64,000 nucleotides of DNA from an uncultured Bacillota bacterium (GTDB lineage: Bacteria > Bacillota > Dehalobacteriia > UBA7702). Positions 1 through 64,000 of the stretch are shown piece after piece. Position 1 is the stretch's first letter. Each line of letters opens with the position of its first letter. The translations under genes were made by a program, and so were the position numbers. The notes beneath the pieces were generated by a model. That model saw only the letters and a program-made list of their open reading frames with translations. It searched no databases and was not told where the DNA came from. The stretch is taken from positions 892 to 64,891 of the forward strand of contig CADBQN010000006.1 in assembly GCA_902796855.1 (NCBI GenBank), written 5' to 3'.

Positions 1-1
1 A

Positions 2-1375
2 ATCGCTTTTTTCTGCATTCCCGCGCACGGTCACACCAACCCCATGCTCCCGGTCGCCGCGGAGCTGGTAAAACGGGGAAATACGGTTCGGTTCTATTCC
101 TTCGGCGCGTTCGAGGATAAAATCAAGGCGACGGGCGCGGACTTCGTATCCTGCGACGCTTTTCTGCCCGCGCTGACGGAGCGGGAGGAAGCCGGGCTGA
201 AAAAGGTCTCCGCCACGGAAATGACGATCCAGGATATACGGATCACCCTCCGCATGGACGGTTTCCTTGAGGAGGAATTCGGGACGTTCCGGCCCGATGT
301 CGTCTATACGGATTCCGTTTGTTTTTGGGGCAAGCTGAACGCGTGGAAGCACCAAGTGCCGATGGTGGTCTCCACCAGTACCTTCGCTTTTAATCAGCTC
401 TCGTCGCAGTACATGCGGAACTCACCGCGGGAATGGGCGGATATGCTGCTGGGACTGCCGAAAGTCTCCGGGGAGCTGAAAAAGCTCGCACCTTACGGCT
501 ATCCGGTCAAAGGAGCCCTGTCCCTCATCCAGAGCGACAACCGGACGGACACCGTTGTCTATACCTCAAAGCGTTTTCAGCCCTATGCCGAAAGCTTTTC
601 CGATCACTATGCCTTTGTGGGCCCTTCCCTCTTTGCCAACGATGTCTCCGCCAAGGCGAAGACGCGTCCCCTCGTTTACGTCTCTCTGGGCACCGTGATC
701 AACGACCGCCCGGATTTCTACACCAAATGCGTCGAGGCGCTGCGGAATCAGAACGTTGACGTCATCATTTCCTGCGGGAACGCGACAGACCTCGGGGCGC
801 TGGGAGCCCTGTCGGAAAACACGCGGGTGTACCCTTACGTCGACCAGCTCGATCTCCTTGCCAAGGCGAATGTTTTCATCACGCACTGCGGCATGAACAG
901 CGTTTCCGAAAGTCTGTATATGGCCGTGCCGATGGTCCTTTACCCCCAGACGAACGAACAGAAAGCGGTGGCGAGACGGGTCGCGGAAATGAAGGCCGGT
1001 ACGGTCCTGAGCGACGACTCCGTCGGGGGCATCCGCCGTTCCGTTCTGGAGGTTTTGAACAACGCCGCCTATGGCAGCGCCGCCGAGGCCTGCGCCGCCG
1101 ATTTTCGCTCCTGCGCCGGCGCCGCCGGAGCGGCAGCCTTCATCGAGAACGCGCCGCATGAATCCAACGGCATCGATCCCATCGCCGAACTGCGAAAAGC
1201 GAGCGCGCGCTTCTCGGTTGTATACTGGGGAATCGCCATCGCGCTGATCCTTCTCACCGGCTTCCTCGCCGGCTGGAAATACATTTGGCTCATTGGCGCC
1301 GCCGCCGGTATACTGGCCCATCCGATCGGCAAAGCGATGCAAAAGCGGAACTACAAAAGAGGAATCCGAACGTAA
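2..1375 (+). CDS. GT1-family (macrolide/MGT-type) UDP-glycosyltransferase, 5' end outside window, with unusual hydrophobic C-terminal tail
   Basis: Frame open from nt 2; 'AHGHTNPMLPV' matches the GT1 N-terminal His/NP motif; 'THCGMNSVSESLYMAVPMVLYPQTNEQ' matches the GT1 UDP-sugar binding signature; last ~60 aa (VVYWGIAIALILLTGFLAGWKYIWLIGAAAGILA) predicted TM. Confidence 0.75.
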   Translation: MAFFCIPAHGHTNPMLPVAAELVKRGNTVRFYSFGAFEDKIKATGADFVSCDAFLPALTEREEAGLKKVSATEMTIQDIRITLRMDGFLEEEFGTFRPDVVYTDSVCFWGKLNAWKHQVPMVVSTSTFAFNQLSSQYMRNSPREWADMLLGLPKVSGELKKLAPYGYPVKGALSLIQSDNRTDTVVYTSKRFQPYAESFSDHYAFVGPSLFANDVSAKAKTRPLVYVSLGTVINDRPDFYTKCVEALRNQNVDVIISCGNATDLGALGALSENTRVYPYVDQLDLLAKANVFITHCGMNSVSESLYMAVPMVLYPQTNEQKAVARRVAEMKAGTVLSDDSVGGIRRSVLEVLNNAAYGSAAEACAADFRSCAGAAGAAAFIENAPHESNGIDPIAELRKASARFSVVYWGIAIALILLTGFLAGWKYIWLIGAAAGILAHPIGKAMQKRNYKRGIRT

Positions 1376-1490
1376 AGTCTTTTCCGAATCACAAGACACA
1401 GCGTCGGCCAAAGGGCCGGCGCCTATTTTTTTCAGATAATACCGCGAAAAATTCATATACTGTACCGAAAGATGTTTCGGGAGGTCGTTT

Positions 1491-1985
1491 ATGAACACGG
1501 TACAACGAAAAAGATGGAGCGGCATCGCCTTTGCCCTGCTCCTGCCCTTGGCGGTGGGCGGCCTGGCGGCGGCGCTCGCCGCCGGGGGAATGGCGCGGTT
1601 CGGCGCGCTGAATCAGCCGCCGCTGACGCCGCCGGGCTGGCTTTTTCCGGTAGTCTGGACGGTCCTGTACCTGCTGATGGGGTACGCGGGCTATCTGCTC
1701 CGGGCGGAGCTCCCCCTCAACGACGCCGCGCGGCGGAACCGCCGCGCCGCCCTGTTCCTCTACGCTCTGCAGCTCTTTTTCAACTTCGTCTGGCCGCTGC
1801 TGTTCTTCCGCGCCGGGCTGTACGCTTTCGCCTTCCTCTGGCTGCTGGTTTTGTGGCTGCTCCTTTTTTTGCTGATCCGCGCCGCGGCGAAAACGCGGAA
1901 GCTCGCCGCCGTCCTGCTCCTGCCGTATCTGGCCTGGGTCACCTTCGCCGGATATCTGAACCTGATGATCGCCGTTTTGAACTGA
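1491..1985 (+). CDS. tspO: TspO/MBR tryptophan-rich sensory protein
   Basis: 164 aa, 5 TM, 'PPGWLFPVVWTVLYLLMG' and Trp-rich pattern typical of TspO. Confidence 0.8.
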   Translation: MNTVQRKRWSGIAFALLLPLAVGGLAAALAAGGMARFGALNQPPLTPPGWLFPVVWTVLYLLMGYAGYLLRAELPLNDAARRNRRAALFLYALQLFFNFVWPLLFFRAGLYAFAFLWLLVLWLLLFLLIRAAAKTRKLAAVLLLPYLAWVTFAGYLNLMIAVLN

Positions 1986-2135
1986 CCGGACGGCGTTTTT
2001 CCCGCCGGGGACCGTAAAAAGAAACGTTGCGTTTGTTCCGAAAGTATCATATAATGAAAACAGAAACAGCGGCGCTTTTCCCCATCCCCCGAAAAGCGCC
2101 GCGACAGCAAATATTGGAACGGACGGTCGAACGCG

Positions 2136-2870
2136 ATGAGAAAACGTCTATTTGAAATCATTGAAATCGCCGCGGACGGGGACAGGGCCAGCCGCTTTTA
2201 CGACGGTTTTATGATCCTCGTCATCATCCTGAGCATCATCCCCATCGCCATGAAAGACCCGGGAACGGTCTGGAACGCGCTGGACAAGCTCTGCGTCGCC
2301 ATTTTCATCGTCGACTACGCCCTGCGGCTGTTCACGGCGGATTTTAAGCTGGAGGACCGGCGAAGGGCTTTTTCTTTCCTTCGCTACCCGCTGACGCCGA
2401 TGGCCGTCATCGACCTGCTTTCCATTCTCCCCTCCTTTATTCCGGTCAATCGGAGCCTACGGCTGCTCCGTCTCTTCCGGGCGCTGCGCGTTTTTCGCAT
2501 CTTCCGCGTCCTGCGCTACTCCAAAAGCCTGCGCACCGTCTCGGTGGTGATGAAAAAATCGAAGGATTCCCTGATCGCCGTCTATTCTCTCGCCGCGGTC
2601 TACATCGTCATCTCGGCGCTGGTGATCCTCAACGCGGAGCCGCGCTCCTTTGACAGTTTTTTCGAGGCGCTGTATTGGGCGACGACTTCCCTGGCGACGG
2701 TGGGTTACGGCGATATTTACCCCGTGACCGCCGTGGGGAAAGCGATCTCGATGGTTTCCTCCATGATGGGCATTGCCATCGTGGCGCTCCCCTCCAGCAT
2801 CATCACGGCGGGATACGTCGAGGAGATCAAAAAACGGGAGAGCGGCGACGAACAGAAGGACAAGGATTAG
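2136..2870 (+). CDS. Voltage-gated-type (6TM, KvAP-like) potassium channel
   Basis: Selectivity filter TVGYGD; S4-like Arg repeat RLLRLFRALRVFRIFRVLR; six hydrophobic segments. Confidence 0.8.
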   Translation: MRKRLFEIIEIAADGDRASRFYDGFMILVIILSIIPIAMKDPGTVWNALDKLCVAIFIVDYALRLFTADFKLEDRRRAFSFLRYPLTPMAVIDLLSILPSFIPVNRSLRLLRLFRALRVFRIFRVLRYSKSLRTVSVVMKKSKDSLIAVYSLAAVYIVISALVILNAEPRSFDSFFEALYWATTSLATVGYGDIYPVTAVGKAISMVSSMMGIAIVALPSSIITAGYVEEIKKRESGDEQKDKD

Positions 2871-2907
2871 TTCCGCGTCCCGCCAGACAAACAAAGCATA
2901 AAAAACG

Positions 2908-2957
2908 GCTTCTGCCCTCCCCTTTCGGGGCGGCGCGGAAGCCGTTTTCGTTTCGTT
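2908..2957. terminator. Bidirectional rho-independent terminator between convergent K-channel and GGDEF genes
   Basis: aaaaacggcttc...cccctttcgggg...gaagccgttttcgttt: GC-rich stem with A-run before and T-run after. Confidence 0.6.
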
Positions 2958-2966
2958 CGGATTCGC

Positions 2967-5174
2967 TCAGCGGGACACGGAGCCCATCGCTTTCAGTTCC
3001 TTTTTGCGGCGGTACATCAGGGCGTCGGCCCGGTCGAAGACGTCGCGGATCGTCCTGTCGTCACCGGCGGCGTAATCGGAGATCCCCGCCGCGACAACGA
3101 CCTCCCCAAGGCCGATGTTTGCCTCGGCTTTCCTGCCCAGTTTCGCCATGATCTCCCGGCGGTCGTCATAGTCGCGGCCGCGGAGGATCGCCACAAACTC
3201 GTCACCGCCGACGCGAAAAACGGGGCTGTGCTGGAACAGTTCGCAGATCAGCACCGCCGCGGAGCGGATATACTCGTCCCCGGCCTTGTGACCCAGCGTG
3301 TCGTTGACCTGTTTCAGGCCATTGACGTCGCAGACGACCACGGCAAAGGGTTCCGCAGCGCCGCCCTGGATTTCTCCGTTCAGCGCCGTTTCGGCTTCAA
3401 CATAGGCGTGCTTGCTCTTTACACCGGTGAGGGGGTCGGTGTTCGCCATATGGCGGACACTGCCCAGCTCTGCCTCGCTTTCTTCGGCCCGTTTGCGCAT
3501 CAGGGAGTAGATGTTCAGCAACGTCATCACCGAAAAACCGAAGAGCACGATGACAATGAGCATGCTCCGGGCGATGGTGTGGCGCAGGGCGCTGATTTCC
3601 CCGGCCACGAACGCCGCGGCGTCGGCGGAGCCGAACTTCGCAACGTAATAATCCTGGACGCGGCTCATGGCGTCGCCGGTGGCGGCGATCATCGTCTGGC
3701 TCATCCAGATCAGCGATGTGAAGAGGACCAGGGAAAGAAGGGCGATCCAGACGATGATGGAATTGCCGAATCGATGCGTTTCATCGCGCTTCATCAGCCC
3801 GCGGAAAAAAACAAAACCGAGGATCGCCCAGATGGTGAAGAGGAAGTAGGATTCCGTCGCCATGGAGCCAGAGGAAAAGAGATTGGGAATCAGCAGATAG
3901 AGCAGGAACCCGGCCATGAGTATGAGGCCGATGAAGCCCGTCCTTTTTTCCGCGTTGTCCCCCTGGCGTTTCGCCGTTTTCAGCGCCGCGGCGGAGACGA
4001 AACCGTAAACGATGGTCGCCCCCAGCGTCGTGACGTCGACGATCCAGCCGATGGCCGTCCGCCCCAAAAACGGGATGAGCAGGGAGACCGCGGCGATGAG
4101 CCAGACCGCTTTTTCGGGGATGCCGCGGCGGTTCAGGTTCGAAAAACGGCGGGGCAGCACGCGGTCGCGGGCCAGGGCATAGAAGAGACGGCTCAGGGCG
4201 ATAAGGTTGCCGATGAGGCTGGTGACGATCAGGGCGAGAAGGGAGAAGAGCAGCAGCCAGAGACCGAAATTACCGAGGTAAAAGCGGGCGGCGTAGAACG
4301 CCGGCAATCCTTTAACGCCGCTGAGATTGTCCAGATCACGAATATACGCGAGCCAGCTGCCGTATTCCGGGGGATAAGCGGTCACCGACAGCAGCGTGAC
4401 GAAAATATACAGCAGGGTGGCGGAGAGAATGGCGGCGGCGAGGACACGAAAGACCTTCCGATGGGGAAAGGTATATTCCTCGGCGCTGTGGGAGATATTC
4501 TCAAAGCCAATGAACGCCCACGGAGAAATGCAGGCGATGCCGATGACTTGGGCGACGTCGTTCTTCCCCGGCACGGTGAGAGGCCGGAAGCTGAAGGAAG
4601 CGCCGTGACGAATCAGGGCCGAGGCGAAACAGACGGTGATGCCGACGACGAAAAAGACGGCCAGCGCCGCCATGAGGACGGCGGGGATCTTTTTGCGCCG
4701 GGCACAGAGAACGGCGACGAGCAGGATCGCGGCGATGGAAAGAAGCGCCTCGCCGAGATAGACCTCGTAGCCAAAAAGGGAATAGCAATAGATGACATGG
4801 AACACGCCGCCGAGAAAATAACGGGCAAACAGCGGCAGCGAAGTGGCGTTAGCCCAGAACACGGCGAGATACGTCAGCGCCAGGAACCAGGCGCAGAGAA
4901 AGGCGTGATCGTAGCCGAAAGCTTCCTTCGCGTAGGCGTAGACGCCGCCGGCGTCGGGACAGCAGCGGATCATATAGAAGTAGTTCCCGGCAATGACCAG
5001 CATAATGGCGGCGCCGATCAGCAGCCCGAAAACGCTGCCGACGGGACCGGCCTGGGAGAGACACGTATTGCCGGTGATGACGAGGGAGCCCCAGCCGATG
5101 CTGGCGCCAAGGGCAAAGGCCCAGGCCTCCGCCGGGGACATATAGGGCGTAAGATGCTTTTGAGGATCGGACAT
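2967..5174 (-). CDS. Membrane diguanylate cyclase: N-terminal APC-superfamily permease-like polytopic domain fused to C-terminal GGDEF domain
   Basis: C-terminus has RVGGDEFV active-site motif plus 'TDPLTGV...NR', 'VVVCDVNGLKQVND', 'GHKAGDEYI' GGDEF blocks; N-terminal ~450 aa with 12+ TM helices resembling amino-acid permease (APC) fold. Confidence 0.7.
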   Translation of the reverse strand: MSDPQKHLTPYMSPAEAWAFALGASIGWGSLVITGNTCLSQAGPVGSVFGLLIGAAIMLVIAGNYFYMIRCCPDAGGVYAYAKEAFGYDHAFLCAWFLALTYLAVFWANATSLPLFARYFLGGVFHVIYCYSLFGYEVYLGEALLSIAAILLVAVLCARRKKIPAVLMAALAVFFVVGITVCFASALIRHGASFSFRPLTVPGKNDVAQVIGIACISPWAFIGFENISHSAEEYTFPHRKVFRVLAAAILSATLLYIFVTLLSVTAYPPEYGSWLAYIRDLDNLSGVKGLPAFYAARFYLGNFGLWLLLFSLLALIVTSLIGNLIALSRLFYALARDRVLPRRFSNLNRRGIPEKAVWLIAAVSLLIPFLGRTAIGWIVDVTTLGATIVYGFVSAAALKTAKRQGDNAEKRTGFIGLILMAGFLLYLLIPNLFSSGSMATESYFLFTIWAILGFVFFRGLMKRDETHRFGNSIIVWIALLSLVLFTSLIWMSQTMIAATGDAMSRVQDYYVAKFGSADAAAFVAGEISALRHTIARSMLIVIVLFGFSVMTLLNIYSLMRKRAEESEAELGSVRHMANTDPLTGVKSKHAYVEAETALNGEIQGGAAEPFAVVVCDVNGLKQVNDTLGHKAGDEYIRSAAVLICELFQHSPVFRVGGDEFVAILRGRDYDDRREIMAKLGRKAEANIGLGEVVVAAGISDYAAGDDRTIRDVFDRADALMYRRKKELKAMGSVSR

Positions 5175-5376
5175 CCCGGGTTCACCTGCACTTTCAAAGG
5201 CCGCCGTTACAGCGGCGAACGTTCCGTTAAAAAACGTTCCGCCGAACGCGCCGCGGCCTGTAAAACGAAAATCATTATTCTATAAAGGTTCAACAAATTT
5301 CCATATTATCCTTTTTTCAAAAAAAATTCGCGCGGAGATTTTTCCCCGCGCGATGGGTCCGCGGCCCGCGCCGCTC

Positions 5377-6180
5377 TCAGGTCAGGAGCATACGGTCGTT
5401 GGCGAACTCGCCGCCGCTGGCCTTTTCAAACATTTTCAACAGGTCGGCGACGGTGAGTTTTTCCTTTTCCTCACCGGCGGCCTCAAAAATGATCCGGCCG
5501 TTGTGCATCATGATGATGCGGTTGCCGAGACGCAGGGCGTCCTTCATGTTGTGGGTAATCATCAAAGTGGTGAGCTTTTCCTTCTGGATGAAGGTCTCCG
5601 TCAGCTCCAGGACTTTCGCCGCGGTCTTCGGGTCAAGGGCGGCGGTATGTTCGTCGAGAAGCAGGAGCTTCGGCTTTTGCAGCGTCGCCATGAGCAGGGT
5701 GATGGCCTGACGCTGGCCGCCGGAAAGCAGCCCCACCTTTGTGGTCATGCGGTCTTCCAGACCGAGTCCGAGGGAGGCGACGACCTCCCGATAGCGCTGT
5801 TTTTCATCGTGCTTCACGCCCCAGGCCAGGCCGCGGCGGCGGGTGCGTCGAAAGGCCATGGCGAGGTTCTCCTCAATGGACATCGTCGCGGCGGTGCCCA
5901 TCATCGGATCCTGGAACACCCGGCCGAGGTATTTGGCGCGGCGGTGCTCCCGCATATTGGTAATGTCGATATCATCCAAAAGGATTTTGCCGGCGTCGGA
6001 GGGGAACACGCCGGAGATCATGTTCAGCATCGTGGATTTCCCGGCGCCGTTGCCGCCGATGACGGTGACAAAATCGCTGTCTTCCAAGGTGAGGTTCAGG
6101 CCGGAAAGGGCCATCTTCTCATTGACGGTGCCGGCGTTGAACACTTTGTAGAGGTCGCGGATCTCAAGCATTGGCGTCAC
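5377..6180 (-). CDS. ABC transporter ATP-binding protein (COG1101-type, partner of PF04392 system)
   Basis: Walker A GGNGAGKST, signature LSGGQRQ, Walker B LLLDE; overlaps permease gene upstream. Confidence 0.85.
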   Translation of the reverse strand: MTPMLEIRDLYKVFNAGTVNEKMALSGLNLTLEDSDFVTVIGGNGAGKSTMLNMISGVFPSDAGKILLDDIDITNMREHRRAKYLGRVFQDPMMGTAATMSIEENLAMAFRRTRRRGLAWGVKHDEKQRYREVVASLGLGLEDRMTTKVGLLSGGQRQAITLLMATLQKPKLLLLDEHTAALDPKTAAKVLELTETFIQKEKLTTLMITHNMKDALRLGNRIIMMHNGRIIFEAAGEEKEKLTVADLLKMFEKASGGEFANDRMLLT

Positions 6181-7084
6181 CTCCCTGCGCGGACGGGTCG
6201 ATCTTCACCTTGCCGCCGGTGAACTGCCGCTGCCAATAGGGGATGCCGAGGAAGACGGCGACGACGAGGGCGGTGAGGAGTTTCAGGTCGTTGGCGTTGA
6301 GACCGAGGCGGAGCACCAGCGTGATGACGCAGTAGTAGACGACGCCGCCGATGACGGCGGAGAGGAGCCGCAGCGCGAAATTATGGAAAATACGGCTGAA
6401 GAGCACTTCCCCGATGATGACGGCGGCAAGGCCGATGACGATGGCGCCGCGGCCCATGTTGATGTCGGTGAAGCCCTGATACTGAGCGAGCAGCGCGCCG
6501 GCCAGGGCGACAATGCCGTTGGAGATCACGATCCCGGCCATTTTGGTGATGTTGGTGTTGACGCCGTTGGCCCGGGCCATCATCTGATTGCAGCCGGTGG
6601 CGCGGAGGGCGTGGCCGACTTCGGTGCCGAAGAACCAATAGAGCAGCGCGATGACGACGACGGCGAAGAGACCGCCGACAATGAGGGCGCGGGGAATATC
6701 GCTCAACGACAGCAGCAGGCTGAAATTCCGGTAGGAAAGCGGCATATTGGCGAGACCGCCGAGGATCCGCAGGTTGATGGAATACAGCGCCAGCTGTGTC
6801 AGAATCCCGGCTAAAATGGCGGGGATGCCGAACTTTGTGTGGAAGGTGCCGGTGACGAACCCGGCGGCGCAGCCGGCGGCGAAAGCCAGCAGCAGCGCGG
6901 CCCAGACATTGAGCCCCGCCGTGACGGTGGTGACGAGAACGGCCCCGCCGGTGGAGAAGGAGCCGTCCACGGTGAGATCGGGGATATCCAGGATCTTAAA
7001 GGTGATGAAGACCCCGATGGCCATGATCCCCCAGATGATCCCCTGGGCGACGGCGCCGGGGAGCGAGCTTAAAAACTGTGTCAT
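6164..7084 (-). CDS. ABC transporter permease (COG4120-type)
   Basis: 306 aa polytopic membrane protein, translationally coupled between SBP and ATPase genes. Confidence 0.75.
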   Translation of the reverse strand: MTQFLSSLPGAVAQGIIWGIMAIGVFITFKILDIPDLTVDGSFSTGGAVLVTTVTAGLNVWAALLLAFAAGCAAGFVTGTFHTKFGIPAILAGILTQLALYSINLRILGGLANMPLSYRNFSLLLSLSDIPRALIVGGLFAVVVIALLYWFFGTEVGHALRATGCNQMMARANGVNTNITKMAGIVISNGIVALAGALLAQYQGFTDINMGRGAIVIGLAAVIIGEVLFSRIFHNFALRLLSAVIGGVVYYCVITLVLRLGLNANDLKLLTALVVAVFLGIPYWQRQFTGGKVKIDPSAQGGDANA

Positions 7085-7246
7085 GAATCTTTTTTCCTCT
7101 CATTTCCAAAACAGTATCTCTTATATTATCGTCGAGAACGGCGCAAAAGTCAACCATCAAACCGAGAAAGCGCACGAAAAACCGACGAAGAGGCGGAAAA
7201 CCGCGCTCTTCGCCGGGGTGTGACGAGGAATATGCTGAGCCTTGGC

Positions 7247-8239
7247 TTATTCGGCGTCTTCCGCCGCGATGGCTTCATACCCGTCGGGAACGGTGATGTT
7301 CAGCGCGTCACAGCGTTCGGCAACGTATTCCTTGGTCAGGTCGGTGGCGAATTCCACGTCCATCGCGGCGGGGTCGGCGCCGTTGACGAGGATTTCGTAG
7401 GCCATGAGACCGGTCTGATAGCCGAGGTCGTAGTAGCTGATGGAGAGGGTCGCGACGCCGCAGCCTTTGCAGATGCCTTCCTCGCCGGTGACGATGGGTA
7501 TGCCGGCGGCGGAGGCGACGCCGTCAATGGTGCCGGTGCAGGACGCGGCGGTGTTGTCGGTGGGGATGTAGAGGACGTCGCTGCCTTCGCAGGCGGTCTT
7601 GGTGACGGCCTGAACGTCGTTGGAATCGGCAAAGGTATATTCGGTGCAGGTGTAGCCGAGAGCGCCGAGGTATTCCTGCATCTTATCGGACTGATATTTG
7701 GAATTGGCCTCGCCGGAGCAGTAGACGATACCGACGTTCTTGGCGTCGGGGAAGAGCTCCTTGATCATGTCGGCCTGCTGGTCCAGGGGAGCCAGATCCG
7801 AGGTGCCGGTAACGTTCATCCCTGTGGCGCCGGTCCATTCGCCGATATCGAGGGCGGTGCCGTAATCGGTGACGGACGTGGCGACGATGGGGATCGTATC
7901 CGTGGCGGCAAAGGAGGCCTGCAGCGCCGGGGTAGCGTTGGCCATAATCAGATCGACTTTTGAGGAGACGAACCGATTGGCGATGGTGGCGCAGGTGTTG
8001 GAGTCACCGGCGGCGTTCTGGACGTCGATGGAGACGTCGTCGCCGAGCTTATCGGTGAGGGCGTCTTTGAACCCGTCGGTGGCGGCGTCGAGGGCTTCGT
8101 GCTGAACGAGCTGGATGACGCCGATCTGATAGGACGCGTCGCTGTTCACGGCGGACGAATCCTCAGAGGAACCGCCGCAGCCGGCAAGGAGCCCCAGGCA
8201 GCACCCGGCGGCGGCGATCAGTGCGATGATTTTCTTCAT
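7247..8239 (-). CDS. ABC transporter substrate-binding lipoprotein (PF04392/COG2984 ABC_sub_bind family)
   Basis: Lipoprotein signal MKKIIALIAAAGCCLGLLAGCGG (lipobox LLAGC); first gene of SBP-permease-ATPase operon. Confidence 0.75.
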   Translation of the reverse strand: MKKIIALIAAAGCCLGLLAGCGGSSEDSSAVNSDASYQIGVIQLVQHEALDAATDGFKDALTDKLGDDVSIDVQNAAGDSNTCATIANRFVSSKVDLIMANATPALQASFAATDTIPIVATSVTDYGTALDIGEWTGATGMNVTGTSDLAPLDQQADMIKELFPDAKNVGIVYCSGEANSKYQSDKMQEYLGALGYTCTEYTFADSNDVQAVTKTACEGSDVLYIPTDNTAASCTGTIDGVASAAGIPIVTGEEGICKGCGVATLSISYYDLGYQTGLMAYEILVNGADPAAMDVEFATDLTKEYVAERCDALNITVPDGYEAIAAEDAE

Positions 8240-8470
8240 AATTTCTTACCTCCGAACGGCTTTGTGCCGTTATTTCTTTGACTATGTCGTATTATCTCGT
8301 CAAAGTTATCTTATTATAATATAAACATGATTCAATGTCAATAGCAAATCCAAGAAAAAAACGGCCGGAGCCGTCACCGAGGAAAAAGGCCTTTCTTTCG
8401 CCGCGGACTTGTGCCGCGGCGCGAACGGAGTATAATAAAAGCAGAGAAAAAAGCGAAGGAGGAAACCGCC

Positions 8471-9358
8471 ATGAGCTTTTTGACAAGGGAGATCGAGACG
8501 AAGAACGTACTGACCAAATCCAACCTGCCCGTTTCGGATTACTCCGTCAATCCTTATGTGGGCTGCGCCCACGCCTGCGCCTATTGCTACGCTTCCTTTA
8601 TGAAACGGTTCACCAATCACCGGGAGCCCTGGGGCGAATTTGTCGACGTCAAATTCTGGCCGCCGCTGAAACGGCCGGAAAAATACGACGGCAAAGAGGT
8701 CTTTCTCAGCTCCGTCACCGACCCCTATCAGCCCTGCGAGGAAGTATACCAACGCACCCGAACCCTGCTGGAAGAGCTGAAGGGCAGCGGCGCGCGGCTC
8801 AGCGTCGCCACCAAATCCGATCTCGTCCTCCGGGATCTGGAGCTGATCCGCTCCTTCCCCGACGCCCGGGTCTCCTGGTCCGTCAATACCCTGGACGAGT
8901 CCTTTCGGGAAGAAATGGACCGCGCCGTCAGCATTGAGCGCCGCCTCGCCGCCATGAAGCGGTTCTACGACGCCGGCGTCAGGACGACCTGTTTCATCTC
9001 ACCGATCTTCCCCGGCATCACCGATGTAAAAGCCATCATCGAGGCGGCGAAAGACCGCTGCACGCTGGTGTGGCTGGAGAACCTGAACCTCCGCGGCGAT
9101 TACAAGAGCCGTATGCTCCGCTGGGTACACGAACACCGCCCCGACCTGGACGATCTCTACCGCGATATCTACGTCCGGGGCGACCGTTCCTACTGGCGCG
9201 CCCTCGACGCGGAAATACGGGACTACGCCGAAAAGGAAGGGTTCCCCTACCTCCGCGACGACGACAGCCGCCGCGCCGACATCGGCGAAAAACCGGTGAT
9301 CGTCAACTACTTCTTCCACGAGGAGATTATCCCCTCGGCAAAAAAGAAGAGCCGCTGA
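8471..9358 (+). CDS. SPL-family radical SAM protein (COG1533, spore-photoproduct-lyase-like DNA repair photolyase)
   Basis: CAHACAYC (CxxxCxxC) cluster near N-terminus, family-typical 'VNPYVGC' lead-in; start chosen at ATG 8471 with AAGGAGG RBS, rather than the longer track ORF from 8411. Confidence 0.75.
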   Translation: MSFLTREIETKNVLTKSNLPVSDYSVNPYVGCAHACAYCYASFMKRFTNHREPWGEFVDVKFWPPLKRPEKYDGKEVFLSSVTDPYQPCEEVYQRTRTLLEELKGSGARLSVATKSDLVLRDLELIRSFPDARVSWSVNTLDESFREEMDRAVSIERRLAAMKRFYDAGVRTTCFISPIFPGITDVKAIIEAAKDRCTLVWLENLNLRGDYKSRMLRWVHEHRPDLDDLYRDIYVRGDRSYWRALDAEIRDYAEKEGFPYLRDDDSRRADIGEKPVIVNYFFHEEIIPSAKKKSR

Positions 9359-9363
9359 GGCCG

Positions 9364-10044
9364 TCAGCGCCGCAGCAGCCAGAGAATGCCCTTGGCCACG
9401 CGCTCGTCGCAGCGCTGAAAATGATTGCCGGGGTTGAGCTCGAACACCGTCTCGATCCCCCGCTCCGCGAAGTGCGCCGCCAGCGCCACGGTGTTCTCTT
9501 CCACCGGCCGCAGCACGCGGTTCCTCGTTTTCGCCTCTTTGTCCCCGAGAGAGAGATAAATTCTCTCCGGGGGCTTTTTCATGCTCCGTCCCTTCGCGAA
9601 CGCGAGAAAATCCGGATACCAAAAGGAGCCGGAAGCGCTGACGGCGCCGTCAAAGACAGCGGCGCGGTACAGGGCGTAGACCGAAAAGAGCCCGGCGAGG
9701 GAGTAACCGGCGAGGTAAACGCCGGCGGGCTCTGTCGGCAGGACGGCGCGGAGCGACGGCAGAATTTCTCCCGTCAGCGTTTTCAGATAATCATCGGCGC
9801 GACCGCCGCAGGGCGTATCCCCTTTGGCGATGGGCGGAATGGGCCAGGGCGACATATCGTCGTCCCAGCGCAGACCGCTGACGGCGGCAAAGGAAAAATC
9901 CGCCGCCGTGTCCCGGCGGACGAGGTCATAAACGGCTCTCCCCTCGTTGTTGAAGGTGTGGAGCAGGATGAGGGGAGCGTCCTCCCCCAAAGCCGGGATC
10001 AGCAGGATCTCCCTTCCCCCGGCGGTGAAACGTGTTTCAGTCAT
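9364..10044 (-). CDS. Esterase-family alpha/beta hydrolase (PF00756-like putative esterase)
   Basis: 226 aa; 'YLAGYSLAGLFSVYA' nucleophile-elbow-like GxSxG (GYSLAG); last gene of the adenylation-GNAT-esterase operon, overlapping the GNAT gene by 8 nt. Confidence 0.6.
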   Translation of the reverse strand: MTETRFTAGGREILLIPALGEDAPLILLHTFNNEGRAVYDLVRRDTAADFSFAAVSGLRWDDDMSPWPIPPIAKGDTPCGGRADDYLKTLTGEILPSLRAVLPTEPAGVYLAGYSLAGLFSVYALYRAAVFDGAVSASGSFWYPDFLAFAKGRSMKKPPERIYLSLGDKEAKTRNRVLRPVEENTVALAAHFAERGIETVFELNPGNHFQRCDERVAKGILWLLRR

Positions 10045-10528
10045 TGTTTTCCTCTTCCAATATAAAATAATCTTTCATTTCCGAAAAGCCGAGGGAGCGA
10101 TAGAGCTCTTTGGCTCCGGCGGAAGTCTCCAGATAAATCTTTTTCGCCCCGGCCGCTTTCGCCTCGCCGATGAGGCGGCGGCAGACCGCTTCCGCGACGC
10201 CGCGGCGGCGGTACGGCCGGCGGGTATAGACGTTCATCAGATAGGCGCAGAGGCCGTTTTCGTTGTCCGGCGAGGGCATTTCCCGATAGAGGCAGACGCC
10301 GCCGCAGCCAACGGTCTCACCGCCGATCTCGGCGACGACAGCGATGTGCTCCCCTGCCCTCAGCGCCGCGGCGTAATAGGCGCGGTTCTCTTCCCGCAGA
10401 GCGGCCCAGCGCTCCGGCGCCATGCGCTCCTTCGCCGCCGCGAAGACGTGGGCCAGCACTTCCATGCGCAGGGAGAGGAGACGTTCTATATCGGATTCGT
10501 TCAGCTGTTTCAGGATAAGACCGCTCAT
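10037..10528 (-). CDS. GNAT family N-acetyltransferase
   Basis: Start ATG 10528 overlaps adenylation-gene stop (ATGA); acetyl-CoA binding motif 'RRGVAEAVCRRLIGEAKAAGAKKIYLE'. Confidence 0.75.
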   Translation of the reverse strand: MSGLILKQLNESDIERLLSLRMEVLAHVFAAAKERMAPERWAALREENRAYYAAALRAGEHIAVVAEIGGETVGCGGVCLYREMPSPDNENGLCAYLMNVYTRRPYRRRGVAEAVCRRLIGEAKAAGAKKIYLETSAGAKELYRSLGFSEMKDYFILEEENND

Positions 10529-12006
10529 GCCGCCGCCTCCCGGGAGACCTTTGGGAGGGCGTCCCTGTCGACTTTGCCGTTGGGGGTCAGCGGCATTTCG
10601 TCGAGGAAGGCGATGCACTCGGGGATCATGTAATCCGGCAGGTAATCGCCGAGATAGGAACGGATCTCCGCCGCCGTGGTCTCTTCCTGTTCCCGCACGA
10701 TGTAGGCGACCATATAGCGGAGCTCTTCCTCATCGGTCTCCGGACTGACGTGGACGCGGTTCACCAGCCCCGATGCCATCAGGGCGTTTTCCACCTCGCT
10801 GACCTCGACCCGTTTGCCGCCGATCATGATCTGTGTATCCTTGCGGCGGAGAAAGGCGATGCTGCCGTCGGGCAGCCGATAGCCGAGGTCGCCGCTGCGG
10901 TACATACGTCTGCCGTCGGCCAGGGTTTGGAACGCTTCTTTTTCCTTCTCACCGGCGCAGGTATAGCCCAGGGCGACGCCGCCGCCGAGGATGCAGATCT
11001 CGCCGGTCTCCCCTTCCCGCGTCTCGTGCCCCGCTTCGTCCAAAAGCAGAATCTCCGCGCCGTAAACGGGCCTGCCCACGGGATAGGTGCCGTCGGCGAG
11101 GGGTTCCCCGGCGGAGCAGTGATAATAGGAAGCGCAGACCGTCGTTTCCGAGGGGCCGTAGGTGTTGTAGACATCAACTTGGCCGACGAGGTTCGTCACG
11201 TAGGCGCCGCGGAGCACGTCACCGCCGCTGATCAGCAGCCGCAGCGACCGGGGCAGGGACGGCAGGCCGTTGAGTTCCTGGAGCAGATAGGGGAAACCGC
11301 TGACAATGGTGACGCCGCGGCGGTCGATGTACGACGCCAGAGCGGCGGCGTCCTCCCGGATCTCCGCCGGAGGAATGGCCAGCACGGCGCCGGCAAGGAG
11401 CGTGGGGAAGACTTCCTCCACGAAGATATCAAAAGTGCAGACGGAGTGCTGGAGCATGACGTCGTCCTCGCCGGGGCGGAACTCCCGCCGAAAGGCCCGG
11501 ACGTAGTGGCGGACGTTTTCTTCCGTCACCATGACGCCTTTGGGCTTTCCCGTGGTGCCGGACGTATAGAGAATATAGGCGAGGCCTTCGCCGTCGGCGG
11601 CAGGAGCGCCCTCCGCGTCCTCCGCTGCCATGCCCCGGTCAACGGTGATTTTAGGAAGACCGTCAAAAAGCTCCCGGTATTCGCCGTTGACGATAACGGC
11701 GGCGACGGCGGCGTCCCGCATCATAAAGCGCAGACGCTCCCGGGGGAAGGACGGTTCCGCCGGAACATAGGCCATACCCTTTTTCAGTACGGCGAGGATG
11801 GCGGCGATCATCTCAACGGAGTGATCCATCACAATGCCGATCCTTCCGCCCTCCGGCGGGAGTGCGGCGGCGATGGTATCGGCCAGATCGGACAGTTCCT
11901 GCCGGGTGAGGGCGCGCTCCTCATCAAAAACGGCGGGAGCGGCGGGGTTTTCCCGCCTTTTTTCCTCAAAGAGCTCCGCGAGGGAGCGTCTCTGACGCGT
12001 GTTCAT
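10525..12006 (-). CDS. Stand-alone adenylation (AMP-binding) enzyme, DltA/NRPS A-domain-like
   Basis: 'YILYTSGTTGKPKGV' AMP-binding core, 'YRSGDLG', 'NGKVDR' C-terminal motif; start ATG 12006 has a TCAGGAGG RBS (track ORF extended to 12102 from a weaker start). Confidence 0.8.
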   Translation of the reverse strand: MNTRQRRSLAELFEEKRRENPAAPAVFDEERALTRQELSDLADTIAAALPPEGGRIGIVMDHSVEMIAAILAVLKKGMAYVPAEPSFPRERLRFMMRDAAVAAVIVNGEYRELFDGLPKITVDRGMAAEDAEGAPAADGEGLAYILYTSGTTGKPKGVMVTEENVRHYVRAFRREFRPGEDDVMLQHSVCTFDIFVEEVFPTLLAGAVLAIPPAEIREDAAALASYIDRRGVTIVSGFPYLLQELNGLPSLPRSLRLLISGGDVLRGAYVTNLVGQVDVYNTYGPSETTVCASYYHCSAGEPLADGTYPVGRPVYGAEILLLDEAGHETREGETGEICILGGGVALGYTCAGEKEKEAFQTLADGRRMYRSGDLGYRLPDGSIAFLRRKDTQIMIGGKRVEVSEVENALMASGLVNRVHVSPETDEEELRYMVAYIVREQEETTAAEIRSYLGDYLPDYMIPECIAFLDEMPLTPNGKVDRDALPKVSREAAA

Positions 12007-12540
12007 GGTGTGCCTCCTGACTATTGTTTTCCCTTGGTTCATGTTTTTTCGGACGCTCCGCGCCGCCCGGCCCGGCGGCGCGGAGCGTTCCTTCTGCATC
12101 AATATTCTTTCTTTTCGCGCTTTTTCCTTTTTTCATCCCGGTCGGAGCGCCGGTTTTCACGAAAAAAACACAAAAAAAGATTTCGGAAGGATCCTCCGCC
12201 GTCGGCCCGCTCCCCGTTTCCGCGCTCCCGCAGCCGGAGCGTTTCGGGAAATCAGCCCGGCGCGTACGCGTTCATCCCGTTTGAGTAAGATCAAGACTTT
12301 TTTCCAAACCGATGTTTTTCGGGAAATCATCTCTTTTTTCGATGAAACGATCCGCGAAAGAGAGGAGCGACCCGAAGCGAGGAAATCGCGAGGGATAACC
12401 TCCTCGCCTGGACGGAGCAGCAGCGTCTCGCGGTGCGGGGAACGGCGATTGAACGCGCCGTGATCGATGTTCAGACAACCGCCGATGTGAACAGGCACAT
12501 AACGGAAATCATGCTTCCGCTTCTGCCTCAAAACGAATAA
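12007..12540 (-). promoter_or_regulatory. Long (~500 nt) untranslated leader upstream of adenylation-GNAT-esterase operon with a perfect 15-bp GC stem-loop ~35 nt before the RBS
   Basis: No credible ORF on either strand; hairpin ACGCUCCGCGCCGCC-GGGCCGGG-GGCGGCGCGGAGCGU at ~12045-12090 (minus-strand RNA); further imperfect repeats cgaggaaatcgcgagg/cctcctcg around 12370-12410. Confidence 0.35.
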
Positions 12541-12590
12541 ATCAAAAAACCGCTCAAACCCGGCTTTGTCCGAGTTTAAGCGGTTTTTCG
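12541..12590 (-). terminator. Rho-independent terminator after response-regulator gene
   Basis: minus-strand RNA: aaaccgcuuaaac..guuugagcgguuuuuuga hairpin followed by U-run. Confidence 0.55.
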
Positions 12591-12599
12591 TTTTCGCTT

Positions 12600-13289
12600 T
12601 TATTCTTCCTCTGTACGAACGAGACGGTAGCCGACCCCGGTGTGGGTGCGGATGCGGCGGACCTCGCCGCGGTCGATCTTTTTCCGGAGCGACGCCATAA
12701 AGACCCGCAGGTTCATCACGTTGTTCTCCCAGCTGCTCCCCCAGATTTCCGTCGTCAGGAAGCTGTGGGTCAGCACCCTGCCTTCGTTCTGCGCCAGCAG
12801 GCAGAGGAGCTTATACTCGATGGGCGTCAGCGCGACTTCCTCCCCGTTGAGGCGGACGGAACCGGCGGCGAAATCAATAATGAGGCCGCCGTCGCGAAAA
12901 ACGGAACCATGCTCCCGTTCCCGGTTGCCCCTCACAAAGCGCCGCTCCATGACGCGGATACGGGCGAGGAGCTCCGCCACGGAAAAGGGCTTGGTCAGAT
13001 AGTCGTCGGCGCCGGCGTCCAGGGCCATGACCTTATCGGCGTCCTCCTTCCTGGCGCTGATGACGATGATCGGCACGTCGGACCAGGAGCGAATCCGCTG
13101 GATCACCTCGGTGCCGTCGATATCGGGCAGGGCCAGTTCCAAAAGGACGATGTCGGGATTGTTGGCCGAGATCAGGGAGACGGCGCTTTCGCCGGAAGAG
13201 GCCGTGACGCATTTATAGTCGTGGGCTTTCAGCGTCACGTGGATCAGGTTGCGTATTTTGCGGTCGCCGTCGGCGACGAGAATTTCCAT
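12600..13289 (-). CDS. OmpR/KdpE-family two-component response regulator (REC + winged-helix), no cognate kinase adjacent
   Basis: Phospho-acceptor region 'DIVLLELALPDIDG', 'TKPF', C-terminal 'VRRIRTHTGVGYRL' wHTH; neighbours are transporter genes and a terminator. Confidence 0.85.
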   Translation of the reverse strand: MEILVADGDRKIRNLIHVTLKAHDYKCVTASSGESAVSLISANNPDIVLLELALPDIDGTEVIQRIRSWSDVPIIVISARKEDADKVMALDAGADDYLTKPFSVAELLARIRVMERRFVRGNREREHGSVFRDGGLIIDFAAGSVRLNGEEVALTPIEYKLLCLLAQNEGRVLTHSFLTTEIWGSSWENNVMNLRVFMASLRKKIDRGEVRRIRTHTGVGYRLVRTEEE

Positions 13290-13376
13290 GAGACGCGTCC
13301 CCTTTCCCGAAGATTCAAAGAAGTACCGATGACGCGGCGCTTCTTTGTTTATTATACAACGCTTCGGGAAACGGTG

Positions 13377-14336
13377 TCAACGACGCGGCTCACGCGGCGG
13401 GAGGCGCCCCTCTTTCCCCGCGGCGCGGATCTCCGACACCTGGACGATGATGACGAGGCCGAGGATGAGGACGATGCCGAGGACCTGACTGAGCGTCAGC
13501 GTCTGATGAAAGAAGACGAGGCCGAGGACGGTCGCCGTCAGCGGGTCCATGACGTAGCCCAGCTGGACATAAGTGGGTTCCAGCCGTTTCAGCGACCGGA
13601 TGTAGCAGAAGTAGGAAAGGACGGTGGCGATCAGCGCCAGCCCAGCCAGGGGGAGCAGCACCATACCGCCGCTGACGGCGACGGCGCGGGCCATTTCGGC
13701 ACAGAGGAGCCACGGCGGCGCGACAAATGAAAGGAACACCACGCCGAGACCGCCGTCCCACACGAGGACGACATTGGCGTCGACGCCTGCTTCCAGCAGA
13801 TATTTTTCACAGATGACCATCCCCGCCCAGCCGACCATCGTCAGCAGCGACCAGACGACGCCGGCGGCGGAAAAAGTCCCGCCTTCGCCAAAGACGTTGA
13901 GCGTCAGGGCGATACCCGCCACCGCCAGCGCGCAGAGAAGGGCTTTGCCGACCGTGAGCGGGGTTTTAAAAACGATCCGGGAAAAGATCATCAGCAAAAA
14001 GAGATTGCCGAAGACGATGGTGTGGACGATGCCCGCCGACATATACAGATAGGCCTTTACCATCGCCAGATTAAAGAGCGCCGTTAAGACGCCGTAAAAA
14101 ATCAGCACAGGCGCGAGCTTTTTGGGGATCTTCAGCTTTCGAAAATCGTCTTTGATAACGGCCGCCAGAAAAAAGAGGAAGAGGAACAGAGGCGATATCA
14201 CCGCGACAGAGCCCTCACTGACGCCGTAATTCCCCAAAAGCCCGGCGAAAACGCCGTGGGTGCCCCAGGTCACCCCGGCCATGACCGCCAGCAGAAAATA
14301 CAGCTGTTTCGGCAGTTTTCCGTTCGGGAAAATCAT
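13377..14336 (-). CDS. EamA/DMT-family transporter (paralog 1)
   Basis: 10 TM, duplicated EamA halves; ~55% identical to downstream paralog by eye. Confidence 0.75.
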   Translation of the reverse strand: MIFPNGKLPKQLYFLLAVMAGVTWGTHGVFAGLLGNYGVSEGSVAVISPLFLFLFFLAAVIKDDFRKLKIPKKLAPVLIFYGVLTALFNLAMVKAYLYMSAGIVHTIVFGNLFLLMIFSRIVFKTPLTVGKALLCALAVAGIALTLNVFGEGGTFSAAGVVWSLLTMVGWAGMVICEKYLLEAGVDANVVLVWDGGLGVVFLSFVAPPWLLCAEMARAVAVSGGMVLLPLAGLALIATVLSYFCYIRSLKRLEPTYVQLGYVMDPLTATVLGLVFFHQTLTLSQVLGIVLILGLVIIVQVSEIRAAGKEGRLPPREPRR

Positions 14337-14427
14337 CTATGTCACCTCCGTCATCAAATCATCATACCGGTATAAGAACGCTCGCAAAACAGCCGGTTTT
14401 TTTCGAACCAACCAAAGGGCCTTTGCC

Positions 14428-15369
14428 TCACGCCGTCTCTTTCCCCGCGGCGCGGATCTCCGACACTTCGACGGCGATGACGAGGCCGATGATGAGGGCG
14501 ACGCCAAAGACCTGAAGCGGTTTCAAAGTCTGACCGAAGAGGAGCAGGCCGAGGACGGTCGCCGTCAGCGGGTCCATCACGTAGCCCAGCTGGACGAGGG
14601 CGGGTTCCATCTTTTTCAGCGCCTGGATGTAGAGGAAGAGCGAGCCGATGGAGGTGATGAAGATGATCCCGGCAAAGGGGATCAGCGCCGCGCCGCCGCT
14701 GAGCTTCACCGCCGTGACGATCTCGGATATCGCCGTCGGCGGCGGCGCGATGAAAGAGAGGATGAGAAAACCGAGAAGTCCCTGAAAGAACAGGACGGCG
14801 TTGCCGCTCATCCCCTTTTCCAGCAGCAGCTTGTCGCAGGTCACCAGAACCGCCCAGCTGACCATCGCCGCCATCGTCCAGAGGAAGCCGACCCGGGAAA
14901 CGGCGCCGCCGCCAAAGACGTCGAGCATCAGCGAGATCCCCGCCACCGCCAAAACGCAGAACAGCAGTTTCGACGCGGTGAACGGCGTCTTAAAGAGGAT
15001 CCGGGAAAAGATCATCAGCAGAAAGAGATTGCAGAAGATCACGGTATGGACGATGCCCACCGGCAGATGGAAATAGGCTTTGATGGTGGCGAGGTTGAAC
15101 ACCGCCGACATCAGCCCGTAGAGGATGAGGAGCGGGATCAGCCTTTTGGGAACGGCCAGCTCCCGGATATCGCTTTTCAGAATCAGCAAAAAGAAAAAGA
15201 TAAAGACGCCCAGCGGCGAGATCAGCGCCACGGTGTGATCGGAAACGCCGTATTCCCCCAGCATAAAGGAGAATGTGCCGTGGGTGCCCCAGCAGACGCC
15301 GGCCATCGCCGCCAAAAGAAAACAGAACTGTTTCGGAACTTTTTCATCAAAAAAGGACATGATCTTCAC
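14428..15369 (-). CDS. EamA/DMT-family transporter (paralog 2)
   Basis: Shares blocks with paralog 1: 'AGVxWGTHG', 'LGYVMDPLTATVLGL', 'VSEIRAAGKE'. Confidence 0.75.
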   Translation of the reverse strand: MKIMSFFDEKVPKQFCFLLAAMAGVCWGTHGTFSFMLGEYGVSDHTVALISPLGVFIFFFLLILKSDIRELAVPKRLIPLLILYGLMSAVFNLATIKAYFHLPVGIVHTVIFCNLFLLMIFSRILFKTPFTASKLLFCVLAVAGISLMLDVFGGGAVSRVGFLWTMAAMVSWAVLVTCDKLLLEKGMSGNAVLFFQGLLGFLILSFIAPPPTAISEIVTAVKLSGGAALIPFAGIIFITSIGSLFLYIQALKKMEPALVQLGYVMDPLTATVLGLLLFGQTLKPLQVFGVALIIGLVIAVEVSEIRAAGKETA

Positions 15370-15441
15370 CCCTCCCCCATGATAAACCCTGCGGTTACAG
15401 GAAGGTCAAGTCCTTTTTATAAAAAACGGACCGCCGCGGGA

Positions 15442-16197
15442 TCAGCGGCGGCCTTTCAGCGTCATCAAAACCTCGTTGTACCGCTCCGGAGCGTCGAAGG
15501 AGCCGGCGGAGAGCAGATAAAAGACGTAGCAGGGAACGGAGACCTCAAACCCGGCGGCCTCCGCCCGGGAAAAACCGGCGGCGACAGCGTCGCTGACGTC
15601 AAAGAAACCGGCGCTCTTGACAACAACGCTGACAAAACCGTCAAGCAGGCGCTTATCGACACAGCTTTCCCGCAGCTCCGCGGGGAGCAGGGCGAGATCT
15701 TCCTCAAAGACAACGCTGTATTTCTCTTCCCGTTCCCCGTCAAAAAACGTCCCGAAGGTGCAGGCCGGAAAGGAATCGGCGCGGCGCATCAGGTCCTCGG
15801 CGGGGAAAAGATACACGCGGCGCGGCGGCGTCACCGCGGGGGCGTCGTTCAGACGGCGGGCGCGGTCGATGTAGCGGTCGTAAAAATCGCAGATTTCCAG
15901 ATCGCGGACGGCGGCTTCATAGGCCGCCCGGGATTTCCGCCGGAACCCGGCGATGGAAGCGGAGAGCTCCGAAAGGGACGTTCCCCGTTTCAGGTCGCTG
16001 ATGTCGCTGAGCCCCATATCGATGGCGCGGTGATACGCCACGGTCCAGAGTTTATAGAGATCGTCGTCGCCGAAAAGGCGGTAGCCGTTTTCCGGGTCCT
16101 TTTCCGGGCGGATAAAGCCCTTCTGTTCATAATGACGGATCGCCGAGGGGCTGATGCCCAATATCTCGGCGGCCTCGTGGATTTTATACTTCTTCAT
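15442..16197 (-). CDS. MerR-family transcriptional regulator
   Basis: 'MKKYKIHEAAEILGISPSAIRHYEQKGFI' MerR HTH; start ATG 16197 preferred over track TTG start 16239; no strong RBS for either. Confidence 0.65.
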   Translation of the reverse strand: MKKYKIHEAAEILGISPSAIRHYEQKGFIRPEKDPENGYRLFGDDDLYKLWTVAYHRAIDMGLSDISDLKRGTSLSELSASIAGFRRKSRAAYEAAVRDLEICDFYDRYIDRARRLNDAPAVTPPRRVYLFPAEDLMRRADSFPACTFGTFFDGEREEKYSVVFEEDLALLPAELRESCVDKRLLDGFVSVVVKSAGFFDVSDAVAAGFSRAEAAGFEVSVPCYVFYLLSAGSFDAPERYNEVLMTLKGRR

Positions 16198-16254
16198 GTC
16201 AGCGAAAGGGGCGCTCGGCCTCTCTTCTGCCTCCTTCAAAAATAGACCGGAGCG

Positions 16255-16758
16255 TCAATCGTCGAGCTGGGCGATGGTGGTGCTCCCACGTTCCAGGGAG
16301 ACGACGCCGGTGCGGCAGATCTCCAGGATCTCAAAATCCTGCATCAGCGTGATAAAGGCGTCGATGCGCCGGGAATCGCCGGTGATGCGCATGATCACCG
16401 ATTCCCTGGTGTAGTCCACCGTTTCGGCCTTAAAGGCCTCGGCGGCGGTGCGGATATCGTCTCTGGCGGCGGGATCGTTCTTGACCTTGATGAGCATCAG
16501 CTCGCAGTTGACGGAGTCGTCCTTGTTCAGCTCCTTCACCTTGATGACGTCGGGGAGTTTATAGAGCTGGGTGACGATCTGATGGTTCATTTCCGGCTCC
16601 GCCTCGTAGGTCACGGTGATCCGGGAGAATTTTTCCGATTCCGTCTCGCTGACGGTCAGGGAATTGATATTGAACTGACGGCGGCGGAACATGCTGGTGA
16701 CCCTGTTCAGCACGCCGGATTGATTGTTGACCAGCACGGCGATGGTATATTTCTGCAT
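16255..16758 (-). CDS. ilvH: Acetolactate synthase small (regulatory, ACT-domain) subunit
   Basis: 'YTIAVLVNNQSGVLNRVTSMFRRRQFNI' ACT domain; immediately downstream of large subunit. Confidence 0.9.
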   Translation of the reverse strand: MQKYTIAVLVNNQSGVLNRVTSMFRRRQFNINSLTVSETESEKFSRITVTYEAEPEMNHQIVTQLYKLPDVIKVKELNKDDSVNCELMLIKVKNDPAARDDIRTAAEAFKAETVDYTRESVIMRITGDSRRIDAFITLMQDFEILEICRTGVVSLERGSTTIAQLDD

Positions 16759-16759
16759 G

Positions 16760-18421
16760 TTAATCCTCCACCTTTACAATGATATCGTCCATGGAACCGC
16801 CGGGCGGGAGCATCGGCAGCACGAGCTCGTCCCGGTGAACGGCGCAGTCGATAAGGAACGGCCCGTCGGCGGCGAACGCGGTATCGAAGGCTTCTTGCAG
16901 CTCCGCGAGGGAGCGCACCCGTGCTCCTTTGGCGCCAAAGGCTTCGGCCACGGCGACAAAGTCCGTCTGCCGGTCCAGAACGGTGCCGGCGTAGTGGCGG
17001 TCGTACCAGATGGTCTGGAACTGGCGCACCATGCCCAGAACGCCGTTGTTGATGACGAGGATCACCAGGGGCACCTTATTGCTGACGGCGGTGGCAAGCT
17101 CCGTTAAGCACATGCCAAAGCCGCCGTCGCCGGTGACGAGGACCGTCCGTTCCCCGGTGCCGAGGGCGGCGCCAATGGCGGCGCCCATGCCGAAGCCCAT
17201 GGCGCCGAGGCCGCCGTTGGAAATAAAGCGCCGCGTCTGTTCAAAGCGAAGGTACTGGGCGGCCCACATCTGGTGCTGTCCCACATCGGTAACGACGGGG
17301 GTGGACGCTGTGAGATAGTCGTTGAGCAGGGCGTAGATGTTCCGGGGAACGAGACCCTCCCGGTGATCGATCTGTTCTTCCTCCCGGGCCTTAAACTTGC
17401 GGATCTCGTCCCACCAATCGGGGCGCTCCTGCTTTTTCAGAGCGGCGGTGAGCCGCGCCAACGTCAGGCCGACATCGCCTTTGAGGCAAAGGGCGGCCTT
17501 GACGGTCTTTAAGAACTCGGCGTTGTCCACGTCGATGTGGATGACCTTTGCCCCCTGGGCAAAGCGTCCGGTGTCGCCGGTGGCACGGTCGTTAAAGCGA
17601 ACGCCGCAGGCGATGATGCAGTCGGCGTGGTGCATGGCGATGGACGAGGCGTAGTGGCCGTGCATCCCCTGCATCCCCAAAAAGCGGGGGTGCTCCGTGG
17701 CCACGCCGGAAACGCCCATCAGGGAGCACCCAATGGGAGCGTCGATTTTTTCCGCCAGCTCCGTCACGGCCTGCTCCGCGCCGGAGGCGATGACGCCGCC
17801 GCCGAAATAGACAAAGGGGCGGTTGCACTGGGCGATGGTCTCCACGGCCTCGGTCACGTCGGCGCGGGATTGTTTTTCCGCCGCCGGCACCGGTTCGCCG
17901 GGGGTGAATTCCGCCTGCGCCACCTGGATATCTTTGGGCACGTCGATGAGGACGGGACCGGGGCGGCCCGACTTCGCCAGGCGGAAGGCTTCTCGGATCG
18001 TATCCGCCAGCGTCTCCACGGAACCGGCGATGAAATTGTGCTTTGTGATGGGCAGGGTGATCCCGGTGATGTCGATCTCCTGGAAGCTGTCGGTGCCCAG
18101 CTGATCACTGGGAACGTTGCCGGTGACGGCCACCAGGGGAACGGAATCGAGGAACGCCGCGGCGATGCCGGTGACGAGGTTCGTCGCCCCCGGACCCGAA
18201 GTGGCGATGACCGTGCCGACACCGCCGGTGGCTCTGGCGTAGCCGTCGGCGGCGTGAACGGCGCCCTGTTCGTGAGCGGTCAGGACGTGACGGATCTCAT
18301 CCTGACAGCGATAGAGCGAATCGTAAACGTCGATGATCTGACCGCCGGGATAGCCGAAGACCACCTCGACGCCCTGTTCAATCAGGGTCCGCACAATAAT
18401 ATCCGCGCCGGATAACAACAT
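16760..18421 (-). CDS. ilvB: Acetolactate synthase large (catalytic, ThDP/FAD) subunit
   Basis: 553 aa; 'GYPGGQIIDVYD' ThDP N-domain; 'GGLGAMGFGMGAAIGAA...VLVTGDGGFGM' ThDP-binding C-domain. Confidence 0.9.
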   Translation of the reverse strand: MLLSGADIIVRTLIEQGVEVVFGYPGGQIIDVYDSLYRCQDEIRHVLTAHEQGAVHAADGYARATGGVGTVIATSGPGATNLVTGIAAAFLDSVPLVAVTGNVPSDQLGTDSFQEIDITGITLPITKHNFIAGSVETLADTIREAFRLAKSGRPGPVLIDVPKDIQVAQAEFTPGEPVPAAEKQSRADVTEAVETIAQCNRPFVYFGGGVIASGAEQAVTELAEKIDAPIGCSLMGVSGVATEHPRFLGMQGMHGHYASSIAMHHADCIIACGVRFNDRATGDTGRFAQGAKVIHIDVDNAEFLKTVKAALCLKGDVGLTLARLTAALKKQERPDWWDEIRKFKAREEEQIDHREGLVPRNIYALLNDYLTASTPVVTDVGQHQMWAAQYLRFEQTRRFISNGGLGAMGFGMGAAIGAALGTGERTVLVTGDGGFGMCLTELATAVSNKVPLVILVINNGVLGMVRQFQTIWYDRHYAGTVLDRQTDFVAVAEAFGAKGARVRSLAELQEAFDTAFAADGPFLIDCAVHRDELVLPMLPPGGSMDDIIVKVED

Positions 18422-18562
18422 CGTATCTCCCTCTTCTTTCCTGCTTGCGCATTGAAGTATGTAAAATGGATTATATCATTCAAAATATAAAGATAGCGTA
18501 AAGAAGACAGTCTCCTTATAAAGATTCTATAAAGACGCCGTGATTCCTGCCGGAACAGCGAT

Positions 18563-18591
18563 TGACAGCGCGGGAAATTCCCGTTAAAATA
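18563..18591 (+). promoter_or_regulatory. Sigma-A-type promoter (TTGACA-17-TAAAAT) with inverted repeat CGGGAA-a-TTCCCG in spacer
   Basis: ttgacagcgcgggaaattcccgttaaaat ~45 nt upstream of ATG 18635. Confidence 0.5.
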
Positions 18592-18634
18592 AAGACAAAG
18601 ACCGGGTCCCGCCCGGAGAAACGAGGTAAACGCG

Positions 18635-18979
18635 ATGAAAAAAGTGAAAATCACCGTCATGAACATCGGCTGGCTCCCGGAACTGGCCGAGGGCTACGCC
18701 GCCCCGGATCTGGCCCCCTGCGAATACCACCGCAAAGGGCAGGTCTTTTACAGCAACGGCTGGCAGAAACCGGAAGGGCTCTGCGACAACGCCTGGAAAT
18801 CCATGCTGGAATACGTGATGACCCTGGCCCACGGCGGCGAGGATTTTTACAACGGCTGGATGAAAGACAAAAAAACGGCGATGATCGCCTGCAACGACGG
18901 CTTTCGTCCCGTCAGCTTCCTGCTGGAGGCCACCGAGGAAGAAGCGCCGACCTTCATCGACGCCGACCTGAACCACTGA
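18635..18979 (+). CDS. Small Cys/His-containing conserved protein, TIGR04076-like
   Basis: 114 aa, 'MKKVKITVMN...CEYHRKGQVFY...PEGLCDNAWKSM'; family assignment from memory only. Confidence 0.45.
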   Translation: MKKVKITVMNIGWLPELAEGYAAPDLAPCEYHRKGQVFYSNGWQKPEGLCDNAWKSMLEYVMTLAHGGEDFYNGWMKDKKTAMIACNDGFRPVSFLLEATEEEAPTFIDADLNH

Positions 18980-19135
18980 CACCGCAAAACCGCTTTTTAA
19001 AAAAAGCGGTTTCTTCTTTGTTTCGCAAACTTTCACCCAAAACGACGCGGAAAGATGGTATAATAGACATAAATCATGGGCCGCGGGAAACGTCCCGTTT
19101 CAGGGGGACGCGCCGGGCCGGGAAGGATGCCGCCG

Positions 19136-19840
19136 ATGAAGGATTTTATTCGCTTTGAGCAGGTGCAAAAGATCTACCGCATGGGAGAGGTGGAGATCCC
19201 CGCCCTCCGTGACGCCACCTTCACCATCGACGAGGGCGAGCTCTGCGTCATCGTCGGCCCCAGCGGCGCCGGGAAAACGACGCTTTTGAACATCCTCGGC
19301 GGCATGGACACGCTCAGCGGCGGCAGGGTCTTCCTCGGCGACAAGGAGATCTCCGCCTGCGGCGAAGGGGCGCTGACGGGCTACCGCCGCCACGAGATCG
19401 GCTTTGTCTTTCAGTTCTACAACCTCATCCCCAACCTGACGGCGCTGGAAAACATTGAACTCGCCGCGGAGATCTGCGATCACCCCCTCGACGCCGCGGA
19501 AGTCCTCGCCTCCGTGGGGCTGGCGGACCGCGCCGCCAATTTTCCCTCCCAGCTCTCCGGCGGGGAACAGCAGCGTGTCGCCATCGCCAGAGCGCTGGCG
19601 AAAAACCCCAAACTGCTTTTGTGCGACGAGCCCACCGGCGCTCTCGACGACCAAACGGGCAAGGCCGTCCTCGCGCTGCTGCAGGAAATGAGCCGGACGA
19701 AGCGGATGACGGTGGTCATCATCACCCACAACAGCGCCCTCACCGCCATGGCGGACCGGGTTATCACCGTCAGCAGCGGCGTCGTCACGAGCGTCACCAA
19801 GAACCCGTCGCCCGTTCCGGTGGAGGAGATCCAATGGTAA
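19136..19840 (+). CDS. ABC transporter ATP-binding protein (FtsE/MacB-like)
   Basis: Walker A GPSGAGKTT, 'LSGGEQQRVAIARAL', Walker B 'LLCDEPTGALD'; start ATG 19136 with GGAAGGA RBS; stop overlaps permease start (ATGGTAA). Confidence 0.85.
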   Translation: MKDFIRFEQVQKIYRMGEVEIPALRDATFTIDEGELCVIVGPSGAGKTTLLNILGGMDTLSGGRVFLGDKEISACGEGALTGYRRHEIGFVFQFYNLIPNLTALENIELAAEICDHPLDAAEVLASVGLADRAANFPSQLSGGEQQRVAIARALAKNPKLLLCDEPTGALDDQTGKAVLALLQEMSRTKRMTVVIITHNSALTAMADRVITVSSGVVTSVTKNPSPVPVEEIQW

Positions 19841-22800
19841 GAACGCTGACGAAATCCGCCCTCAGGGAGATCCGCCGCAGTCTGGGGCGGTTCCTGGCGG
19901 TGCTGGCCATCGTCGGCCTCGGCGTCGGTTTTTTCGCCGGGCTCCGCGTCTGCCAGCCCGCGATGATCGCCACCGGCCGCGATTACCTGGAAGAACAGAA
20001 TTTTTACGACTTCCGCCTGCTCTCGCCGCTGGGCCTTGACAAAGCGAACGTCAGCGCCCTGAACGGCGGCAACACCCGCGCCGAAGGCGCCTTTTTCGTC
20101 GATTTCCTCAGCGGCGAGGAAAAGCGGGAGATCGTTTTGAGGGCCCACTCCCTGACGGCGGAGATCAACAAACCCTTTGTCACCGCCGGGCGGCTGCCGC
20201 GAAAAACAGGCGAGTGCGCCGCCGACAGCCGCTATTACGGGCCCGAGGACATCGGCAGCGTCATCGCCGTCGCGGACGACAACGACAACGAGACCAAAAA
20301 AGCCCTGGCCTCGGAACGGTTCACAATCACCGGCCTCTGTCAGTCGCCGCTGTACCTGAACTACGAGCGCGGCTCCTCCTCTTTGGGGAACGGCACCGTC
20401 ACCGCCTTTCTCATCCTGACGCCGGAAGACTTCACCGACGAGGCCTTTCACGAAATCTACCTGACCACAGCGGCGGCCAAAAGCGCCTATACGGAAGAAT
20501 ACGACGACGCCATCGCCGCCGAAAAGAGCGGCGTCACCGCCGCCGCCGAGGAACAGGCCGCCCGCCGGTACGACAACATCCGCGGCGACGCCGAAGCGGA
20601 ACTGGCCGACGCCGAGGCGGAGCTGGCCGAAGGCCGCGACGCGTATGAAAAAGCCAAAGCGGAAAGCGAAAGCCGCCTCAGCGCCGCCAAGCGGGAGCTC
20701 GACCGCGGCGAAAAGGAGCTGAGAGACGGCATCCGCCGCTATGAGGAAGGAAAGCAGCAGCTGACCGAGGCGAAAGAACAGATACAAACGGCGGAAACGG
20801 CCCTGGCGGAGCAGGCCCCGGCGCTGGAAGAAGCCAAGGCCGCCCTCGACGCCGAAGGCGCGCCCCTCCTTGAGGCCGAAGCGGAGCTGAACGCGGCAAA
20901 AGCCGCCCTCGACAGCAAAAAAGCCGCTCTCGACAGCGCCGGCGAGGATGCCGACCCGGCGGAGACCGCCGCCTATGAAGAATCGCTCGCCGCCTGGCAG
21001 CGGGAGCGGGCCGCCTTCGAGGCCGCCGCCGCTCCCTACCGGGAGCAGGAGGCGAACTACAGCGCGGCAAAGGAACGGTACGACAGCGCCGTCTCCGAGC
21101 TGGAGCGGAACAAGGCGGAGCTGAGCCAAAGGGAAGCGGAACTCGCCGCGGCCCCGGCAAAAACCGCCGCCGCCCGGAAAAAGCTGGAGCGGGGACGCGC
21201 CGCTTATGAGGCCGGGAAAAAGACCGCCGCCAAAGAACTGGCCCGGGCCGAGGCGGAGCTGCAAGAGGCCGAAGACGACATCGCCGCCGGCTACGCGGAG
21301 CTGGACGATTTAGAGCAGGGCAAAGTCTATGTGCTGACCCGGGAGGAAAACACCGGCTATCGCTGTTTTGACAACGACACCGCCATCGTCGCCGCCATTT
21401 CCCTGATTTTTCCCGTCTTCTTCTTCCTCGTCGCCGCGCTGGTCTGCGCCACGACGATGACGCGGATGATCGAGGAACAGCGCGTCCAGATCGGCGTGCT
21501 GAAAGCGATGGGCTACGGCGAAGGCGCCATCACCGGCAAATACCTGCTCTACACCGGCAGCGCCGCCCTGACCGGCGCCGTCCTCGGCTTTGCCGTCGGC
21601 TGCCGGGCCATTCCGGGGCTGATCTGGCGCATCTACGCCATCATGTACGGCTTCGCGCCGCTGAAATACGTTTTTGACCTGCCTTTGGCCCTGGTCTCTC
21701 TCGCCGCGGCGCTGCTCTGCTCCGTGGGTTCCACCTACTTCGCCTGCCGCCGTTCCCTGCGCTGCCGGGCGGCGGAGCTGATCCGCCCAAAAGCGCCGAA
21801 AGCCGGCAAACGGGTCTTTCTGGAATACGTGACGCCGGTATGGAAGCGCCTGAGCTTCCTGCGAAAGGTCTCCGTCCGCGGCGTCTTCCGCTACCGCAGC
21901 CGGCTGATCCTGATGATCCTCGGCATCGGCGGCTGCACCGCCCTGCTGCTGACGGGGTTCGGCATCAGCAATTCCATCAAGAACATCGTCAACGACGAAT
22001 ACGAGGAGATCATCACCTACGAATACGACGTCGCCTTTGAGGACGCGCAGACCGAGGCGACTTTCGCCGCCTTTCTCGACGAAAACGGCATCGCCCCAGG
22101 CGACGGCCTTCGGGTCTGTTCCGCCGCCGCCGACGTCCGCGGCAAAAAGACGAAATCGGCGACGCTGATCGTCCCCGCCGACGGCAGCGTCGAAGGGTTC
22201 ATCTCCCTCCACCGCGGCGATGAGAAAATCCCGTTCCCCAAGACCGGTGAGGCCGTCATCAACGACGCTTTGGCCGAAGCCGCCGGCATCGGCGTCGGCG
22301 ACGAGATCAGCGTCGGCGAAAGCGACGGCGTCAAACTCACCGCCAAAGTCGCCGCCATCCACGACAATTACGTCTTTAACTACGTTTTCGTCTCGGCGGA
22401 CACCTACCGCCAGGGCTTCCACCGGGAGCCGAAGTACAAGAACGCCTTTCTGCTCCGAAACGGCGAAGAGGACGTCCGCGAACGCGCCGCCGACCTCGCC
22501 AAAGACGGGAACGTCCGCAGCGTCACCGTGAACAGCGACACGAGAGAGCGGATCAATCACACCCTCTCCCGCATGGATTACGTCGTGCTCCTCGTCGTGA
22601 TCTGCGCCGCGGCGCTGGCCTTTATCGTGCTTTACAACCTGACCAACATCAATATCACCGAACGGCTGAGGGAGATCGCCACCATCAAGGTGCTGGGCTT
22701 TTACCCCCGGGAGGTCAGCGCCTATGTCTTTCGGGAGATCAGCGTGCTTTCGGTCCTGGGCAGCCTCGCCGGGCTGCTGATGGGCAAGGGCCTCCACGCC

Positions 22801-22974
22801 TTTGTCATGTCGCGGATCAAGATCGACCTGATCCACTTCCCCTGCCGCATCTTCCCGATGAGCTACGTTCTGTCCTTCGCCATCACGCTGTTCTTTACCG
22901 CTCTCGTGGCCTTCGCCATCCGCTACAAGCTGAAACGGATCAACATGGCGGAATCGCTGAAATCCGTCGAATAA
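19834..22974 (+). CDS. Duplicated FtsX-like ABC permease with ~450 aa extracytoplasmic alanine/glutamate-rich coiled-coil insert
   Basis: Two FtsX 4-TM modules (~21380-21900 and ~22560-22970); 20500-21300 encodes AEAELA.../KAALD... heptad-like repeats; start ATG 19834 overlaps ATPase stop. Confidence 0.75.
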   Translation: MVRTLTKSALREIRRSLGRFLAVLAIVGLGVGFFAGLRVCQPAMIATGRDYLEEQNFYDFRLLSPLGLDKANVSALNGGNTRAEGAFFVDFLSGEEKREIVLRAHSLTAEINKPFVTAGRLPRKTGECAADSRYYGPEDIGSVIAVADDNDNETKKALASERFTITGLCQSPLYLNYERGSSSLGNGTVTAFLILTPEDFTDEAFHEIYLTTAAAKSAYTEEYDDAIAAEKSGVTAAAEEQAARRYDNIRGDAEAELADAEAELAEGRDAYEKAKAESESRLSAAKRELDRGEKELRDGIRRYEEGKQQLTEAKEQIQTAETALAEQAPALEEAKAALDAEGAPLLEAEAELNAAKAALDSKKAALDSAGEDADPAETAAYEESLAAWQRERAAFEAAAAPYREQEANYSAAKERYDSAVSELERNKAELSQREAELAAAPAKTAAARKKLERGRAAYEAGKKTAAKELARAEAELQEAEDDIAAGYAELDDLEQGKVYVLTREENTGYRCFDNDTAIVAAISLIFPVFFFLVAALVCATTMTRMIEEQRVQIGVLKAMGYGEGAITGKYLLYTGSAALTGAVLGFAVGCRAIPGLIWRIYAIMYGFAPLKYVFDLPLALVSLAAALLCSVGSTYFACRRSLRCRAAELIRPKAPKAGKRVFLEYVTPVWKRLSFLRKVSVRGVFRYRSRLILMILGIGGCTALLLTGFGISNSIKNIVNDEYEEIITYEYDVAFEDAQTEATFAAFLDENGIAPGDGLRVCSAAADVRGKKTKSATLIVPADGSVEGFISLHRGDEKIPFPKTGEAVINDALAEAAGIGVGDEISVGESDGVKLTAKVAAIHDNYVFNYVFVSADTYRQGFHREPKYKNAFLLRNGEEDVRERAADLAKDGNVRSVTVNSDTRERINHTLSRMDYVVLLVVICAAALAFIVLYNLTNINITERLREIATIKVLGFYPREVSAYVFREISVLSVLGSLAGLLMGKGLHAFVMSRIKIDLIHFPCRIFPMSYVLSFAITLFFTALVAFAIRYKLKRINMAESLKSVE

Positions 22975-22981
22975 ACAAAAA

Positions 22982-23024
22982 GCCCCGGACCGAAAGGGAA
23001 CGTTTCCCTTGTTCGGCCGGGGCC
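22982..23024. terminator. Bidirectional nested-hairpin terminator between convergent FtsX and acyl-CoA ligase genes
   Basis: gccccggaccgaa[agggaacgtttccct]tgttcggccggggc. Confidence 0.55.
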
Positions 23025-23038
23025 TTCTTATATCGCCG

Positions 23039-24763
23039 TCACTCCGCGGCGGCGCTGTATTTCGCTTCTTCCTCCTCTTCCAGCCGGCGGTAGGCCACCT
23101 TGCCGACGAGGGTCTTGGGGAGTTCCTCCCGGAACTCGATTTCCTTGGGCAGGGCGTATTTGGCGATGTGTTTGCGGCAGTAGGCCATCAGCTCTTCCCG
23201 TGTCTCTTCCGTCGCCGGAACGTCGGGCTTGAGCATGACAAAGACCTTCACCGCCCGCATCTTATAGGGATCGGGCACGCCGATGACGCAGCTCATGTGG
23301 ATCTTCTCGTGGGCGTCGAGAATGTTTTCCAGCTGAGCGGGGTAGACGTTGTAGCCGCTGGTGACAATCATGCGCTTGGCGCGGCCCTTAAAGTAGATAA
23401 AGCCCTCGCTGTCCATAAAGCCGAGGTCGCCGGTGTAGACCCAGGTCAGGCCGTCGCCGTGGCGGCGCAGCGTCTTGGCCGTCTCCTCGGGGTGGTTGAT
23501 GTATTCCCGCATCACCGTGGGGCCCGCCAGCAGGATCTCCCCTTCCTCGCCGCAGGGCAGTTCCTCGTCGCTGTCGGGGCGGACGATCTTGATGTAGGTA
23601 TCGGGGAAGGGCAGGCCGATGCTCCCCTCCTTCGCCATGTGGGGCGGCGTGAGGCAGCAGGCCGTTACCGTCTCCGTGGTGCCGTAGCCCTCGCGGATCT
23701 GAACGGTGGCGCGGTGGTCGTAGAGAAAGCGGTCGAATTTCTTTTTCAGCTCCACGCTGAGGGAGTCGCCGCCGGAAAAGACCCCTTTCAGACAGCTGAG
23801 GTCGGCGCCGTTCATGTCGGGGATGCGCAGCAGCGCCTCGTAGAGCGTGGGCACCCCGGCGATGAAGTTGCAGCGGTATTTCGTGATCAGCTTGGCGTAG
23901 CTCTTCGCCGTGAACCGGGGCACAAGGATGCAGCGTCCCCCCTGGGAGAGCATCGTATGGACGCAGACACCGAGGCCAAAGCCGTGGAAGAGGGGCATCG
24001 CCGCCAGCATTTTGTCGCCGGGGCGGAACATCGGGTTCGCCGCCACGACCTGCTCGCCCAGGGCGTTGAAATTGCCGTTGGTCAGCAGGATCCCTTTGGT
24101 CTTGCCGGTGGTGCCGCCGGAATAGAGGATCACCGCCGGGTCGTCGGCTTTTCGCTCCACCTTGTAATTCCAGAAGCAGGAGCGGCCCAGCCGCATAAAT
24201 TCCTGCCAGCGGATGACCGGGGCGTCGTCGGGGATCTTGCGGATCTTCCGTCCCTCGGTCAGCATGTAGCCGGCTTTCACCGGCCGGGAGAGGGCGTCCT
24301 TCACCCGGGCCAGAACGATGTTGACGACGGGGGTGTTCTGCCGCACCGCCTCGAATTTATGATAGAACTGGTCCAAAGTGACGACGGTGACGCTCTGCGA
24401 CTCGTTGAGATAGAACTCGATCTCCTTTTCGGCGGAGAGGGGGTGGATCATGTTGCAGACGCCGCCGACGAGGTTGACGGCGTAGAACATATACGTCGCC
24501 TGGGGACAGTTGGGCATCGCGATGGTCACGCGGTCGTTCTCGCGGATGCCGATGGTCTTGAGGCTCCTGGCGCAGCGCTGGATCTCGTGGATCATCTGCC
24601 GGTACGTCGTGGAGCGGCCCATGAAGTCGAAGGCCACCTGATTGGGATAGGTCTCGGCGATCCGGGCGACGGCGTCGTACATGGAGCCTTCGGCGTATTC
24701 CAGATGATCGGGGATATCGCCCAGGGAAGAGAGCCAGGGGCGTTTCGCGGTGATTTCACTCAT
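23039..24763 (-). CDS. AMP-dependent synthetase/ligase (acyl- or aryl-CoA ligase)
   Basis: 'ILYSGGTTGKTKGILLTNGN' AMP-binding core; 'YTGDLGFMDSEGFIYFKGRAKRMI' and 'LPKTLVGKV' C-terminal motifs. Confidence 0.85.
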   Translation of the reverse strand: MSEITAKRPWLSSLGDIPDHLEYAEGSMYDAVARIAETYPNQVAFDFMGRSTTYRQMIHEIQRCARSLKTIGIRENDRVTIAMPNCPQATYMFYAVNLVGGVCNMIHPLSAEKEIEFYLNESQSVTVVTLDQFYHKFEAVRQNTPVVNIVLARVKDALSRPVKAGYMLTEGRKIRKIPDDAPVIRWQEFMRLGRSCFWNYKVERKADDPAVILYSGGTTGKTKGILLTNGNFNALGEQVVAANPMFRPGDKMLAAMPLFHGFGLGVCVHTMLSQGGRCILVPRFTAKSYAKLITKYRCNFIAGVPTLYEALLRIPDMNGADLSCLKGVFSGGDSLSVELKKKFDRFLYDHRATVQIREGYGTTETVTACCLTPPHMAKEGSIGLPFPDTYIKIVRPDSDEELPCGEEGEILLAGPTVMREYINHPEETAKTLRRHGDGLTWVYTGDLGFMDSEGFIYFKGRAKRMIVTSGYNVYPAQLENILDAHEKIHMSCVIGVPDPYKMRAVKVFVMLKPDVPATEETREELMAYCRKHIAKYALPKEIEFREELPKTLVGKVAYRRLEEEEEAKYSAAAE

Positions 24764-25629
24764 CAGTATTCAACCTCCTCCGCCAGGGGTTTTTCAAGAA
24801 GCTCCGGGTGTTCCAGCAGGGTTTTCAAAAGCCGCACCGATTTCGCGTAGTAGTAGCCGTCGGCCAGCCGCTCGTCGATGGTGAGCCCCAGATCAACGGT
24901 GTCCTTCATCTCAAAGCCGCCGTCAGCGTCAAAAAAGGGACGGTGGGCGCGCTCCCCGACGAGGCAGAAGAGGGAGCACGTCCCCCAGTTCGTCAAGTGG
25001 TGGTAGCCGCTTTTCAGCCTGATGGAACCCACGTTGGACAGCACCACCGAGGCGTAGTAGGGGTCGCTGGCCACAAAGCTTTGGGGCACCCGGCCGTGAC
25101 GGTCGAGGAACATCACAAAATGAACAAAGGCCTTGCAGAGGCCGCGGGGGAGCTTGCTGATGAGATCCATGCTCTCGCTGGTATCGTCGTGGGAGCCCTC
25201 CTTCCGGCAGTCGGTGATGATCTTCCGCAGCTCTTCGTGGATGGTATCGACGGTGTCTTCGCCCTTCAGGTGCAGAAAGGCCAGTCCCTCCTCGCTTTCG
25301 TCGTTGAAGCGCTTTTTCACGACAAAGGCGGCGGAGACTTCATTGCGCTGGTAGAAATTGCCGTTGACGATGAAGCGGTTCAGCTTTGGCCGCAGCGTGA
25401 TGGTCTTGACGACAGCGGTGACGATCAGGTGGAACATCGTATAGGGAAAGTCCTCGCCCTCGTTCTTTTGGGCCAGATAGGCGTTGACCGGCGTCAGGTC
25501 GATCCGTTCGGAGATGTACGCTTCGTTGTCGCAGCGGTTGGGGTAGATGATCCCCGTAAAAAAATGAAGAGGGTCGAGGTCACGGATGAGTGTCCCGTCC
25601 CTGCGATCCCCCCTGTGCCGTTTTGCCAT
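24763..25629 (-). CDS. Stand-alone E2/CAT-fold acyltransferase-like protein (2-oxoacid dehydrogenase E2 catalytic-domain homolog) with His->Glu in the DHRxxDG motif
   Basis: C-terminus 'LTIDERLADGYYYAKSVRLLKTLLEHPELL' aligns to the E2 'SxDHRxIDGAxAARFLxxLKxLLExPxxLL' block; stop/start overlaps downstream ligase. Confidence 0.55.
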   Translation of the reverse strand: MAKRHRGDRRDGTLIRDLDPLHFFTGIIYPNRCDNEAYISERIDLTPVNAYLAQKNEGEDFPYTMFHLIVTAVVKTITLRPKLNRFIVNGNFYQRNEVSAAFVVKKRFNDESEEGLAFLHLKGEDTVDTIHEELRKIITDCRKEGSHDDTSESMDLISKLPRGLCKAFVHFVMFLDRHGRVPQSFVASDPYYASVVLSNVGSIRLKSGYHHLTNWGTCSLFCLVGERAHRPFFDADGGFEMKDTVDLGLTIDERLADGYYYAKSVRLLKTLLEHPELLEKPLAEEVEY

Positions 25630-25803
25630 AATTCCTCCTTGCGGTGAGAATAACTGCTCCCGGCCGGAGGCAGCCCCTCCCGGCCGATGAAAAAAGAATA
25701 ACTAATCAATTCTTCCTCATTATATACCATTTTTTCCGATTTTAAAAGCCCCTTTCGGCGAAGTTTCGACAACTTTCGCGAAAGGGGCCCGGAAAAGGAG
25801 CGG

Positions 25804-26223
25804 TTATTTCAGGCGCAGATTCGCGGAGCGGACCCAGCCTTTGTACCCGGCGTAAACAACCAGCGCCGAACCTCGCTCCGGATCGGTGCGCAGAACCGTC
25901 ACGAACCGCCTTTCGGGAATCATCAGCACCTGAACGTTGCGCCTCGCGTCGCGGAACATCCAGATATCGGCGGCGGGCACCGCCGTGATCCGCTTTTCAC
26001 CGGGAGCCGCCGGGGGACGTTTCGCCGCCGTGTCGTCCACCAGCGGCGCGCCGGTTTCGGTGATGGTGACGGTCATTCCCTCAAACAGGCTTTCCTCGAA
26101 CCGCAGCAGCGGCGGAGCGGCGGACAGAGCGGAGTCCCCTTCCCCGGACGGCGCGGCGCAAACGGCGGCGCTCAGGGCAAAAAGGAGCAGCGTAAAGCAG
26201 CAAACGGCAAACGGTTTTTTCAT
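25804..26223 (-). CDS. Secreted hypothetical protein
   Basis: Signal peptide MKKPFAVCCFTLLLFALSAAVCAA; start ATG 26223 with GGAGG RBS. Confidence 0.5.
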   Translation of the reverse strand: MKKPFAVCCFTLLLFALSAAVCAAPSGEGDSALSAAPPLLRFEESLFEGMTVTITETGAPLVDDTAAKRPPAAPGEKRITAVPAADIWMFRDARRNVQVLMIPERRFVTVLRTDPERGSALVVYAGYKGWVRSANLRLK

Positions 26224-26465
26224 GGCGGCCTCCGGTTCGTTTTTCCGCGGCGGCCGTGCCGACAAACGGCACGGTCACACTTTCCACATTATAAAATATC
26301 ATATACGATATTTTACCGTTTTTCAGTGAAGAACCGGTCAAAGCCGCCGTCAGGAACGGCGTTTTTTTCTTGTATTTATCCTGCCCGCGTCAGGCGCCGA
26401 AAAGCCCCCCGCCGCGAAGGTACGGCCTCCTTCGCGAAAGGGGGCTTTGCCTTTAAAGACAGCGC

Positions 26466-27149
26466 TCACCCGCTGAAGCTGTCCACCAAAACCTCTTTAT
26501 ACTGCTGATAGTAGGCTTGGAAGTCTTCGTTTATATCGGGGCTGTACATCGACCGCTCCCGGGAAAGTGAATTCCGATTCCTTTTTTTCGCTTCCTCCGC
26601 CACTTTTCGCGTGAGGTATTCCTCATACTTTTTCTGCCGCAGCTTGCCGGCGTACAGCGTCCTCTCAAAAGCGGGGCGATACGCCTCAAAGTACGCGTCC
26701 TCATCCATGCCCATGGCCCGCAGATAGGCGTCAAAGCCGTTGTTCCCGTCTTCGGCGCGGAGAGAGCGCAGGTTCTCCCTTTGCGCCAGAATAAAATCGT
26801 CAAGCTCCGCTTCCGTCACCGTCAGCCCTTCGGCGATGGATTCCTCCTTCACCAGAACCGAAAACAGAATCTCCTTTCGCGCCTCTTCCGGAGTATACAT
26901 CCCGGAACGGACATACCAGTCGACGGACTGAGGATAGTATTCGGTATAGATCACCTTCCCGTCTTCGATACGGAGCGGGCCCGCCGCCGGATCATAATCC
27001 GCCATGGCCGCGCCGGCCATACCGTAATCCGTTTCCGGGAGCATGGTCTCTCCCGGAGCCTTCGTGTGGCGCAAAAAATCGACGGCAACGGAAAGAGCCG
27101 CGGCGGAAACGCAGAGGAGCAAAAGGATCCAAACGCTGTATTTTGACAT
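26466..27149 (-). CDS. N-terminally membrane-anchored hypothetical protein
   Basis: MSKYSVWILLLLCVSAAALSVAVDFL signal/anchor; acidic, Tyr-rich ectodomain. Confidence 0.45.
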   Translation of the reverse strand: MSKYSVWILLLLCVSAAALSVAVDFLRHTKAPGETMLPETDYGMAGAAMADYDPAAGPLRIEDGKVIYTEYYPQSVDWYVRSGMYTPEEARKEILFSVLVKEESIAEGLTVTEAELDDFILAQRENLRSLRAEDGNNGFDAYLRAMGMDEDAYFEAYRPAFERTLYAGKLRQKKYEEYLTRKVAEEAKKRNRNSLSRERSMYSPDINEDFQAYYQQYKEVLVDSFSG

Positions 27150-27193
27150 GATTACCTCCTAAAAACGCTGTCCGGCCGCGGAACGCGGCGGAC

Positions 27194-28759
27194 TCAGTAA
27201 GATTTTGAGCGGGAGAAGAAACCGCCGAGCATCGACCCGATGACGCTTCCTTGGGGGCTTTCGTAGGGGCGGCCGCCGAGAATCAGCCCTTCCGTCCGGA
27301 GCTTGCCGAGGTCATCCGGGGCGGTCTCGTAAGGGTTGGCCGAGAGGATCGCCATATCGGCGATCTTGCCCGGTTCGAGGCTGCCCCGCTCCTTTTCGTC
27401 AAAGGAGGCGTAACAGCCGTTGTAGGTGCACATCCTGAGGGCGTCGCGGACGGAGACGGATTCCGCGCCGTTGTTCACCGCCCGTTCCAGCCAGAGGAAG
27501 GGATCCGGGGCGGTGCAGGGGGCGTCGGAGCCGAAGGAGACGACGATACCGTTGTCGCGGAACGTCCGCAGGGGGTTGAGCCGGGCGGTCCGCTCCGCGC
27601 CGAGGATCTTCACGAGGTATTCGTCGGGCTCCTGCTTCCAGCGGATGAAAGCGCTCTGCACCGGCATCTGGATGTGATAGTCGCGGCAGATGGCGATGCC
27701 TTCTTCCGTCGGCAGACAGTCGTGGATGATGCCGTGGCGGTGGTCGTCCCGGGGGAAATCCTCCAAAGCGGCGCGGAGGGCCCGGGCGGCCTGGTCAAAG
27801 GCTTTGTCGCCGATGGCGTGCATCTCGATCTGCAGCCCGGCCCGGTTCGCCTCTTTGCAGAACGCGGTGACCTTTTCGTCGCTGTAATAGAGCACGCCGT
27901 CGCCGCCGAGGTCGTCGGCGTAGGGCTCGTTCAGCGCCGCGTCGTGGGAGCCGAAACAGCCGTCGAGGGCGCACTCAAAGCAGCCGCCGATCCGCGGCAG
28001 GCGGCGGCCCGTGGCCACCGACACCTTCATCGACTGGGGAAAGACCCTAAGCTGAAAGCCGTTGTTCAGCGATTTGGCGAAGACCTTCTCAAAGGTGATG
28101 TCGAGGTTCCCGGTGAAACCGACGCCGCTGACGGTGTGCACCATGCCGATGCCGCGGGCGGCCATGAAGTCCGCGGCGGCGCGCATATCGGCAAAGAGCT
28201 CCACCAGCGACAGGGAGCTCGTGATGTCGTCGGAAAAGCGGAAAAAGGCCTCCTGATTCATTTCGCCGCTGTCCGGGTGAAAGCCGCGGAGGCGCTTCAC
28301 CTTGGCTTCCATCCGTTTCAGCAGCTTTGTGTTGACGACGCAGGCGTGGCCGTCGTATTTCACCACCATGATCTCGCGGTCGGGGCAGACCATATCCAGC
28401 TCTTCCCGGCGGATGAGCCGCCGCTCCGAGACGGAATAGGGCGACGCGCCGAAGGCGATGAGCTTTTTCCGCCGGGAGCGGGAGACGAACTCCCGGATCA
28501 TCGCGGCGATCTCCGCGTTGGAGGCGGCGTCCATAACGTTGAGCCCGGCCTGGAACGTGGAGAACGACGCGAAGTGCTGATGCGTATCGACGAACGCCGG
28601 CACCAGCGCCTTTTCTCCCAAATCCGTCACACCGCTATGACGGTACCGCTCCGGCAACTCGTCGCCGACGAAGACGATTCTGCCGCCGTCCTCCACCAAA
28701 AAGCGGCGGACGCTGTCTTCCGCGTCGACGGTCAGGATCGTTCCCTGATAGCATTTCAT
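27194..28759 (-). CDS. Amidohydrolase-family metal-dependent hydrolase (Amidohydro_3-like)
   Basis: 521 aa; N-terminal 'ALVPAFVDTHQHF' metal-binding HxH; distal 'GSDAP' block. Confidence 0.75.
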   Translation of the reverse strand: MKCYQGTILTVDAEDSVRRFLVEDGGRIVFVGDELPERYRHSGVTDLGEKALVPAFVDTHQHFASFSTFQAGLNVMDAASNAEIAAMIREFVSRSRRKKLIAFGASPYSVSERRLIRREELDMVCPDREIMVVKYDGHACVVNTKLLKRMEAKVKRLRGFHPDSGEMNQEAFFRFSDDITSSLSLVELFADMRAAADFMAARGIGMVHTVSGVGFTGNLDITFEKVFAKSLNNGFQLRVFPQSMKVSVATGRRLPRIGGCFECALDGCFGSHDAALNEPYADDLGGDGVLYYSDEKVTAFCKEANRAGLQIEMHAIGDKAFDQAARALRAALEDFPRDDHRHGIIHDCLPTEEGIAICRDYHIQMPVQSAFIRWKQEPDEYLVKILGAERTARLNPLRTFRDNGIVVSFGSDAPCTAPDPFLWLERAVNNGAESVSVRDALRMCTYNGCYASFDEKERGSLEPGKIADMAILSANPYETAPDDLGKLRTEGLILGGRPYESPQGSVIGSMLGGFFSRSKSY

Positions 28760-28998
28760 TTCAATTCCCCCGTATCTTTTTCGGGCGCGCCCGATTTTTT
28801 TATCGGCTTAAACGTACCACATCCGCGGCATCGTGTCAACGACGGCGCCGGGAAAAAGCCATGTATTTTACGCATATTTTTTCATCCCCCTGTGATTTCC
28901 TATTGAAATCGCCGCTGAAATGCGGTAAAATGATGGTGTCGAAGTGTATCAAATGAGATGCCGACATCTCAATTTTTTCGGGAATAAAGGAGAAGTGT

Positions 28999-30396
28999 AT
29001 GTCAGAAATCAAAGAAGCCTGCGGCGTCATCGGGATCTTTAACACCAGCGGTCTGAACCTGCCGAAAGAAATGTACTACGGCCTTTTCGCCCTGCAGCAC
29101 CGCGGTCAGGAAAGCTGCGGCATGGCCGTGAGCCGCGGCGGGGAAGTGATTTCCCACAAGGATATGGGCCTCGTCAGCGAGGTCTTCAACGACGGCAAAA
29201 TCGCCGAGCTCCAGGGGGAAATCGGCATCGGTCACTGCCGCTACTCCACCACCGGCGACAGTGAGTCCGTCAACGCCCAGCCCCTGACGACGAATTTTGT
29301 CAAAGGCACCCTGGCCATCGCCCACAACGGCAACCTGGCCAACGCCGACGAGATCCGCCGCGGCCTCATGGAGGAACAGGGCGCGATCTTCCACACCAAC
29401 ACCGACTCGGAAATTTTCGCCTATCTCATCGCCAAAAAGGAAGCCGAGACCCATCTGCTGGAAAAAGCCATCCGTCAGGCGACGGAACTGGTCTCCGGCG
29501 CTTACGCCCTCCTCGTGATGAGCCCCCGAAAGCTGGTGGGCATCCGCGATCCCCTCGGTCTCAGACCTCTCTGCCTCGGGGAAAAGAACGGCTCCTACAT
29601 CCTCGCCTCGGAAAGCTGCGCCGTGGAAGCCATCGGCGGCACCTTCATCCGCGACATTGAGCCCGGCGAGATCATCGTCATCGACAAAGACGGCTGTACC
29701 TCCCTGAAAGCCGAAAAGCTCCCGGAAAAACAGCGTCCCTGCATTTTTGAGTATATCTATTTCGCCCGTCCCGACAGTTACATCGACGGTCAGAGCATCT
29801 ACGAGGCGCGCCACCTCGCCGGCCGCATCCTCGCCGAGCGCTACCCCGTGGAAGCCGACATCGTCATGCCCGTCCCGGACAGCGGCATCGACGCCGCCAT
29901 CGGCTACGCCGAAGGCAGCGGCATCCCCTACGGCGTAGGGCTCATCAAGAACCGCTACATCGGCCGGACGTTCATCCAGCCCGACCAGGTGCAGCGGGAG
30001 GAAGCCACCCGCATCAAGCTGAACGTGCTGAAACACACCGTCGTCGGCAAGCGCGTCGTCCTCGTCGACGACAGCATGGTCCGCGGCACCGTCAGCCGGG
30101 GCATCGTCAGCATGCTGAAAAAAGCCGGCGCGAAGGAAGTCCATATGCGCATCAGCGCGCCGCCCTTTACCTGGCCCTGCTTTTTCGGCGTCGACCTGCC
30201 GGAAAAGAAACAGCTGGTGGCCTGCAACCACACCATTGAGGAGATCCGTCAGGATCTCAACGTCGATACCCTCGGCTTCTTCCACGTGGAAGACCTGCCC
30301 CGGATCATCCCCAACTGCGCCTTAAACGGCTACTGCGACGCCTGCTTTACCGGGGATTACCCGGTGCCCGTGCCCTTAAAGGACGAGGACCGCTGA
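28999..30396 (+). CDS. purF: Amidophosphoribosyltransferase
   Basis: N-terminal 'CGVIGI' Ntn nucleophile, 'LQHRGQESCGMA', PRTase motif 'VVLVDDSMVRGT'; C-terminal Cys cluster for Fe-S. Confidence 0.9.
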   Translation: MSEIKEACGVIGIFNTSGLNLPKEMYYGLFALQHRGQESCGMAVSRGGEVISHKDMGLVSEVFNDGKIAELQGEIGIGHCRYSTTGDSESVNAQPLTTNFVKGTLAIAHNGNLANADEIRRGLMEEQGAIFHTNTDSEIFAYLIAKKEAETHLLEKAIRQATELVSGAYALLVMSPRKLVGIRDPLGLRPLCLGEKNGSYILASESCAVEAIGGTFIRDIEPGEIIVIDKDGCTSLKAEKLPEKQRPCIFEYIYFARPDSYIDGQSIYEARHLAGRILAERYPVEADIVMPVPDSGIDAAIGYAEGSGIPYGVGLIKNRYIGRTFIQPDQVQREEATRIKLNVLKHTVVGKRVVLVDDSMVRGTVSRGIVSMLKKAGAKEVHMRISAPPFTWPCFFGVDLPEKKQLVACNHTIEEIRQDLNVDTLGFFHVEDLPRIIPNCALNGYCDACFTGDYPVPVPLKDEDR

Positions 30397-30400
30397 GGCC

Positions 30401-30682
30401 ATGACCGAAAAGAAAGCCGCGCTCCTCGCGCTGCTGGGCCGCCGCCGCGACAAGGAAGCCCTTTGCCTCCTGGAGGAAGACCCCGCCCTCATCGACGAGG
30501 AAGTCATCACCGCCGCGCTGGATCACGGCTGCGTCCGGGTGATCCGCTTTCTGCGGAGCCGCGGGGCCATCACCATGGCGGGCAGAGCGGCCCGGGAGGA
30601 ACGGCGCCTCAGCGAGGCCAACGCGAAGATCGCCGCCTTCGACCGGGAAATGGCCGAGATCGAAAAGCTCTTGGATTTGTAA
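30401..30682 (+). CDS. Small hypothetical protein (coiled-coil C-terminus)
   Basis: 93 aa ORF 5 nt after purF; no recognisable family. Confidence 0.35.
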   Translation: MTEKKAALLALLGRRRDKEALCLLEEDPALIDEEVITAALDHGCVRVIRFLRSRGAITMAGRAAREERRLSEANAKIAAFDREMAEIEKLLDL

Positions 30683-30691
30683 GGAGATCTC

Positions 30692-31192
30692 ATGGAAACA
30701 AAGGACAAGCACAACGCCGCCGTCATCGAAGCGAAAATCCAGCTGACGCCAAAGGATAAGGAACGGGCCATCGACTACAATTACTTTGTCAAGCGCAAGC
30801 TCATTTTGGCCGACGTCGTTTTCTTCCTGCTCCTCGCCGTCGCGCTCATCGCCTTAAAATACACCGGCCTGGCTCCGATCCCCGCCGTTCTCGTCTATTT
30901 ATCCTACGGCGTCATCGTCCTCCTCGTTGTCTTTTTCATGTTCATCAAGATGATGGCCTCCGCCGGCGGCGTCAGCCCGATGCGGTACGTCACCATCAGC
31001 GAGGAAGCGCTGACCACCCGGGTGGCCAACGAGAAAAAGGAATTCACCATTCGCTGGGAGGATTTTCCCCACAAGGCGGCGACGAAGAACTATTTCTTCC
31101 TCTACCCCGACGCCACGCAGTTTTTGATTTTGCCGAAGCGCTGTTTCAGCCCGGAGGAAGTCAAAACGATCACCGGCTATATCAAACGATAA
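30692..31192 (+). CDS. YcxB-like membrane protein
   Basis: 166 aa; two TM helices after ~40 aa; C-terminal 'TIRWEDF...FLYP...FLILPKRCF' resembles YcxB family. Confidence 0.5.
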   Translation: METKDKHNAAVIEAKIQLTPKDKERAIDYNYFVKRKLILADVVFFLLLAVALIALKYTGLAPIPAVLVYLSYGVIVLLVVFFMFIKMMASAGGVSPMRYVTISEEALTTRVANEKKEFTIRWEDFPHKAATKNYFFLYPDATQFLILPKRCFSPEEVKTITGYIKR

Positions 31193-31197
31193 AGAGC

Positions 31198-31232
31198 AAA
31201 ACCACCGGCTGAGCCGGTGGTTTCTGTTTTAT
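31198..31232. terminator. Bidirectional terminator hairpin AAACCACCGGCtgaGCCGGTGGTTT (copy 1 of a repeated element)
   Basis: Perfect 10-bp stem, 3-nt loop, flanked by A-run/T-run between convergent YcxB and SASP genes. Confidence 0.6.
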
Positions 31233-31238
31233 CTCATT

Positions 31239-31448
31239 TTATTCCGTTTTCGCCTTTTCGGCGGCGTCCCGCCTCTTTTTCATCAGCAGGCCGCCGACTC
31301 TCCCCGTCTCTTTGGCGCTGAGACCGGCCCAGCCGACGTCCCGCACTTTATCGAGGAGGCCTAATTCCTCGGCGATTTCCAGTTTCATCCGCTCCATCTC
31401 CGGGGGCGTTTTTTTCATTTTGCTTTTGCGCGATCGGGCGATTGGCAT
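31239..31448 (-). CDS. Alpha/beta-type small acid-soluble spore protein (SASP)
   Basis: 'KLEIAEELGL...GWAGLSAKETGRVGGLLMKK' matches SspA-family core; start ATG 31448 with GGAGGTG RBS (track ORF extended upstream through junk). Confidence 0.7.
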   Translation of the reverse strand: MPIARSRKSKMKKTPPEMERMKLEIAEELGLLDKVRDVGWAGLSAKETGRVGGLLMKKRRDAAEKAKTE

Positions 31449-31519
31449 CGCTTCACCTCCGTTCATCGGCCTGTTTCCTATTTTCCCCGGGAAATTCAAA
31501 ATAATACCGATCAAAAGCA

Positions 31520-31548
31520 TTGACTTTTTTGCCGTCTTTCTATACAAT
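31520..31548 (+). promoter_or_regulatory. Sigma-A promoter for tyrS (TTGACT-17-TACAAT)
   Basis: ttgact tttttgccgtctttcta tacaat, ~75 nt upstream of tyrS ATG. Confidence 0.55.
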
Positions 31549-31626
31549 TATAAAGATAGAAAAAGCACTGAGACGGCGCTGTTTTTGCCCGGCAAACCAT
31601 GAAAAAGCTTTTGAGGTGACAATCGT

Positions 31627-32850
31627 ATGAGTGTTTTTGACACGTTATCCGAACGCGGCTACATCGAGCAATGTACCCACGAAGATGAAATCCGTGAGCT
31701 TCTCGAAAAGGAGAAAGTCTCGTTCTATATCGGCTTTGACCCCACCGCCGACAGTCTCCACGTCGGCCATTTCATCCAGATCATCGTCATGATGCATATG
31801 CAGCGGGCGGGGCACCGTCCCATCGCCCTGCTGGGCGGCGGCACCGGCATGATCGGCGACCCCTCGGGCCGCAGCGACCTTCGGCAGATGATGACGGTGG
31901 AGACCATCGACCACAACGTCGCCTGCTTCCGTCAGCAGATGGGGCGCTTCCTCGATTTTGGCGAAGGCAAAGCCCTCGTCGTCAACAACGCCGATTGGCT
32001 CCGCGACCTGAAATACGTCGATTTCCTCAGGGAAGTGGGGGCGATGTTCTCGGTAAACCGCATGCTCACCGCCGACTGCTACAAGAGCCGCTTTGAAAAG
32101 GGGCTGACCTTCCTTGAGTTCAACTACATGCTGATGCAGAGCTACGACTTTTTGGAGCTCTACCGCAAATATAACTGCAAGCTCCAGCTCGGCGGCAATG
32201 ACCAATGGAGCAACATTTTAAGCGGCGTCGACCTTGTCCGCCGTCTCGACCGCGGCCAGGCTTTGGGCATGACCTTTAAGCTGCTCACCACCTCCGAAGG
32301 GAAGAAGATGGGCAAGACCGCCAAAGGCGCCCTCTGGATCGACGAAACGAAGACGACGCCCTATGAGTTCTACCACTACTGGCGCAACGTCGACGACGCC
32401 GACGTGGAAAACTGCCTGGCGCTTTTGACCTTCCTTCCCATGGACGAAGTGCGCAAGCTCGGCGGTTACAAAGACAGCAAGATCAACGAGGCCAAGGAAG
32501 TGCTGGCCTTTGAGGTGACAAAACTCGTCCACGGCGAGGAAAAAGCCATCAAAGCCAGAGACGCCGAACGCGCCCTCTTCGCCAAAGGCGGCGAAGGCGG
32601 CGACGTCCCCACCCTCGACATGAAGGCCGCCGATTTCAGCGACGGCGTCAATATCCTCGATCTCTATCTCCAAGCCGGCCTCATCCCCTCCAAGGGCGAA
32701 GGCCGCCGCTTGATGAAGCAGGGCGGCATCAAGATCAAAGGTAAGGGCGAAAGCGATTTTAACCGCCTCATCACCTTAGATGACTTTGAAGACGGTCAGC
32801 TCCTGCTGCAAAAGGGCAAAAAGACCTTTAAGCGGATACGGATCGACTGA
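31627..32850 (+). CDS. tyrS: Tyrosine--tRNA ligase
   Basis: Class I HIGH motif 'ADSLHVGHF', KMSKS-equivalent 'KKMGKT', C-terminal S4 domain. Confidence 0.92.
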
Positions 32851-32852
32851 CC

Positions 32853-33134
32853 ATGGAAGATTACGTAAGAGACATCGAAGACCGCCTGGACGACCTGATG
32901 AGCGGCGACGACGCCCCCCGGGACGTCATCTCCCTTGCCCAGGAGCTGCGGATGGAATATCCCGAAGAGTTCAAGCGGTTCACGTCAAATATGGCAAGAA
33001 AATACGAGCTCAGCGTCTGCGGCGCCCACCATGTCCACATCAACGGGCTGCTGACGATTCTGGATCGCTGGGCCGACGAAGGGAAAGTGCGCAAAGTCAT
33101 TGAAAAGGGCTCCATCCTCTGGCAGAAGAACTGA
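32853..33134 (+). CDS. Small hypothetical protein
   Basis: 93 aa ORF starting 3 nt after tyrS stop; acidic. Confidence 0.35.
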   Translation: MEDYVRDIEDRLDDLMSGDDAPRDVISLAQELRMEYPEEFKRFTSNMARKYELSVCGAHHVHINGLLTILDRWADEGKVRKVIEKGSILWQKN

Positions 33135-33167
33135 GGGAGCGAAACGAGGGGAAAGCGAGGCGCGGCC

Positions 33168-33761
33168 ATGAAAAGAGCTCACGGCGGCTGTTTCCGGCGG
33201 GTGCTGGATATCCTGATCGTGTCAGGCGTCATTTCGGCGCTGCTCCTCGGCTATATGGGGCTGAAAAAGGCCGACGAGGCCGAAGCGAGCCGCACCCCCG
33301 TGGCGGAGCTGGGCGCCGTTTACGCCGGCGAGACCGCCGCTTCCTGGGACGCGCTCCTGCTTGATACAGTGATGAAGGAATTCATCGGCGACAGCGCTGT
33401 TCTGAACCGTCTGCGCTCCCTTTTGGGCGACGACTCCGCCGCGGCGCTGATCACCGAATCCTATTATCTCCCCGCCGACGGCGACGTTTCCACGGCCATC
33501 GGCCGCCGCGTTCTCGTCCACCGGCTGAAAAAGGCCTATTCCGAACAGGAGCTTTTCGCCATCTACTGCGGCATCATGGGCTACGACGCCGCCGACGAAG
33601 AGAGTCTCCTCTCCCTCATCGAGGGGATCGGCCTCAGCGGCGCCGCTCCGGAAGACCTGACCGCCAGCGACGTCCTGCGGGACATCCTGAACTATCTGAA
33701 CGAACAAGACCTGCTCTCCGACGACTACACGGAGAAGCTGAACGCCTATTTTGCCCCCTGA
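33168..33761 (+). CDS. Hypothetical membrane-anchored protein
   Basis: N-terminal TM (ILIVSGVISALLLGYMGL); high-GC codon usage like flanks. Confidence 0.4.
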   Translation: MKRAHGGCFRRVLDILIVSGVISALLLGYMGLKKADEAEASRTPVAELGAVYAGETAASWDALLLDTVMKEFIGDSAVLNRLRSLLGDDSAAALITESYYLPADGDVSTAIGRRVLVHRLKKAYSEQELFAIYCGIMGYDAADEESLLSLIEGIGLSGAAPEDLTASDVLRDILNYLNEQDLLSDDYTEKLNAYFAP

Positions 33762-33952
33762 GGGCGAACGGTGTGAAAAAAAGCATATCCCACCCCGGAG
33801 GCCGCGCGCGGCGGGGCCCGGGCGGTACCTCATGCGAACGGCAGATCTCTTGACGCCGATCTGATTCGGAGAAACCCCAATTTCGTCGAGAGATAGCATG
33901 AGGACTACCGTCCGGATTGCGCCGCGCGGGCACCCGCGTTGAAGATAAAGAA

Positions 33953-33986
33953 ATCCACTCAGCCGAAAAGCCGAGTGGATTTTTTG
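33953..33986. terminator. Hairpin plus T-tract at left edge of low-GC island
   Basis: atccactc-agccgaaaagcc-gagtggat followed by tttttt. Confidence 0.5.
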
Positions 33987-34042
33987 ACTTTAAAGAACTG
34001 CCCCTTTGAAACTAACTCTTTATTCCGGGACGCGTCCCCTTT

Positions 34043-34265
34043 GGCGTGCCGTCGGAACCGCCTTTGGTGGTTTCATTGGTTTTTGGTGTGCTATCGGAAC
34101 CGTCCTCATCGGTTTCATCGGTTTTCGGCGTGCCAGCGGAACCGTCTTTGGTGGTTTCATTGGTTTTTGGCGTGCCATCGGAACCGTCTCCATTGGTTTC
34201 ATCGGTTTTTGGCGTGCCATCGGGATCGTCCCTGTTGGTTTGCTGTTGGTTTTCCCCGTTGGTTT
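34043..34265. repeat. Tandem array of five 42-bp repeats (GGCGTGCCATCGGAACCGTCTTTGGTGGTTTCATTGGTTTTT consensus), preceded by a GGGACGCGTCCC palindrome
   Basis: Units at 34043, 34085, 34127, 34169, 34211, last one 44 bp and degenerating; open in 4 of 6 frames; minus frame would read a KPMKP-rich 14-aa repeat from a TTG start. Confidence 0.8.
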
Positions 34266-34319
34266 AAGGGAATGTATCAAATAGTTAGCAAAAAGAGCTC
34301 TGAGGGTTCCACAAATAGG

Positions 34320-35477
34320 CTATATACTTTTCTTCCATTCTTTGTATAATTCGGCACATTTGGCAACACAAAAAGCTGAAAACAATAAACCACCGCCATT
34401 TCGTTTGTTATCTTTTTCAATCTGAACTTTGTACTGAGCTTTGATATCATTATCAGAGAAATCATCAAAATGTATTTTGAGATATTTGTCAAAATCATCC
34501 TTTTCCTGTGCGTCTTTAAAAATGAGAAGCTGATTGAAATTATTCTCACGACTGGAAATATCAAGTGACCCATGAGTAAAAAGCCGCAATAGTTTCCCCT
34601 CTATGGAATCCAACAAATAGCATGAATACCAAAAATCGTCTCTACCGGCTACAGCACAGGTTTTCGCTTTGGGAAGGTATTTTCGAAACCCATCAAAACA
34701 CCAAAGTTCCGTTTCATAAATAATTGTGTTATGAAACATGATGTTTAGTGGAGCAAGATGCATCTCCGGATCTGTATAAAATGCTGCGGGTGCCAACCAA
34801 TCAGGTTTCATTTTCCCGAATTGTTTTATTTGATACTCCGGAAAATCGGTATGGTAAGAGTAATTCTTATTACCCCAATCCATTTCCCAATTATCAATAT
34901 CATCCAATAATATCATTAACCGTTCTTTAGGAGGTCGATCAATACCGAAACGCTTTCGCCATAAATACTCTACATCATTCATATCAGCGTTTCCATCGAT
35001 TGCAGTGTTATTATCAACCACTCTCGTATAGATTCGATACGGAAGAACTGTTTTTCCAATCTTTTTACCGTCCGAAGATGTAATATTCCCATCTTGATAC
35101 GATTTTTCCAAATAATACGGAACATCAGATGTATTTTTTACAATAAGCACATCGATTTCATGATTTTCTATGGTAATTGTCCTCATTTCAATACGGGGTC
35201 TAACGCTTCCGGCATAGTGAATATTCCTTAAAATATTTACAACACGCTGTTGATCTCGCCTATTTGCATCGTTTTCCACGCCGAGGATTTCAAAGGTCTG
35301 ATCTCCAATACCAAAAATAATATATGCATCACGATCTGCCCGCGAATTTGCCATACAGGTTATATCATGAACAAGATCACCTTTATCATGATGATGCTCT
35401 CTTTTGAAATCCCACCAATCATCTTCACGTTGAGACTGTATCAGTTCTTCAATTACGGATGTTAAATCTTTTTCCAC
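34320..35477 (-). CDS. Schlafen/AlbA_2 (PF04326) domain protein with uncharacterised C-terminal domain, likely defence-associated
   Basis: N-terminus 'EELIQSQREDDWWDFKREHHHDKGDLVHDITCMANSRADRDAYIIFGIGD' fits AlbA_2 core; AT-rich codon usage; last gene of island operon. Confidence 0.55.
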   Translation of the reverse strand: MEKDLTSVIEELIQSQREDDWWDFKREHHHDKGDLVHDITCMANSRADRDAYIIFGIGDQTFEILGVENDANRRDQQRVVNILRNIHYAGSVRPRIEMRTITIENHEIDVLIVKNTSDVPYYLEKSYQDGNITSSDGKKIGKTVLPYRIYTRVVDNNTAIDGNADMNDVEYLWRKRFGIDRPPKERLMILLDDIDNWEMDWGNKNYSYHTDFPEYQIKQFGKMKPDWLAPAAFYTDPEMHLAPLNIMFHNTIIYETELWCFDGFRKYLPKAKTCAVAGRDDFWYSCYLLDSIEGKLLRLFTHGSLDISSRENNFNQLLIFKDAQEKDDFDKYLKIHFDDFSDNDIKAQYKVQIEKDNKRNGGGLLFSAFCVAKCAELYKEWKKSI

Positions 35478-35536
35478 AAAGATACCTCCTGACTATTATA
35501 AACAGGGATATTTCCAAACAAAGCCGTCCCTTTTAA

Positions 35537-38437
35537 TCAAAAGCTAAGGATATTGTTTAAAATAACAAGGTTAAAAATAAACTGTTTTTCCCCTTCTTTG
35601 AACTTCACATTAATATAACCCTTGTCAGTATCTTTTTTTGTAATCGTACCTTCGCCGAATTTTTTATGAGTTACCTTCATTCCGATTTTCATATCATCAA
35701 AAATTACTTCGGCATGATTTGTTTCGGCTTCGCTTGCTTTTTCAGTCTTTTCAGCAGTACCCTTTTTGCTGACCGTCTTATGTTGGCTTCGTATATCGGA
35801 ATCAGCTTCCACTGTTTTTTCTAAAGGCTTCGTCTCTTCTTCACGAAAAACCGGTTCAGACAGATCCATATCATTTTCCATTGTTGCCTGCTGATTGTAA
35901 AAAAGCTGCTGGTATTCTTCTTTTTTGATAACCGTGTCCCAACCGCCGACATCTTTTCCTTCGTGTTTATCTATACCTGTGTAAGAAAGACTGCTGTCCT
36001 CATACCGCTTAAATTTAAAAATAGCGTCATTCATCAAGCTCGCGTTGAACACTCCCAAAGCGCAGAGCAACTCAAAATCCTTTACGTCAAGACCGGTAAC
36101 TTTTTTGAAAAGTCCGGGTTCAAGCTGGGTAATTACATCTTTCAGGGTGCGCTCACGGTAATCCGTCAGATACATGAAAACCGGAATACGCGTGGCAAAT
36201 TTGATGAGCTTTTCCTGAATCTGCTTCCGCATGGATTTATATTCTTTTTCCTCTGCCGTAAGCTCTTTCTTTTCTTTCTTGGAAAGCTTATCTTCTCCCT
36301 CTTTCTTGGCTTTTTTAACCTTCTCCGATTTATTGATAATGGTCTCAATATCGCTGTTTAAGGAGCGGAACCCCTCAATATGCATCAGGGCGTTCAGCGC
36401 TTCTTCACTTGCCAGCAACCGGGAAAGCGTTTCATTATCTACATTCACCAGCAACGCGGACTCCCAGCGGCGCGCAAGCAAAGTAGCGGAAGTACCGGCA
36501 AGAGCAATATCAAGAACATCCTGCGCGGAAATCTGTTTCATGGTTGAACCGTCATAGGCCAGCACAGGCAGGAAGCTTATAAACTCCGCGACTTTCTTTT
36601 CAGGATTATCTTCATTGACGTTCAGGCGGCAGGAATAATCGGAAATCTGACGAAGCGCACGGTCAAGAGCAAAATCAAAAACATAGCATTCCTGCTTCAT
36701 TATCTGTTCTTTTCCCGCGTCGTCCTTTATTGTCCATGGCGACTGCACACGAAAAGCCGTTTGAAAATACGTTTCGGGGCTTTTCAGATTCCGCAGCATA
36801 AACACGCCTGTCCACGGTTTTATCGTGACGCCCGTTGTGAGTTTGCCGCAGGAAAGGGTAATTGTTTTTGTGGCAAGCGGATTATCCATCGCGTTTTGAA
36901 CAGGGCGCAAAGCATCAAGACCGATACCAGCCTGAGAACCGGCGCAGACAACAACTTTATAATCTCTGAAATAGTTATCCTGCATCAGAAGATTATTCAT
37001 TGCATAGCAGGCCGCGACATTCGGCAGAAACCAAAGCGTATGATTCAGCACCGCCAAAAGCCGGGCATCAGAAAAGGGCATCGGCGGTCGTTTATCCTGT
37101 CCCAGTTTCAAATCATCCACACTGGAAGGAAGATATGACCCGCGGATAAGCTGAAGCCATTTATAGACCTCGTTTTCATAAACGAATTTAGCATTTTCAA
37201 CGGTATCACCTTCCTGCACTTTCGCGGAGAAAAAAACATTCAGGTCAAATTCGTTAAATTCCCCGTTCAGTGCAATCTGGCGAATACTGTCCGGAATTTG
37301 ATAGGTGAGCATCACCATTCGAGGCAGAGCGAGATAGGGATTATCCGAACCTTTCCAGTTCTCTTTTGCTCTTTGCTCGTCTGAATAAGTCCAGTTATAA
37401 ATCTGATCTTCTATAAATTCACCGCTGTTAAGGGCGCGGAACGGAGTTCCGGACAGGAATAAATAATACTGCGTGGTAATGGGCAAAAATGTTTCGTTAT
37501 AGGCGTTATCCGCCTCATCCTTTTTATATTTTTCCTGGTCAAAGTCGGCCTCTGCCTCTTCATCGGGATTTTCAAAAAGCTTTTTTGCGTTTTCTCTCCA
37601 CGCTCCGAAATGGTACTCGTCAAAAACAACCAAATCCCAGTTGGCCGAGTGAATAAACTCATTCTTGGACTTGATGCCGCCGTTTTCATTCGTGCCCAAC
37701 AGGTCTTGAAACGAACCAAAGACAACAATCGGTCTGCTTTTATCCGCGTTGTCAAAGGCCTGATCGATATTGATATTCTGACCGTGCGCGTCTTTGTTTG
37801 ACACAAACTGCCATCCCTCAAAATCGGTATGGCCCGCCAAATCCTCCGCCCACGCGGATTCCACCGCCGGTTTAAAGGTAAGAACAAGAACTCTCTTTAA
37901 CCCCATCTTTTTTGCCAGCTCATAGGTGGCAAAGGTCTTGCCGAAACGCATTTTGCAGTTCCAGAGGAATTTCGGCGCGCGGGTGGGCTCGGCCTCCTCA
38001 GCCTGTTTAAAATAGCTCATCGCACGCTGAACGGCCTCTGCCTGTTCCGGACGCATTTGAAAAGACAGGGTTCTGTTTTCCGTGTTTTCCGTATTGTCCC
38101 GCACCGCAACAATCGCGGCTTTTACCGCGTCTAAATCACATTGGTACCATTCGTTTCGATCCGCTCCGGCGTTCAGCTGACGATACCCGCGCCGACGAAG
38201 GGCCGCATGAATGTCATGGTCAGTAAAACAGCTCCCATCAGGGCGCACAGCGGGTTCGGTCAGCACGATTTTATACGGTACAGCGGAAGTGTGCATCTGT
38301 TCTGCAACACGGGTCTCAGCGTCACGTTCGGTATATCCGATTTTCAGATAGCCCTTGTGGGACGCAACGCCGATAAGCTCATACGCATATATGGTTGGCG
38401 TTACTTCTGGACGAGGGGCGAAAAAATCAATAGCCAT
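35537..38437 (-). CDS. Fusion protein: N-terminal T5orf172 (GIY-YIG-superfamily) domain + SNF2-like SF2 helicase/ATPase + coiled-coil + C-terminal Tudor-like domain; putative restriction/effector subunit
   Basis: 'TIYAYELIGVASHKGYLKIGYTERDAETRVAEQ' = T5orf172; 'KMRFGKTFATYELA' (motif I), 'WDLVVFDEYHFGA' (motif II), 'LFLSGTPFRA' (SNF2 motif III); C-terminus 'MKVTHKKFGEGTITKK...INVKFKEGEKQF' like the UvrD/PcrA C-terminal Tudor. Confidence 0.65.
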   Translation of the reverse strand: MAIDFFAPRPEVTPTIYAYELIGVASHKGYLKIGYTERDAETRVAEQMHTSAVPYKIVLTEPAVRPDGSCFTDHDIHAALRRRGYRQLNAGADRNEWYQCDLDAVKAAIVAVRDNTENTENRTLSFQMRPEQAEAVQRAMSYFKQAEEAEPTRAPKFLWNCKMRFGKTFATYELAKKMGLKRVLVLTFKPAVESAWAEDLAGHTDFEGWQFVSNKDAHGQNINIDQAFDNADKSRPIVVFGSFQDLLGTNENGGIKSKNEFIHSANWDLVVFDEYHFGAWRENAKKLFENPDEEAEADFDQEKYKKDEADNAYNETFLPITTQYYLFLSGTPFRALNSGEFIEDQIYNWTYSDEQRAKENWKGSDNPYLALPRMVMLTYQIPDSIRQIALNGEFNEFDLNVFFSAKVQEGDTVENAKFVYENEVYKWLQLIRGSYLPSSVDDLKLGQDKRPPMPFSDARLLAVLNHTLWFLPNVAACYAMNNLLMQDNYFRDYKVVVCAGSQAGIGLDALRPVQNAMDNPLATKTITLSCGKLTTGVTIKPWTGVFMLRNLKSPETYFQTAFRVQSPWTIKDDAGKEQIMKQECYVFDFALDRALRQISDYSCRLNVNEDNPEKKVAEFISFLPVLAYDGSTMKQISAQDVLDIALAGTSATLLARRWESALLVNVDNETLSRLLASEEALNALMHIEGFRSLNSDIETIINKSEKVKKAKKEGEDKLSKKEKKELTAEEKEYKSMRKQIQEKLIKFATRIPVFMYLTDYRERTLKDVITQLEPGLFKKVTGLDVKDFELLCALGVFNASLMNDAIFKFKRYEDSSLSYTGIDKHEGKDVGGWDTVIKKEEYQQLFYNQQATMENDMDLSEPVFREEETKPLEKTVEADSDIRSQHKTVSKKGTAEKTEKASEAETNHAEVIFDDMKIGMKVTHKKFGEGTITKKDTDKGYINVKFKEGEKQFIFNLVILNNILSF

Positions 38438-38441
38438 ATTA

Positions 38442-40025
38442 TCACTCCAACTCCATCTTTGGTATTGACTCTTCTATAACTTTGACTTCGTGTTCATTCA
38501 ACCCATATTTTTCGTATAGTTTTTCATCCGTCCATCGAATAGAGAAGTCTTGAATTGGGACAAACTCATAAGCTTTTGGAGGCATGTCTTGTGTTGAGGT
38601 TTTTATAGCAACTAAAAACCTCAGAAATTTGGTTGATATATACGCCATTAAATTATCGGCTTCTTCTTTCGATAATCTTCTATCTGGCGGTAAAGCAACA
38701 ACATAAGTATTAGAACTACACGAATTCGGTGCACTAATTTTTGGCTTTCCAACTATGCTTCCACTTGGATTTCCTGAACGAGGAATTATTACTTTATATT
38801 TGTTAACTGCCTCTCTGTTCTTTGGGATGCTTTTTTCAGCGACATAACACATTCCGCCATGAATATACACTTTTACTTGTCTAGCGTTAGTAGGCTTTGA
38901 ACTCATAGCAATAAAGCTTTTCCCGTCCGCTGTCTGAATTAAACCGTCTTCTTTATTCCCGTTCCAGTCAACTTTTGTATGGAACCCGAAATATCTACCA
39001 GCATTTAGCCATTCAGATAATGAGGGTTCGTTAATCTTTTGAACCTTTTTCAAAACTGATATCTGGGCATCATTCCTTATAAAGGTTTCCATATCTTTTT
39101 CAAGCAATGGACGTTCAGTCATGCTGACATAATCTCCATCATGTGAAAAAACCTGACAAAGCCCTCTATTATCCCTATCCCATAGGAAATAACACACTCC
39201 ACCTTTTATCTCCACTCCAGGAAAGCAATCTGAGGCTGTAGGATAGTCGTGGATGACCCTTATTCTATCATCATGAAGCATGTCACTTCTAAATGAATCC
39301 AGCCCTCGTCCACCCATGAACCATCGAGCAGGGATAATCATGCAAAGATACTTTGGGGATAGTTTTTGCGCCTGTTGTACAAACTTTTGATATATCGGCA
39401 AAGCGCTTGCAGCATTACCTCCATCACTAAGATGATATGGAGGATTACTAATAATTACATCAAATTTCATATTAAATGCCTCCTGTGGCTTTAACATATG
39501 AATGAACTCATATGCATGAGTTTCCATAGTTTCGCCTCTATCCTCTTCTCCAAGAACAGTCTTATTGGAAATACCGCAATATATACAACGCCTATCTTTC
39601 CAATTATGTTGGATTTTTTTATACCTTATGTTTCCCTGAGCTGTGTCAAATCTCGTAACAGAGTATTCACTATTGGGGTACTTCGAACAGTAAATGCTTC
39701 TTCTAGATAGCAAGCTAGTCAACTCAGTAATAGCAATGCCATAGATCTGGTTTTGAAAGATATGGTCTATTCTTTCTTGCAAATCAGGGAATTGCCATTC
39801 TAATCCTTTTATCAAGCGTTTTGCTATCTCCCGAAGAAATACGCCACTTTTACAAGCAGGGTCAAGAAACTTCGTATCAGGATTTTCAAACAATTCCTGC
39901 GGGAGCATATCCAACATTGCATTGGCTATATCCGGCGGGGTAAAAACCTCATCATTTGAAAGATTCGCTAAACAAGTCAGAACATCAGGGTTATATATAT
40001 TTCCAAAAAGACCATTATCAGCCAT
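38442..40025 (-). CDS. Gamma-class N6-adenine DNA methyltransferase (Eco57I/TaqI-like) with C-terminal putative TRD
   Basis: Motif X 'DEVFTPPDIANAMLDML', motif I 'FLDPACKSGVFL', motif IV 'DVIISNPPYHLSD'. Confidence 0.8.
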   Translation of the reverse strand: MADNGLFGNIYNPDVLTCLANLSNDEVFTPPDIANAMLDMLPQELFENPDTKFLDPACKSGVFLREIAKRLIKGLEWQFPDLQERIDHIFQNQIYGIAITELTSLLSRRSIYCSKYPNSEYSVTRFDTAQGNIRYKKIQHNWKDRRCIYCGISNKTVLGEEDRGETMETHAYEFIHMLKPQEAFNMKFDVIISNPPYHLSDGGNAASALPIYQKFVQQAQKLSPKYLCMIIPARWFMGGRGLDSFRSDMLHDDRIRVIHDYPTASDCFPGVEIKGGVCYFLWDRDNRGLCQVFSHDGDYVSMTERPLLEKDMETFIRNDAQISVLKKVQKINEPSLSEWLNAGRYFGFHTKVDWNGNKEDGLIQTADGKSFIAMSSKPTNARQVKVYIHGGMCYVAEKSIPKNREAVNKYKVIIPRSGNPSGSIVGKPKISAPNSCSSNTYVVALPPDRRLSKEEADNLMAYISTKFLRFLVAIKTSTQDMPPKAYEFVPIQDFSIRWTDEKLYEKYGLNEHEVKVIEESIPKMELE

Positions 40026-40731
40026 TTTCTGTAATCCTCCTATAATGGATTAACGGATATTCGTTTACAGGTTTCGGAATAAGTTTCTTTGTAATGGGAT
40101 CAAATGTCCAATTATTATAATTCAGCGCAACATCGTCAAATAAATTTTGTTCTTCTGCGTAGTTACTCTTATTCGAATTTTCTTTCAAAAGAACATCCAA
40201 GCGGAAATCACGCCGTTTTATTCTCGCGTCGTTAAAAGGAAACGTCCATTCAGCGAAAATAATGGGGGTTTCTGTGTCCTGCTGGTTCTCATCAACACAC
40301 ATCAGGCTCAGGGCGTTTCCGCAAACGATATTCTTTTGCAGGATATACCGCGCGGCGGTTCTGGCCTCATCGTTGGCTTCCTTTTTGCAAACCGCCGTAT
40401 ATTCCGCGTCCCACAGGGCAAACAGATTTTCGCGGCATATTTCAGCGTTATCCGCTAAAATATCTACACCGTAAAGGCTCGTCAGCGCAAGAATGGCGTT
40501 TCGCTCATAATCATAGGCGCTTTTTTTGTATTTTGATTTTACCACCGCCAATTTACGGGAAAGAATCTCCGCAAGGAAAACGCCCTCGCCTACGGCAGGC
40601 TCTAAAAATCTTGAATCAATCCGCAGACATTCATCCGCTACCAAATCACACATGGCCTTTACTTCACGCTCAGCGGTAAATACTTCCCCGTGGTCAGATA
40701 TACGCTGTTTTGTTTTTACTTGCTTTGCCAA
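40018..40731 (-). CDS. N6-adenine MTase-like protein with motifs X and I but degenerate motif IV (NPPY -> GNAL); likely catalytically inactive paralog or partner
   Basis: 'HGEVFTAEREVKAMCDLV' (X), 'FLEPAVGEGVFL' (I), 'IVCGNALSL' in place of NPPY; 8-nt overlap with downstream MTase. Confidence 0.55.
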   Translation of the reverse strand: MAKQVKTKQRISDHGEVFTAEREVKAMCDLVADECLRIDSRFLEPAVGEGVFLAEILSRKLAVVKSKYKKSAYDYERNAILALTSLYGVDILADNAEICRENLFALWDAEYTAVCKKEANDEARTAARYILQKNIVCGNALSLMCVDENQQDTETPIIFAEWTFPFNDARIKRRDFRLDVLLKENSNKSNYAEEQNLFDDVALNYNNWTFDPITKKLIPKPVNEYPLIHYRRITENG

Positions 40732-40762
40732 AAGTATAAACCCCCATTTCGGTCAAAAAGGA

Positions 40763-41224
40763 TTATTTCATCACAACCGGAACCGTTTCCAGTCCGAGGC
40801 GTTTTGCCGCGCAGTATCGCAGGTATTCCCCTTCTAAAAGGTACTTTGAACCGTGACGCGAAACGACGAGCGGTTTTCCCAAATCGCCGTGGATTTTATA
40901 GTATGTCACCATCCGTTCAATCGCCGCTTCCGCCGGCTTTTCATAATTGGCGTTCACCCTTATGCTCTCAAGCGCGATAAACCATTTGCTGAATGACGCT
41001 TTTCTGTTTTTGACCGGTTTTCGCGTCTGAACAGGTTGAGACGTATCCTCTTTATAATAATCGCAGTGGCCCGCGCCATAGCAGCGGTCGGAATGTTTTA
41101 CGCAATAGGCGTTTTCTTTGCGATAAAAAATACATTTACTCCGGTGGCGGCGGTCGTCGTCTTCGCCCCGTGTGAATTTTTCCACATGCCACGGCGTACC
41201 GGTCAAACGATTCAGCCCGGTCAT
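40763..41224 (-). CDS. Zn-ribbon + ParB/Sulfiredoxin-like nuclease (ParBc) domain protein
   Basis: 'CIFYRKENAYCVKHSDRCYGAGHCDYY' Cys/His cluster; C-terminus 'LESIRVNANYEKP...LLEGEYLRYCAAKRLGLETVPVVM' matches ParB N-terminal domain; start ATG 41224 with AAAGAGGTG RBS. Confidence 0.6.
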   Translation of the reverse strand: MTGLNRLTGTPWHVEKFTRGEDDDRRHRSKCIFYRKENAYCVKHSDRCYGAGHCDYYKEDTSQPVQTRKPVKNRKASFSKWFIALESIRVNANYEKPAEAAIERMVTYYKIHGDLGKPLVVSRHGSKYLLEGEYLRYCAAKRLGLETVPVVMK

Positions 41225-41368
41225 CGCGAACACCTCTTTTCTCAAAAAACAAAACAATATAACAAAAAATATTCCAATTATATTAAATTCCACATATTTC
41301 CTCTTTTTCCTTCTTCCCCTCCCCTCACCCCTATTCTACCACCGTCCCGGTGACATTTTCGGGACATG

Positions 41369-41390
41369 AAAAAACCGCCGGAGCGGCGGT
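41369..41390 (-). terminator. Terminator of GNAT gene at right edge of island
   Basis: minus-strand RNA accgccgcuccggcggu followed by UUUUUUC. Confidence 0.5.
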
Positions 41391-41443
41391 CTTTGACGCG
41401 GGGCGGCGCGTTCCGTTGGGGGAAACCGCGCGGCCCGGGGCTT

Positions 41444-42157
41444 TTAAACGTTTTGATATGCGTAAATCAGTTTGTCATAGGTCTTTTCTCCGACGGTGAG
41501 GCCGTCCTTTTCGGTGCGGATATGGCGCATCCCGGCTTTTTCAAGGACTTTTCGGGAGGCCTCGTTCTCCGCGGCGCACCAGGCGGTGACCGTGGCAATG
41601 CCCTCGTTTTCCGTCAGGTATTCCAGCACTTTCTGCAGCGCCGCCGTCGCGTAACCGCGGCCCTGCCATGATCGTTTGACGCTGAAACCGACCTCGATTT
41701 GGTCGTCCGCGTAATCATAGGCGCCGATCGTCCCCATCAGGACGCCGTCCACGTCCATCGCCCAGCCGTAAAAGCGCTCGTCGTCGTAGCTTTTTATGAA
41801 CCGGCGCACGGTCTCTTTCGCCTTCTCCGGCGTGGCGTAGGGGTTCCAGCCGGAGTATCGCGACGCTTCGGGGTCTGTTCCAAAGCTTTGAAAGAGCGTC
41901 TCCGCGTCCTCGGGGGTGTATCTCCGCAGGGTCAGCCGCTCCGTCCGAAGCTCCGCCGTGCCGTGGACCTCGATTTCCTCCATGGCGGCGATCTGAGAAT
42001 TGTACAGGAGAAAATTCCCGATGATCACGCCGTCCTCGTCGCCGCCGTATTCATGCGTCAAAAACGCCTGGCTGCAGTGGGACGCGAAACCGATGAAGGT
42101 CTCGCCCCAAATGTCCGTTGCCCGGACGTGTTTTTGGTCGAATTTCGTGAGATCCAT
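41444..42157 (-). CDS. GNAT (RimJ/RimL-like) N-acetyltransferase with extra N-terminal ~60 aa (start uncertain; alternative ATG near 41992)
   Basis: 'ERLTLRRYTPEDAETLF' RimL-type N-terminus; 'QGRGYATAALQKVLEYL' acetyl-CoA site. Confidence 0.7.
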   Translation of the reverse strand: MDLTKFDQKHVRATDIWGETFIGFASHCSQAFLTHEYGGDEDGVIIGNFLLYNSQIAAMEEIEVHGTAELRTERLTLRRYTPEDAETLFQSFGTDPEASRYSGWNPYATPEKAKETVRRFIKSYDDERFYGWAMDVDGVLMGTIGAYDYADDQIEVGFSVKRSWQGRGYATAALQKVLEYLTENEGIATVTAWCAAENEASRKVLEKAGMRHIRTEKDGLTVGEKTYDKLIYAYQNV

Positions 42158-42257
42158 TTTTCACTCCTTTTTCATAAAACGGCGCGCCGCGCCATAAAAC
42201 GCCTTTGCTTTCACACTGCCATTATACACGAAACAGCGGGAGAAACCAAGCGCAAAT

Positions 42258-42282
42258 CAAAACCACCGGCCGAACCGGTGGT
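42258..42282. terminator. Terminator hairpin AAACCACCGGCcgaaCCGGTGGTTT (copy 2 of repeated element)
   Basis: Near-identical to hairpin at 31198-31232. Confidence 0.55.
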
Positions 42283-42288
42283 TTGATT

Positions 42289-45200
42289 TCACTTGATGAG
42301 GTTTTCCAGCGTCTCAAAGAGGAGCTCCGGTTCCACGGGCTTGCTCAGGTGCGCGTCGAGGCCCGCCTGCATGCTCCGCTGAACGTCCTCGTCAAAGGCG
42401 TTGGCGGTCAGGGCGATGATCGGGACGGTCTTCGCGTCGGCGCGGTCCATTTCCCGGATCGTCCGCGTCGCCTCGAGGCCGTCCATTTCCGGCATTCGCA
42501 TATCCATGAGGATGGCGTCGTAGTAGCCTTCCTCGTGTCCGCCGAACATCTCCACGGCGACTCTGCCGTTTTCGGCGTGCTCCACTTCCATCTCCCGCAT
42601 GGAAAGGACCATCATCATGATCTCGGCGTTGACCATGACGTCTTCCGCCAGCAGGACGCGGCGGCCCTTGAGATCGACGGTCTCCTCCACCAGCTTCGCG
42701 TTTTTCTTTTTAAAGGCCTCGCGGAACTCATCCATCACCGTCCCGGCGAAGAGGGGTTTTGCAACAAAAGTATCCACGCCGGCCTTACGGGCCTCTTCTT
42801 CAACCTCATCCCAGTTGTAGGAAGTCAGAATGATAATTGGCGTATGATTCCCAACGATAGCACGGATCTGCCTTGTCGTCTCCACACCATCCATTTCCGG
42901 CATCTTCCAGTCCACGAGAATCAAGTTGTAATCCTTCCGGCGGGTATGACGCATTTTGACCATTTCAATGGCGTCCTTGCCGGACAACACCATCTCACAA
43001 CTGATCCCAACCTGCTCAAGAATGATCTGGGCGTGTTCGCAGGCGATGCGGTCGTCGTCGACGACCAGCACGCTCATTTCGTGGGGGCGAATCTCAATGT
43101 CATCGTTGTCAGAAGCAATGTGACTCGACTGCCCCAGTGTAATGGTGACGGTAAACGTGGTTCCAACACCTTTTTCACTTTCCGCTTCAATATGGCCGTT
43201 CATCAGTTCTACAATATTTTTTGTGATGGGCATGCCCAGACCGGTGCTGCCATATTTATTGGTCGTAGACGAAGCCTCCTGTGAAAACACTTCGAACAGC
43301 TTAGGCAGATATTCCTTGCTCATGCCGATACCGGTATCGCTGATAGTACAGCGCAGCGTAGCATTGCCGTCCATCCTTGCCACATCTTTAATGATAAAGG
43401 TCACGGTACCATCTTCGGGTGTAAACTTGACAGCATTGCCCAGAATATTGATCATCACCTGGCGCAGTTTCATGTCGTCGCCGATATAATATTCGTCAAT
43501 CTGTCCCTCTGTCCGGCACTCGTAATGAATCCCTTTATCCCGGCACTGTCCGCTGATGATGGTGTTGACCTGTTCCAGCGTCTTGGAGAAGGAAAATTCC
43601 TCGTTCTTGATGGTCATCCGCCCGGACTCGATGCGGCTCATATCGAGGATGTCGTTGATGATGCCAAGCAGATGATGGGCCGAGGTGCCGATCTTTTCCA
43701 GATATTCCCGGGTCTGGGCGGAAATTTCCGGGTCGCTCAGCGCGATATTGTCCAGACCGATGATGGCGTTCATCGGCGTGCGGATCTCGTGGCTCATGTT
43801 GGAGAGAAAAGCGGTTTTCGCTTTGTTAGCCGCTTCCGCCTCTGCCAGTGCGTCCTGCAGTACCTGACTCTGCGTCATGGACTTGCGCGTTTCCAAATCC
43901 ACGTCTACGAAGCAGGCGCCAACGATATGCACCAGATGATCTATGCGGTCTTCCGGACGGCGCACCCCGGCGAAACGCACTTCCTCCCATGAATCCCGTC
44001 CATGCCGATGCACCATGTACCGATAGGCGATAACCCGTTGCTCCAGCAACAGGGCTTTTACGTTTTCCGGCTGAATGAAGCGCAGGAATTCCTCACGGTA
44101 TTCTTCCTTAATATTCGTGTTCGCATAGGCGGTCACGGCGGTAATATACCGGAAATGATCCCCAACACGGAAGCCGTTCTCAACGTCGCTGTGCGCCTGA
44201 TAGCACACTCCCTCGTCGTGATCCAGATCCAGATAATAGACGCTCCAATAGTCGGAAGCCAGCGCCGTAATCATGCGGGTCTGTTCTTCCTGCTGTTGCT
44301 TCTGCGCGAGCAGTTCTTCTTGTAACTGAATACGCTGTTCCATTTCTTCCCGCTTGATGCGGTTCTCGGCCTCGGCAGTTTCCCTTTCCAGTATAAGCTT
44401 CGAGTTTCTGCGGCTTTGCCGAACGATAAAAGTAAACAGCCCTAACATAACAGCGATGGTCAGCACCGACTGAATAACGCTCCTCCGAACGATACCAGCG
44501 GAAATGGTGCTGATGTTCTCACTGATCACGCTTTCCCGGATCAGATAGGTCAGACGCCAGTCCGTGCCTTTCACAGGAACATAGCTCAGCGTTTCCCGAA
44601 TACCATTGTAGGTGAAGCAGACCTCGCCGTTTTTTCCCGCGGTAAAATCCGACACAAATCCTTCATAGGAATAGCCCGGCTCAAATTCGGCGCTGCGCAT
44701 GGCTTCGAGCAGATTATCTTCCACGGCAAGACCGCCCAAGACCGTGTTGCTCAGGGCGATGCCGTTGCTGGTATAGATATTGCAGAAGGTCGCACCGTCT
44801 TCTTGGGCGTCCATGGAAACACCGGCAAGCATTTCATCCATGTCGATCTGCATGAAGCAGGCAACCAGTTCCGTATCGGCAAACTGAATGTGAGTGGGAA
44901 CGGCAATGATGACTTTTTTATCGGCACTCTCTAAATTCTCTACCAAAATTTCCGGTCCCTGCAGCATATGATAATCAAATTGGTACTGATTGATCTCTTC
45001 CTGCGGCCCGGTGGAGGTGTAAATCAAATCGTCGGCACCGACAAAAGCAAACCGCTCCAGATTAAAAAGTCGCTTGATCCGTACTTGATACGCCTGGAGA
45101 TGTGCGTTATCGCTCAGATCTTCTTCCGTCATCAGGTCCAAAGCCGTTTCGATGACATTGACTTTTTCCCGCATATTCCCCGCTACGACCTGCTCACGGC

Positions 45201-45366
45201 GACCCGCGAGCTCATCCAGATAGAGCAGGCTGACCGAACGAACGGCGGATTCAGTATCGCTTTTCGCACTGCGCCCCGTCCATATTGTACCAAGAAATAT
45301 GATAAGTAAAAGAATAAGACCCCCTATAATCGAGACAAGCGTTATCCTTTTTTTTCGATTTTCCAT
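42289..45366 (-). CDS. Hybrid sensor histidine kinase/response regulator (extracytoplasmic Cache-like sensor, HisKA, HATPase_c, two REC domains)
   Basis: '[18 protein letters not shown]' H-box; N/G1/G2 boxes; REC1 '[12 protein letters not shown]...[13 protein letters not shown]'; REC2 '[10 protein letters not shown]...[12 protein letters not shown]'; start ATG 45366. Confidence 0.85.
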
Positions 45367-45662
45367 TCGACAACACCCCTTTGACCCGATTCGCCGCGCG
45401 GACTCTTCTGCACCGCGGTTCGTTTCTGAAAATGAATTATGTTTTTTTATTCTTTGTTTTCGGTGTCCGCGCCATTCGCGCGAAACGTTCAAAGAACGGT
45501 ATCTGACCGTACACACATATTATACACAAAGGCGCAGGAAAATCCAATAGAAATTTGGAAAAAAAGGACAAAAGCCCATAAAAAAGCTCCCCCTTTCGGG
45601 GAAGCCTTTCCGCGGCTCCGCCGCTGACCGGGAAACCGAGGACCGGCGGACGGCGCCGCCGA

Positions 45663-46544
45663 TCAAAAGGCCCGGGTGATCATCTCACGATAGCGCCGCA
45701 GCTCCGTTTCGTCGCTTTCCTCCGTGAGCTTTTTAATAGAGGCAAGCAGTTCCTCTTTGGCCTCGGGAATCCTGCACTTCACATGGAACAGGTTGGAAGC
45801 GTGTTCGTTCATGAAGATCGTGTCGTTGGTCAGACAGCGCACAAACTCATGGAGCTCCTCCAGCTTTTCCTTTTCGGTCGATTCCGTATACAGCCCTTTT
45901 TCCACCGCCCGATACAGCGGCGTCCCGGGTACGACCGTCAGCATGGAAGTATTGATCATCGTGGGATGCAGGCCTTCGTAGAGCGTTGCCGTAAGGCGGG
46001 CGTTGGCGGGGCCGCCGCCATGGCCGCCGGCGCCGTTCAGGAAATTGACGATAAACGGAAGCCCGGAGGCCTCGATCTTTTCCAGGACTTCTCTGGCTTG
46101 GGAAGCGGTATAGCCCTTGTTGATCCGCTTTAACACCGTATCGTCTCCGGACTCTACGCCGATATAGGGATCGGCGTAGCCCACCGCCGCCAAGTTCCGA
46201 AGCTGATCTTCCGTTTTATCATAAAAGTTATCAATACGGGCGTAACCGCCGATGCTCTCCACGGAGGGGACATATTTGCGCAGCAGCTCCGCCGTTTTCA
46301 TCAACACATCGTAATCCGCCGCGAAACCGTCCGCGCCCTGCAGAAAAATCCTCTTCGGCGCGCCGAAATATTCGGGAATTTCCCTGATGTCCGCCTCGAT
46401 TTCCGCCAGCGTTGATTTTTTAAACTTCTGATTTTTAAAGTAGGTGCAGAACAGGCAATGGTTATGGGAACATCCCTCTGTCGTCTGTAAATACCCGTCC
46501 GCCGTCTCATAGTGCGGCCGGTTGATCCCTCCCGCGAAACGCAT
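45663..46544 (-). CDS. Radical SAM protein with non-canonical Cx4Cx2C cluster (paralog A, 293 aa)
   Basis: 'TTEGCSHNHCLFCTYF'; 'GVESGDD' glycine-rich SAM motif; no SPASM or B12 domain. Confidence 0.7.
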   Translation of the reverse strand: MRFAGGINRPHYETADGYLQTTEGCSHNHCLFCTYFKNQKFKKSTLAEIEADIREIPEYFGAPKRIFLQGADGFAADYDVLMKTAELLRKYVPSVESIGGYARIDNFYDKTEDQLRNLAAVGYADPYIGVESGDDTVLKRINKGYTASQAREVLEKIEASGLPFIVNFLNGAGGHGGGPANARLTATLYEGLHPTMINTSMLTVVPGTPLYRAVEKGLYTESTEKEKLEELHEFVRCLTNDTIFMNEHASNLFHVKCRIPEAKEELLASIKKLTEESDETELRRYREMITRAF

Positions 46545-46562
46545 CGTGCCATTCCTCCTTTT

Positions 46563-47444
46563 TTACAGCGTCCGCTTGCTTTCGCGGACGGCGGCCATTT
46601 TCGCCATATCGCCGTGTTTGATCTCGTCTTCCAGCACGGCGACGATCTTTTCCTTCCGCCGCAGAAAGTCCGGGCCGGTCAGGTTCGCTCCGGAAACGGT
46701 GTGATGGGTGATAAAGGAGCAGTCGCAGGTCAGGTGCTCCACAAAGGTCTTCAGCTCGATCAGCATCTCCCGCTCGGAAAGGGGCGTAAACGCGCCGCGG
46801 CGCGCGTCCTCCAAAAGAGGCGTACCGGGGAAGAGCACCAGGCCGCCGGTGCCCACCAGCATCGGCCGGCATCGGCTGAAGATCTCCGCCGAGTGGACGG
46901 CGTGCTCCCGGCTGTGTTCCTTCCCGGCGACGCCGTTGAGGAAAGTCATCCAAAAGTCGATGCCCGCTTCGGTCAGCTTGGCGCACTGCTCGATGATGTC
47001 CGCGGCGCGGTAGCCTTTGCCGATCCGCTCCAGCGTCCAATCGTCGCCGCTCTCCACGCCGAGGGAGATTTCCCGCAGCCCCATTTCTTTCAGGTTTTTC
47101 AGCTCCGCGACGGTCTTATTGCGGATATCAGTCACCCGGGTCGCCGCGTAGATGTATTCCATCCGCGGCAGATATCGGTTGATCATTTCCAAAATCGGCG
47201 CCAGTCTGTTATAGCTCAGGCAGAGCGGGTTCGCGGAGAGGAGCTGGATGGTCTTTGCCTCCGGCACGGTCTCGGCCAGCTCCTTTAAGTCCTCCTCGAT
47301 CCACTCTTTGGGCTGGGGACGAAAAGGCACGTCCTTATACATCGTGCAGAAGCGGCACTTGTTGTGCGTGCAGCCCTGGGTGATCTGCAAAAGCGGAAAG
47401 GTGGGCCAGTAGGGGTTTCGGTATACGGTATCGGTAAAATGCAT
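46563..47444 (-). CDS. Radical SAM protein with Cx4Cx2C cluster (paralog B, 293 aa)
   Basis: 'ITQGCTHNKCRFCTMY'; 'LGVESGDD'; start ATG 47444 with AAGGAG RBS (track GTG start 47480 rejected). Confidence 0.7.
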   Translation of the reverse strand: MHFTDTVYRNPYWPTFPLLQITQGCTHNKCRFCTMYKDVPFRPQPKEWIEEDLKELAETVPEAKTIQLLSANPLCLSYNRLAPILEMINRYLPRMEYIYAATRVTDIRNKTVAELKNLKEMGLREISLGVESGDDWTLERIGKGYRAADIIEQCAKLTEAGIDFWMTFLNGVAGKEHSREHAVHSAEIFSRCRPMLVGTGGLVLFPGTPLLEDARRGAFTPLSEREMLIELKTFVEHLTCDCSFITHHTVSGANLTGPDFLRRKEKIVAVLEDEIKHGDMAKMAAVRESKRTL

Positions 47445-47476
47445 GGTAACACTCCTTTGCTCAGGTTCCTCGCCGC

Positions 47477-48001
47477 TCACAGCTCGAAGACAAATTCCTC
47501 GATGGGTTTTCGCTTATAGTGCCAGCCGTTGGCCCTGGCCCGGTCGTTCGGATAGCCGAGGCCCAGCATCATGACGGGGATCATATAGTCCGGCAGGCCG
47601 AAAACGTCCGATACGGTCTTGGAATCGAAACCGCGGATCCAGATCGTGTGCACGCCGAGTTCCTCCGCCTCGTACATCATCGTCGTCGCGGCGATGGAGG
47701 CGTCCTGCTCGCCGGAATTGTAGTTTTGGTAATAACGGTCGCCGGGGTTCGTCCACACCTCCCTCAGATCGTAGCAAACGAGGATGATCAGCGGCGCGTT
47801 ATAGTGAAAGCGGGTGACGGTCTTCAGTTTGGCCATGGCCTCCTCCCCGCGGATCAGAAAGAATTTCTGCGGCTGATAGTTGCAGGCGGTGGGGACGACG
47901 CGCCCCGCCTCCAGAATGCGGTCCAGTTTTTCCGGTTCCACCGGGCGTCTGTCAAAGAAACGCTCGGAATAGCGGTTCTTCGCGAGTTCCAAAAAATCCA
48001 T
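47477..48001 (-). CDS. Nitroreductase-family FMN oxidoreductase
   Basis: 174 aa; 'RYSERFFDRRPV', 'PTACNYQPQKFFLI', 'GVHTIWIRGFD' nitroreductase blocks. Confidence 0.8.
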   Translation of the reverse strand: MDFLELAKNRYSERFFDRRPVEPEKLDRILEAGRVVPTACNYQPQKFFLIRGEEAMAKLKTVTRFHYNAPLIILVCYDLREVWTNPGDRYYQNYNSGEQDASIAATTMMYEAEELGVHTIWIRGFDSKTVSDVFGLPDYMIPVMMLGLGYPNDRARANGWHYKRKPIEEFVFEL

Positions 48002-48050
48002 TTCGTTTTCTCCTTTCGTCCTGAATTGATTCCATTATACCTTCCCCCCT

Positions 48051-48078
48051 TGCAAAAGCAAAGATACAGAAGTATAAT
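48051..48078 (+). promoter_or_regulatory. Sigma-A promoter (TTGCAA-16-TATAAT) for divergent TetR gene
   Basis: cttgcaaaagcaaagatacagaagtataat. Confidence 0.5.
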
Positions 48079-48130
48079 AATGGAAGAAATTTTTACAGAT
48101 TCACTGTTGTGTAAGAATCGGGAGGATGAA

Positions 48131-48655
48131 ATGGCGGAACGCACAAAAATCTGGATCGCGGAGACAATGAAGAAACTGCTGACCAAGAAACCGCTGGATA
48201 AAATATACGTCACGGAAATCTGCCGCGCGGCGGAGATCGAGCGGCCCACTTTTTACTATCATTTTAAGGACAAATATGACCTGATGGCTTGGATGTTCGC
48301 TCAGCACGCGCTGAAAACGGACGTCCTCTCCGTCGCCTCGGCGGCGGAGGGTCTGAAACAGATGCGGAGCGACTTTTTTTTCTATAAACGCGCCTATGAG
48401 GACACTTCGCAGAACCCCATGTGGGCCTATATGCTGGAATACTTCGCGCGGCGCTATACCGAGCTGGCCATGGCAAAGCTGGGAACGGACGCTCTGGACA
48501 CCCAGATCCGGTACAGCATCCGCCTCTATTGCTACGGCACCCTGGGGATGACGAGGGAATGGCTGCTGACGGACAACATCACGCCGGCGGAAACGGCGGT
48601 GACGATGATGTTCCGCTCCATGCCGGAGTCGCTGCGGGAGATCTATTTCTCCTGA
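48131..48655 (+). CDS. TetR/AcrR-family transcriptional regulator
   Basis: HTH 'IYVTEICRAAEIERPTFYYHFKDKYDL'; start ATG 48131 with GGGAGGA RBS (track ORF 47519 is antisense run-through of nitroreductase). Confidence 0.8.
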   Translation: MAERTKIWIAETMKKLLTKKPLDKIYVTEICRAAEIERPTFYYHFKDKYDLMAWMFAQHALKTDVLSVASAAEGLKQMRSDFFFYKRAYEDTSQNPMWAYMLEYFARRYTELAMAKLGTDALDTQIRYSIRLYCYGTLGMTREWLLTDNITPAETAVTMMFRSMPESLREIYFS

Positions 48656-48743
48656 AAAACAGCGCTCCCGGCCGAAGAGGGGCCGGGAGCGATGAGGCGA
48701 GCTTTGGTTCTTCCGCCTTTTGGCGGCGCGCGGAGTTCTTTCG

Positions 48744-49076
48744 CTAAATTCTGTTCCGCTCTCCCCAGACGCAGAGCTGATCCATGACCTTCATCAGGGA
48801 TTTTCCCCGTTCGCTCAGGCGATATTCCACCTTGGGCGGGATCTGCGGATATTCCTTCCGCGCGATCAGGCCGTCGCGTTCCAGCTCTTTCAGGTTGGCG
48901 CTGAGGGTCTTGTCGGAAATGTTTTTGATGTACCGTTTCAGCTCGTTGAAGCGGACGGGCTCAAACTCCATCAGACAGTAGAGGATCACCATTTTGTGCT
49001 TGCCGGAGATCAGCGACAGCGTGTAGCTGAAGCCGGTCTCCTCAAAATTCGCTTTTTCGATGTAATTTTTGATCAT
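48744..49076 (-). CDS. HxlR-family (MarR-like wHTH) transcriptional regulator
   Basis: 'SLISGKHKMVILYCL...RFNELKRYI..ISDKTLSANLKELERDGLIAR' HxlR signature. Confidence 0.85.
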   Translation of the reverse strand: MIKNYIEKANFEETGFSYTLSLISGKHKMVILYCLMEFEPVRFNELKRYIKNISDKTLSANLKELERDGLIARKEYPQIPPKVEYRLSERGKSLMKVMDQLCVWGERNRI

Positions 49077-49195
49077 AATACGCTTTCCTCAATGACAGTA
49101 CCTTTCTTTTATATCAGTACTTGTATTTTTTCCGTTATCGGTTATCATTATAGACAGGACAGAGCGTTCTGTCAAATCCATCACGAAAAGCAGCT

Positions 49196-49768
49196 ATGGT
49201 CATGAGAGAAAAAATAAAAATCACCGAGGGGATCTTCCCGATGCCCGTGCTGATGGTCGCCACGTACAACGAAGACGGCAGCGTCAACGTGATGAACGCC
49301 GCCTGGGGAACGATGCAGCAGAGGGACACGGTGGCGCTGAATCTGACGGAATCGCACAAAACGGTAAAGAACATCAAGGCCCGGGGGGCGTTCACCGTCA
49401 GCGTCACCGACGCCGCCCACATCACGGAAGCGGATTATTTCGGGGTGGAATCGGGCAACCGCGTCCCGGACAAATTCGCCCGCAGCGGTCTCACCGCGGC
49501 CAAAGCCGAAACGGTGGACGCGCCGGTCATCAACGAATTTCCGCTCTGCCTGGAATGTGAATTCGTGGAATACCAGCACAACGAATACGGCTGCGGCGTC
49601 ATCGGCAAAGTCGTCGCCGTCACGGCGGACGAAAGCGTGATGAGCGACGGGAAAATCGACATGTCCCGGGTCAACGCCATTGCCTTCGACCCCTATACCC
49701 ACGGCTATTACAAAGTGAGCGAGCGCGTGGGCGAAGCCTTTCGGGACGGTCTGAAATTGAAGAAGTAA
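49196..49768 (+). CDS. Flavin reductase-like (FMN-binding split-barrel) protein
   Basis: 'PMPVLMVATYNEDGSVNVMNAAWGTM' FMN-binding core; divergent from HxlR (classic pairing). Confidence 0.8.
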   Translation: MVMREKIKITEGIFPMPVLMVATYNEDGSVNVMNAAWGTMQQRDTVALNLTESHKTVKNIKARGAFTVSVTDAAHITEADYFGVESGNRVPDKFARSGLTAAKAETVDAPVINEFPLCLECEFVEYQHNEYGCGVIGKVVAVTADESVMSDGKIDMSRVNAIAFDPYTHGYYKVSERVGEAFRDGLKLKK

Positions 49769-49814
49769 AGAAACACCCTGTTCCAACGCGATTTTTCACG
49801 CCGCGCGGGGCGAC

Positions 49815-49849
49815 AAAAAAGGGACGGTCCTTTCGGAACCGTCCCTTTT
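49815..49849. terminator. Bidirectional terminator between flavin reductase and hybrid kinase 2
   Basis: aaaaaagggacggtcctttcggaaccgtcccttttg. Confidence 0.6.
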
Positions 49850-49854
49850 GACGT

Positions 49855-52197
49855 TCATTTGATGAGGTTCTCCAGTGTCGCGAAGAGGGTTTCGGGCTCC
49901 ACGGGCTTGCTCAGGTGGGTGTTCAGCCCCGCCTGCATGCTGCGCTGAACGTCCTCGTCGAAGGCGTTGGCCGTCAGCGCGATGATCGGGATCGTCTTCG
50001 CGTCTTCCCGCTCCATGCCGCGAATGGTCTTCGTGGCCTCCAGCCCGTCCATCACGGGCATACGCATATCCATCAGGATCGCCGCGTAGTAGCCGGGCTC
50101 GTGTCCCGCGAAGAGATCGACGGCGATCTGACCGTTTTCCGCCAGATCGGCCTCCATTTCCCGCATGGAGAGGACCATGACCATGATCTCGGCGTTCACC
50201 GCGATATCCTCGGCGAGGAGGACGCGGCGGCCTTTCAGGTCGGCGGTCTTTCGGATCAGCGTTTCGTTCTTTTTCCGGAAGGCCTCCCGGAATTCCTCCA
50301 TCACGTTTTCGGCGAACAGGGGCTTGGGCACAAAGGTGTCCACCCCGGCCTCCCGGGCCTCGTCGGCGATGTCGTCCCAGTTAAAGGACGTGAGGATGAT
50401 GATGGGGGTATCCGGCCCGACGACGGCGCGGATTCGACGTGTAGTCTCCAGGCCGTCCATTTCCGGCATTTTCCAGTCGATCAGGATGAGATTGTAATCC
50501 TCCCGGCGGCCGTGCCGGATCCGGACTTTGTCGATGCCTTCCCAACCGGATTCCGCCGTCTCGCAGCTGACGCCGACCTGTTTGAGCACGATCTCCGCGT
50601 GCTCCAGGGCGATGCGGTCGTCGTCGATGACCAGCACGCTCATGTTGCGGGGCGCCGGGTTCCCGTCTTCCGCCGGGGAGCCTCGGCGGTCGCTCTCGCC
50701 GAGGGTCACCGTGACCGTGAAGACCGTGCCCTTCCCCTTTTCGCTTTCCACCTCGATGGTGCCGTTCATCAGCTCCACGATGCTCTTGGTGATGGGCATG
50801 CCCAGACCGGTGCTGCCGTATTTGCTGGTGGAGGTGGAATCCTCCTGGCTGAAAGCGTCAAAGATGTGAGGGAGGTACGCTTCGCTCATGCCGATGCCGG
50901 TGTCGCGGATGACGAATTTCAGCACCGCCTGACCGTCGAACCGCGCGCCTTCCTCAATCAGGAAACTGACTTTGCCGCCCTCGGGGGTAAATTTCACGGC
51001 GTTGCCCAGAAGATTGATCAGGATCTGTTTCAGTTTCATGGCGTCGCCGACGTAATACGTGTCGATCTGCCCCACGGCGCGGCAGTCGTAGGCGAGGCCC
51101 TTTTCGCCGCATTGGCCGCTGATCATGGTGTTGACCTGTTCCAGCGCCTTGGCGAAAGAAAATTCCTCGCGCTTCACCGTCATGCGGCCCGACTCGATGC
51201 GGCTCATATCGAGAATGTCATTGATGATCCCAAGCAGGTGCTGGGCGGAATCGCCGATCTTCTCAAGGTATTCCTTCACTTCGCCGCTGGCGGTGGGATC
51301 GTTCGCCGCGATGTTGTTCAGGCCGATGATGGCGTTCATCGGCGTGCGGATCTCGTGGCTCATGTTGGACAGGAACGCCGTTTTCGCCTTATTGGCGTTT
51401 TCCGCCGCCGAAAGGGCGTCGCGCAGCGCCTCGCGGCTTTCGGAAAGCTCCTCCTTCTGCGCCTGTTCGCGCCGGAGGGATTTTTCCAGTTCCGCGCGGT
51501 ATTCTTCCTTTTCGTCCTCAACGACAAAGCTGTGCAGCAGGCAGGTGCCGACCATGTAGCCCATCGCGTAAAAGGGCCACAGCGGGTAAAAGATCTGCAG
51601 CATGACGAGAGTGATCATCGCCACGCCGAAGAGGCCGATGGTCAGGTTCCGGCGGCGGAATTTTCCCTCGGTCCTCAGCGTCAGGCGCAGGGTGTAGACC
51701 GACGTCAGCAGAAACATCAGGATCTGCACGCCGAGGGAGACGTAGCGCAGCCACGCCGCGTGGTAGCCGCCGCCGGCGTCGAACCAGAACATGACGGGGA
51801 AGAAGATATTGATGACGGCGACGATGATCTGAAAAGCGAAGAACGTCCAGCCGATATGGCGGAGCAGGCGGCCAAAGAAGGTATCGCTCTCCAAATAGGC
51901 GACCACATACTTCGTCCAGAACAGTACGGCCGCGGCCATCGCCGTAAAGTACAGCGTCGTGTCGGCGAACTGAAGCGCCGTGAGGTGATGGGCGTCTAAA
52001 ATCCCCCACAGCGCGTCGGTGATATAATAGCTCAGGACGCACAGCAGAAAGCCGCGGTAGATCCGCTGGGTGCGCGTGATTTCGGCGCCGTCCCGCGTCC
52101 ACAGGATGTCCCTGTTCGTGATCATCAGAATGATGAACGCCAATATGCCGATGATTGAATAGGTCATGCCGTCACTCTCCCAATTCCCTATCGTCAT
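49855..52197 (-). CDS. Hybrid sensor histidine kinase/response regulator paralog (7-8 TM membrane-embedded sensor, HisKA, HATPase_c, two REC)
   Basis: C-terminal ~650 aa ~75% identical to 42289..45366 kinase (e.g. '[22 protein letters not shown]', '[20 protein letters not shown]'); distinct N-terminal polytopic sensor; start 52197 or 52167. Confidence 0.85.
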   Translation of the reverse strand: MTIGNWESDGMTYSIIGILAFIILMITNRDILWTRDGAEITRTQRIYRGFLLCVLSYYITDALWGILDAHHLTALQFADTTLYFTAMAAAVLFWTKYVVAYLESDTFFGRLLRHIGWTFFAFQIIVAVINIFFPVMFWFDAGGGYHAAWLRYVSLGVQILMFLLTSVYTLRLTLRTEGKFRRRNLTIGLFGVAMITLVMLQIFYPLWPFYAMGYMVGTCLLHSFVVEDEKEEYRAELEKSLRREQAQKEELSESREALRDALSAAENANKAKTAFLSNMSHEIRTPMNAIIGLNNIAANDPTASGEVKEYLEKIGDSAQHLLGIINDILDMSRIESGRMTVKREEFSFAKALEQVNTMISGQCGEKGLAYDCRAVGQIDTYYVGDAMKLKQILINLLGNAVKFTPEGGKVSFLIEEGARFDGQAVLKFVIRDTGIGMSEAYLPHIFDAFSQEDSTSTSKYGSTGLGMPITKSIVELMNGTIEVESEKGKGTVFTVTVTLGESDRRGSPAEDGNPAPRNMSVLVIDDDRIALEHAEIVLKQVGVSCETAESGWEGIDKVRIRHGRREDYNLILIDWKMPEMDGLETTRRIRAVVGPDTPIIILTSFNWDDIADEAREAGVDTFVPKPLFAENVMEEFREAFRKKNETLIRKTADLKGRRVLLAEDIAVNAEIMVMVLSMREMEADLAENGQIAVDLFAGHEPGYYAAILMDMRMPVMDGLEATKTIRGMEREDAKTIPIIALTANAFDEDVQRSMQAGLNTHLSKPVEPETLFATLENLIK

Positions 52198-52259
52198 CCG
52201 TCGCGGCCCCGAGGATGTCCCCGCTGACAGGGGGCCGGGCCGCGTTCTTTATCTGTTTT

Positions 52260-53081
52260 TTATGCCTTTTCCCAGCGCAAAAAGCGGTCTTTGCCGTTGA
52301 GGTCGCGCTCGGTCACGGCGCCGGCAAGGCCGTATTTCGCCGCCAGGGAAAGCGCCGTTTCGCCCTGGTTCTCACCGATCTCCATCAGGAACAGTCCCTT
52401 TTCGCCGAGGCGGTCGGCGACTTCCTTCATGATCCGCTCAATGGCGAAAAGGCCGGTGGGGCCGCCGTCCAGAGCGATAAAGGGCTCGTGGGTCACTTCC
52501 AGCGGGATCTCCCGCATCTCCTTTTGGGTGAGATAGGGCGGGTTCGCCGTGATGAGATCAAACCGCTCCCCTTTCGGGAGATGGAAAAAGAGGTCGCTGT
52601 AACGGAACGTCACATCGGTGCCGTTGAGCTCGTTGTTTTTTTTCGCCGTCGCCAGCGCCGCCTCAGAGATATCAGTGGCGAGAAAATCGCCGTCCAGCTC
52701 CTTGGCGAGGGAGATGGCGATACAGCCGGAGCCGGTGCAGAGATCAAGGGCTTTGAGACGGCGTCCCCTGCCCCATCGGATCGCCTTTTCCGCTAAGAGC
52801 TCCGTTTCGGGCCGGGGCACCAGCACCGATTCGTTCACGAGGAAGAGATGTCCGTAAAACTCCTGGGAGCCGACGACGTACTGAAAGGGCTCATGGCGTT
52901 TGAGGCGCTCCGCCGCCCGGCGGTAGACCGACACCCGGGGAACGGCCTCGTCCGCGCCGATGGAGAGGAATTCCCGGCCGGAAAAGGCCTCGATGAGCCA
53001 GCGCACCTCGTGATCGAGGTTCTCCCGGCCGTTCAGCGTCTCTTTCAGCCACAGGATCAGTTCGCGGTAGGTGAGGTTCAT
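52260..53081 (-). CDS. prmC: Release-factor glutamine N5-methyltransferase
   Basis: '[14 protein letters not shown]' SAM motif, 'ITANPPYL' NPPY; 4-nt overlap with prfA. Confidence 0.9.
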
Positions 53082-54151
53082 GCCCCGCCCCCCTCTTTCA
53101 GCAGTTTCACCTGTTCGTCGCGGATCAGGGCGTCGATGATCTCGTCGAGGTCGCCCTCTAAGATGCTGTCGAGACGGTGCAGGGTGAGGCCGATGCGGTG
53201 ATCGGTGACGCGGCCCTGGGGGAAATTAAAGGTGCGGATGCGCTCGCTGCGCTCGCCGCTGCCCACCATGTTTTTGCGCATGGAGGAGATATCCCCCTGC
53301 TGCTCCCGCTGCATCGCCTCGTAAATGCGGGCGCGCAGGATCTTCATGGCCTTTTCCTTGTTGCGGAGCTGGCTCTTTTCGTCCTGGCAGGAGACGACGA
53401 TGCCCGTGGGCAGATGGGTGAGGCGGACGGCGCTTTGGGTGGTGTTGACGCACTGGCCGCCGGGGCCGCTGGCGCAGAAGACGTCGGTCTTCACGTCGTT
53501 GGGGCCGATCTCCACTTCCACTTCCTCGGCTTCGGGCATCACCGCCACCGTCGCCGCCGAGGTGTGCACCCGTCCCTGGGTCTCGGTGTCGGGCACCCGC
53601 TGGACGCGGTGGACGCCGCTTTCGTATTTCAGCCGTGCGTAGGCGTTCTTTCCGGAGACGAGGCAGATCAGCTCCTTGATGCCGCCGATGTCGGTGATGT
53701 TGCTGTTCATGACCTCCACTTTCCAGCCCTGCTTTTCGGCGTAGCGGCTGTACATCTTAAAGAGGTCGTTGGCAAAGAGCGCCGCCTCCTCGCCGCCGAT
53801 GGCGGCGCGGAATTCCATGATGGCGTTCTTGGCGTCGTTGGGGTCCTTTGGCAGGAGCAGGAATTTCAGTGTTTCTTCCAGCTCCGCCAGTTCCTCTTTG
53901 AGGCCGGCGGCCTCTTCCTCGGCGAGGGCGCGCATTTCCGGGTCGTCCTCGCTCTCCAGGAGTTCCATATCGCCGTCGTACTCCTCTTTGAGCTTTTGAT
54001 AGCGGCGGTACCCCGCCACGACGTCCTCCAGTTCGGAGTGGGCCATCACGTCCTTTTTCCATTCGGCCTGACGGCTGATGACGTCGGGATCGCTGATCCT
54101 GAGGGAGAGCTCCTCATATTTCTTTTCCAGCTGAGCTAATTTCTCAAACAT
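53078..54151 (-). CDS. prfA: Peptide chain release factor 1
   Basis: '[26 protein letters not shown]' GGQ motif; RF1-type '[17 protein letters not shown]' codon-recognition region. Confidence 0.9.
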
Positions 54152-55115
54152 TCGTCGTTGATTCCTCCATCCGCGGGGCGGTTTCGGCTTCGTCGGAAAA
54201 AGCCGCTTCCTCCCGGTAATCGATGATGACTTCCTCTTCGGGGTGGGTCTCGGCGTAGTCGGGAATCACCGCCTTTAAAGAGCGGATCGCCACGGCCAGC
54301 TGATCGAGATCGGGTTCTTCCGTCGTCAGCCGCTGGAGCCAGAGCCCCGGCGTGATCAGGGCGCGGACGATGGGATTGCCGCAGTGCCCGGCGCTGAAAC
54401 GGGTGAACTCATAGGTCAGCCCGGCCACAAAGGGCATGCAGACCAGTTTGATCAGCACCCGGGCCCAGGTCGTTTCCGTCTGGCCGACAAAGGTAAAGAC
54501 GAGGATCATCATGATCATCACCATCAGCACAAAGCTGGTGCCGCAGCGCAGGTGGCGGGTGGAATAGGCCGACACCGCCTCCGGCGTCAGCGCCGCGCCG
54601 GCCTCATAGGCGTTGATGGTCTTGTGCTCCGCGCCGTGATAGCGAAAGACCCGCAGGATATCGTCCATGCGGCGGATTAAAAGCAGATAGATCAGAAAGA
54701 CGGCGATGCGGAGCACCCCCTCCAAAAGGCTGCGGCCGAAATCGCCGATGTAGGGACGCAGCGCCGTCCCGGCCCAGGTGGGCAGCACGAGGAACAGCGC
54801 CAGCACCGCCACGACGGCGATACCGACGGAGAGCGCCATTTCCTTGGCGCTGAGTTCCTCTTCCTCTTCGGCGGACTGATTGGCCGACCAGGTGATGGTG
54901 GACATCCCCAGGACCAGCATCTCGATGAGATTGACAAAGCCCCGGATCACCGGCCATTTCAAAAAGCCCCATTTTTCCTTGATACTGTGATGCCGCTCTT
55001 TCCGCGTGGCGATGGAACCGTCGGGCCGGCGCACGGAAATGGCGTAGCCCTCGGGGCCCATCATCATCACGCCCTCGATGACGGCCTGACCCCCGTAGTA
55101 GAATGGTTTTTTCAT
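54144..55115 (-). CDS. DUF1385-family membrane protein (YqhQ-like), conserved rpmE-prfA neighbourhood
   Basis: '[15 protein letters not shown]' N-terminus typical of DUF1385; 323 aa polytopic. Confidence 0.7.
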
Positions 55116-55194
55116 AAAAACTCCTTCTCAGACAGCGGATGGATGGTTCGAAAATAGTAAAAAACAGAGCCGAAGCTCTGTCCTTTTACATGTG

Positions 55195-55398
55195 TTATTG
55201 TAAGCCGTATTTTTTCTTGAACTTATCAACACGGCCGCCTTCTTCAACCAGGAAACGTCTGCTGCCGGTATAGAAGGGGTGGCACTGAGAACAAACTTCG
55301 ACCTTGATGTCTTTTTTCGTGGATTTCGTGGTGAATTTATTCCCACAAGCACAAGTAATTTCGACTTCCTCGTATTTCGGATGGATGCCTTTTTTCAT
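55195..55398 (-). CDS. rpmE: 50S ribosomal protein L31 (Zn-ribbon type A)
   Basis: '[22 protein letters not shown]...[10 protein letters not shown]'. Confidence 0.92.
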
Positions 55399-55494
55399 AC
55401 CCTGTCACCTCACTTCCGGTATGATCCCAAAATTTTCGTGCATAGAAAATTATATCATAACCACCGGCTCATTGCAACTGTTTTTCGTGGATTT

Positions 55495-56745
55495 TTATGA
55501 TTTCTCACCCAAAAAATTGTCTTCCTTTTTTTGGGGGCGGCTGTAATTCCCCACGGCGACGCCGCTTTGGCGCAGCGCGGCGATGAGGGCGTCGGTGCCG
55601 AGGCTCTTTTGCGGCGAAAAGCCGCACTGTTCGTAAAAATAATCGCCGTCGATGTTCAGGTTGCGCAGCTGCACCTTATGAAGGCCCGTTCGCTCGATGA
55701 GGGCGAGGAGCGCTTCGATCTCCTCTTCCCTGTCGGTAAAGCCGGGAAAGGCCAGCAGATTCAGGGAGACGTAAACGCCGCGGGAGACGGCGTAGGCGAT
55801 GGAATTTTCCACGTCCTTCAGCGTGTAGCCCACGGGGCGGTAATAAGCGTCGTTGTGCTCGGCAATGGCCGAAAAGAGGCTGACCCGGAGGGTGTCGATA
55901 CCGGCGTCGACGACGGCGCGGATCCGCTCGGTGTGACCGGCGTTGGTGTTCATGTTGATCGTCCCCCGGTCGGTGTTGCGGCGGATCACCCGGATGGCCT
56001 TGGAGATACGTTCCGCCTCCAAAGAGGGTTCCCCCTCGCAGCCCTGACCGAAGCTGATGATGTTGTCCTCCCGCTTGCCGCCGAGGTGGAAGACGCCGAC
56101 TTCGGCGATTTCCCGCACCGTTGGGCGGAAGGTGATGCGCCCCTGGGCCGAGGGGCAGCACTCCGATTCCTGTTTGGAGATGCAGCCGACGCACCGGGCG
56201 TTGCAGGCCGGGGAGACGGGGAGTCCCCCTTCCCAGCGGCGGTAGAAGACGTTCTGCGCCGTAAAGCAGCCGTATTCCAGGGAACACCGCGCCAGCTGGG
56301 CGATGATCCGGTTGTCCTTCAGCTTCTTTCTCACCTTGTCCACACGGCGGGGCAGATCCCCGGTGTTGTAGTGGGCGGGGTGCCAGACGCGGTGCTCGTC
56401 GGTCTGACGGGCGGCGACGTAAACGCGGCCGTTCTTCATCGCCGCGGCGGTGTAGCCCAAAAGGGGCAGCACCTCGGGGCCGCCGACGGTCTCCGTGGCC
56501 GGGAGCAGCGTTCTGGTAAAGCCCTGGGGCAGGAGCACCGCCACGGCGGTGCCGCGGCCGCGGCAAAGGCGGCCTTCGCCGTCGAAGACCACGGGAGCGC
56601 GTCCCACCATCGCCGCGAAGGTCGCCCCTTCGGGCATGGGGATGTAGTCCGCCGCTTTCAGCACCTCGCCGCCGCGGCGGGCGGCGGCAAAGCGCTTATC
56701 ATCGACGAGAAGATCGCCGTTGTCGTTGGTATAGAGGGGCCTCAT
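55495..56745 (-). CDS. Radical SAM protein, uncharacterised family, with ~150 aa N-terminal extension
   Basis: 'CNARCVGC' CxxxCxxC; 'ISFGQGCEGEPSL' glycine-rich SAM motif; 416 aa. Confidence 0.6.
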   Translation of the reverse strand: MRPLYTNDNGDLLVDDKRFAAARRGGEVLKAADYIPMPEGATFAAMVGRAPVVFDGEGRLCRGRGTAVAVLLPQGFTRTLLPATETVGGPEVLPLLGYTAAAMKNGRVYVAARQTDEHRVWHPAHYNTGDLPRRVDKVRKKLKDNRIIAQLARCSLEYGCFTAQNVFYRRWEGGLPVSPACNARCVGCISKQESECCPSAQGRITFRPTVREIAEVGVFHLGGKREDNIISFGQGCEGEPSLEAERISKAIRVIRRNTDRGTINMNTNAGHTERIRAVVDAGIDTLRVSLFSAIAEHNDAYYRPVGYTLKDVENSIAYAVSRGVYVSLNLLAFPGFTDREEEIEALLALIERTGLHKVQLRNLNIDGDYFYEQCGFSPQKSLGTDALIAALRQSGVAVGNYSRPQKKEDNFLGEKS

Positions 56746-56751
56746 CGGCGC

Positions 56752-57741
56752 TCACGGTTTGTCGATGTCGATCTTGTCGATCATCGGTTTCTTCGCGTAA
56801 TCGTGGATCGTTTCGATGTACCGCACCGTCCCGGTCTTGGAGCGGAGGATCACCGAATGGGTGACGGCCTTGGTGCCTTCGTAGACGACGCCGCGGAGGA
56901 GCGGCCCGGAGGTGATGCCGGTGGCGGCGAAAAAGACGTCGTCGCCGCGGGCGAGGTCTTCCATGGTCAGGACTTTATCGTCGTCGGCGATGCCCATTTT
57001 GGCCATGCGTTCCCGGTCCTCGTCGTCTTCGGGCCAGAGTTTGCCTTGCATGTCGCCGCCAAGGCATTTCAGCGCCGCGGCGGCGATGACGCCTTCGGGA
57101 GCGCCGCCGACGCCGATGACCATGTCGATGCCGGTGTGGGGCAGGCCGCAGGCCACGGCGGGAGCGACGTCGCCGTCGGTGATGAGCTGCACCCGGGCGC
57201 CGATGGAGCGGAGCTCGTCGATGATGCCCTGATGGCGTTCGCGGTCGAGGACAACGACGTTGACGTCGCCGATGTCCTTGCCGGCGGCTTTGGCGTAGGC
57301 GGTGACGTTTTCGGTGACGGAAGCGTCAATGTGGATGAGGCCTTTGCCGGCGGGGCCGCAGCAGACCTTATCCATATACATATCCGGCGCTTTCAGCAGG
57401 TTGCCGCCTTCGGCGGCGGCGAACACGGCGATGGCGCTGGGGGCGTTTTTGGCGCAGAGGTTCGTCCCTTCCAGGGGGTCCACGGCGATATCGACGGCGG
57501 GATCCTTTTCGGTGCCGCAGCCGACCTTTTCGCCGATGTAGAGCATCGGCGCCTCATCCATTTCCCCTTCGCCGATGACGACGGTGCCGCGGATGGGGAC
57601 GGTATCGAAGGCCATGCGCATGCCGCGGACGGCGGCGCCGTCGGCGTCGTTCTTTCTGCCTTTGCCGATCCAGCGGCCGCTGCCGAGGGCGGCGGCTTCG
57701 GTGACGCGCACCAGGTCTAAAGTCAGTTCTTTGCTTAACAT
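56752..57741 (-). CDS. glpX: Class II fructose-1,6-bisphosphatase
   Basis: 'TLDLVRVTEAAALGSGRWIGKG' N-terminus; 'DPLEGTN', 'GVGGAPEGV' GlpX blocks. Confidence 0.88.
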   Translation of the reverse strand: MLSKELTLDLVRVTEAAALGSGRWIGKGRKNDADGAAVRGMRMAFDTVPIRGTVVIGEGEMDEAPMLYIGEKVGCGTEKDPAVDIAVDPLEGTNLCAKNAPSAIAVFAAAEGGNLLKAPDMYMDKVCCGPAGKGLIHIDASVTENVTAYAKAAGKDIGDVNVVVLDRERHQGIIDELRSIGARVQLITDGDVAPAVACGLPHTGIDMVIGVGGAPEGVIAAAALKCLGGDMQGKLWPEDDEDRERMAKMGIADDDKVLTMEDLARGDDVFFAATGITSGPLLRGVVYEGTKAVTHSVILRSKTGTVRYIETIHDYAKKPMIDKIDIDKP

Positions 57742-57773
57742 TTCAAATCTCCTTTATCTGCACGAGGTTTTGC

Positions 57774-58424
57774 TCACAGTGACAGGCCGCTGTTTTCCCA
57801 ATCCGTCCGGAAGCGGCGCAGACCGTCGTCGGTCAGGGGGTGGGCGACCATCTTTTTCATTACGGCGTAAGGGATCGTGGCGATGTCCGCGCCGCCCAAA
57901 GCGGCTTCGGTAACGTCCCGGGGCGAGCGGACGCTGGCGGCGATGATCTTCGTTTTCAGGCCGTAGCGGTCAAAGATCGCCCGGATCTCCTGAATCAGCA
58001 GGGCGCCTTCGGCGCCGTTGTCGTTGAGGCGGCCGATGAAGGGGCTGACGTAGGCCGCTCCGGCCCGGGCCGCCAGCAACGCCTGATTGGCGGAAAAGAC
58101 CAGCGTCAGGTTGGCGGGGATCCCTTTCTCTTTCAGTCTGCCGCAGGCTTTGAGCCCTTCGGCGGTGAGGGGCAGCTTGATGACGACGTTTTCGCCGTAT
58201 TCCCTCAGCTTCAGCCCCTGGGCGACCATGGTCTCGGCGTCTTCGGCGGTGACTTCCAGGCTGAGGGGCCCGGGGATGAGGGATTCGATCCCCTTCATAA
58301 AGTCGGCCACGGAAACGCCGGCCTTCGCCAAAAGCGACGGGTTCGTCGTGACGCCGGAGAGGATGCCCCAGGACGCAATCTCCCGGATCTCCTCCATCAC
58401 GGCGGTGTCTAAATACAGTTCCAT
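57774..58424 (-). CDS. tal: Transaldolase/fructose-6-phosphate aldolase (short Tal/FSA family)
   Basis: 216 aa; 'LDTA...GVTTNPSL' and Schiff-base Lys region 'VVIKLPLT'. Confidence 0.8.
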   Translation of the reverse strand: MELYLDTAVMEEIREIASWGILSGVTTNPSLLAKAGVSVADFMKGIESLIPGPLSLEVTAEDAETMVAQGLKLREYGENVVIKLPLTAEGLKACGRLKEKGIPANLTLVFSANQALLAARAGAAYVSPFIGRLNDNGAEGALLIQEIRAIFDRYGLKTKIIAASVRSPRDVTEAALGGADIATIPYAVMKKMVAHPLTDDGLRRFRTDWENSGLSL

Positions 58425-58512
58425 TTTCTCACACCTTATTTCTTTTTTTCTGTTTTATACAGGCACGGAAAGCGAATGACGTTATTTTACGAAGTCGGTT
58501 CCCGGGTGACGC

Positions 58513-59454
58513 TCAGTCAAAGGCTTTTCCGTCGCAGCCGAGGACGTTGATGAGTTTATGTTTGACCAGTTCCTTGATGTTTTCCCGGGCGGGTTTCAGA
58601 TACTGACGGGGGTCGAAGTGTTCCGGATGCTCATTGAAGTGCTTGCGGATGGTGCCGGTCATGGCGAGGCGCAGGTCGGAGTCGATGTTGATCTTGCACA
58701 CGGCCATGGAGGCGGCTTTGCGGAGCATATCCTCGGGGATGCCGATGGCGTCGGGCATGGCGCCGCCGTTGTCGTTGATCATCTTGACGTATTCGGGGAT
58801 GACCGAGGAAGCGCCGTGGAGCACGATGGGGAATTCCGGCAGCCGTTTGCCGACTTCCTCAAGGATGTCGAAGCGGAGCTGGGGCTTCTGGCCGGGTTTG
58901 AATTTATAAGCGCCGTGGCTGGTGCCGATGGCGATGGCCAGGGAGTCCACGCCGGTGCGGCTGACGAATTCTTCCACTTCCTCGGGGCGGGTGTAGGAGG
59001 CGTCGGCGTCGCTGACGTTGACGTCGTCCTCAATGCCGGCGAGCTTGCCCAGTTCGCCTTCGACGACGACGCCGTGAGCGTGGGCGTATTCAACGACTTC
59101 CTTCGTCAGGGCGATGTTTTCGTCAAAGGGCAGCTTGGAGCCGTCGATCATCACGGAGGTAAAGCCGCTGTCGATGCAGCTCTTGCAGATGTCGAAGTCG
59201 GCGCCGTGGTCCAGGTGGAGACAGATGGGGAGGCCGGTCTCGATCTCGGCGGCTTCCACCAATTTCATCAGGTACGTGGAGTTGGCGTACTTTCTGGCGC
59301 CGGCGGAGACCTGAAGGATCAGCGGGGCGCTGACTTCCTTGGCGGCTTCGGTGATCCCCTGGATCAGTTCCATGTTGTTGACGTTAAAGGCGCCGATGGC
59401 GTAACCGCCCTCATAGGCTTTTTTGAACATTTCGGTGGAGGTAACTAACGGCAT
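58513..59454 (-). CDS. fba: Class II fructose-bisphosphate aldolase
   Basis: 'GGYAIGAFNVNNMELIQ', 'LHLDHG', 'GTSHGAYKF' Zn-aldolase motifs. Confidence 0.9.
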   Translation of the reverse strand: MPLVTSTEMFKKAYEGGYAIGAFNVNNMELIQGITEAAKEVSAPLILQVSAGARKYANSTYLMKLVEAAEIETGLPICLHLDHGADFDICKSCIDSGFTSVMIDGSKLPFDENIALTKEVVEYAHAHGVVVEGELGKLAGIEDDVNVSDADASYTRPEEVEEFVSRTGVDSLAIAIGTSHGAYKFKPGQKPQLRFDILEEVGKRLPEFPIVLHGASSVIPEYVKMINDNGGAMPDAIGIPEDMLRKAASMAVCKINIDSDLRLAMTGTIRKHFNEHPEHFDPRQYLKPARENIKELVKHKLINVLGCDGKAFD

Positions 59455-59511
59455 AACGCATGTCTCCTTTACATTAAATTTATATGACGCGGGGTATATA
59501 TATTTGATTTT

Positions 59512-61233
<1,722 letters not shown>

Positions 61234-62955
61234 TTACATTTCGGTGGGAGCGTGTACCCCCAACAGCGTCAAAACATTCTCAATGGCGATGGCGGCGGCG
61301 CGGCTCAGGCCGAGACGGGCGGCGCGGAGGGCTTCGTCGTCGCAGTTGACGCGGCAGTGGTTGTAAAAACTGTGGAAGGTGGAGGCCAGGTCGTGGAGGT
61401 AGGCGCAGAGCCGATGGGGTTCCAAAAGCTCGGCGGCGGCGTCGATCTCCTCGGGGAGATCGGCCAGTTTCTTCATCAGATCGGCCTCGTGGGGATCGGT
61501 GAGACAGGTATAATCGACGGCGGCGAAGTCCGGGAGGACATAGCCGAGGGACACCGCCTGCCGCAGGATGCTGCAGATGCGGGCGTGAGCGTACTGGACA
61601 TAGAAGACGGGATTGTCGGCGTTTTTCGATTTCGCCAGGTCGAGGTCAAAATCCATGGGGCTGTCGGGGTTGCGCATCACAAAGAAGTAGCGGGCGGCGT
61701 CGTAGCCCACCTCGTCGATGAGGTCTTCCAGCGTCACGTACTGCCCGGAGCGCTTGGACATCGTCACCAGCTCCCCGTTCTGATAGAGCTTCACCAGCTG
61801 CATCAGGATGACGACGAGCTGATCGGGGTCGTAACCAAAGAGGGAGACGGCCCGCTTCATCCGGGCGACGTGGCCGTGGTGGTCGGCGCCCCAGACGTTG
61901 ATGACCTTGTCGAAGCCGCGGTCGAATTTGTCCTTGTGATAGGCGATGTCGGCGGCAAAGTAGGTGGGCACGCCGTTGGCGCGGATCAGCACGTCGTCCT
62001 TGTCCTCCAGGTTCACCCGCTGACCGTCTTTGCTCCGCTTGCCGTCGCCGCCGTTCTCGGCTTTCAGCAGCAGGGAGCCGCCGTCCTCATAGGCGTATCC
62101 CCTCTCCTTCAGCTCCGCCATGGCGGCCATGACCTTGCCGGACTCGTGGAGGCTCCGTTCGGAGAACCAGACGTCAAATTCCACGCCGTAGAGGGAGAGC
62201 ACCCGCTTCATATCGCCGAGCTTTTCCTCTAAGGCGTAGTCGGAGAGGACGCGGATCCGCTCTTCCTCGTCCTTTTCCCGAAGGGAAGCGCCGTGTTCCT
62301 CAAGGTAGTGACGGGCCGTTTCTTTGACGTCCCCGCCGTGGTAGCCGTCTTCGGGGAAAACGGCGTCCTCGCCAAGGAGCTCCCGAAAGCGGGCGTCGAG
62401 GGAAAGGCCTAAAAGGCGGATCTGGTTCCCGGCGTCGTTGATGTAGTATTCCTTTTCCACGTCATAACCGGCGAAGGCCAGGAGATTGCCGAGGGAGTCG
62501 CCGATGGCGCCGCCCCGGGCGTTGCCCATGTGGAGCAGCCCGGTGGGGTTGGCGCTGACGAATTCCACCTGCACCCGTTTGCCGGCGCCGGTGTCGACGG
62601 AGCCGTAGCGCCCGCCCATGCGGTGGACGAGACGGGGCACGTCAAAGAGCCAGTCCTGTTTTAAATAAAAATTCAGAAAGCCCGCCCCGGCGACGTCGAT
62701 TTTCTCGATGTAACCGCCGGCGGTGTCGATTTTTTCCAATAAAACGGCGGCGATGGCTCTGGGAGCCATCCGCGCCTGTTTGGCAAGGAGCATCGCCGCG
62801 TTGACGGCGAAATCCCCGTGGGCCGGGTCTCTGGGGATCTCCACGGCAAAGGCGGGGATCTCCTCAAAAGACAGCTCACCCTCGGATTTCGCGAGGGTGA
62901 GAGCGGTGATGACACGTTCTCTGATATCGTTTTTAAGATCTGTGATCGGTCGCAT
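61234..62955 (-). CDS. argS: Arginine--tRNA ligase
   Basis: 573 aa; class I 'SANPTGLLHMGNARG' HIGH-variant; anticodon-binding DALR domain at C-terminus. Confidence 0.9.
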   Translation of the reverse strand: MRPITDLKNDIRERVITALTLAKSEGELSFEEIPAFAVEIPRDPAHGDFAVNAAMLLAKQARMAPRAIAAVLLEKIDTAGGYIEKIDVAGAGFLNFYLKQDWLFDVPRLVHRMGGRYGSVDTGAGKRVQVEFVSANPTGLLHMGNARGGAIGDSLGNLLAFAGYDVEKEYYINDAGNQIRLLGLSLDARFRELLGEDAVFPEDGYHGGDVKETARHYLEEHGASLREKDEEERIRVLSDYALEEKLGDMKRVLSLYGVEFDVWFSERSLHESGKVMAAMAELKERGYAYEDGGSLLLKAENGGDGKRSKDGQRVNLEDKDDVLIRANGVPTYFAADIAYHKDKFDRGFDKVINVWGADHHGHVARMKRAVSLFGYDPDQLVVILMQLVKLYQNGELVTMSKRSGQYVTLEDLIDEVGYDAARYFFVMRNPDSPMDFDLDLAKSKNADNPVFYVQYAHARICSILRQAVSLGYVLPDFAAVDYTCLTDPHEADLMKKLADLPEEIDAAAELLEPHRLCAYLHDLASTFHSFYNHCRVNCDDEALRAARLGLSRAAAIAIENVLTLLGVHAPTEM

Positions 62956-63066
62956 GGTTCCTCCGGTGGGTCTGGATCGGTGTGAACATAAAAAGTACCT
63001 TTTTATTATAACATATTACGCGGCGTATGGCACGCGAAAAACCGCTTTTTTTTGCCGAATTTCGAA

Positions 63067-64000
63067 TCAGTTGTGATAGAGCTTCCGCGTCTGGTAGACC
63101 GGCTCCATGGACATATTGACGCCAAGGTGGTGGAAGACGTTCTCGTCGACGCGGGAGAGGATCACCGAGGCGTGGGCCTCGCAGCCGGCGAGGGCGCCGA
63201 GCTGATCGAGAGCGCGGGCGGCGCGCTCGTCGGTGACGGCGCTGATGGTCAGGGCGATGAGGGTCTCGTCGGTGTGGAGCCGGGGGTTGCGGTTGCCCAT
63301 GTGCCCCACTTTCAGCTTCTGGATGGGCTCAATGACGTCGGGGCTGATGAGCCGGGCGGATTTTTCAATGCCCGCCAGCTTTTTCAGCGCGTTGAGCAGG
63401 CAGGCCGAGGAAGCGCCGAGGAGGTCGCTGGTCTTGCCGGTGATGACGGTGCCGTCGGGGAGCTCCATGGCGAGGGCGGGGTTGCCGGTGGCCTCGGCCC
63501 GTTCCCTGGCGGCGGCGACGACGGGGCGGTCCGCCGCGGAGATGCCGCAGCGCTTCATCAGCAGTTCGATCTTCTGCACCTCGTTGGCTTTGTCAAAGCC
63601 CTGCCGCTGGGAGACTCTGGCGTTGAAGTAGCGGCGGATGATCTCCTGCCGCGCCGCCCGGCGGCAGACTTCGTCGTCGGAGACGCAGAGACCGGCCATG
63701 TTGACGCCCATGTCCGTCGGCGAGTTATAGGGGCTCCTGCCCCAGATCCCTTCCAAAATGGCGTTGAGCACCGGGAAGATCTCGACGTCGCGGTTGTAGT
63801 TCACCGTCGTTTCGCCGTAGGCGTCCAGGTGGAAGGGGTCGATCATGTTGACGTCGTCGAGGTCGGCGGTGGCGGCCTCATAGGCCAGGTTCACCGGGTG
63901 CTGCAGCGGCAGGTTCCAGATGGGGAACGTCTCGAACTTGGCGTAGCCGGCCTTGACGCCGCGGCGGTTCTCGTGCCAGATCTGGCTGAGACACGTTGCC
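63067..64000 (-). CDS. DUF1846 (UPF0371) family protein, N-terminus beyond window end
   Basis: Frame remains open upstream of the track start (63894) to the window edge; family is ~500 aa. Confidence 0.6.
   Translation of the reverse strand, partial: ATCLSQIWHENRRGVKAGYAKFETFPIWNLPLQHPVNLAYEAATADLDDVNMIDPFHLDAYGETTVNYNRDVEIFPVLNAILEGIWGRSPYNSPTDMGVNMAGLCVSDDEVCRRAARQEIIRRYFNARVSQRQGFDKANEVQKIELLMKRCGISAADRPVVAAARERAEATGNPALAMELPDGTVITGKTSDLLGASSACLLNALKKLAGIEKSARLISPDVIEPIQKLKVGHMGNRNPRLHTDETLIALTISAVTDERAARALDQLGALAGCEAHASVILSRVDENVFHHLGVNMSMEPVYQTRKLYHN

Follow-up and report, generated by a model that had tools for sequence, protein, structure and literature searches.

The window analysed here, 64,000 nucleotides of one contig, contains at 45663-48655 the four genes that an earlier note had described: a gene for a TetR-family regulator and, divergent from it, an operon for a nitroreductase and two paralogous 293-aa radical SAM (rSAM) proteins. 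The features of the locus and its flanks are as follows.

45587..45603, minus strand: terminator-like hairpin and T-run at the operon end past rSAM-B (stem TTCCCCGAAAGGGGGAG, then CTTTTTTATG)
45663..46544, minus strand: rSAM-B, 293-aa stand-alone radical SAM protein with GCSHNHCLFC (Cx4Cx2C), PF04055
46563..47444, minus strand: rSAM-A, 293-aa stand-alone radical SAM protein with GCTHNKCRFC, PF04055; core gene of the cassette
47477..48001, minus strand: FMN nitroreductase-family protein, 174 aa, PF00881; operon gene 1
48034..48061, minus strand: probable operon promoter, perfect -10 TATAAT, weak -35 TTGCTT, spacer 16 (read from the sequence)
48050..48078, plus strand: tetR promoter TTGCAA-17-TATAAT (10 of 12 matches), back to back with the operon promoter
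48093..48114, no strand: candidate TetR operator, inverted repeat TTACA-N12-TGTAA (pattern scan)
48131..48655, plus strand: TetR-family regulator, 174 aa, TetR_N and TetR_C_8 (Pfam), divergent from the operon
48663..48691, no strand: GC-rich, terminator-like 11-bp hairpin between the convergent tetR and hxlR genes
48744..49076, minus strand: HxlR-family regulator of a neighbouring module, 110 aa, RrpA-like (145 bits, below cut-off)
49175-49147: hxlR promoter, perfect TTGACA-17-TATAAT
49196..49768, plus strand: flavin reductase-like protein, 190 aa, divergent from hxlR, an arrangement also present in locus L006

The gaps within the operon are only 18 and 32 nt, so that no small ORF lies between its genes. 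The rSAM genes are co-directional with the nitroreductase gene, as the note had it, but its suggestion that rSAM-A might overlap that gene did not hold. All rSAM-A orthologs are 293 aa long with the N-terminus MHFT, and the start is therefore the ATG at 47444, 32 nt past the nitroreductase stop codon. The GTG at 47480, which would create an overlap, is not used.

The TetR protein scores 29.6 bits against TetR_N (cut-off 24) and exactly the cut-off of 26.1 bits against TetR_C_8, and among structures it is closest to the DhaS-type regulators 4mk6 and 2iu5. Its orthologs comprise 173-179 residues and begin with MAERTK or MAEITK. The promoter of its gene has the two boxes previously described, although with a spacer of 17 rather than 16 nt. 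Matches of TTGCAA/TATAAT grade are no rarer than chance (2 found, 1.9 expected), and the assignment is supported by position and by conservation in related loci, in many of which the -10 block (ATTATACTTCTGTA on the opposite strand) recurs. In the probable operon promoter the -10 and -35 boxes are the complements of 48034-48039 and 48056-48061, respectively; its TATAAT region is conserved in related loci, and it was missed by the promoter scan because of the weak -35 box. The inverted repeat TTACA-N12-TGTAA occurs once in the 64 kb (0.01 expected); of 42 distinct intergenic regions of TetR operons in other organisms, 25 contain it. As a candidate operator this conserved intergenic palindrome fits dedicated TetR control. 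It sits between the tetR -10 box and the tetR ribosome-binding site, upstream of the operon promoter and not over it, which counts against the mode of repression proposed below.

Both rSAM proteins match PF04055 well above its cut-off of 29.5 bits (63.2 bits for rSAM-A and 59.2 bits for rSAM-B) and are clear paralogs by BLASTP (E=1e-52). BLASTP gives them 35% identity over 248 aa and a global alignment 33%, below the roughly 40% first stated; rSAM-B orthologs are 80-86% identical. Each carries the reported motif GC[ST]HNxCxFC with four residues between the first two cysteines (CTHNKCRFC in rSAM-A, CSHNHCLFC in rSAM-B), and across 60 diverse family members C25, C30 and C33 are invariant, with F32 preceding the last cysteine. 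The AlphaFold2 model of rSAM-A (pLDDT 91.6, pTM 0.89) consists of alternating strands and helices in a partial (beta/alpha)6 TIM barrel. It has 196 PDB matches at E<=1e-3, the best 50 of which are all radical SAM enzymes, and in Foldseek it matches the radical SAM cores of AprD4, MtaB, MgmA, Elp3 and MiaB with E values of 1e-9 to 1e-7.

In agreement with the first reading of the locus, Pfam and NCBIfam profiles detected no B12 or SPASM domain in either protein, nor a TRAM or GNAT domain; the paralogs share no conserved auxiliary cysteine cluster or triad, and no precursor peptide is apparent at the operon. Assignment as a SPASM/twitch RiPP maturase was thus rejected on the missing SPASM match, cysteine cluster and small ORF. 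Unannotated tandem rSAM genes often encode RiPP maturases, and weak matches to the C-methyltransferase model TIGR03975 (E 4e-5 to 2e-4) point the same way, but maturation of a nearby small ribosomal peptide is extremely improbable here and already close to excluded: besides the domain and gap evidence, there is neither an RRE domain nor a conserved small ORF, the small ORFs downstream of rSAM-A in Butyrivibrio are pieces of an FMN_red pseudogene, and the cassette has no conserved transporter or protease gene.

The relatives of rSAM-A and rSAM-B form a large unnamed family of stand-alone radical SAM cores of ~290 aa, with 644 clusters (50%-identity clusters) at E<=1e-30. Cx4Cx2C replaces Cx3Cx2C in 99 of 108 full-length representatives. 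The earlier note had singled out this spacing as unusual; it is present, but it is not new and not distinctive by itself, as it is used by OxsB (PMC9204698) and GenD1/GenK (PMC4340712), is documented in a radicalSAM.org megacluster (PMC9477430) and recurs in the cluster loop of archaeal Elp3 (CPHGKCIFC). Within the superfamily, neither protein reached the cut-off of a curated family, and no well-characterised family of known function claims them.

Among characterised enzymes the best PDB profile match is archaeal Elp3 (7e-16 over residues 111-229), which has the same C-x-H-x-x-C-x-F-C loop as both proteins. MnmL/YtqA aligns weakly to the C-terminal half of rSAM-A, and Radical_SAM_C weakly to rSAM-B. 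Membership of the Elp3 family was rejected on the missing GNAT/KAT domain and on 15.8-16.6 bits against the TIGR01211 cut-off of 350, and that of the MnmL/YtqA-YhcC family on 21.9-29.6 bits against 180 for TIGR01212 and 16.4 against 31.9 for PF16199, the latter in rSAM-B only. MiaB, MtaB and RimO are Foldseek neighbours of rSAM-A (TM about 0.6) and have in common with rSAM-A and rSAM-B the G[IV]ESG and PGTP motifs, which mark this branch of the superfamily. A MiaB-like methylthiotransferase was nevertheless rejected, there being no UPF0004 (second cluster) or TRAM domain and only 18-26 bits against MiaB model cut-offs of 250-606.

These relatives bear on the idea that the rSAM proteins modify rRNA, tRNA (in the manner of Cfr) or another universal macromolecule and so confer resistance to an antibiotic sensed by TetR. 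RNA modifiers (Elp3, MiaB/MtaB and MnmL/YtqA) do rank among the characterised enzymes closest in profile and fold, a TetR gene with a single rSAM gene next to IS and SMR genes looks like a resistance cassette, and a universal target would let the gene work in bacteria and archaea alike. Against this, the proteins are ~290-aa cores without a TRAM, GNAT/KAT, PUA or other nucleic-acid-binding domain, and scores against RNA-modifier models fall far below the cut-offs (for example 16 bits against 350 for Elp3 and 30 against 180 for MnmL). Elp3 and MnmL are housekeeping tRNA modifiers, whereas rSAM-A and rSAM-B are acidic and occur in a stress-operon context. All three rSAM paralogs are acidic (pI 6.5, 5.6 and 4.9), and for acidic proteins lacking RNA- or peptide-binding domains a small-molecule substrate is more plausible than a nucleic acid. 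The steady association with small-molecule reductases described below would also be left unexplained, and we regard target modification as very unlikely.

In sequence, the closest radical SAM core is that of the cobalamin-dependent (class B) enzymes (OxsB, GenD1/GenK, MgmA, HpnJ and PhpK). The HpnJ and PhpK models match 52 of 60 family members (best E 2e-19), and MgmA (9ccb) and OxsB are the next PDB matches after Elp3. The models of HpnJ, PhpK and MgmA align to the radical SAM cores only, far below their cut-offs, and no B12-binding domain is present; there is none at the N-terminus because the cysteine motif starts at residue 25. Class B membership was accordingly rejected, the enzymes of that class being 440-740 aa long in contrast to ~290 aa for rSAM-A and rSAM-B. 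Anaerobic haem degradation by ChuW/ChuY offers a conceptual precedent, in that a radical SAM enzyme and an NADPH-dependent reductase act on the same small molecule. However, ChuW is a HemN-like class C enzyme of ~420 aa with the canonical motif, the HutW/ChuW model gives only weak matches (7.7e-5; 12 of 60 family members; 22 bits against a cut-off of 400), and no haem-uptake genes accompany the cassette.

The nitroreductase scores 90.4 bits against PF00881 (cut-off 23.5) and stays below the cut-offs of the NCBIfam RutE, NfsA, NfsB and BluB equivalog models; its best PDB relatives, 3h4o and 3ge5, are uncharacterised small nitroreductases of anaerobes. Synteny was counted in 54 species-representative loci with enough upstream sequence. 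A divergent TetR gene of the same kind is present in 41 of these and a regulator of either type in 46, the 174-aa nitroreductase occurs in 24, and one or more flavin reductases in 31. The four-gene unit is thus conserved across genomes, and synteny with the nitroreductase, loss of which would have spoken against the proposed pathway, is kept in relatives; rSAM genes are still linked to a nitroreductase and an HTH regulator at 56% identity (C. estertheticum plasmid) and 33% identity (Ilyobacter). The unit is modular and combines a regulator of TetR, HxlR, Rrf2 or ArsR type with NAD(P)H- or flavin-dependent reductases (nitroreductase, FMN_red, NMO, OYE) and one to three rSAM paralogs. HxlR replaces TetR beside rSAM-A in Bacteroidales (L084, L085, L089, L091, L094), while parallel modules consist of a HypR-like Rrf2 regulator, an NAD-binding protein and rSAM-C, or of an ArsR-type regulator, rSAM-B and OYE. 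The nitroreductase is optional, as TetR with rSAM-A alone or with rSAM-A and rSAM-B is also found.

Orthologs of rSAM-A are 63-96% identical (median 73%) over 43 taxa in six phyla and two domains. Their hosts are Firmicutes, Bacteroidales, Coriobacteriia, Elusimicrobia, Spirochaetales and, from ruminant guts, Methanobrevibacter, and the GC content of the gene (0.31 to 0.64) tracks the host. This combination of identity and host-tracking GC content indicates that the cassette has moved horizontally among ruminant-gut bacteria and methanogens under strong selection. Mobile settings were seen in Butyrivibrio, with IS21 beside the cassette, and on the C. estertheticum plasmid, with an IS66 family transposase gene beside it.

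The neighbouring genes are typical of xenobiotic, electrophile or redox stress. In Methanobrevibacter they include SDR and F420/NADP oxidoreductases, an alpha/beta hydrolase and two multidrug-type ABC exporters. In Firmicutes, thiol/electrophile stress regulons of the Bacillus subtilis YodB, HypR and MhqR type pair an HxlR- or MarR-family regulator with an azoreductase and a nitroreductase. The cassette resembles them in placing a small repressor over NAD(P)H nitroreductase or FMN quinone-reductase genes, and HxlR and HypR-like regulators adjoin rSAM genes. It differs in that the rSAM gene is its constant core, while the reductases may be absent; to our knowledge, those regulons contain no radical SAM enzyme.

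From this context we tentatively propose, at somewhat less than even confidence, that the locus is a small mobile stress or detoxification operon under repressor control. The best reading is a ligand-induced detoxification, both reductive and radical, of a small molecule such as an electrophile, quinone or nitro compound. The note's proposal of a small-molecule modification or detoxification pathway induced by a TetR ligand accordingly stands as to the conserved unit, the palindrome and the stress-type neighbours, while function, ligand and chemistry are proposed from gene context. TetR would bind TTACA-N12-TGTAA beside the back-to-back promoters until a small molecule released it, and the derepressed operon would supply the FMN nitroreductase and the two stand-alone rSAM proteins. 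By analogy with the superfamily, each of these is expected to hold one [4Fe-4S] cluster on the three cysteines of GC[ST]HNxCxFC and to cleave SAM reductively to a 5'-deoxyadenosyl radical, which would abstract a hydrogen atom from the small-molecule substrate. Since the partners encountered across relatives (nitroreductase, FMN_red/Isf-like, NMO/FabK-like, OYE and NmrA-like proteins) all use NAD(P)H to reduce quinones, nitro groups or activated C=C bonds, the rSAM substrate may be of the same class; the rSAM proteins would act on the redox-active or electrophilic compound of their partners, or on what its reduction yields, and render the conversion irreversible. With rSAM-A as the core and B and C as add-ons, the paralogs may cover different substrates or successive steps. 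The optional reductases count against the detoxification reading, as they may be only co-regulated or serve as electron donors, and so do distant family members in unrelated contexts, among selenium-molybdenum cofactor genes (Peptoclostridium) or with a glycosyltransferase (Fusobacterium).

Some neighbourhoods suit an oxidative-stress or repair role equally well. In L068, L070 and L013, Bcp peroxiredoxin, ferritin-like, PNPOx-like and MBL-rubredoxin genes point to defence against O2 and peroxide, not xenobiotics, and in the first two an EFR1 ferrodoxin gene lies immediately downstream of rSAM-A; together with an Isf-like FMN reductase, such genes surround rSAM-A in Oribacterium, Blautia and Ruminococcus. 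The rSAM proteins could then belong to an anaerobe's toolkit against O2, reactive oxygen species and NO, repairing or regenerating a cofactor, protein radical or metabolite after damage, when conditions have become reducing again, while the flavoproteins scavenge O2 and peroxide or supply electrons. HxlR (RrpA-like) and Rrf2 (HypR-like) are redox-sensing families, and O2 stress is common to all rumen anaerobes, which would explain the spread to six phyla and methanogens. Yet radical SAM clusters are themselves O2-labile, the commonest partners are nitroreductase, NMO and FMN_red under a ligand-type TetR and not peroxidases, no candidate repair target is encoded nearby, and the glycyl-radical activase families differ, with no NCBIfam activase match. 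As a general account, we consider oxidative or nitrosative defence and repair unlikely.

The same partners, nearly all flavin- or NAD(P)H-dependent, could instead use an endogenous redox cofactor (a flavin, quinone or deazaflavin-like compound) tailored by the rSAM proteins, or reduce an intermediate of it. The tandem paralogs would then act successively as CofG and CofH do; tandem paralogous radical SAM enzymes are typical of cofactor pathways (CofG/CofH, MqnE/MqnC). The family member within the selenium-molybdenum cofactor maturation cluster and the very high sequence constraint, suggestive of a universal substrate, agree with this. One to three paralogs with interchangeable flavoproteins are unexpected of a fixed biosynthetic pathway, however; the distribution is patchy and mobile, as the IS21 and IS66 family settings described above show; TetR or HxlR repressors are more typical of inducible defence, and no further biosynthetic genes are present. 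Cofactor tailoring therefore appears distinctly unlikely.

The established roles of radical SAM enzymes lie in biosynthesis, in the maturation of cofactors and in the modification of RNA or protein; we know of none encoded by an inducible stress or detoxification gene that is horizontally mobile. Nor do we know of one that directly inactivates a toxin, and the detoxification reading is therefore without precedent. It is possible, if doubtful, that rSAM-A, B and C are the first radical SAM enzymes to inactivate an environmental toxin or repair its damage, in a mobile resistance cassette of rumen bacteria and methanogenic archaea; candidate toxins would be a plant- or feed-derived quinone, nitro compound or other electrophile. 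Such activity would give radical SAM chemistry a new biological role and could be a determinant of how the rumen community, methanogens included, tolerates dietary toxins and inhibitors. The locus in any case belongs to a large unnamed family with a diagnostic GC[ST]HNxCxFC motif, a recurring reductase partner and dedicated regulators, and the identity retained by the A subfamily across the sampled taxa, ruminant-gut methanogens among them, implies strong shared selection in that habitat. Comprising one repressor, one candidate operator and two or three enzymes, the system is compact enough for direct testing. Knowing the rSAM substrate would extend the range of reactions in the radical SAM superfamily and could account in part for the way in which rumen microbes withstand dietary toxins or redox stress.

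The four genes that the earlier note had placed at 45663–48655 were confirmed by ORF listing, Pfam searches and comparison of the paralogs. A nitroreductase gene opens a compact minus-strand unit that continues with two radical SAM (rSAM) genes, and a TetR gene runs in the opposite direction.

Genes and signals of the cassette, in window coordinates
45587–45603: hairpin with T-run, after rSAM-B, the last gene of the unit
45663–46544, minus strand: rSAM-B, 293 aa, CSHNHCLFC, from the ORF listing and reading of the strand
46563–47444, minus strand: rSAM-A, 293 aa, CTHNKCRFC, from the ORF listing and reading of the strand
47477–48001, minus strand: nitroreductase, 174 aa, first gene of the unit
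Complement of 48034–48039: operon promoter read by eye, a perfect TATAAT with a weak -35
48050–48078: tetR promoter from the promoter scan, TTGCAA-17-TATAAT
48093–48114: inverted repeat TTACA-N12-TGTAA
48131–48655, plus strand: TetR gene, 174 aa

The rSAM genes follow the nitroreductase gene, as had been noted, but do not overlap it: gaps of 32 nt (nitroreductase/rSAM-A) and 18 nt (rSAM-A/rSAM-B) separate the three genes, each with a ribosome-binding site. The start of the TetR gene was set at the ATG at 48131 because its orthologs begin MAERTK and have lengths of 173–179 aa. Pfam recognises PF04055 in each of the rSAM proteins, at 59 and 63 bits (cut-off 29.5), and PF00881 in the nitroreductase at 90 bits; in the regulator it identifies TetR_N and TetR_C_8. 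rSAM-A and rSAM-B are paralogous: they share 35% identity over 248 aa (E=1e-52) rather than the approximately 40% first proposed, and the spacer of the tetR promoter is 17 nt by the promoter scan where 16 had been given. The cassette is flanked by two paralogous hybrid sensor histidine kinases (42289–45516 and 49855–52197, both minus strand) composed of HisKA-HATPase and two receiver domains, with almost identical C-terminal halves, one ending LFATLENLIK; the same arrangement is present in a 99%-identical strain (L006). Elsewhere in the window, an island with a GC content of 0.39–0.46, compared with about 0.60 for the window (34320–40731, minus strand), encodes a Schlafen/AlbA_2 protein, a 966-aa T5orf172-domain protein, an Eco57I-type N6 DNA methylase and an MmeI_Mtase-like protein. 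Its content suggests restriction-modification or defence, and strain L006 has other genes at this place. At the island's edge lies a 42-bp tandem repeat (34040–34241, 4.8 copies, 80% matches) inside a probably spurious ORF whose translation is repetitive.

Classification with HMMs assigned rSAM-A and rSAM-B to no well-characterised family. Pfam gives PF04055 only, and the NCBIfam cut-offs were reached neither by the window proteins nor by 60 diverse family members. In NCBIfam the best partial similarity is that to cobalamin-dependent enzymes, in their radical SAM cores, with the HpnJ and PhpK models matching 52 of these 60 members (best E 2e-19), and weaker partial similarity extends to HemW/HemN, MnmL/YtqA and Elp3. 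Against PDB sequences, the family profile ranks archaeal Elp3 (7e-16) ahead of MgmA (4e-11) and OxsB (7e-10). AF2 models rSAM-A with confidence (pLDDT 91.6), and Foldseek matched the model to generic radical SAM cores only (AprD4, MtaB, MgmA, Elp3, BioB and MiaB), with TM values of at most 0.65. No B12-binding, SPASM, TRAM, UPF0004 or GNAT domain was found in either protein with Pfam, and the Cys motif begins at residue 25, too early for an N-terminal domain to precede it. Longer representatives of 315–386 aa were considered as informative fusions and rejected, since they carry PF04055 only; their N-terminal extensions look like mis-called starts. Only C25, C30 and C33 are conserved across the paralogs. 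The additional conserved Cys residues, four in rSAM-A (154, 192, 240 and 242) and two in rSAM-B, differ again in rSAM-C, the third paralog type found in relatives, so that a family-wide auxiliary cluster was discarded. All three proteins are acidic, with pI values of 6.5, 5.6 and 4.9 for rSAM-A, -B and -C. We conclude that rSAM-A and rSAM-B each consist of a radical SAM core alone and belong to a family without a name, whose branch point in the superfamily lies close to Elp3/YhcC and the class-B enzymes. Modification of an RNA target by these enzymes, the activity that the Elp3 and MnmL similarities bring to mind, appears quite improbable.

The Cx4Cx2C spacing is non-canonical, as the earlier note had it, but is documented and was overstated as unusual: it is present in OxsB (PMC9204698) and in GenD1 and GenK (PMC4340712), and RadicalSAM.org includes one megacluster with it, Megacluster-4-11, among many other spacing variants (PMC9477430). 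In pairwise alignment, the CPHGKCIFC of archaeal Elp3 also lies opposite the CTHNKCRFC of rSAM-A. The distinctive point is that GC[ST]HNxCxFC is the signature of one whole family. A search of 1.84 billion representatives with the family profile returned 644 clusters at E<=1e-30, nearly all of about 290 aa and single-domain, and exactly four residues separate the first two Cys in 99 of 108 full-length representatives. Each paralog has more than 1,000 close homologs, every one annotated just as 'radical SAM protein', and orthologs of both in many genera are 78–86% identical.

Gene neighbourhoods were compared in 15 loci obtained by exact-protein look-up and 80 species-representative loci from GTDB genomes, with ORF calling, clustering and annotation of recurrent clusters. 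The general order is a divergent TetR gene, then nitroreductase, NMO/FabK-like, FMN_red/Flavodoxin_2, rSAM-A, rSAM-B, rSAM-C and DUF3795 genes, all optional but rSAM-A, and the three paralog types share 33–35% identity. Neighbours were counted where 1.5 kb or more of sequence precedes rSAM-A, which is so in 54 GTDB loci. TetR genes are found near rSAM-A in 41 of these and HxlR genes in 7 (either in 46), nitroreductase in 24, FMN_red and NMO in 13 each (any of the three in 31), DUF3795 in 8 and an alpha/beta hydrolase in 5; linkage of rSAM-A with regulators and NAD(P)H/flavin reductases is conserved in a modular manner. Of the minimal forms, one, in Butyrivibrio, consists of TetR and rSAM-A adjoining IS21 and SMR genes; another, also free of reductase genes, has TetR, rSAM-A and rSAM-B. 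Parallel modules combine Rrf2 (HypR-like), an NAD-binding protein and rSAM-C, or an ArsR-type HTH, rSAM-B and OYE, and Bacteroidales have HxlR with rSAM-A. A nitroreductase gene and an HTH regulator gene still accompany the rSAM gene in more distant members, one on a Clostridium estertheticum plasmid (56% identity), where IS66 family transposase genes lie nearby, and one in Ilyobacter polytropus (33%). In a five-gene cassette (L008 7784–8617, and five further loci, L009–L011, L056 and L106) a conserved 277-aa protein with a weak match to a calcineurin-like phosphoesterase (Metallophos_2) follows rSAM-C with a 4-nt overlap. The cultured isolate [Clostridium] aminophilum KH1P1 (L032 6983–7882, 11683–12069) has an rSAM-A that is apparently frameshifted or a pseudogene, split into two ORFs (170 and 128 aa), and a second partial copy 4 kb downstream beside an MBL-rubredoxin gene.

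A precursor peptide was searched for near the rSAM genes and none was found; the two candidates, small ORFs downstream of Butyrivibrio rSAM-A, are fragments of a decayed FMN_red gene. The reported absence of SPASM domain, B12 domain and precursor peptide is thus borne out, and RiPP maturation is very improbable indeed. Tailoring of a cofactor is unlikely, less so than an RNA target. On the Peptoclostridium acidaminophilum plasmid EAL2_808p (L100 4001–4834), a 35%-identical Cx4Cx2C member lies between yqeB and an xdhC-family gene and adjoins yqeC and mocA, all genes of selenium-dependent molybdenum hydroxylase cofactor maturation, which hints at such a role for another subfamily. In Fusobacterium a more distant member adjoins a glycosyltransferase gene. 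These contexts differ, and the whole family is therefore functionally diverse.

In related loci, intergenic regions on the TetR side have in common the inverted repeat TTACA-N12-TGTAA, present in 25 of 42 distinct sequences, and a second block containing the tetR -10 (ATTATACTTCTGTA). The repeat occurs once in the window (0.01 expected by chance), between the tetR -10 and the tetR ribosome-binding site. Its place and conservation fit a dedicated and presumably autoregulated TetR repressor, with the palindrome as candidate operator. No riboswitch or leader RNA was matched in Rfam in the window and four related loci. Adjoining the cassette, a divergent HxlR regulator/flavin-reductase-like pair (48744–49768), with a perfect consensus hxlR promoter (TTGACA-17-TATAAT, 49175–49147), probably makes up a further redox or electrophile-response unit that is independent of it.

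Orthologs of rSAM-A with 68–83% identity to the window protein are distributed over six phyla and two domains: Firmicutes (Lachnospiraceae, Ruminococcus, Oscillospiraceae and Erysipelotrichaceae), Spirochaetales, Elusimicrobia, Coriobacteriia, Bacteroidales/Prevotellaceae and, in five genome assemblies, Methanobrevibacter. With few exceptions the carriers come from goat, sheep, deer and buffalo gut compartments. Among 43 taxa, pairs are 63%–96% identical (median 73%), and Methanobrevibacter olleyae rSAM-A is 81% identical to that of a Lachnospiraceae member. Four of the five Methanobrevibacter assemblies form a subcluster at 80–95%, the fifth (L093) being about 72% identical to everything; Bacteroidales form another at 77–96%. 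The 18-kb M. olleyae contig also holds DUF1890 and F420-dependent oxidoreductase genes, and we therefore do not take it for a binning artefact; there rSAM-A neighbours SDR, NADP/F420 oxidoreductase, alpha/beta hydrolase and DUF3795 genes and two multidrug-type ABC exporters. Gene GC tracks that of the host and spans 0.31 (Elusimicrobia) to 0.64 (Coriobacteriia). No relatives were found on viral contigs, and among plasmid matches one is closer (that of C. estertheticum), the rest being distant and mostly on megabase replicons. The pattern of identity and GC indicates repeated transfer, then vertical descent under unusually strong purifying selection.

Database entries for the proteins already existed, under the bare label of radical SAM protein, and the searchable literature contains known Cx4Cx2C examples, but we found no description there of the rSAM family or operon, of its constant pairing with reductases and regulators of its own, of its one to three tandem paralogs, or of its spread across the ruminant-gut community, methanogens included. 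A paper on the oxygen response of Spironucleus lists an up-regulated 'radical SAM superfamily protein', a resemblance in annotation.

The earlier note had read the genes as a possible pathway, induced by a ligand of the TetR, for reductive/radical modification or detoxification of a small molecule. This is borne out in part: the unit stands, as does its character (regulated, free of a peptide, small-molecule), and the function itself we infer. The main rival, that the rSAM serves oxidative-stress defence or repair, is a rather unlikely reading that draws on loci with rSAM-A among peroxiredoxin, ferritin-like, PNPOx-like, EFR1 ferrodoxin and MBL-rubredoxin genes. In Oribacterium (L068 3509–9569) and Blautia (L070) a long co-directional string of TetR, ferritin-like, PNPOx-like, Bcp peroxiredoxin, rSAM-A, EFR1 ferrodoxin, FMN_red and MBL-rubredoxin genes looks like an oxidative-stress operon containing rSAM, and the EFR1 ferrodoxin directly downstream of rSAM-A could be its electron donor. 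We favour detoxification because the partner reductases, of different folds, all reduce quinones, nitro groups or activated double bonds, and because the regulators near rSAM genes are of xenobiotic- or redox-sensing types. A ligand would lift repression by TetR, and rSAM-A and rSAM-B would act on a small molecule by reductive SAM cleavage and hydrogen abstraction. The cassette may thus, as a tentative first choice among these readings, serve to detoxify a redox-active electrophile by inducible reductive and radical chemistry.
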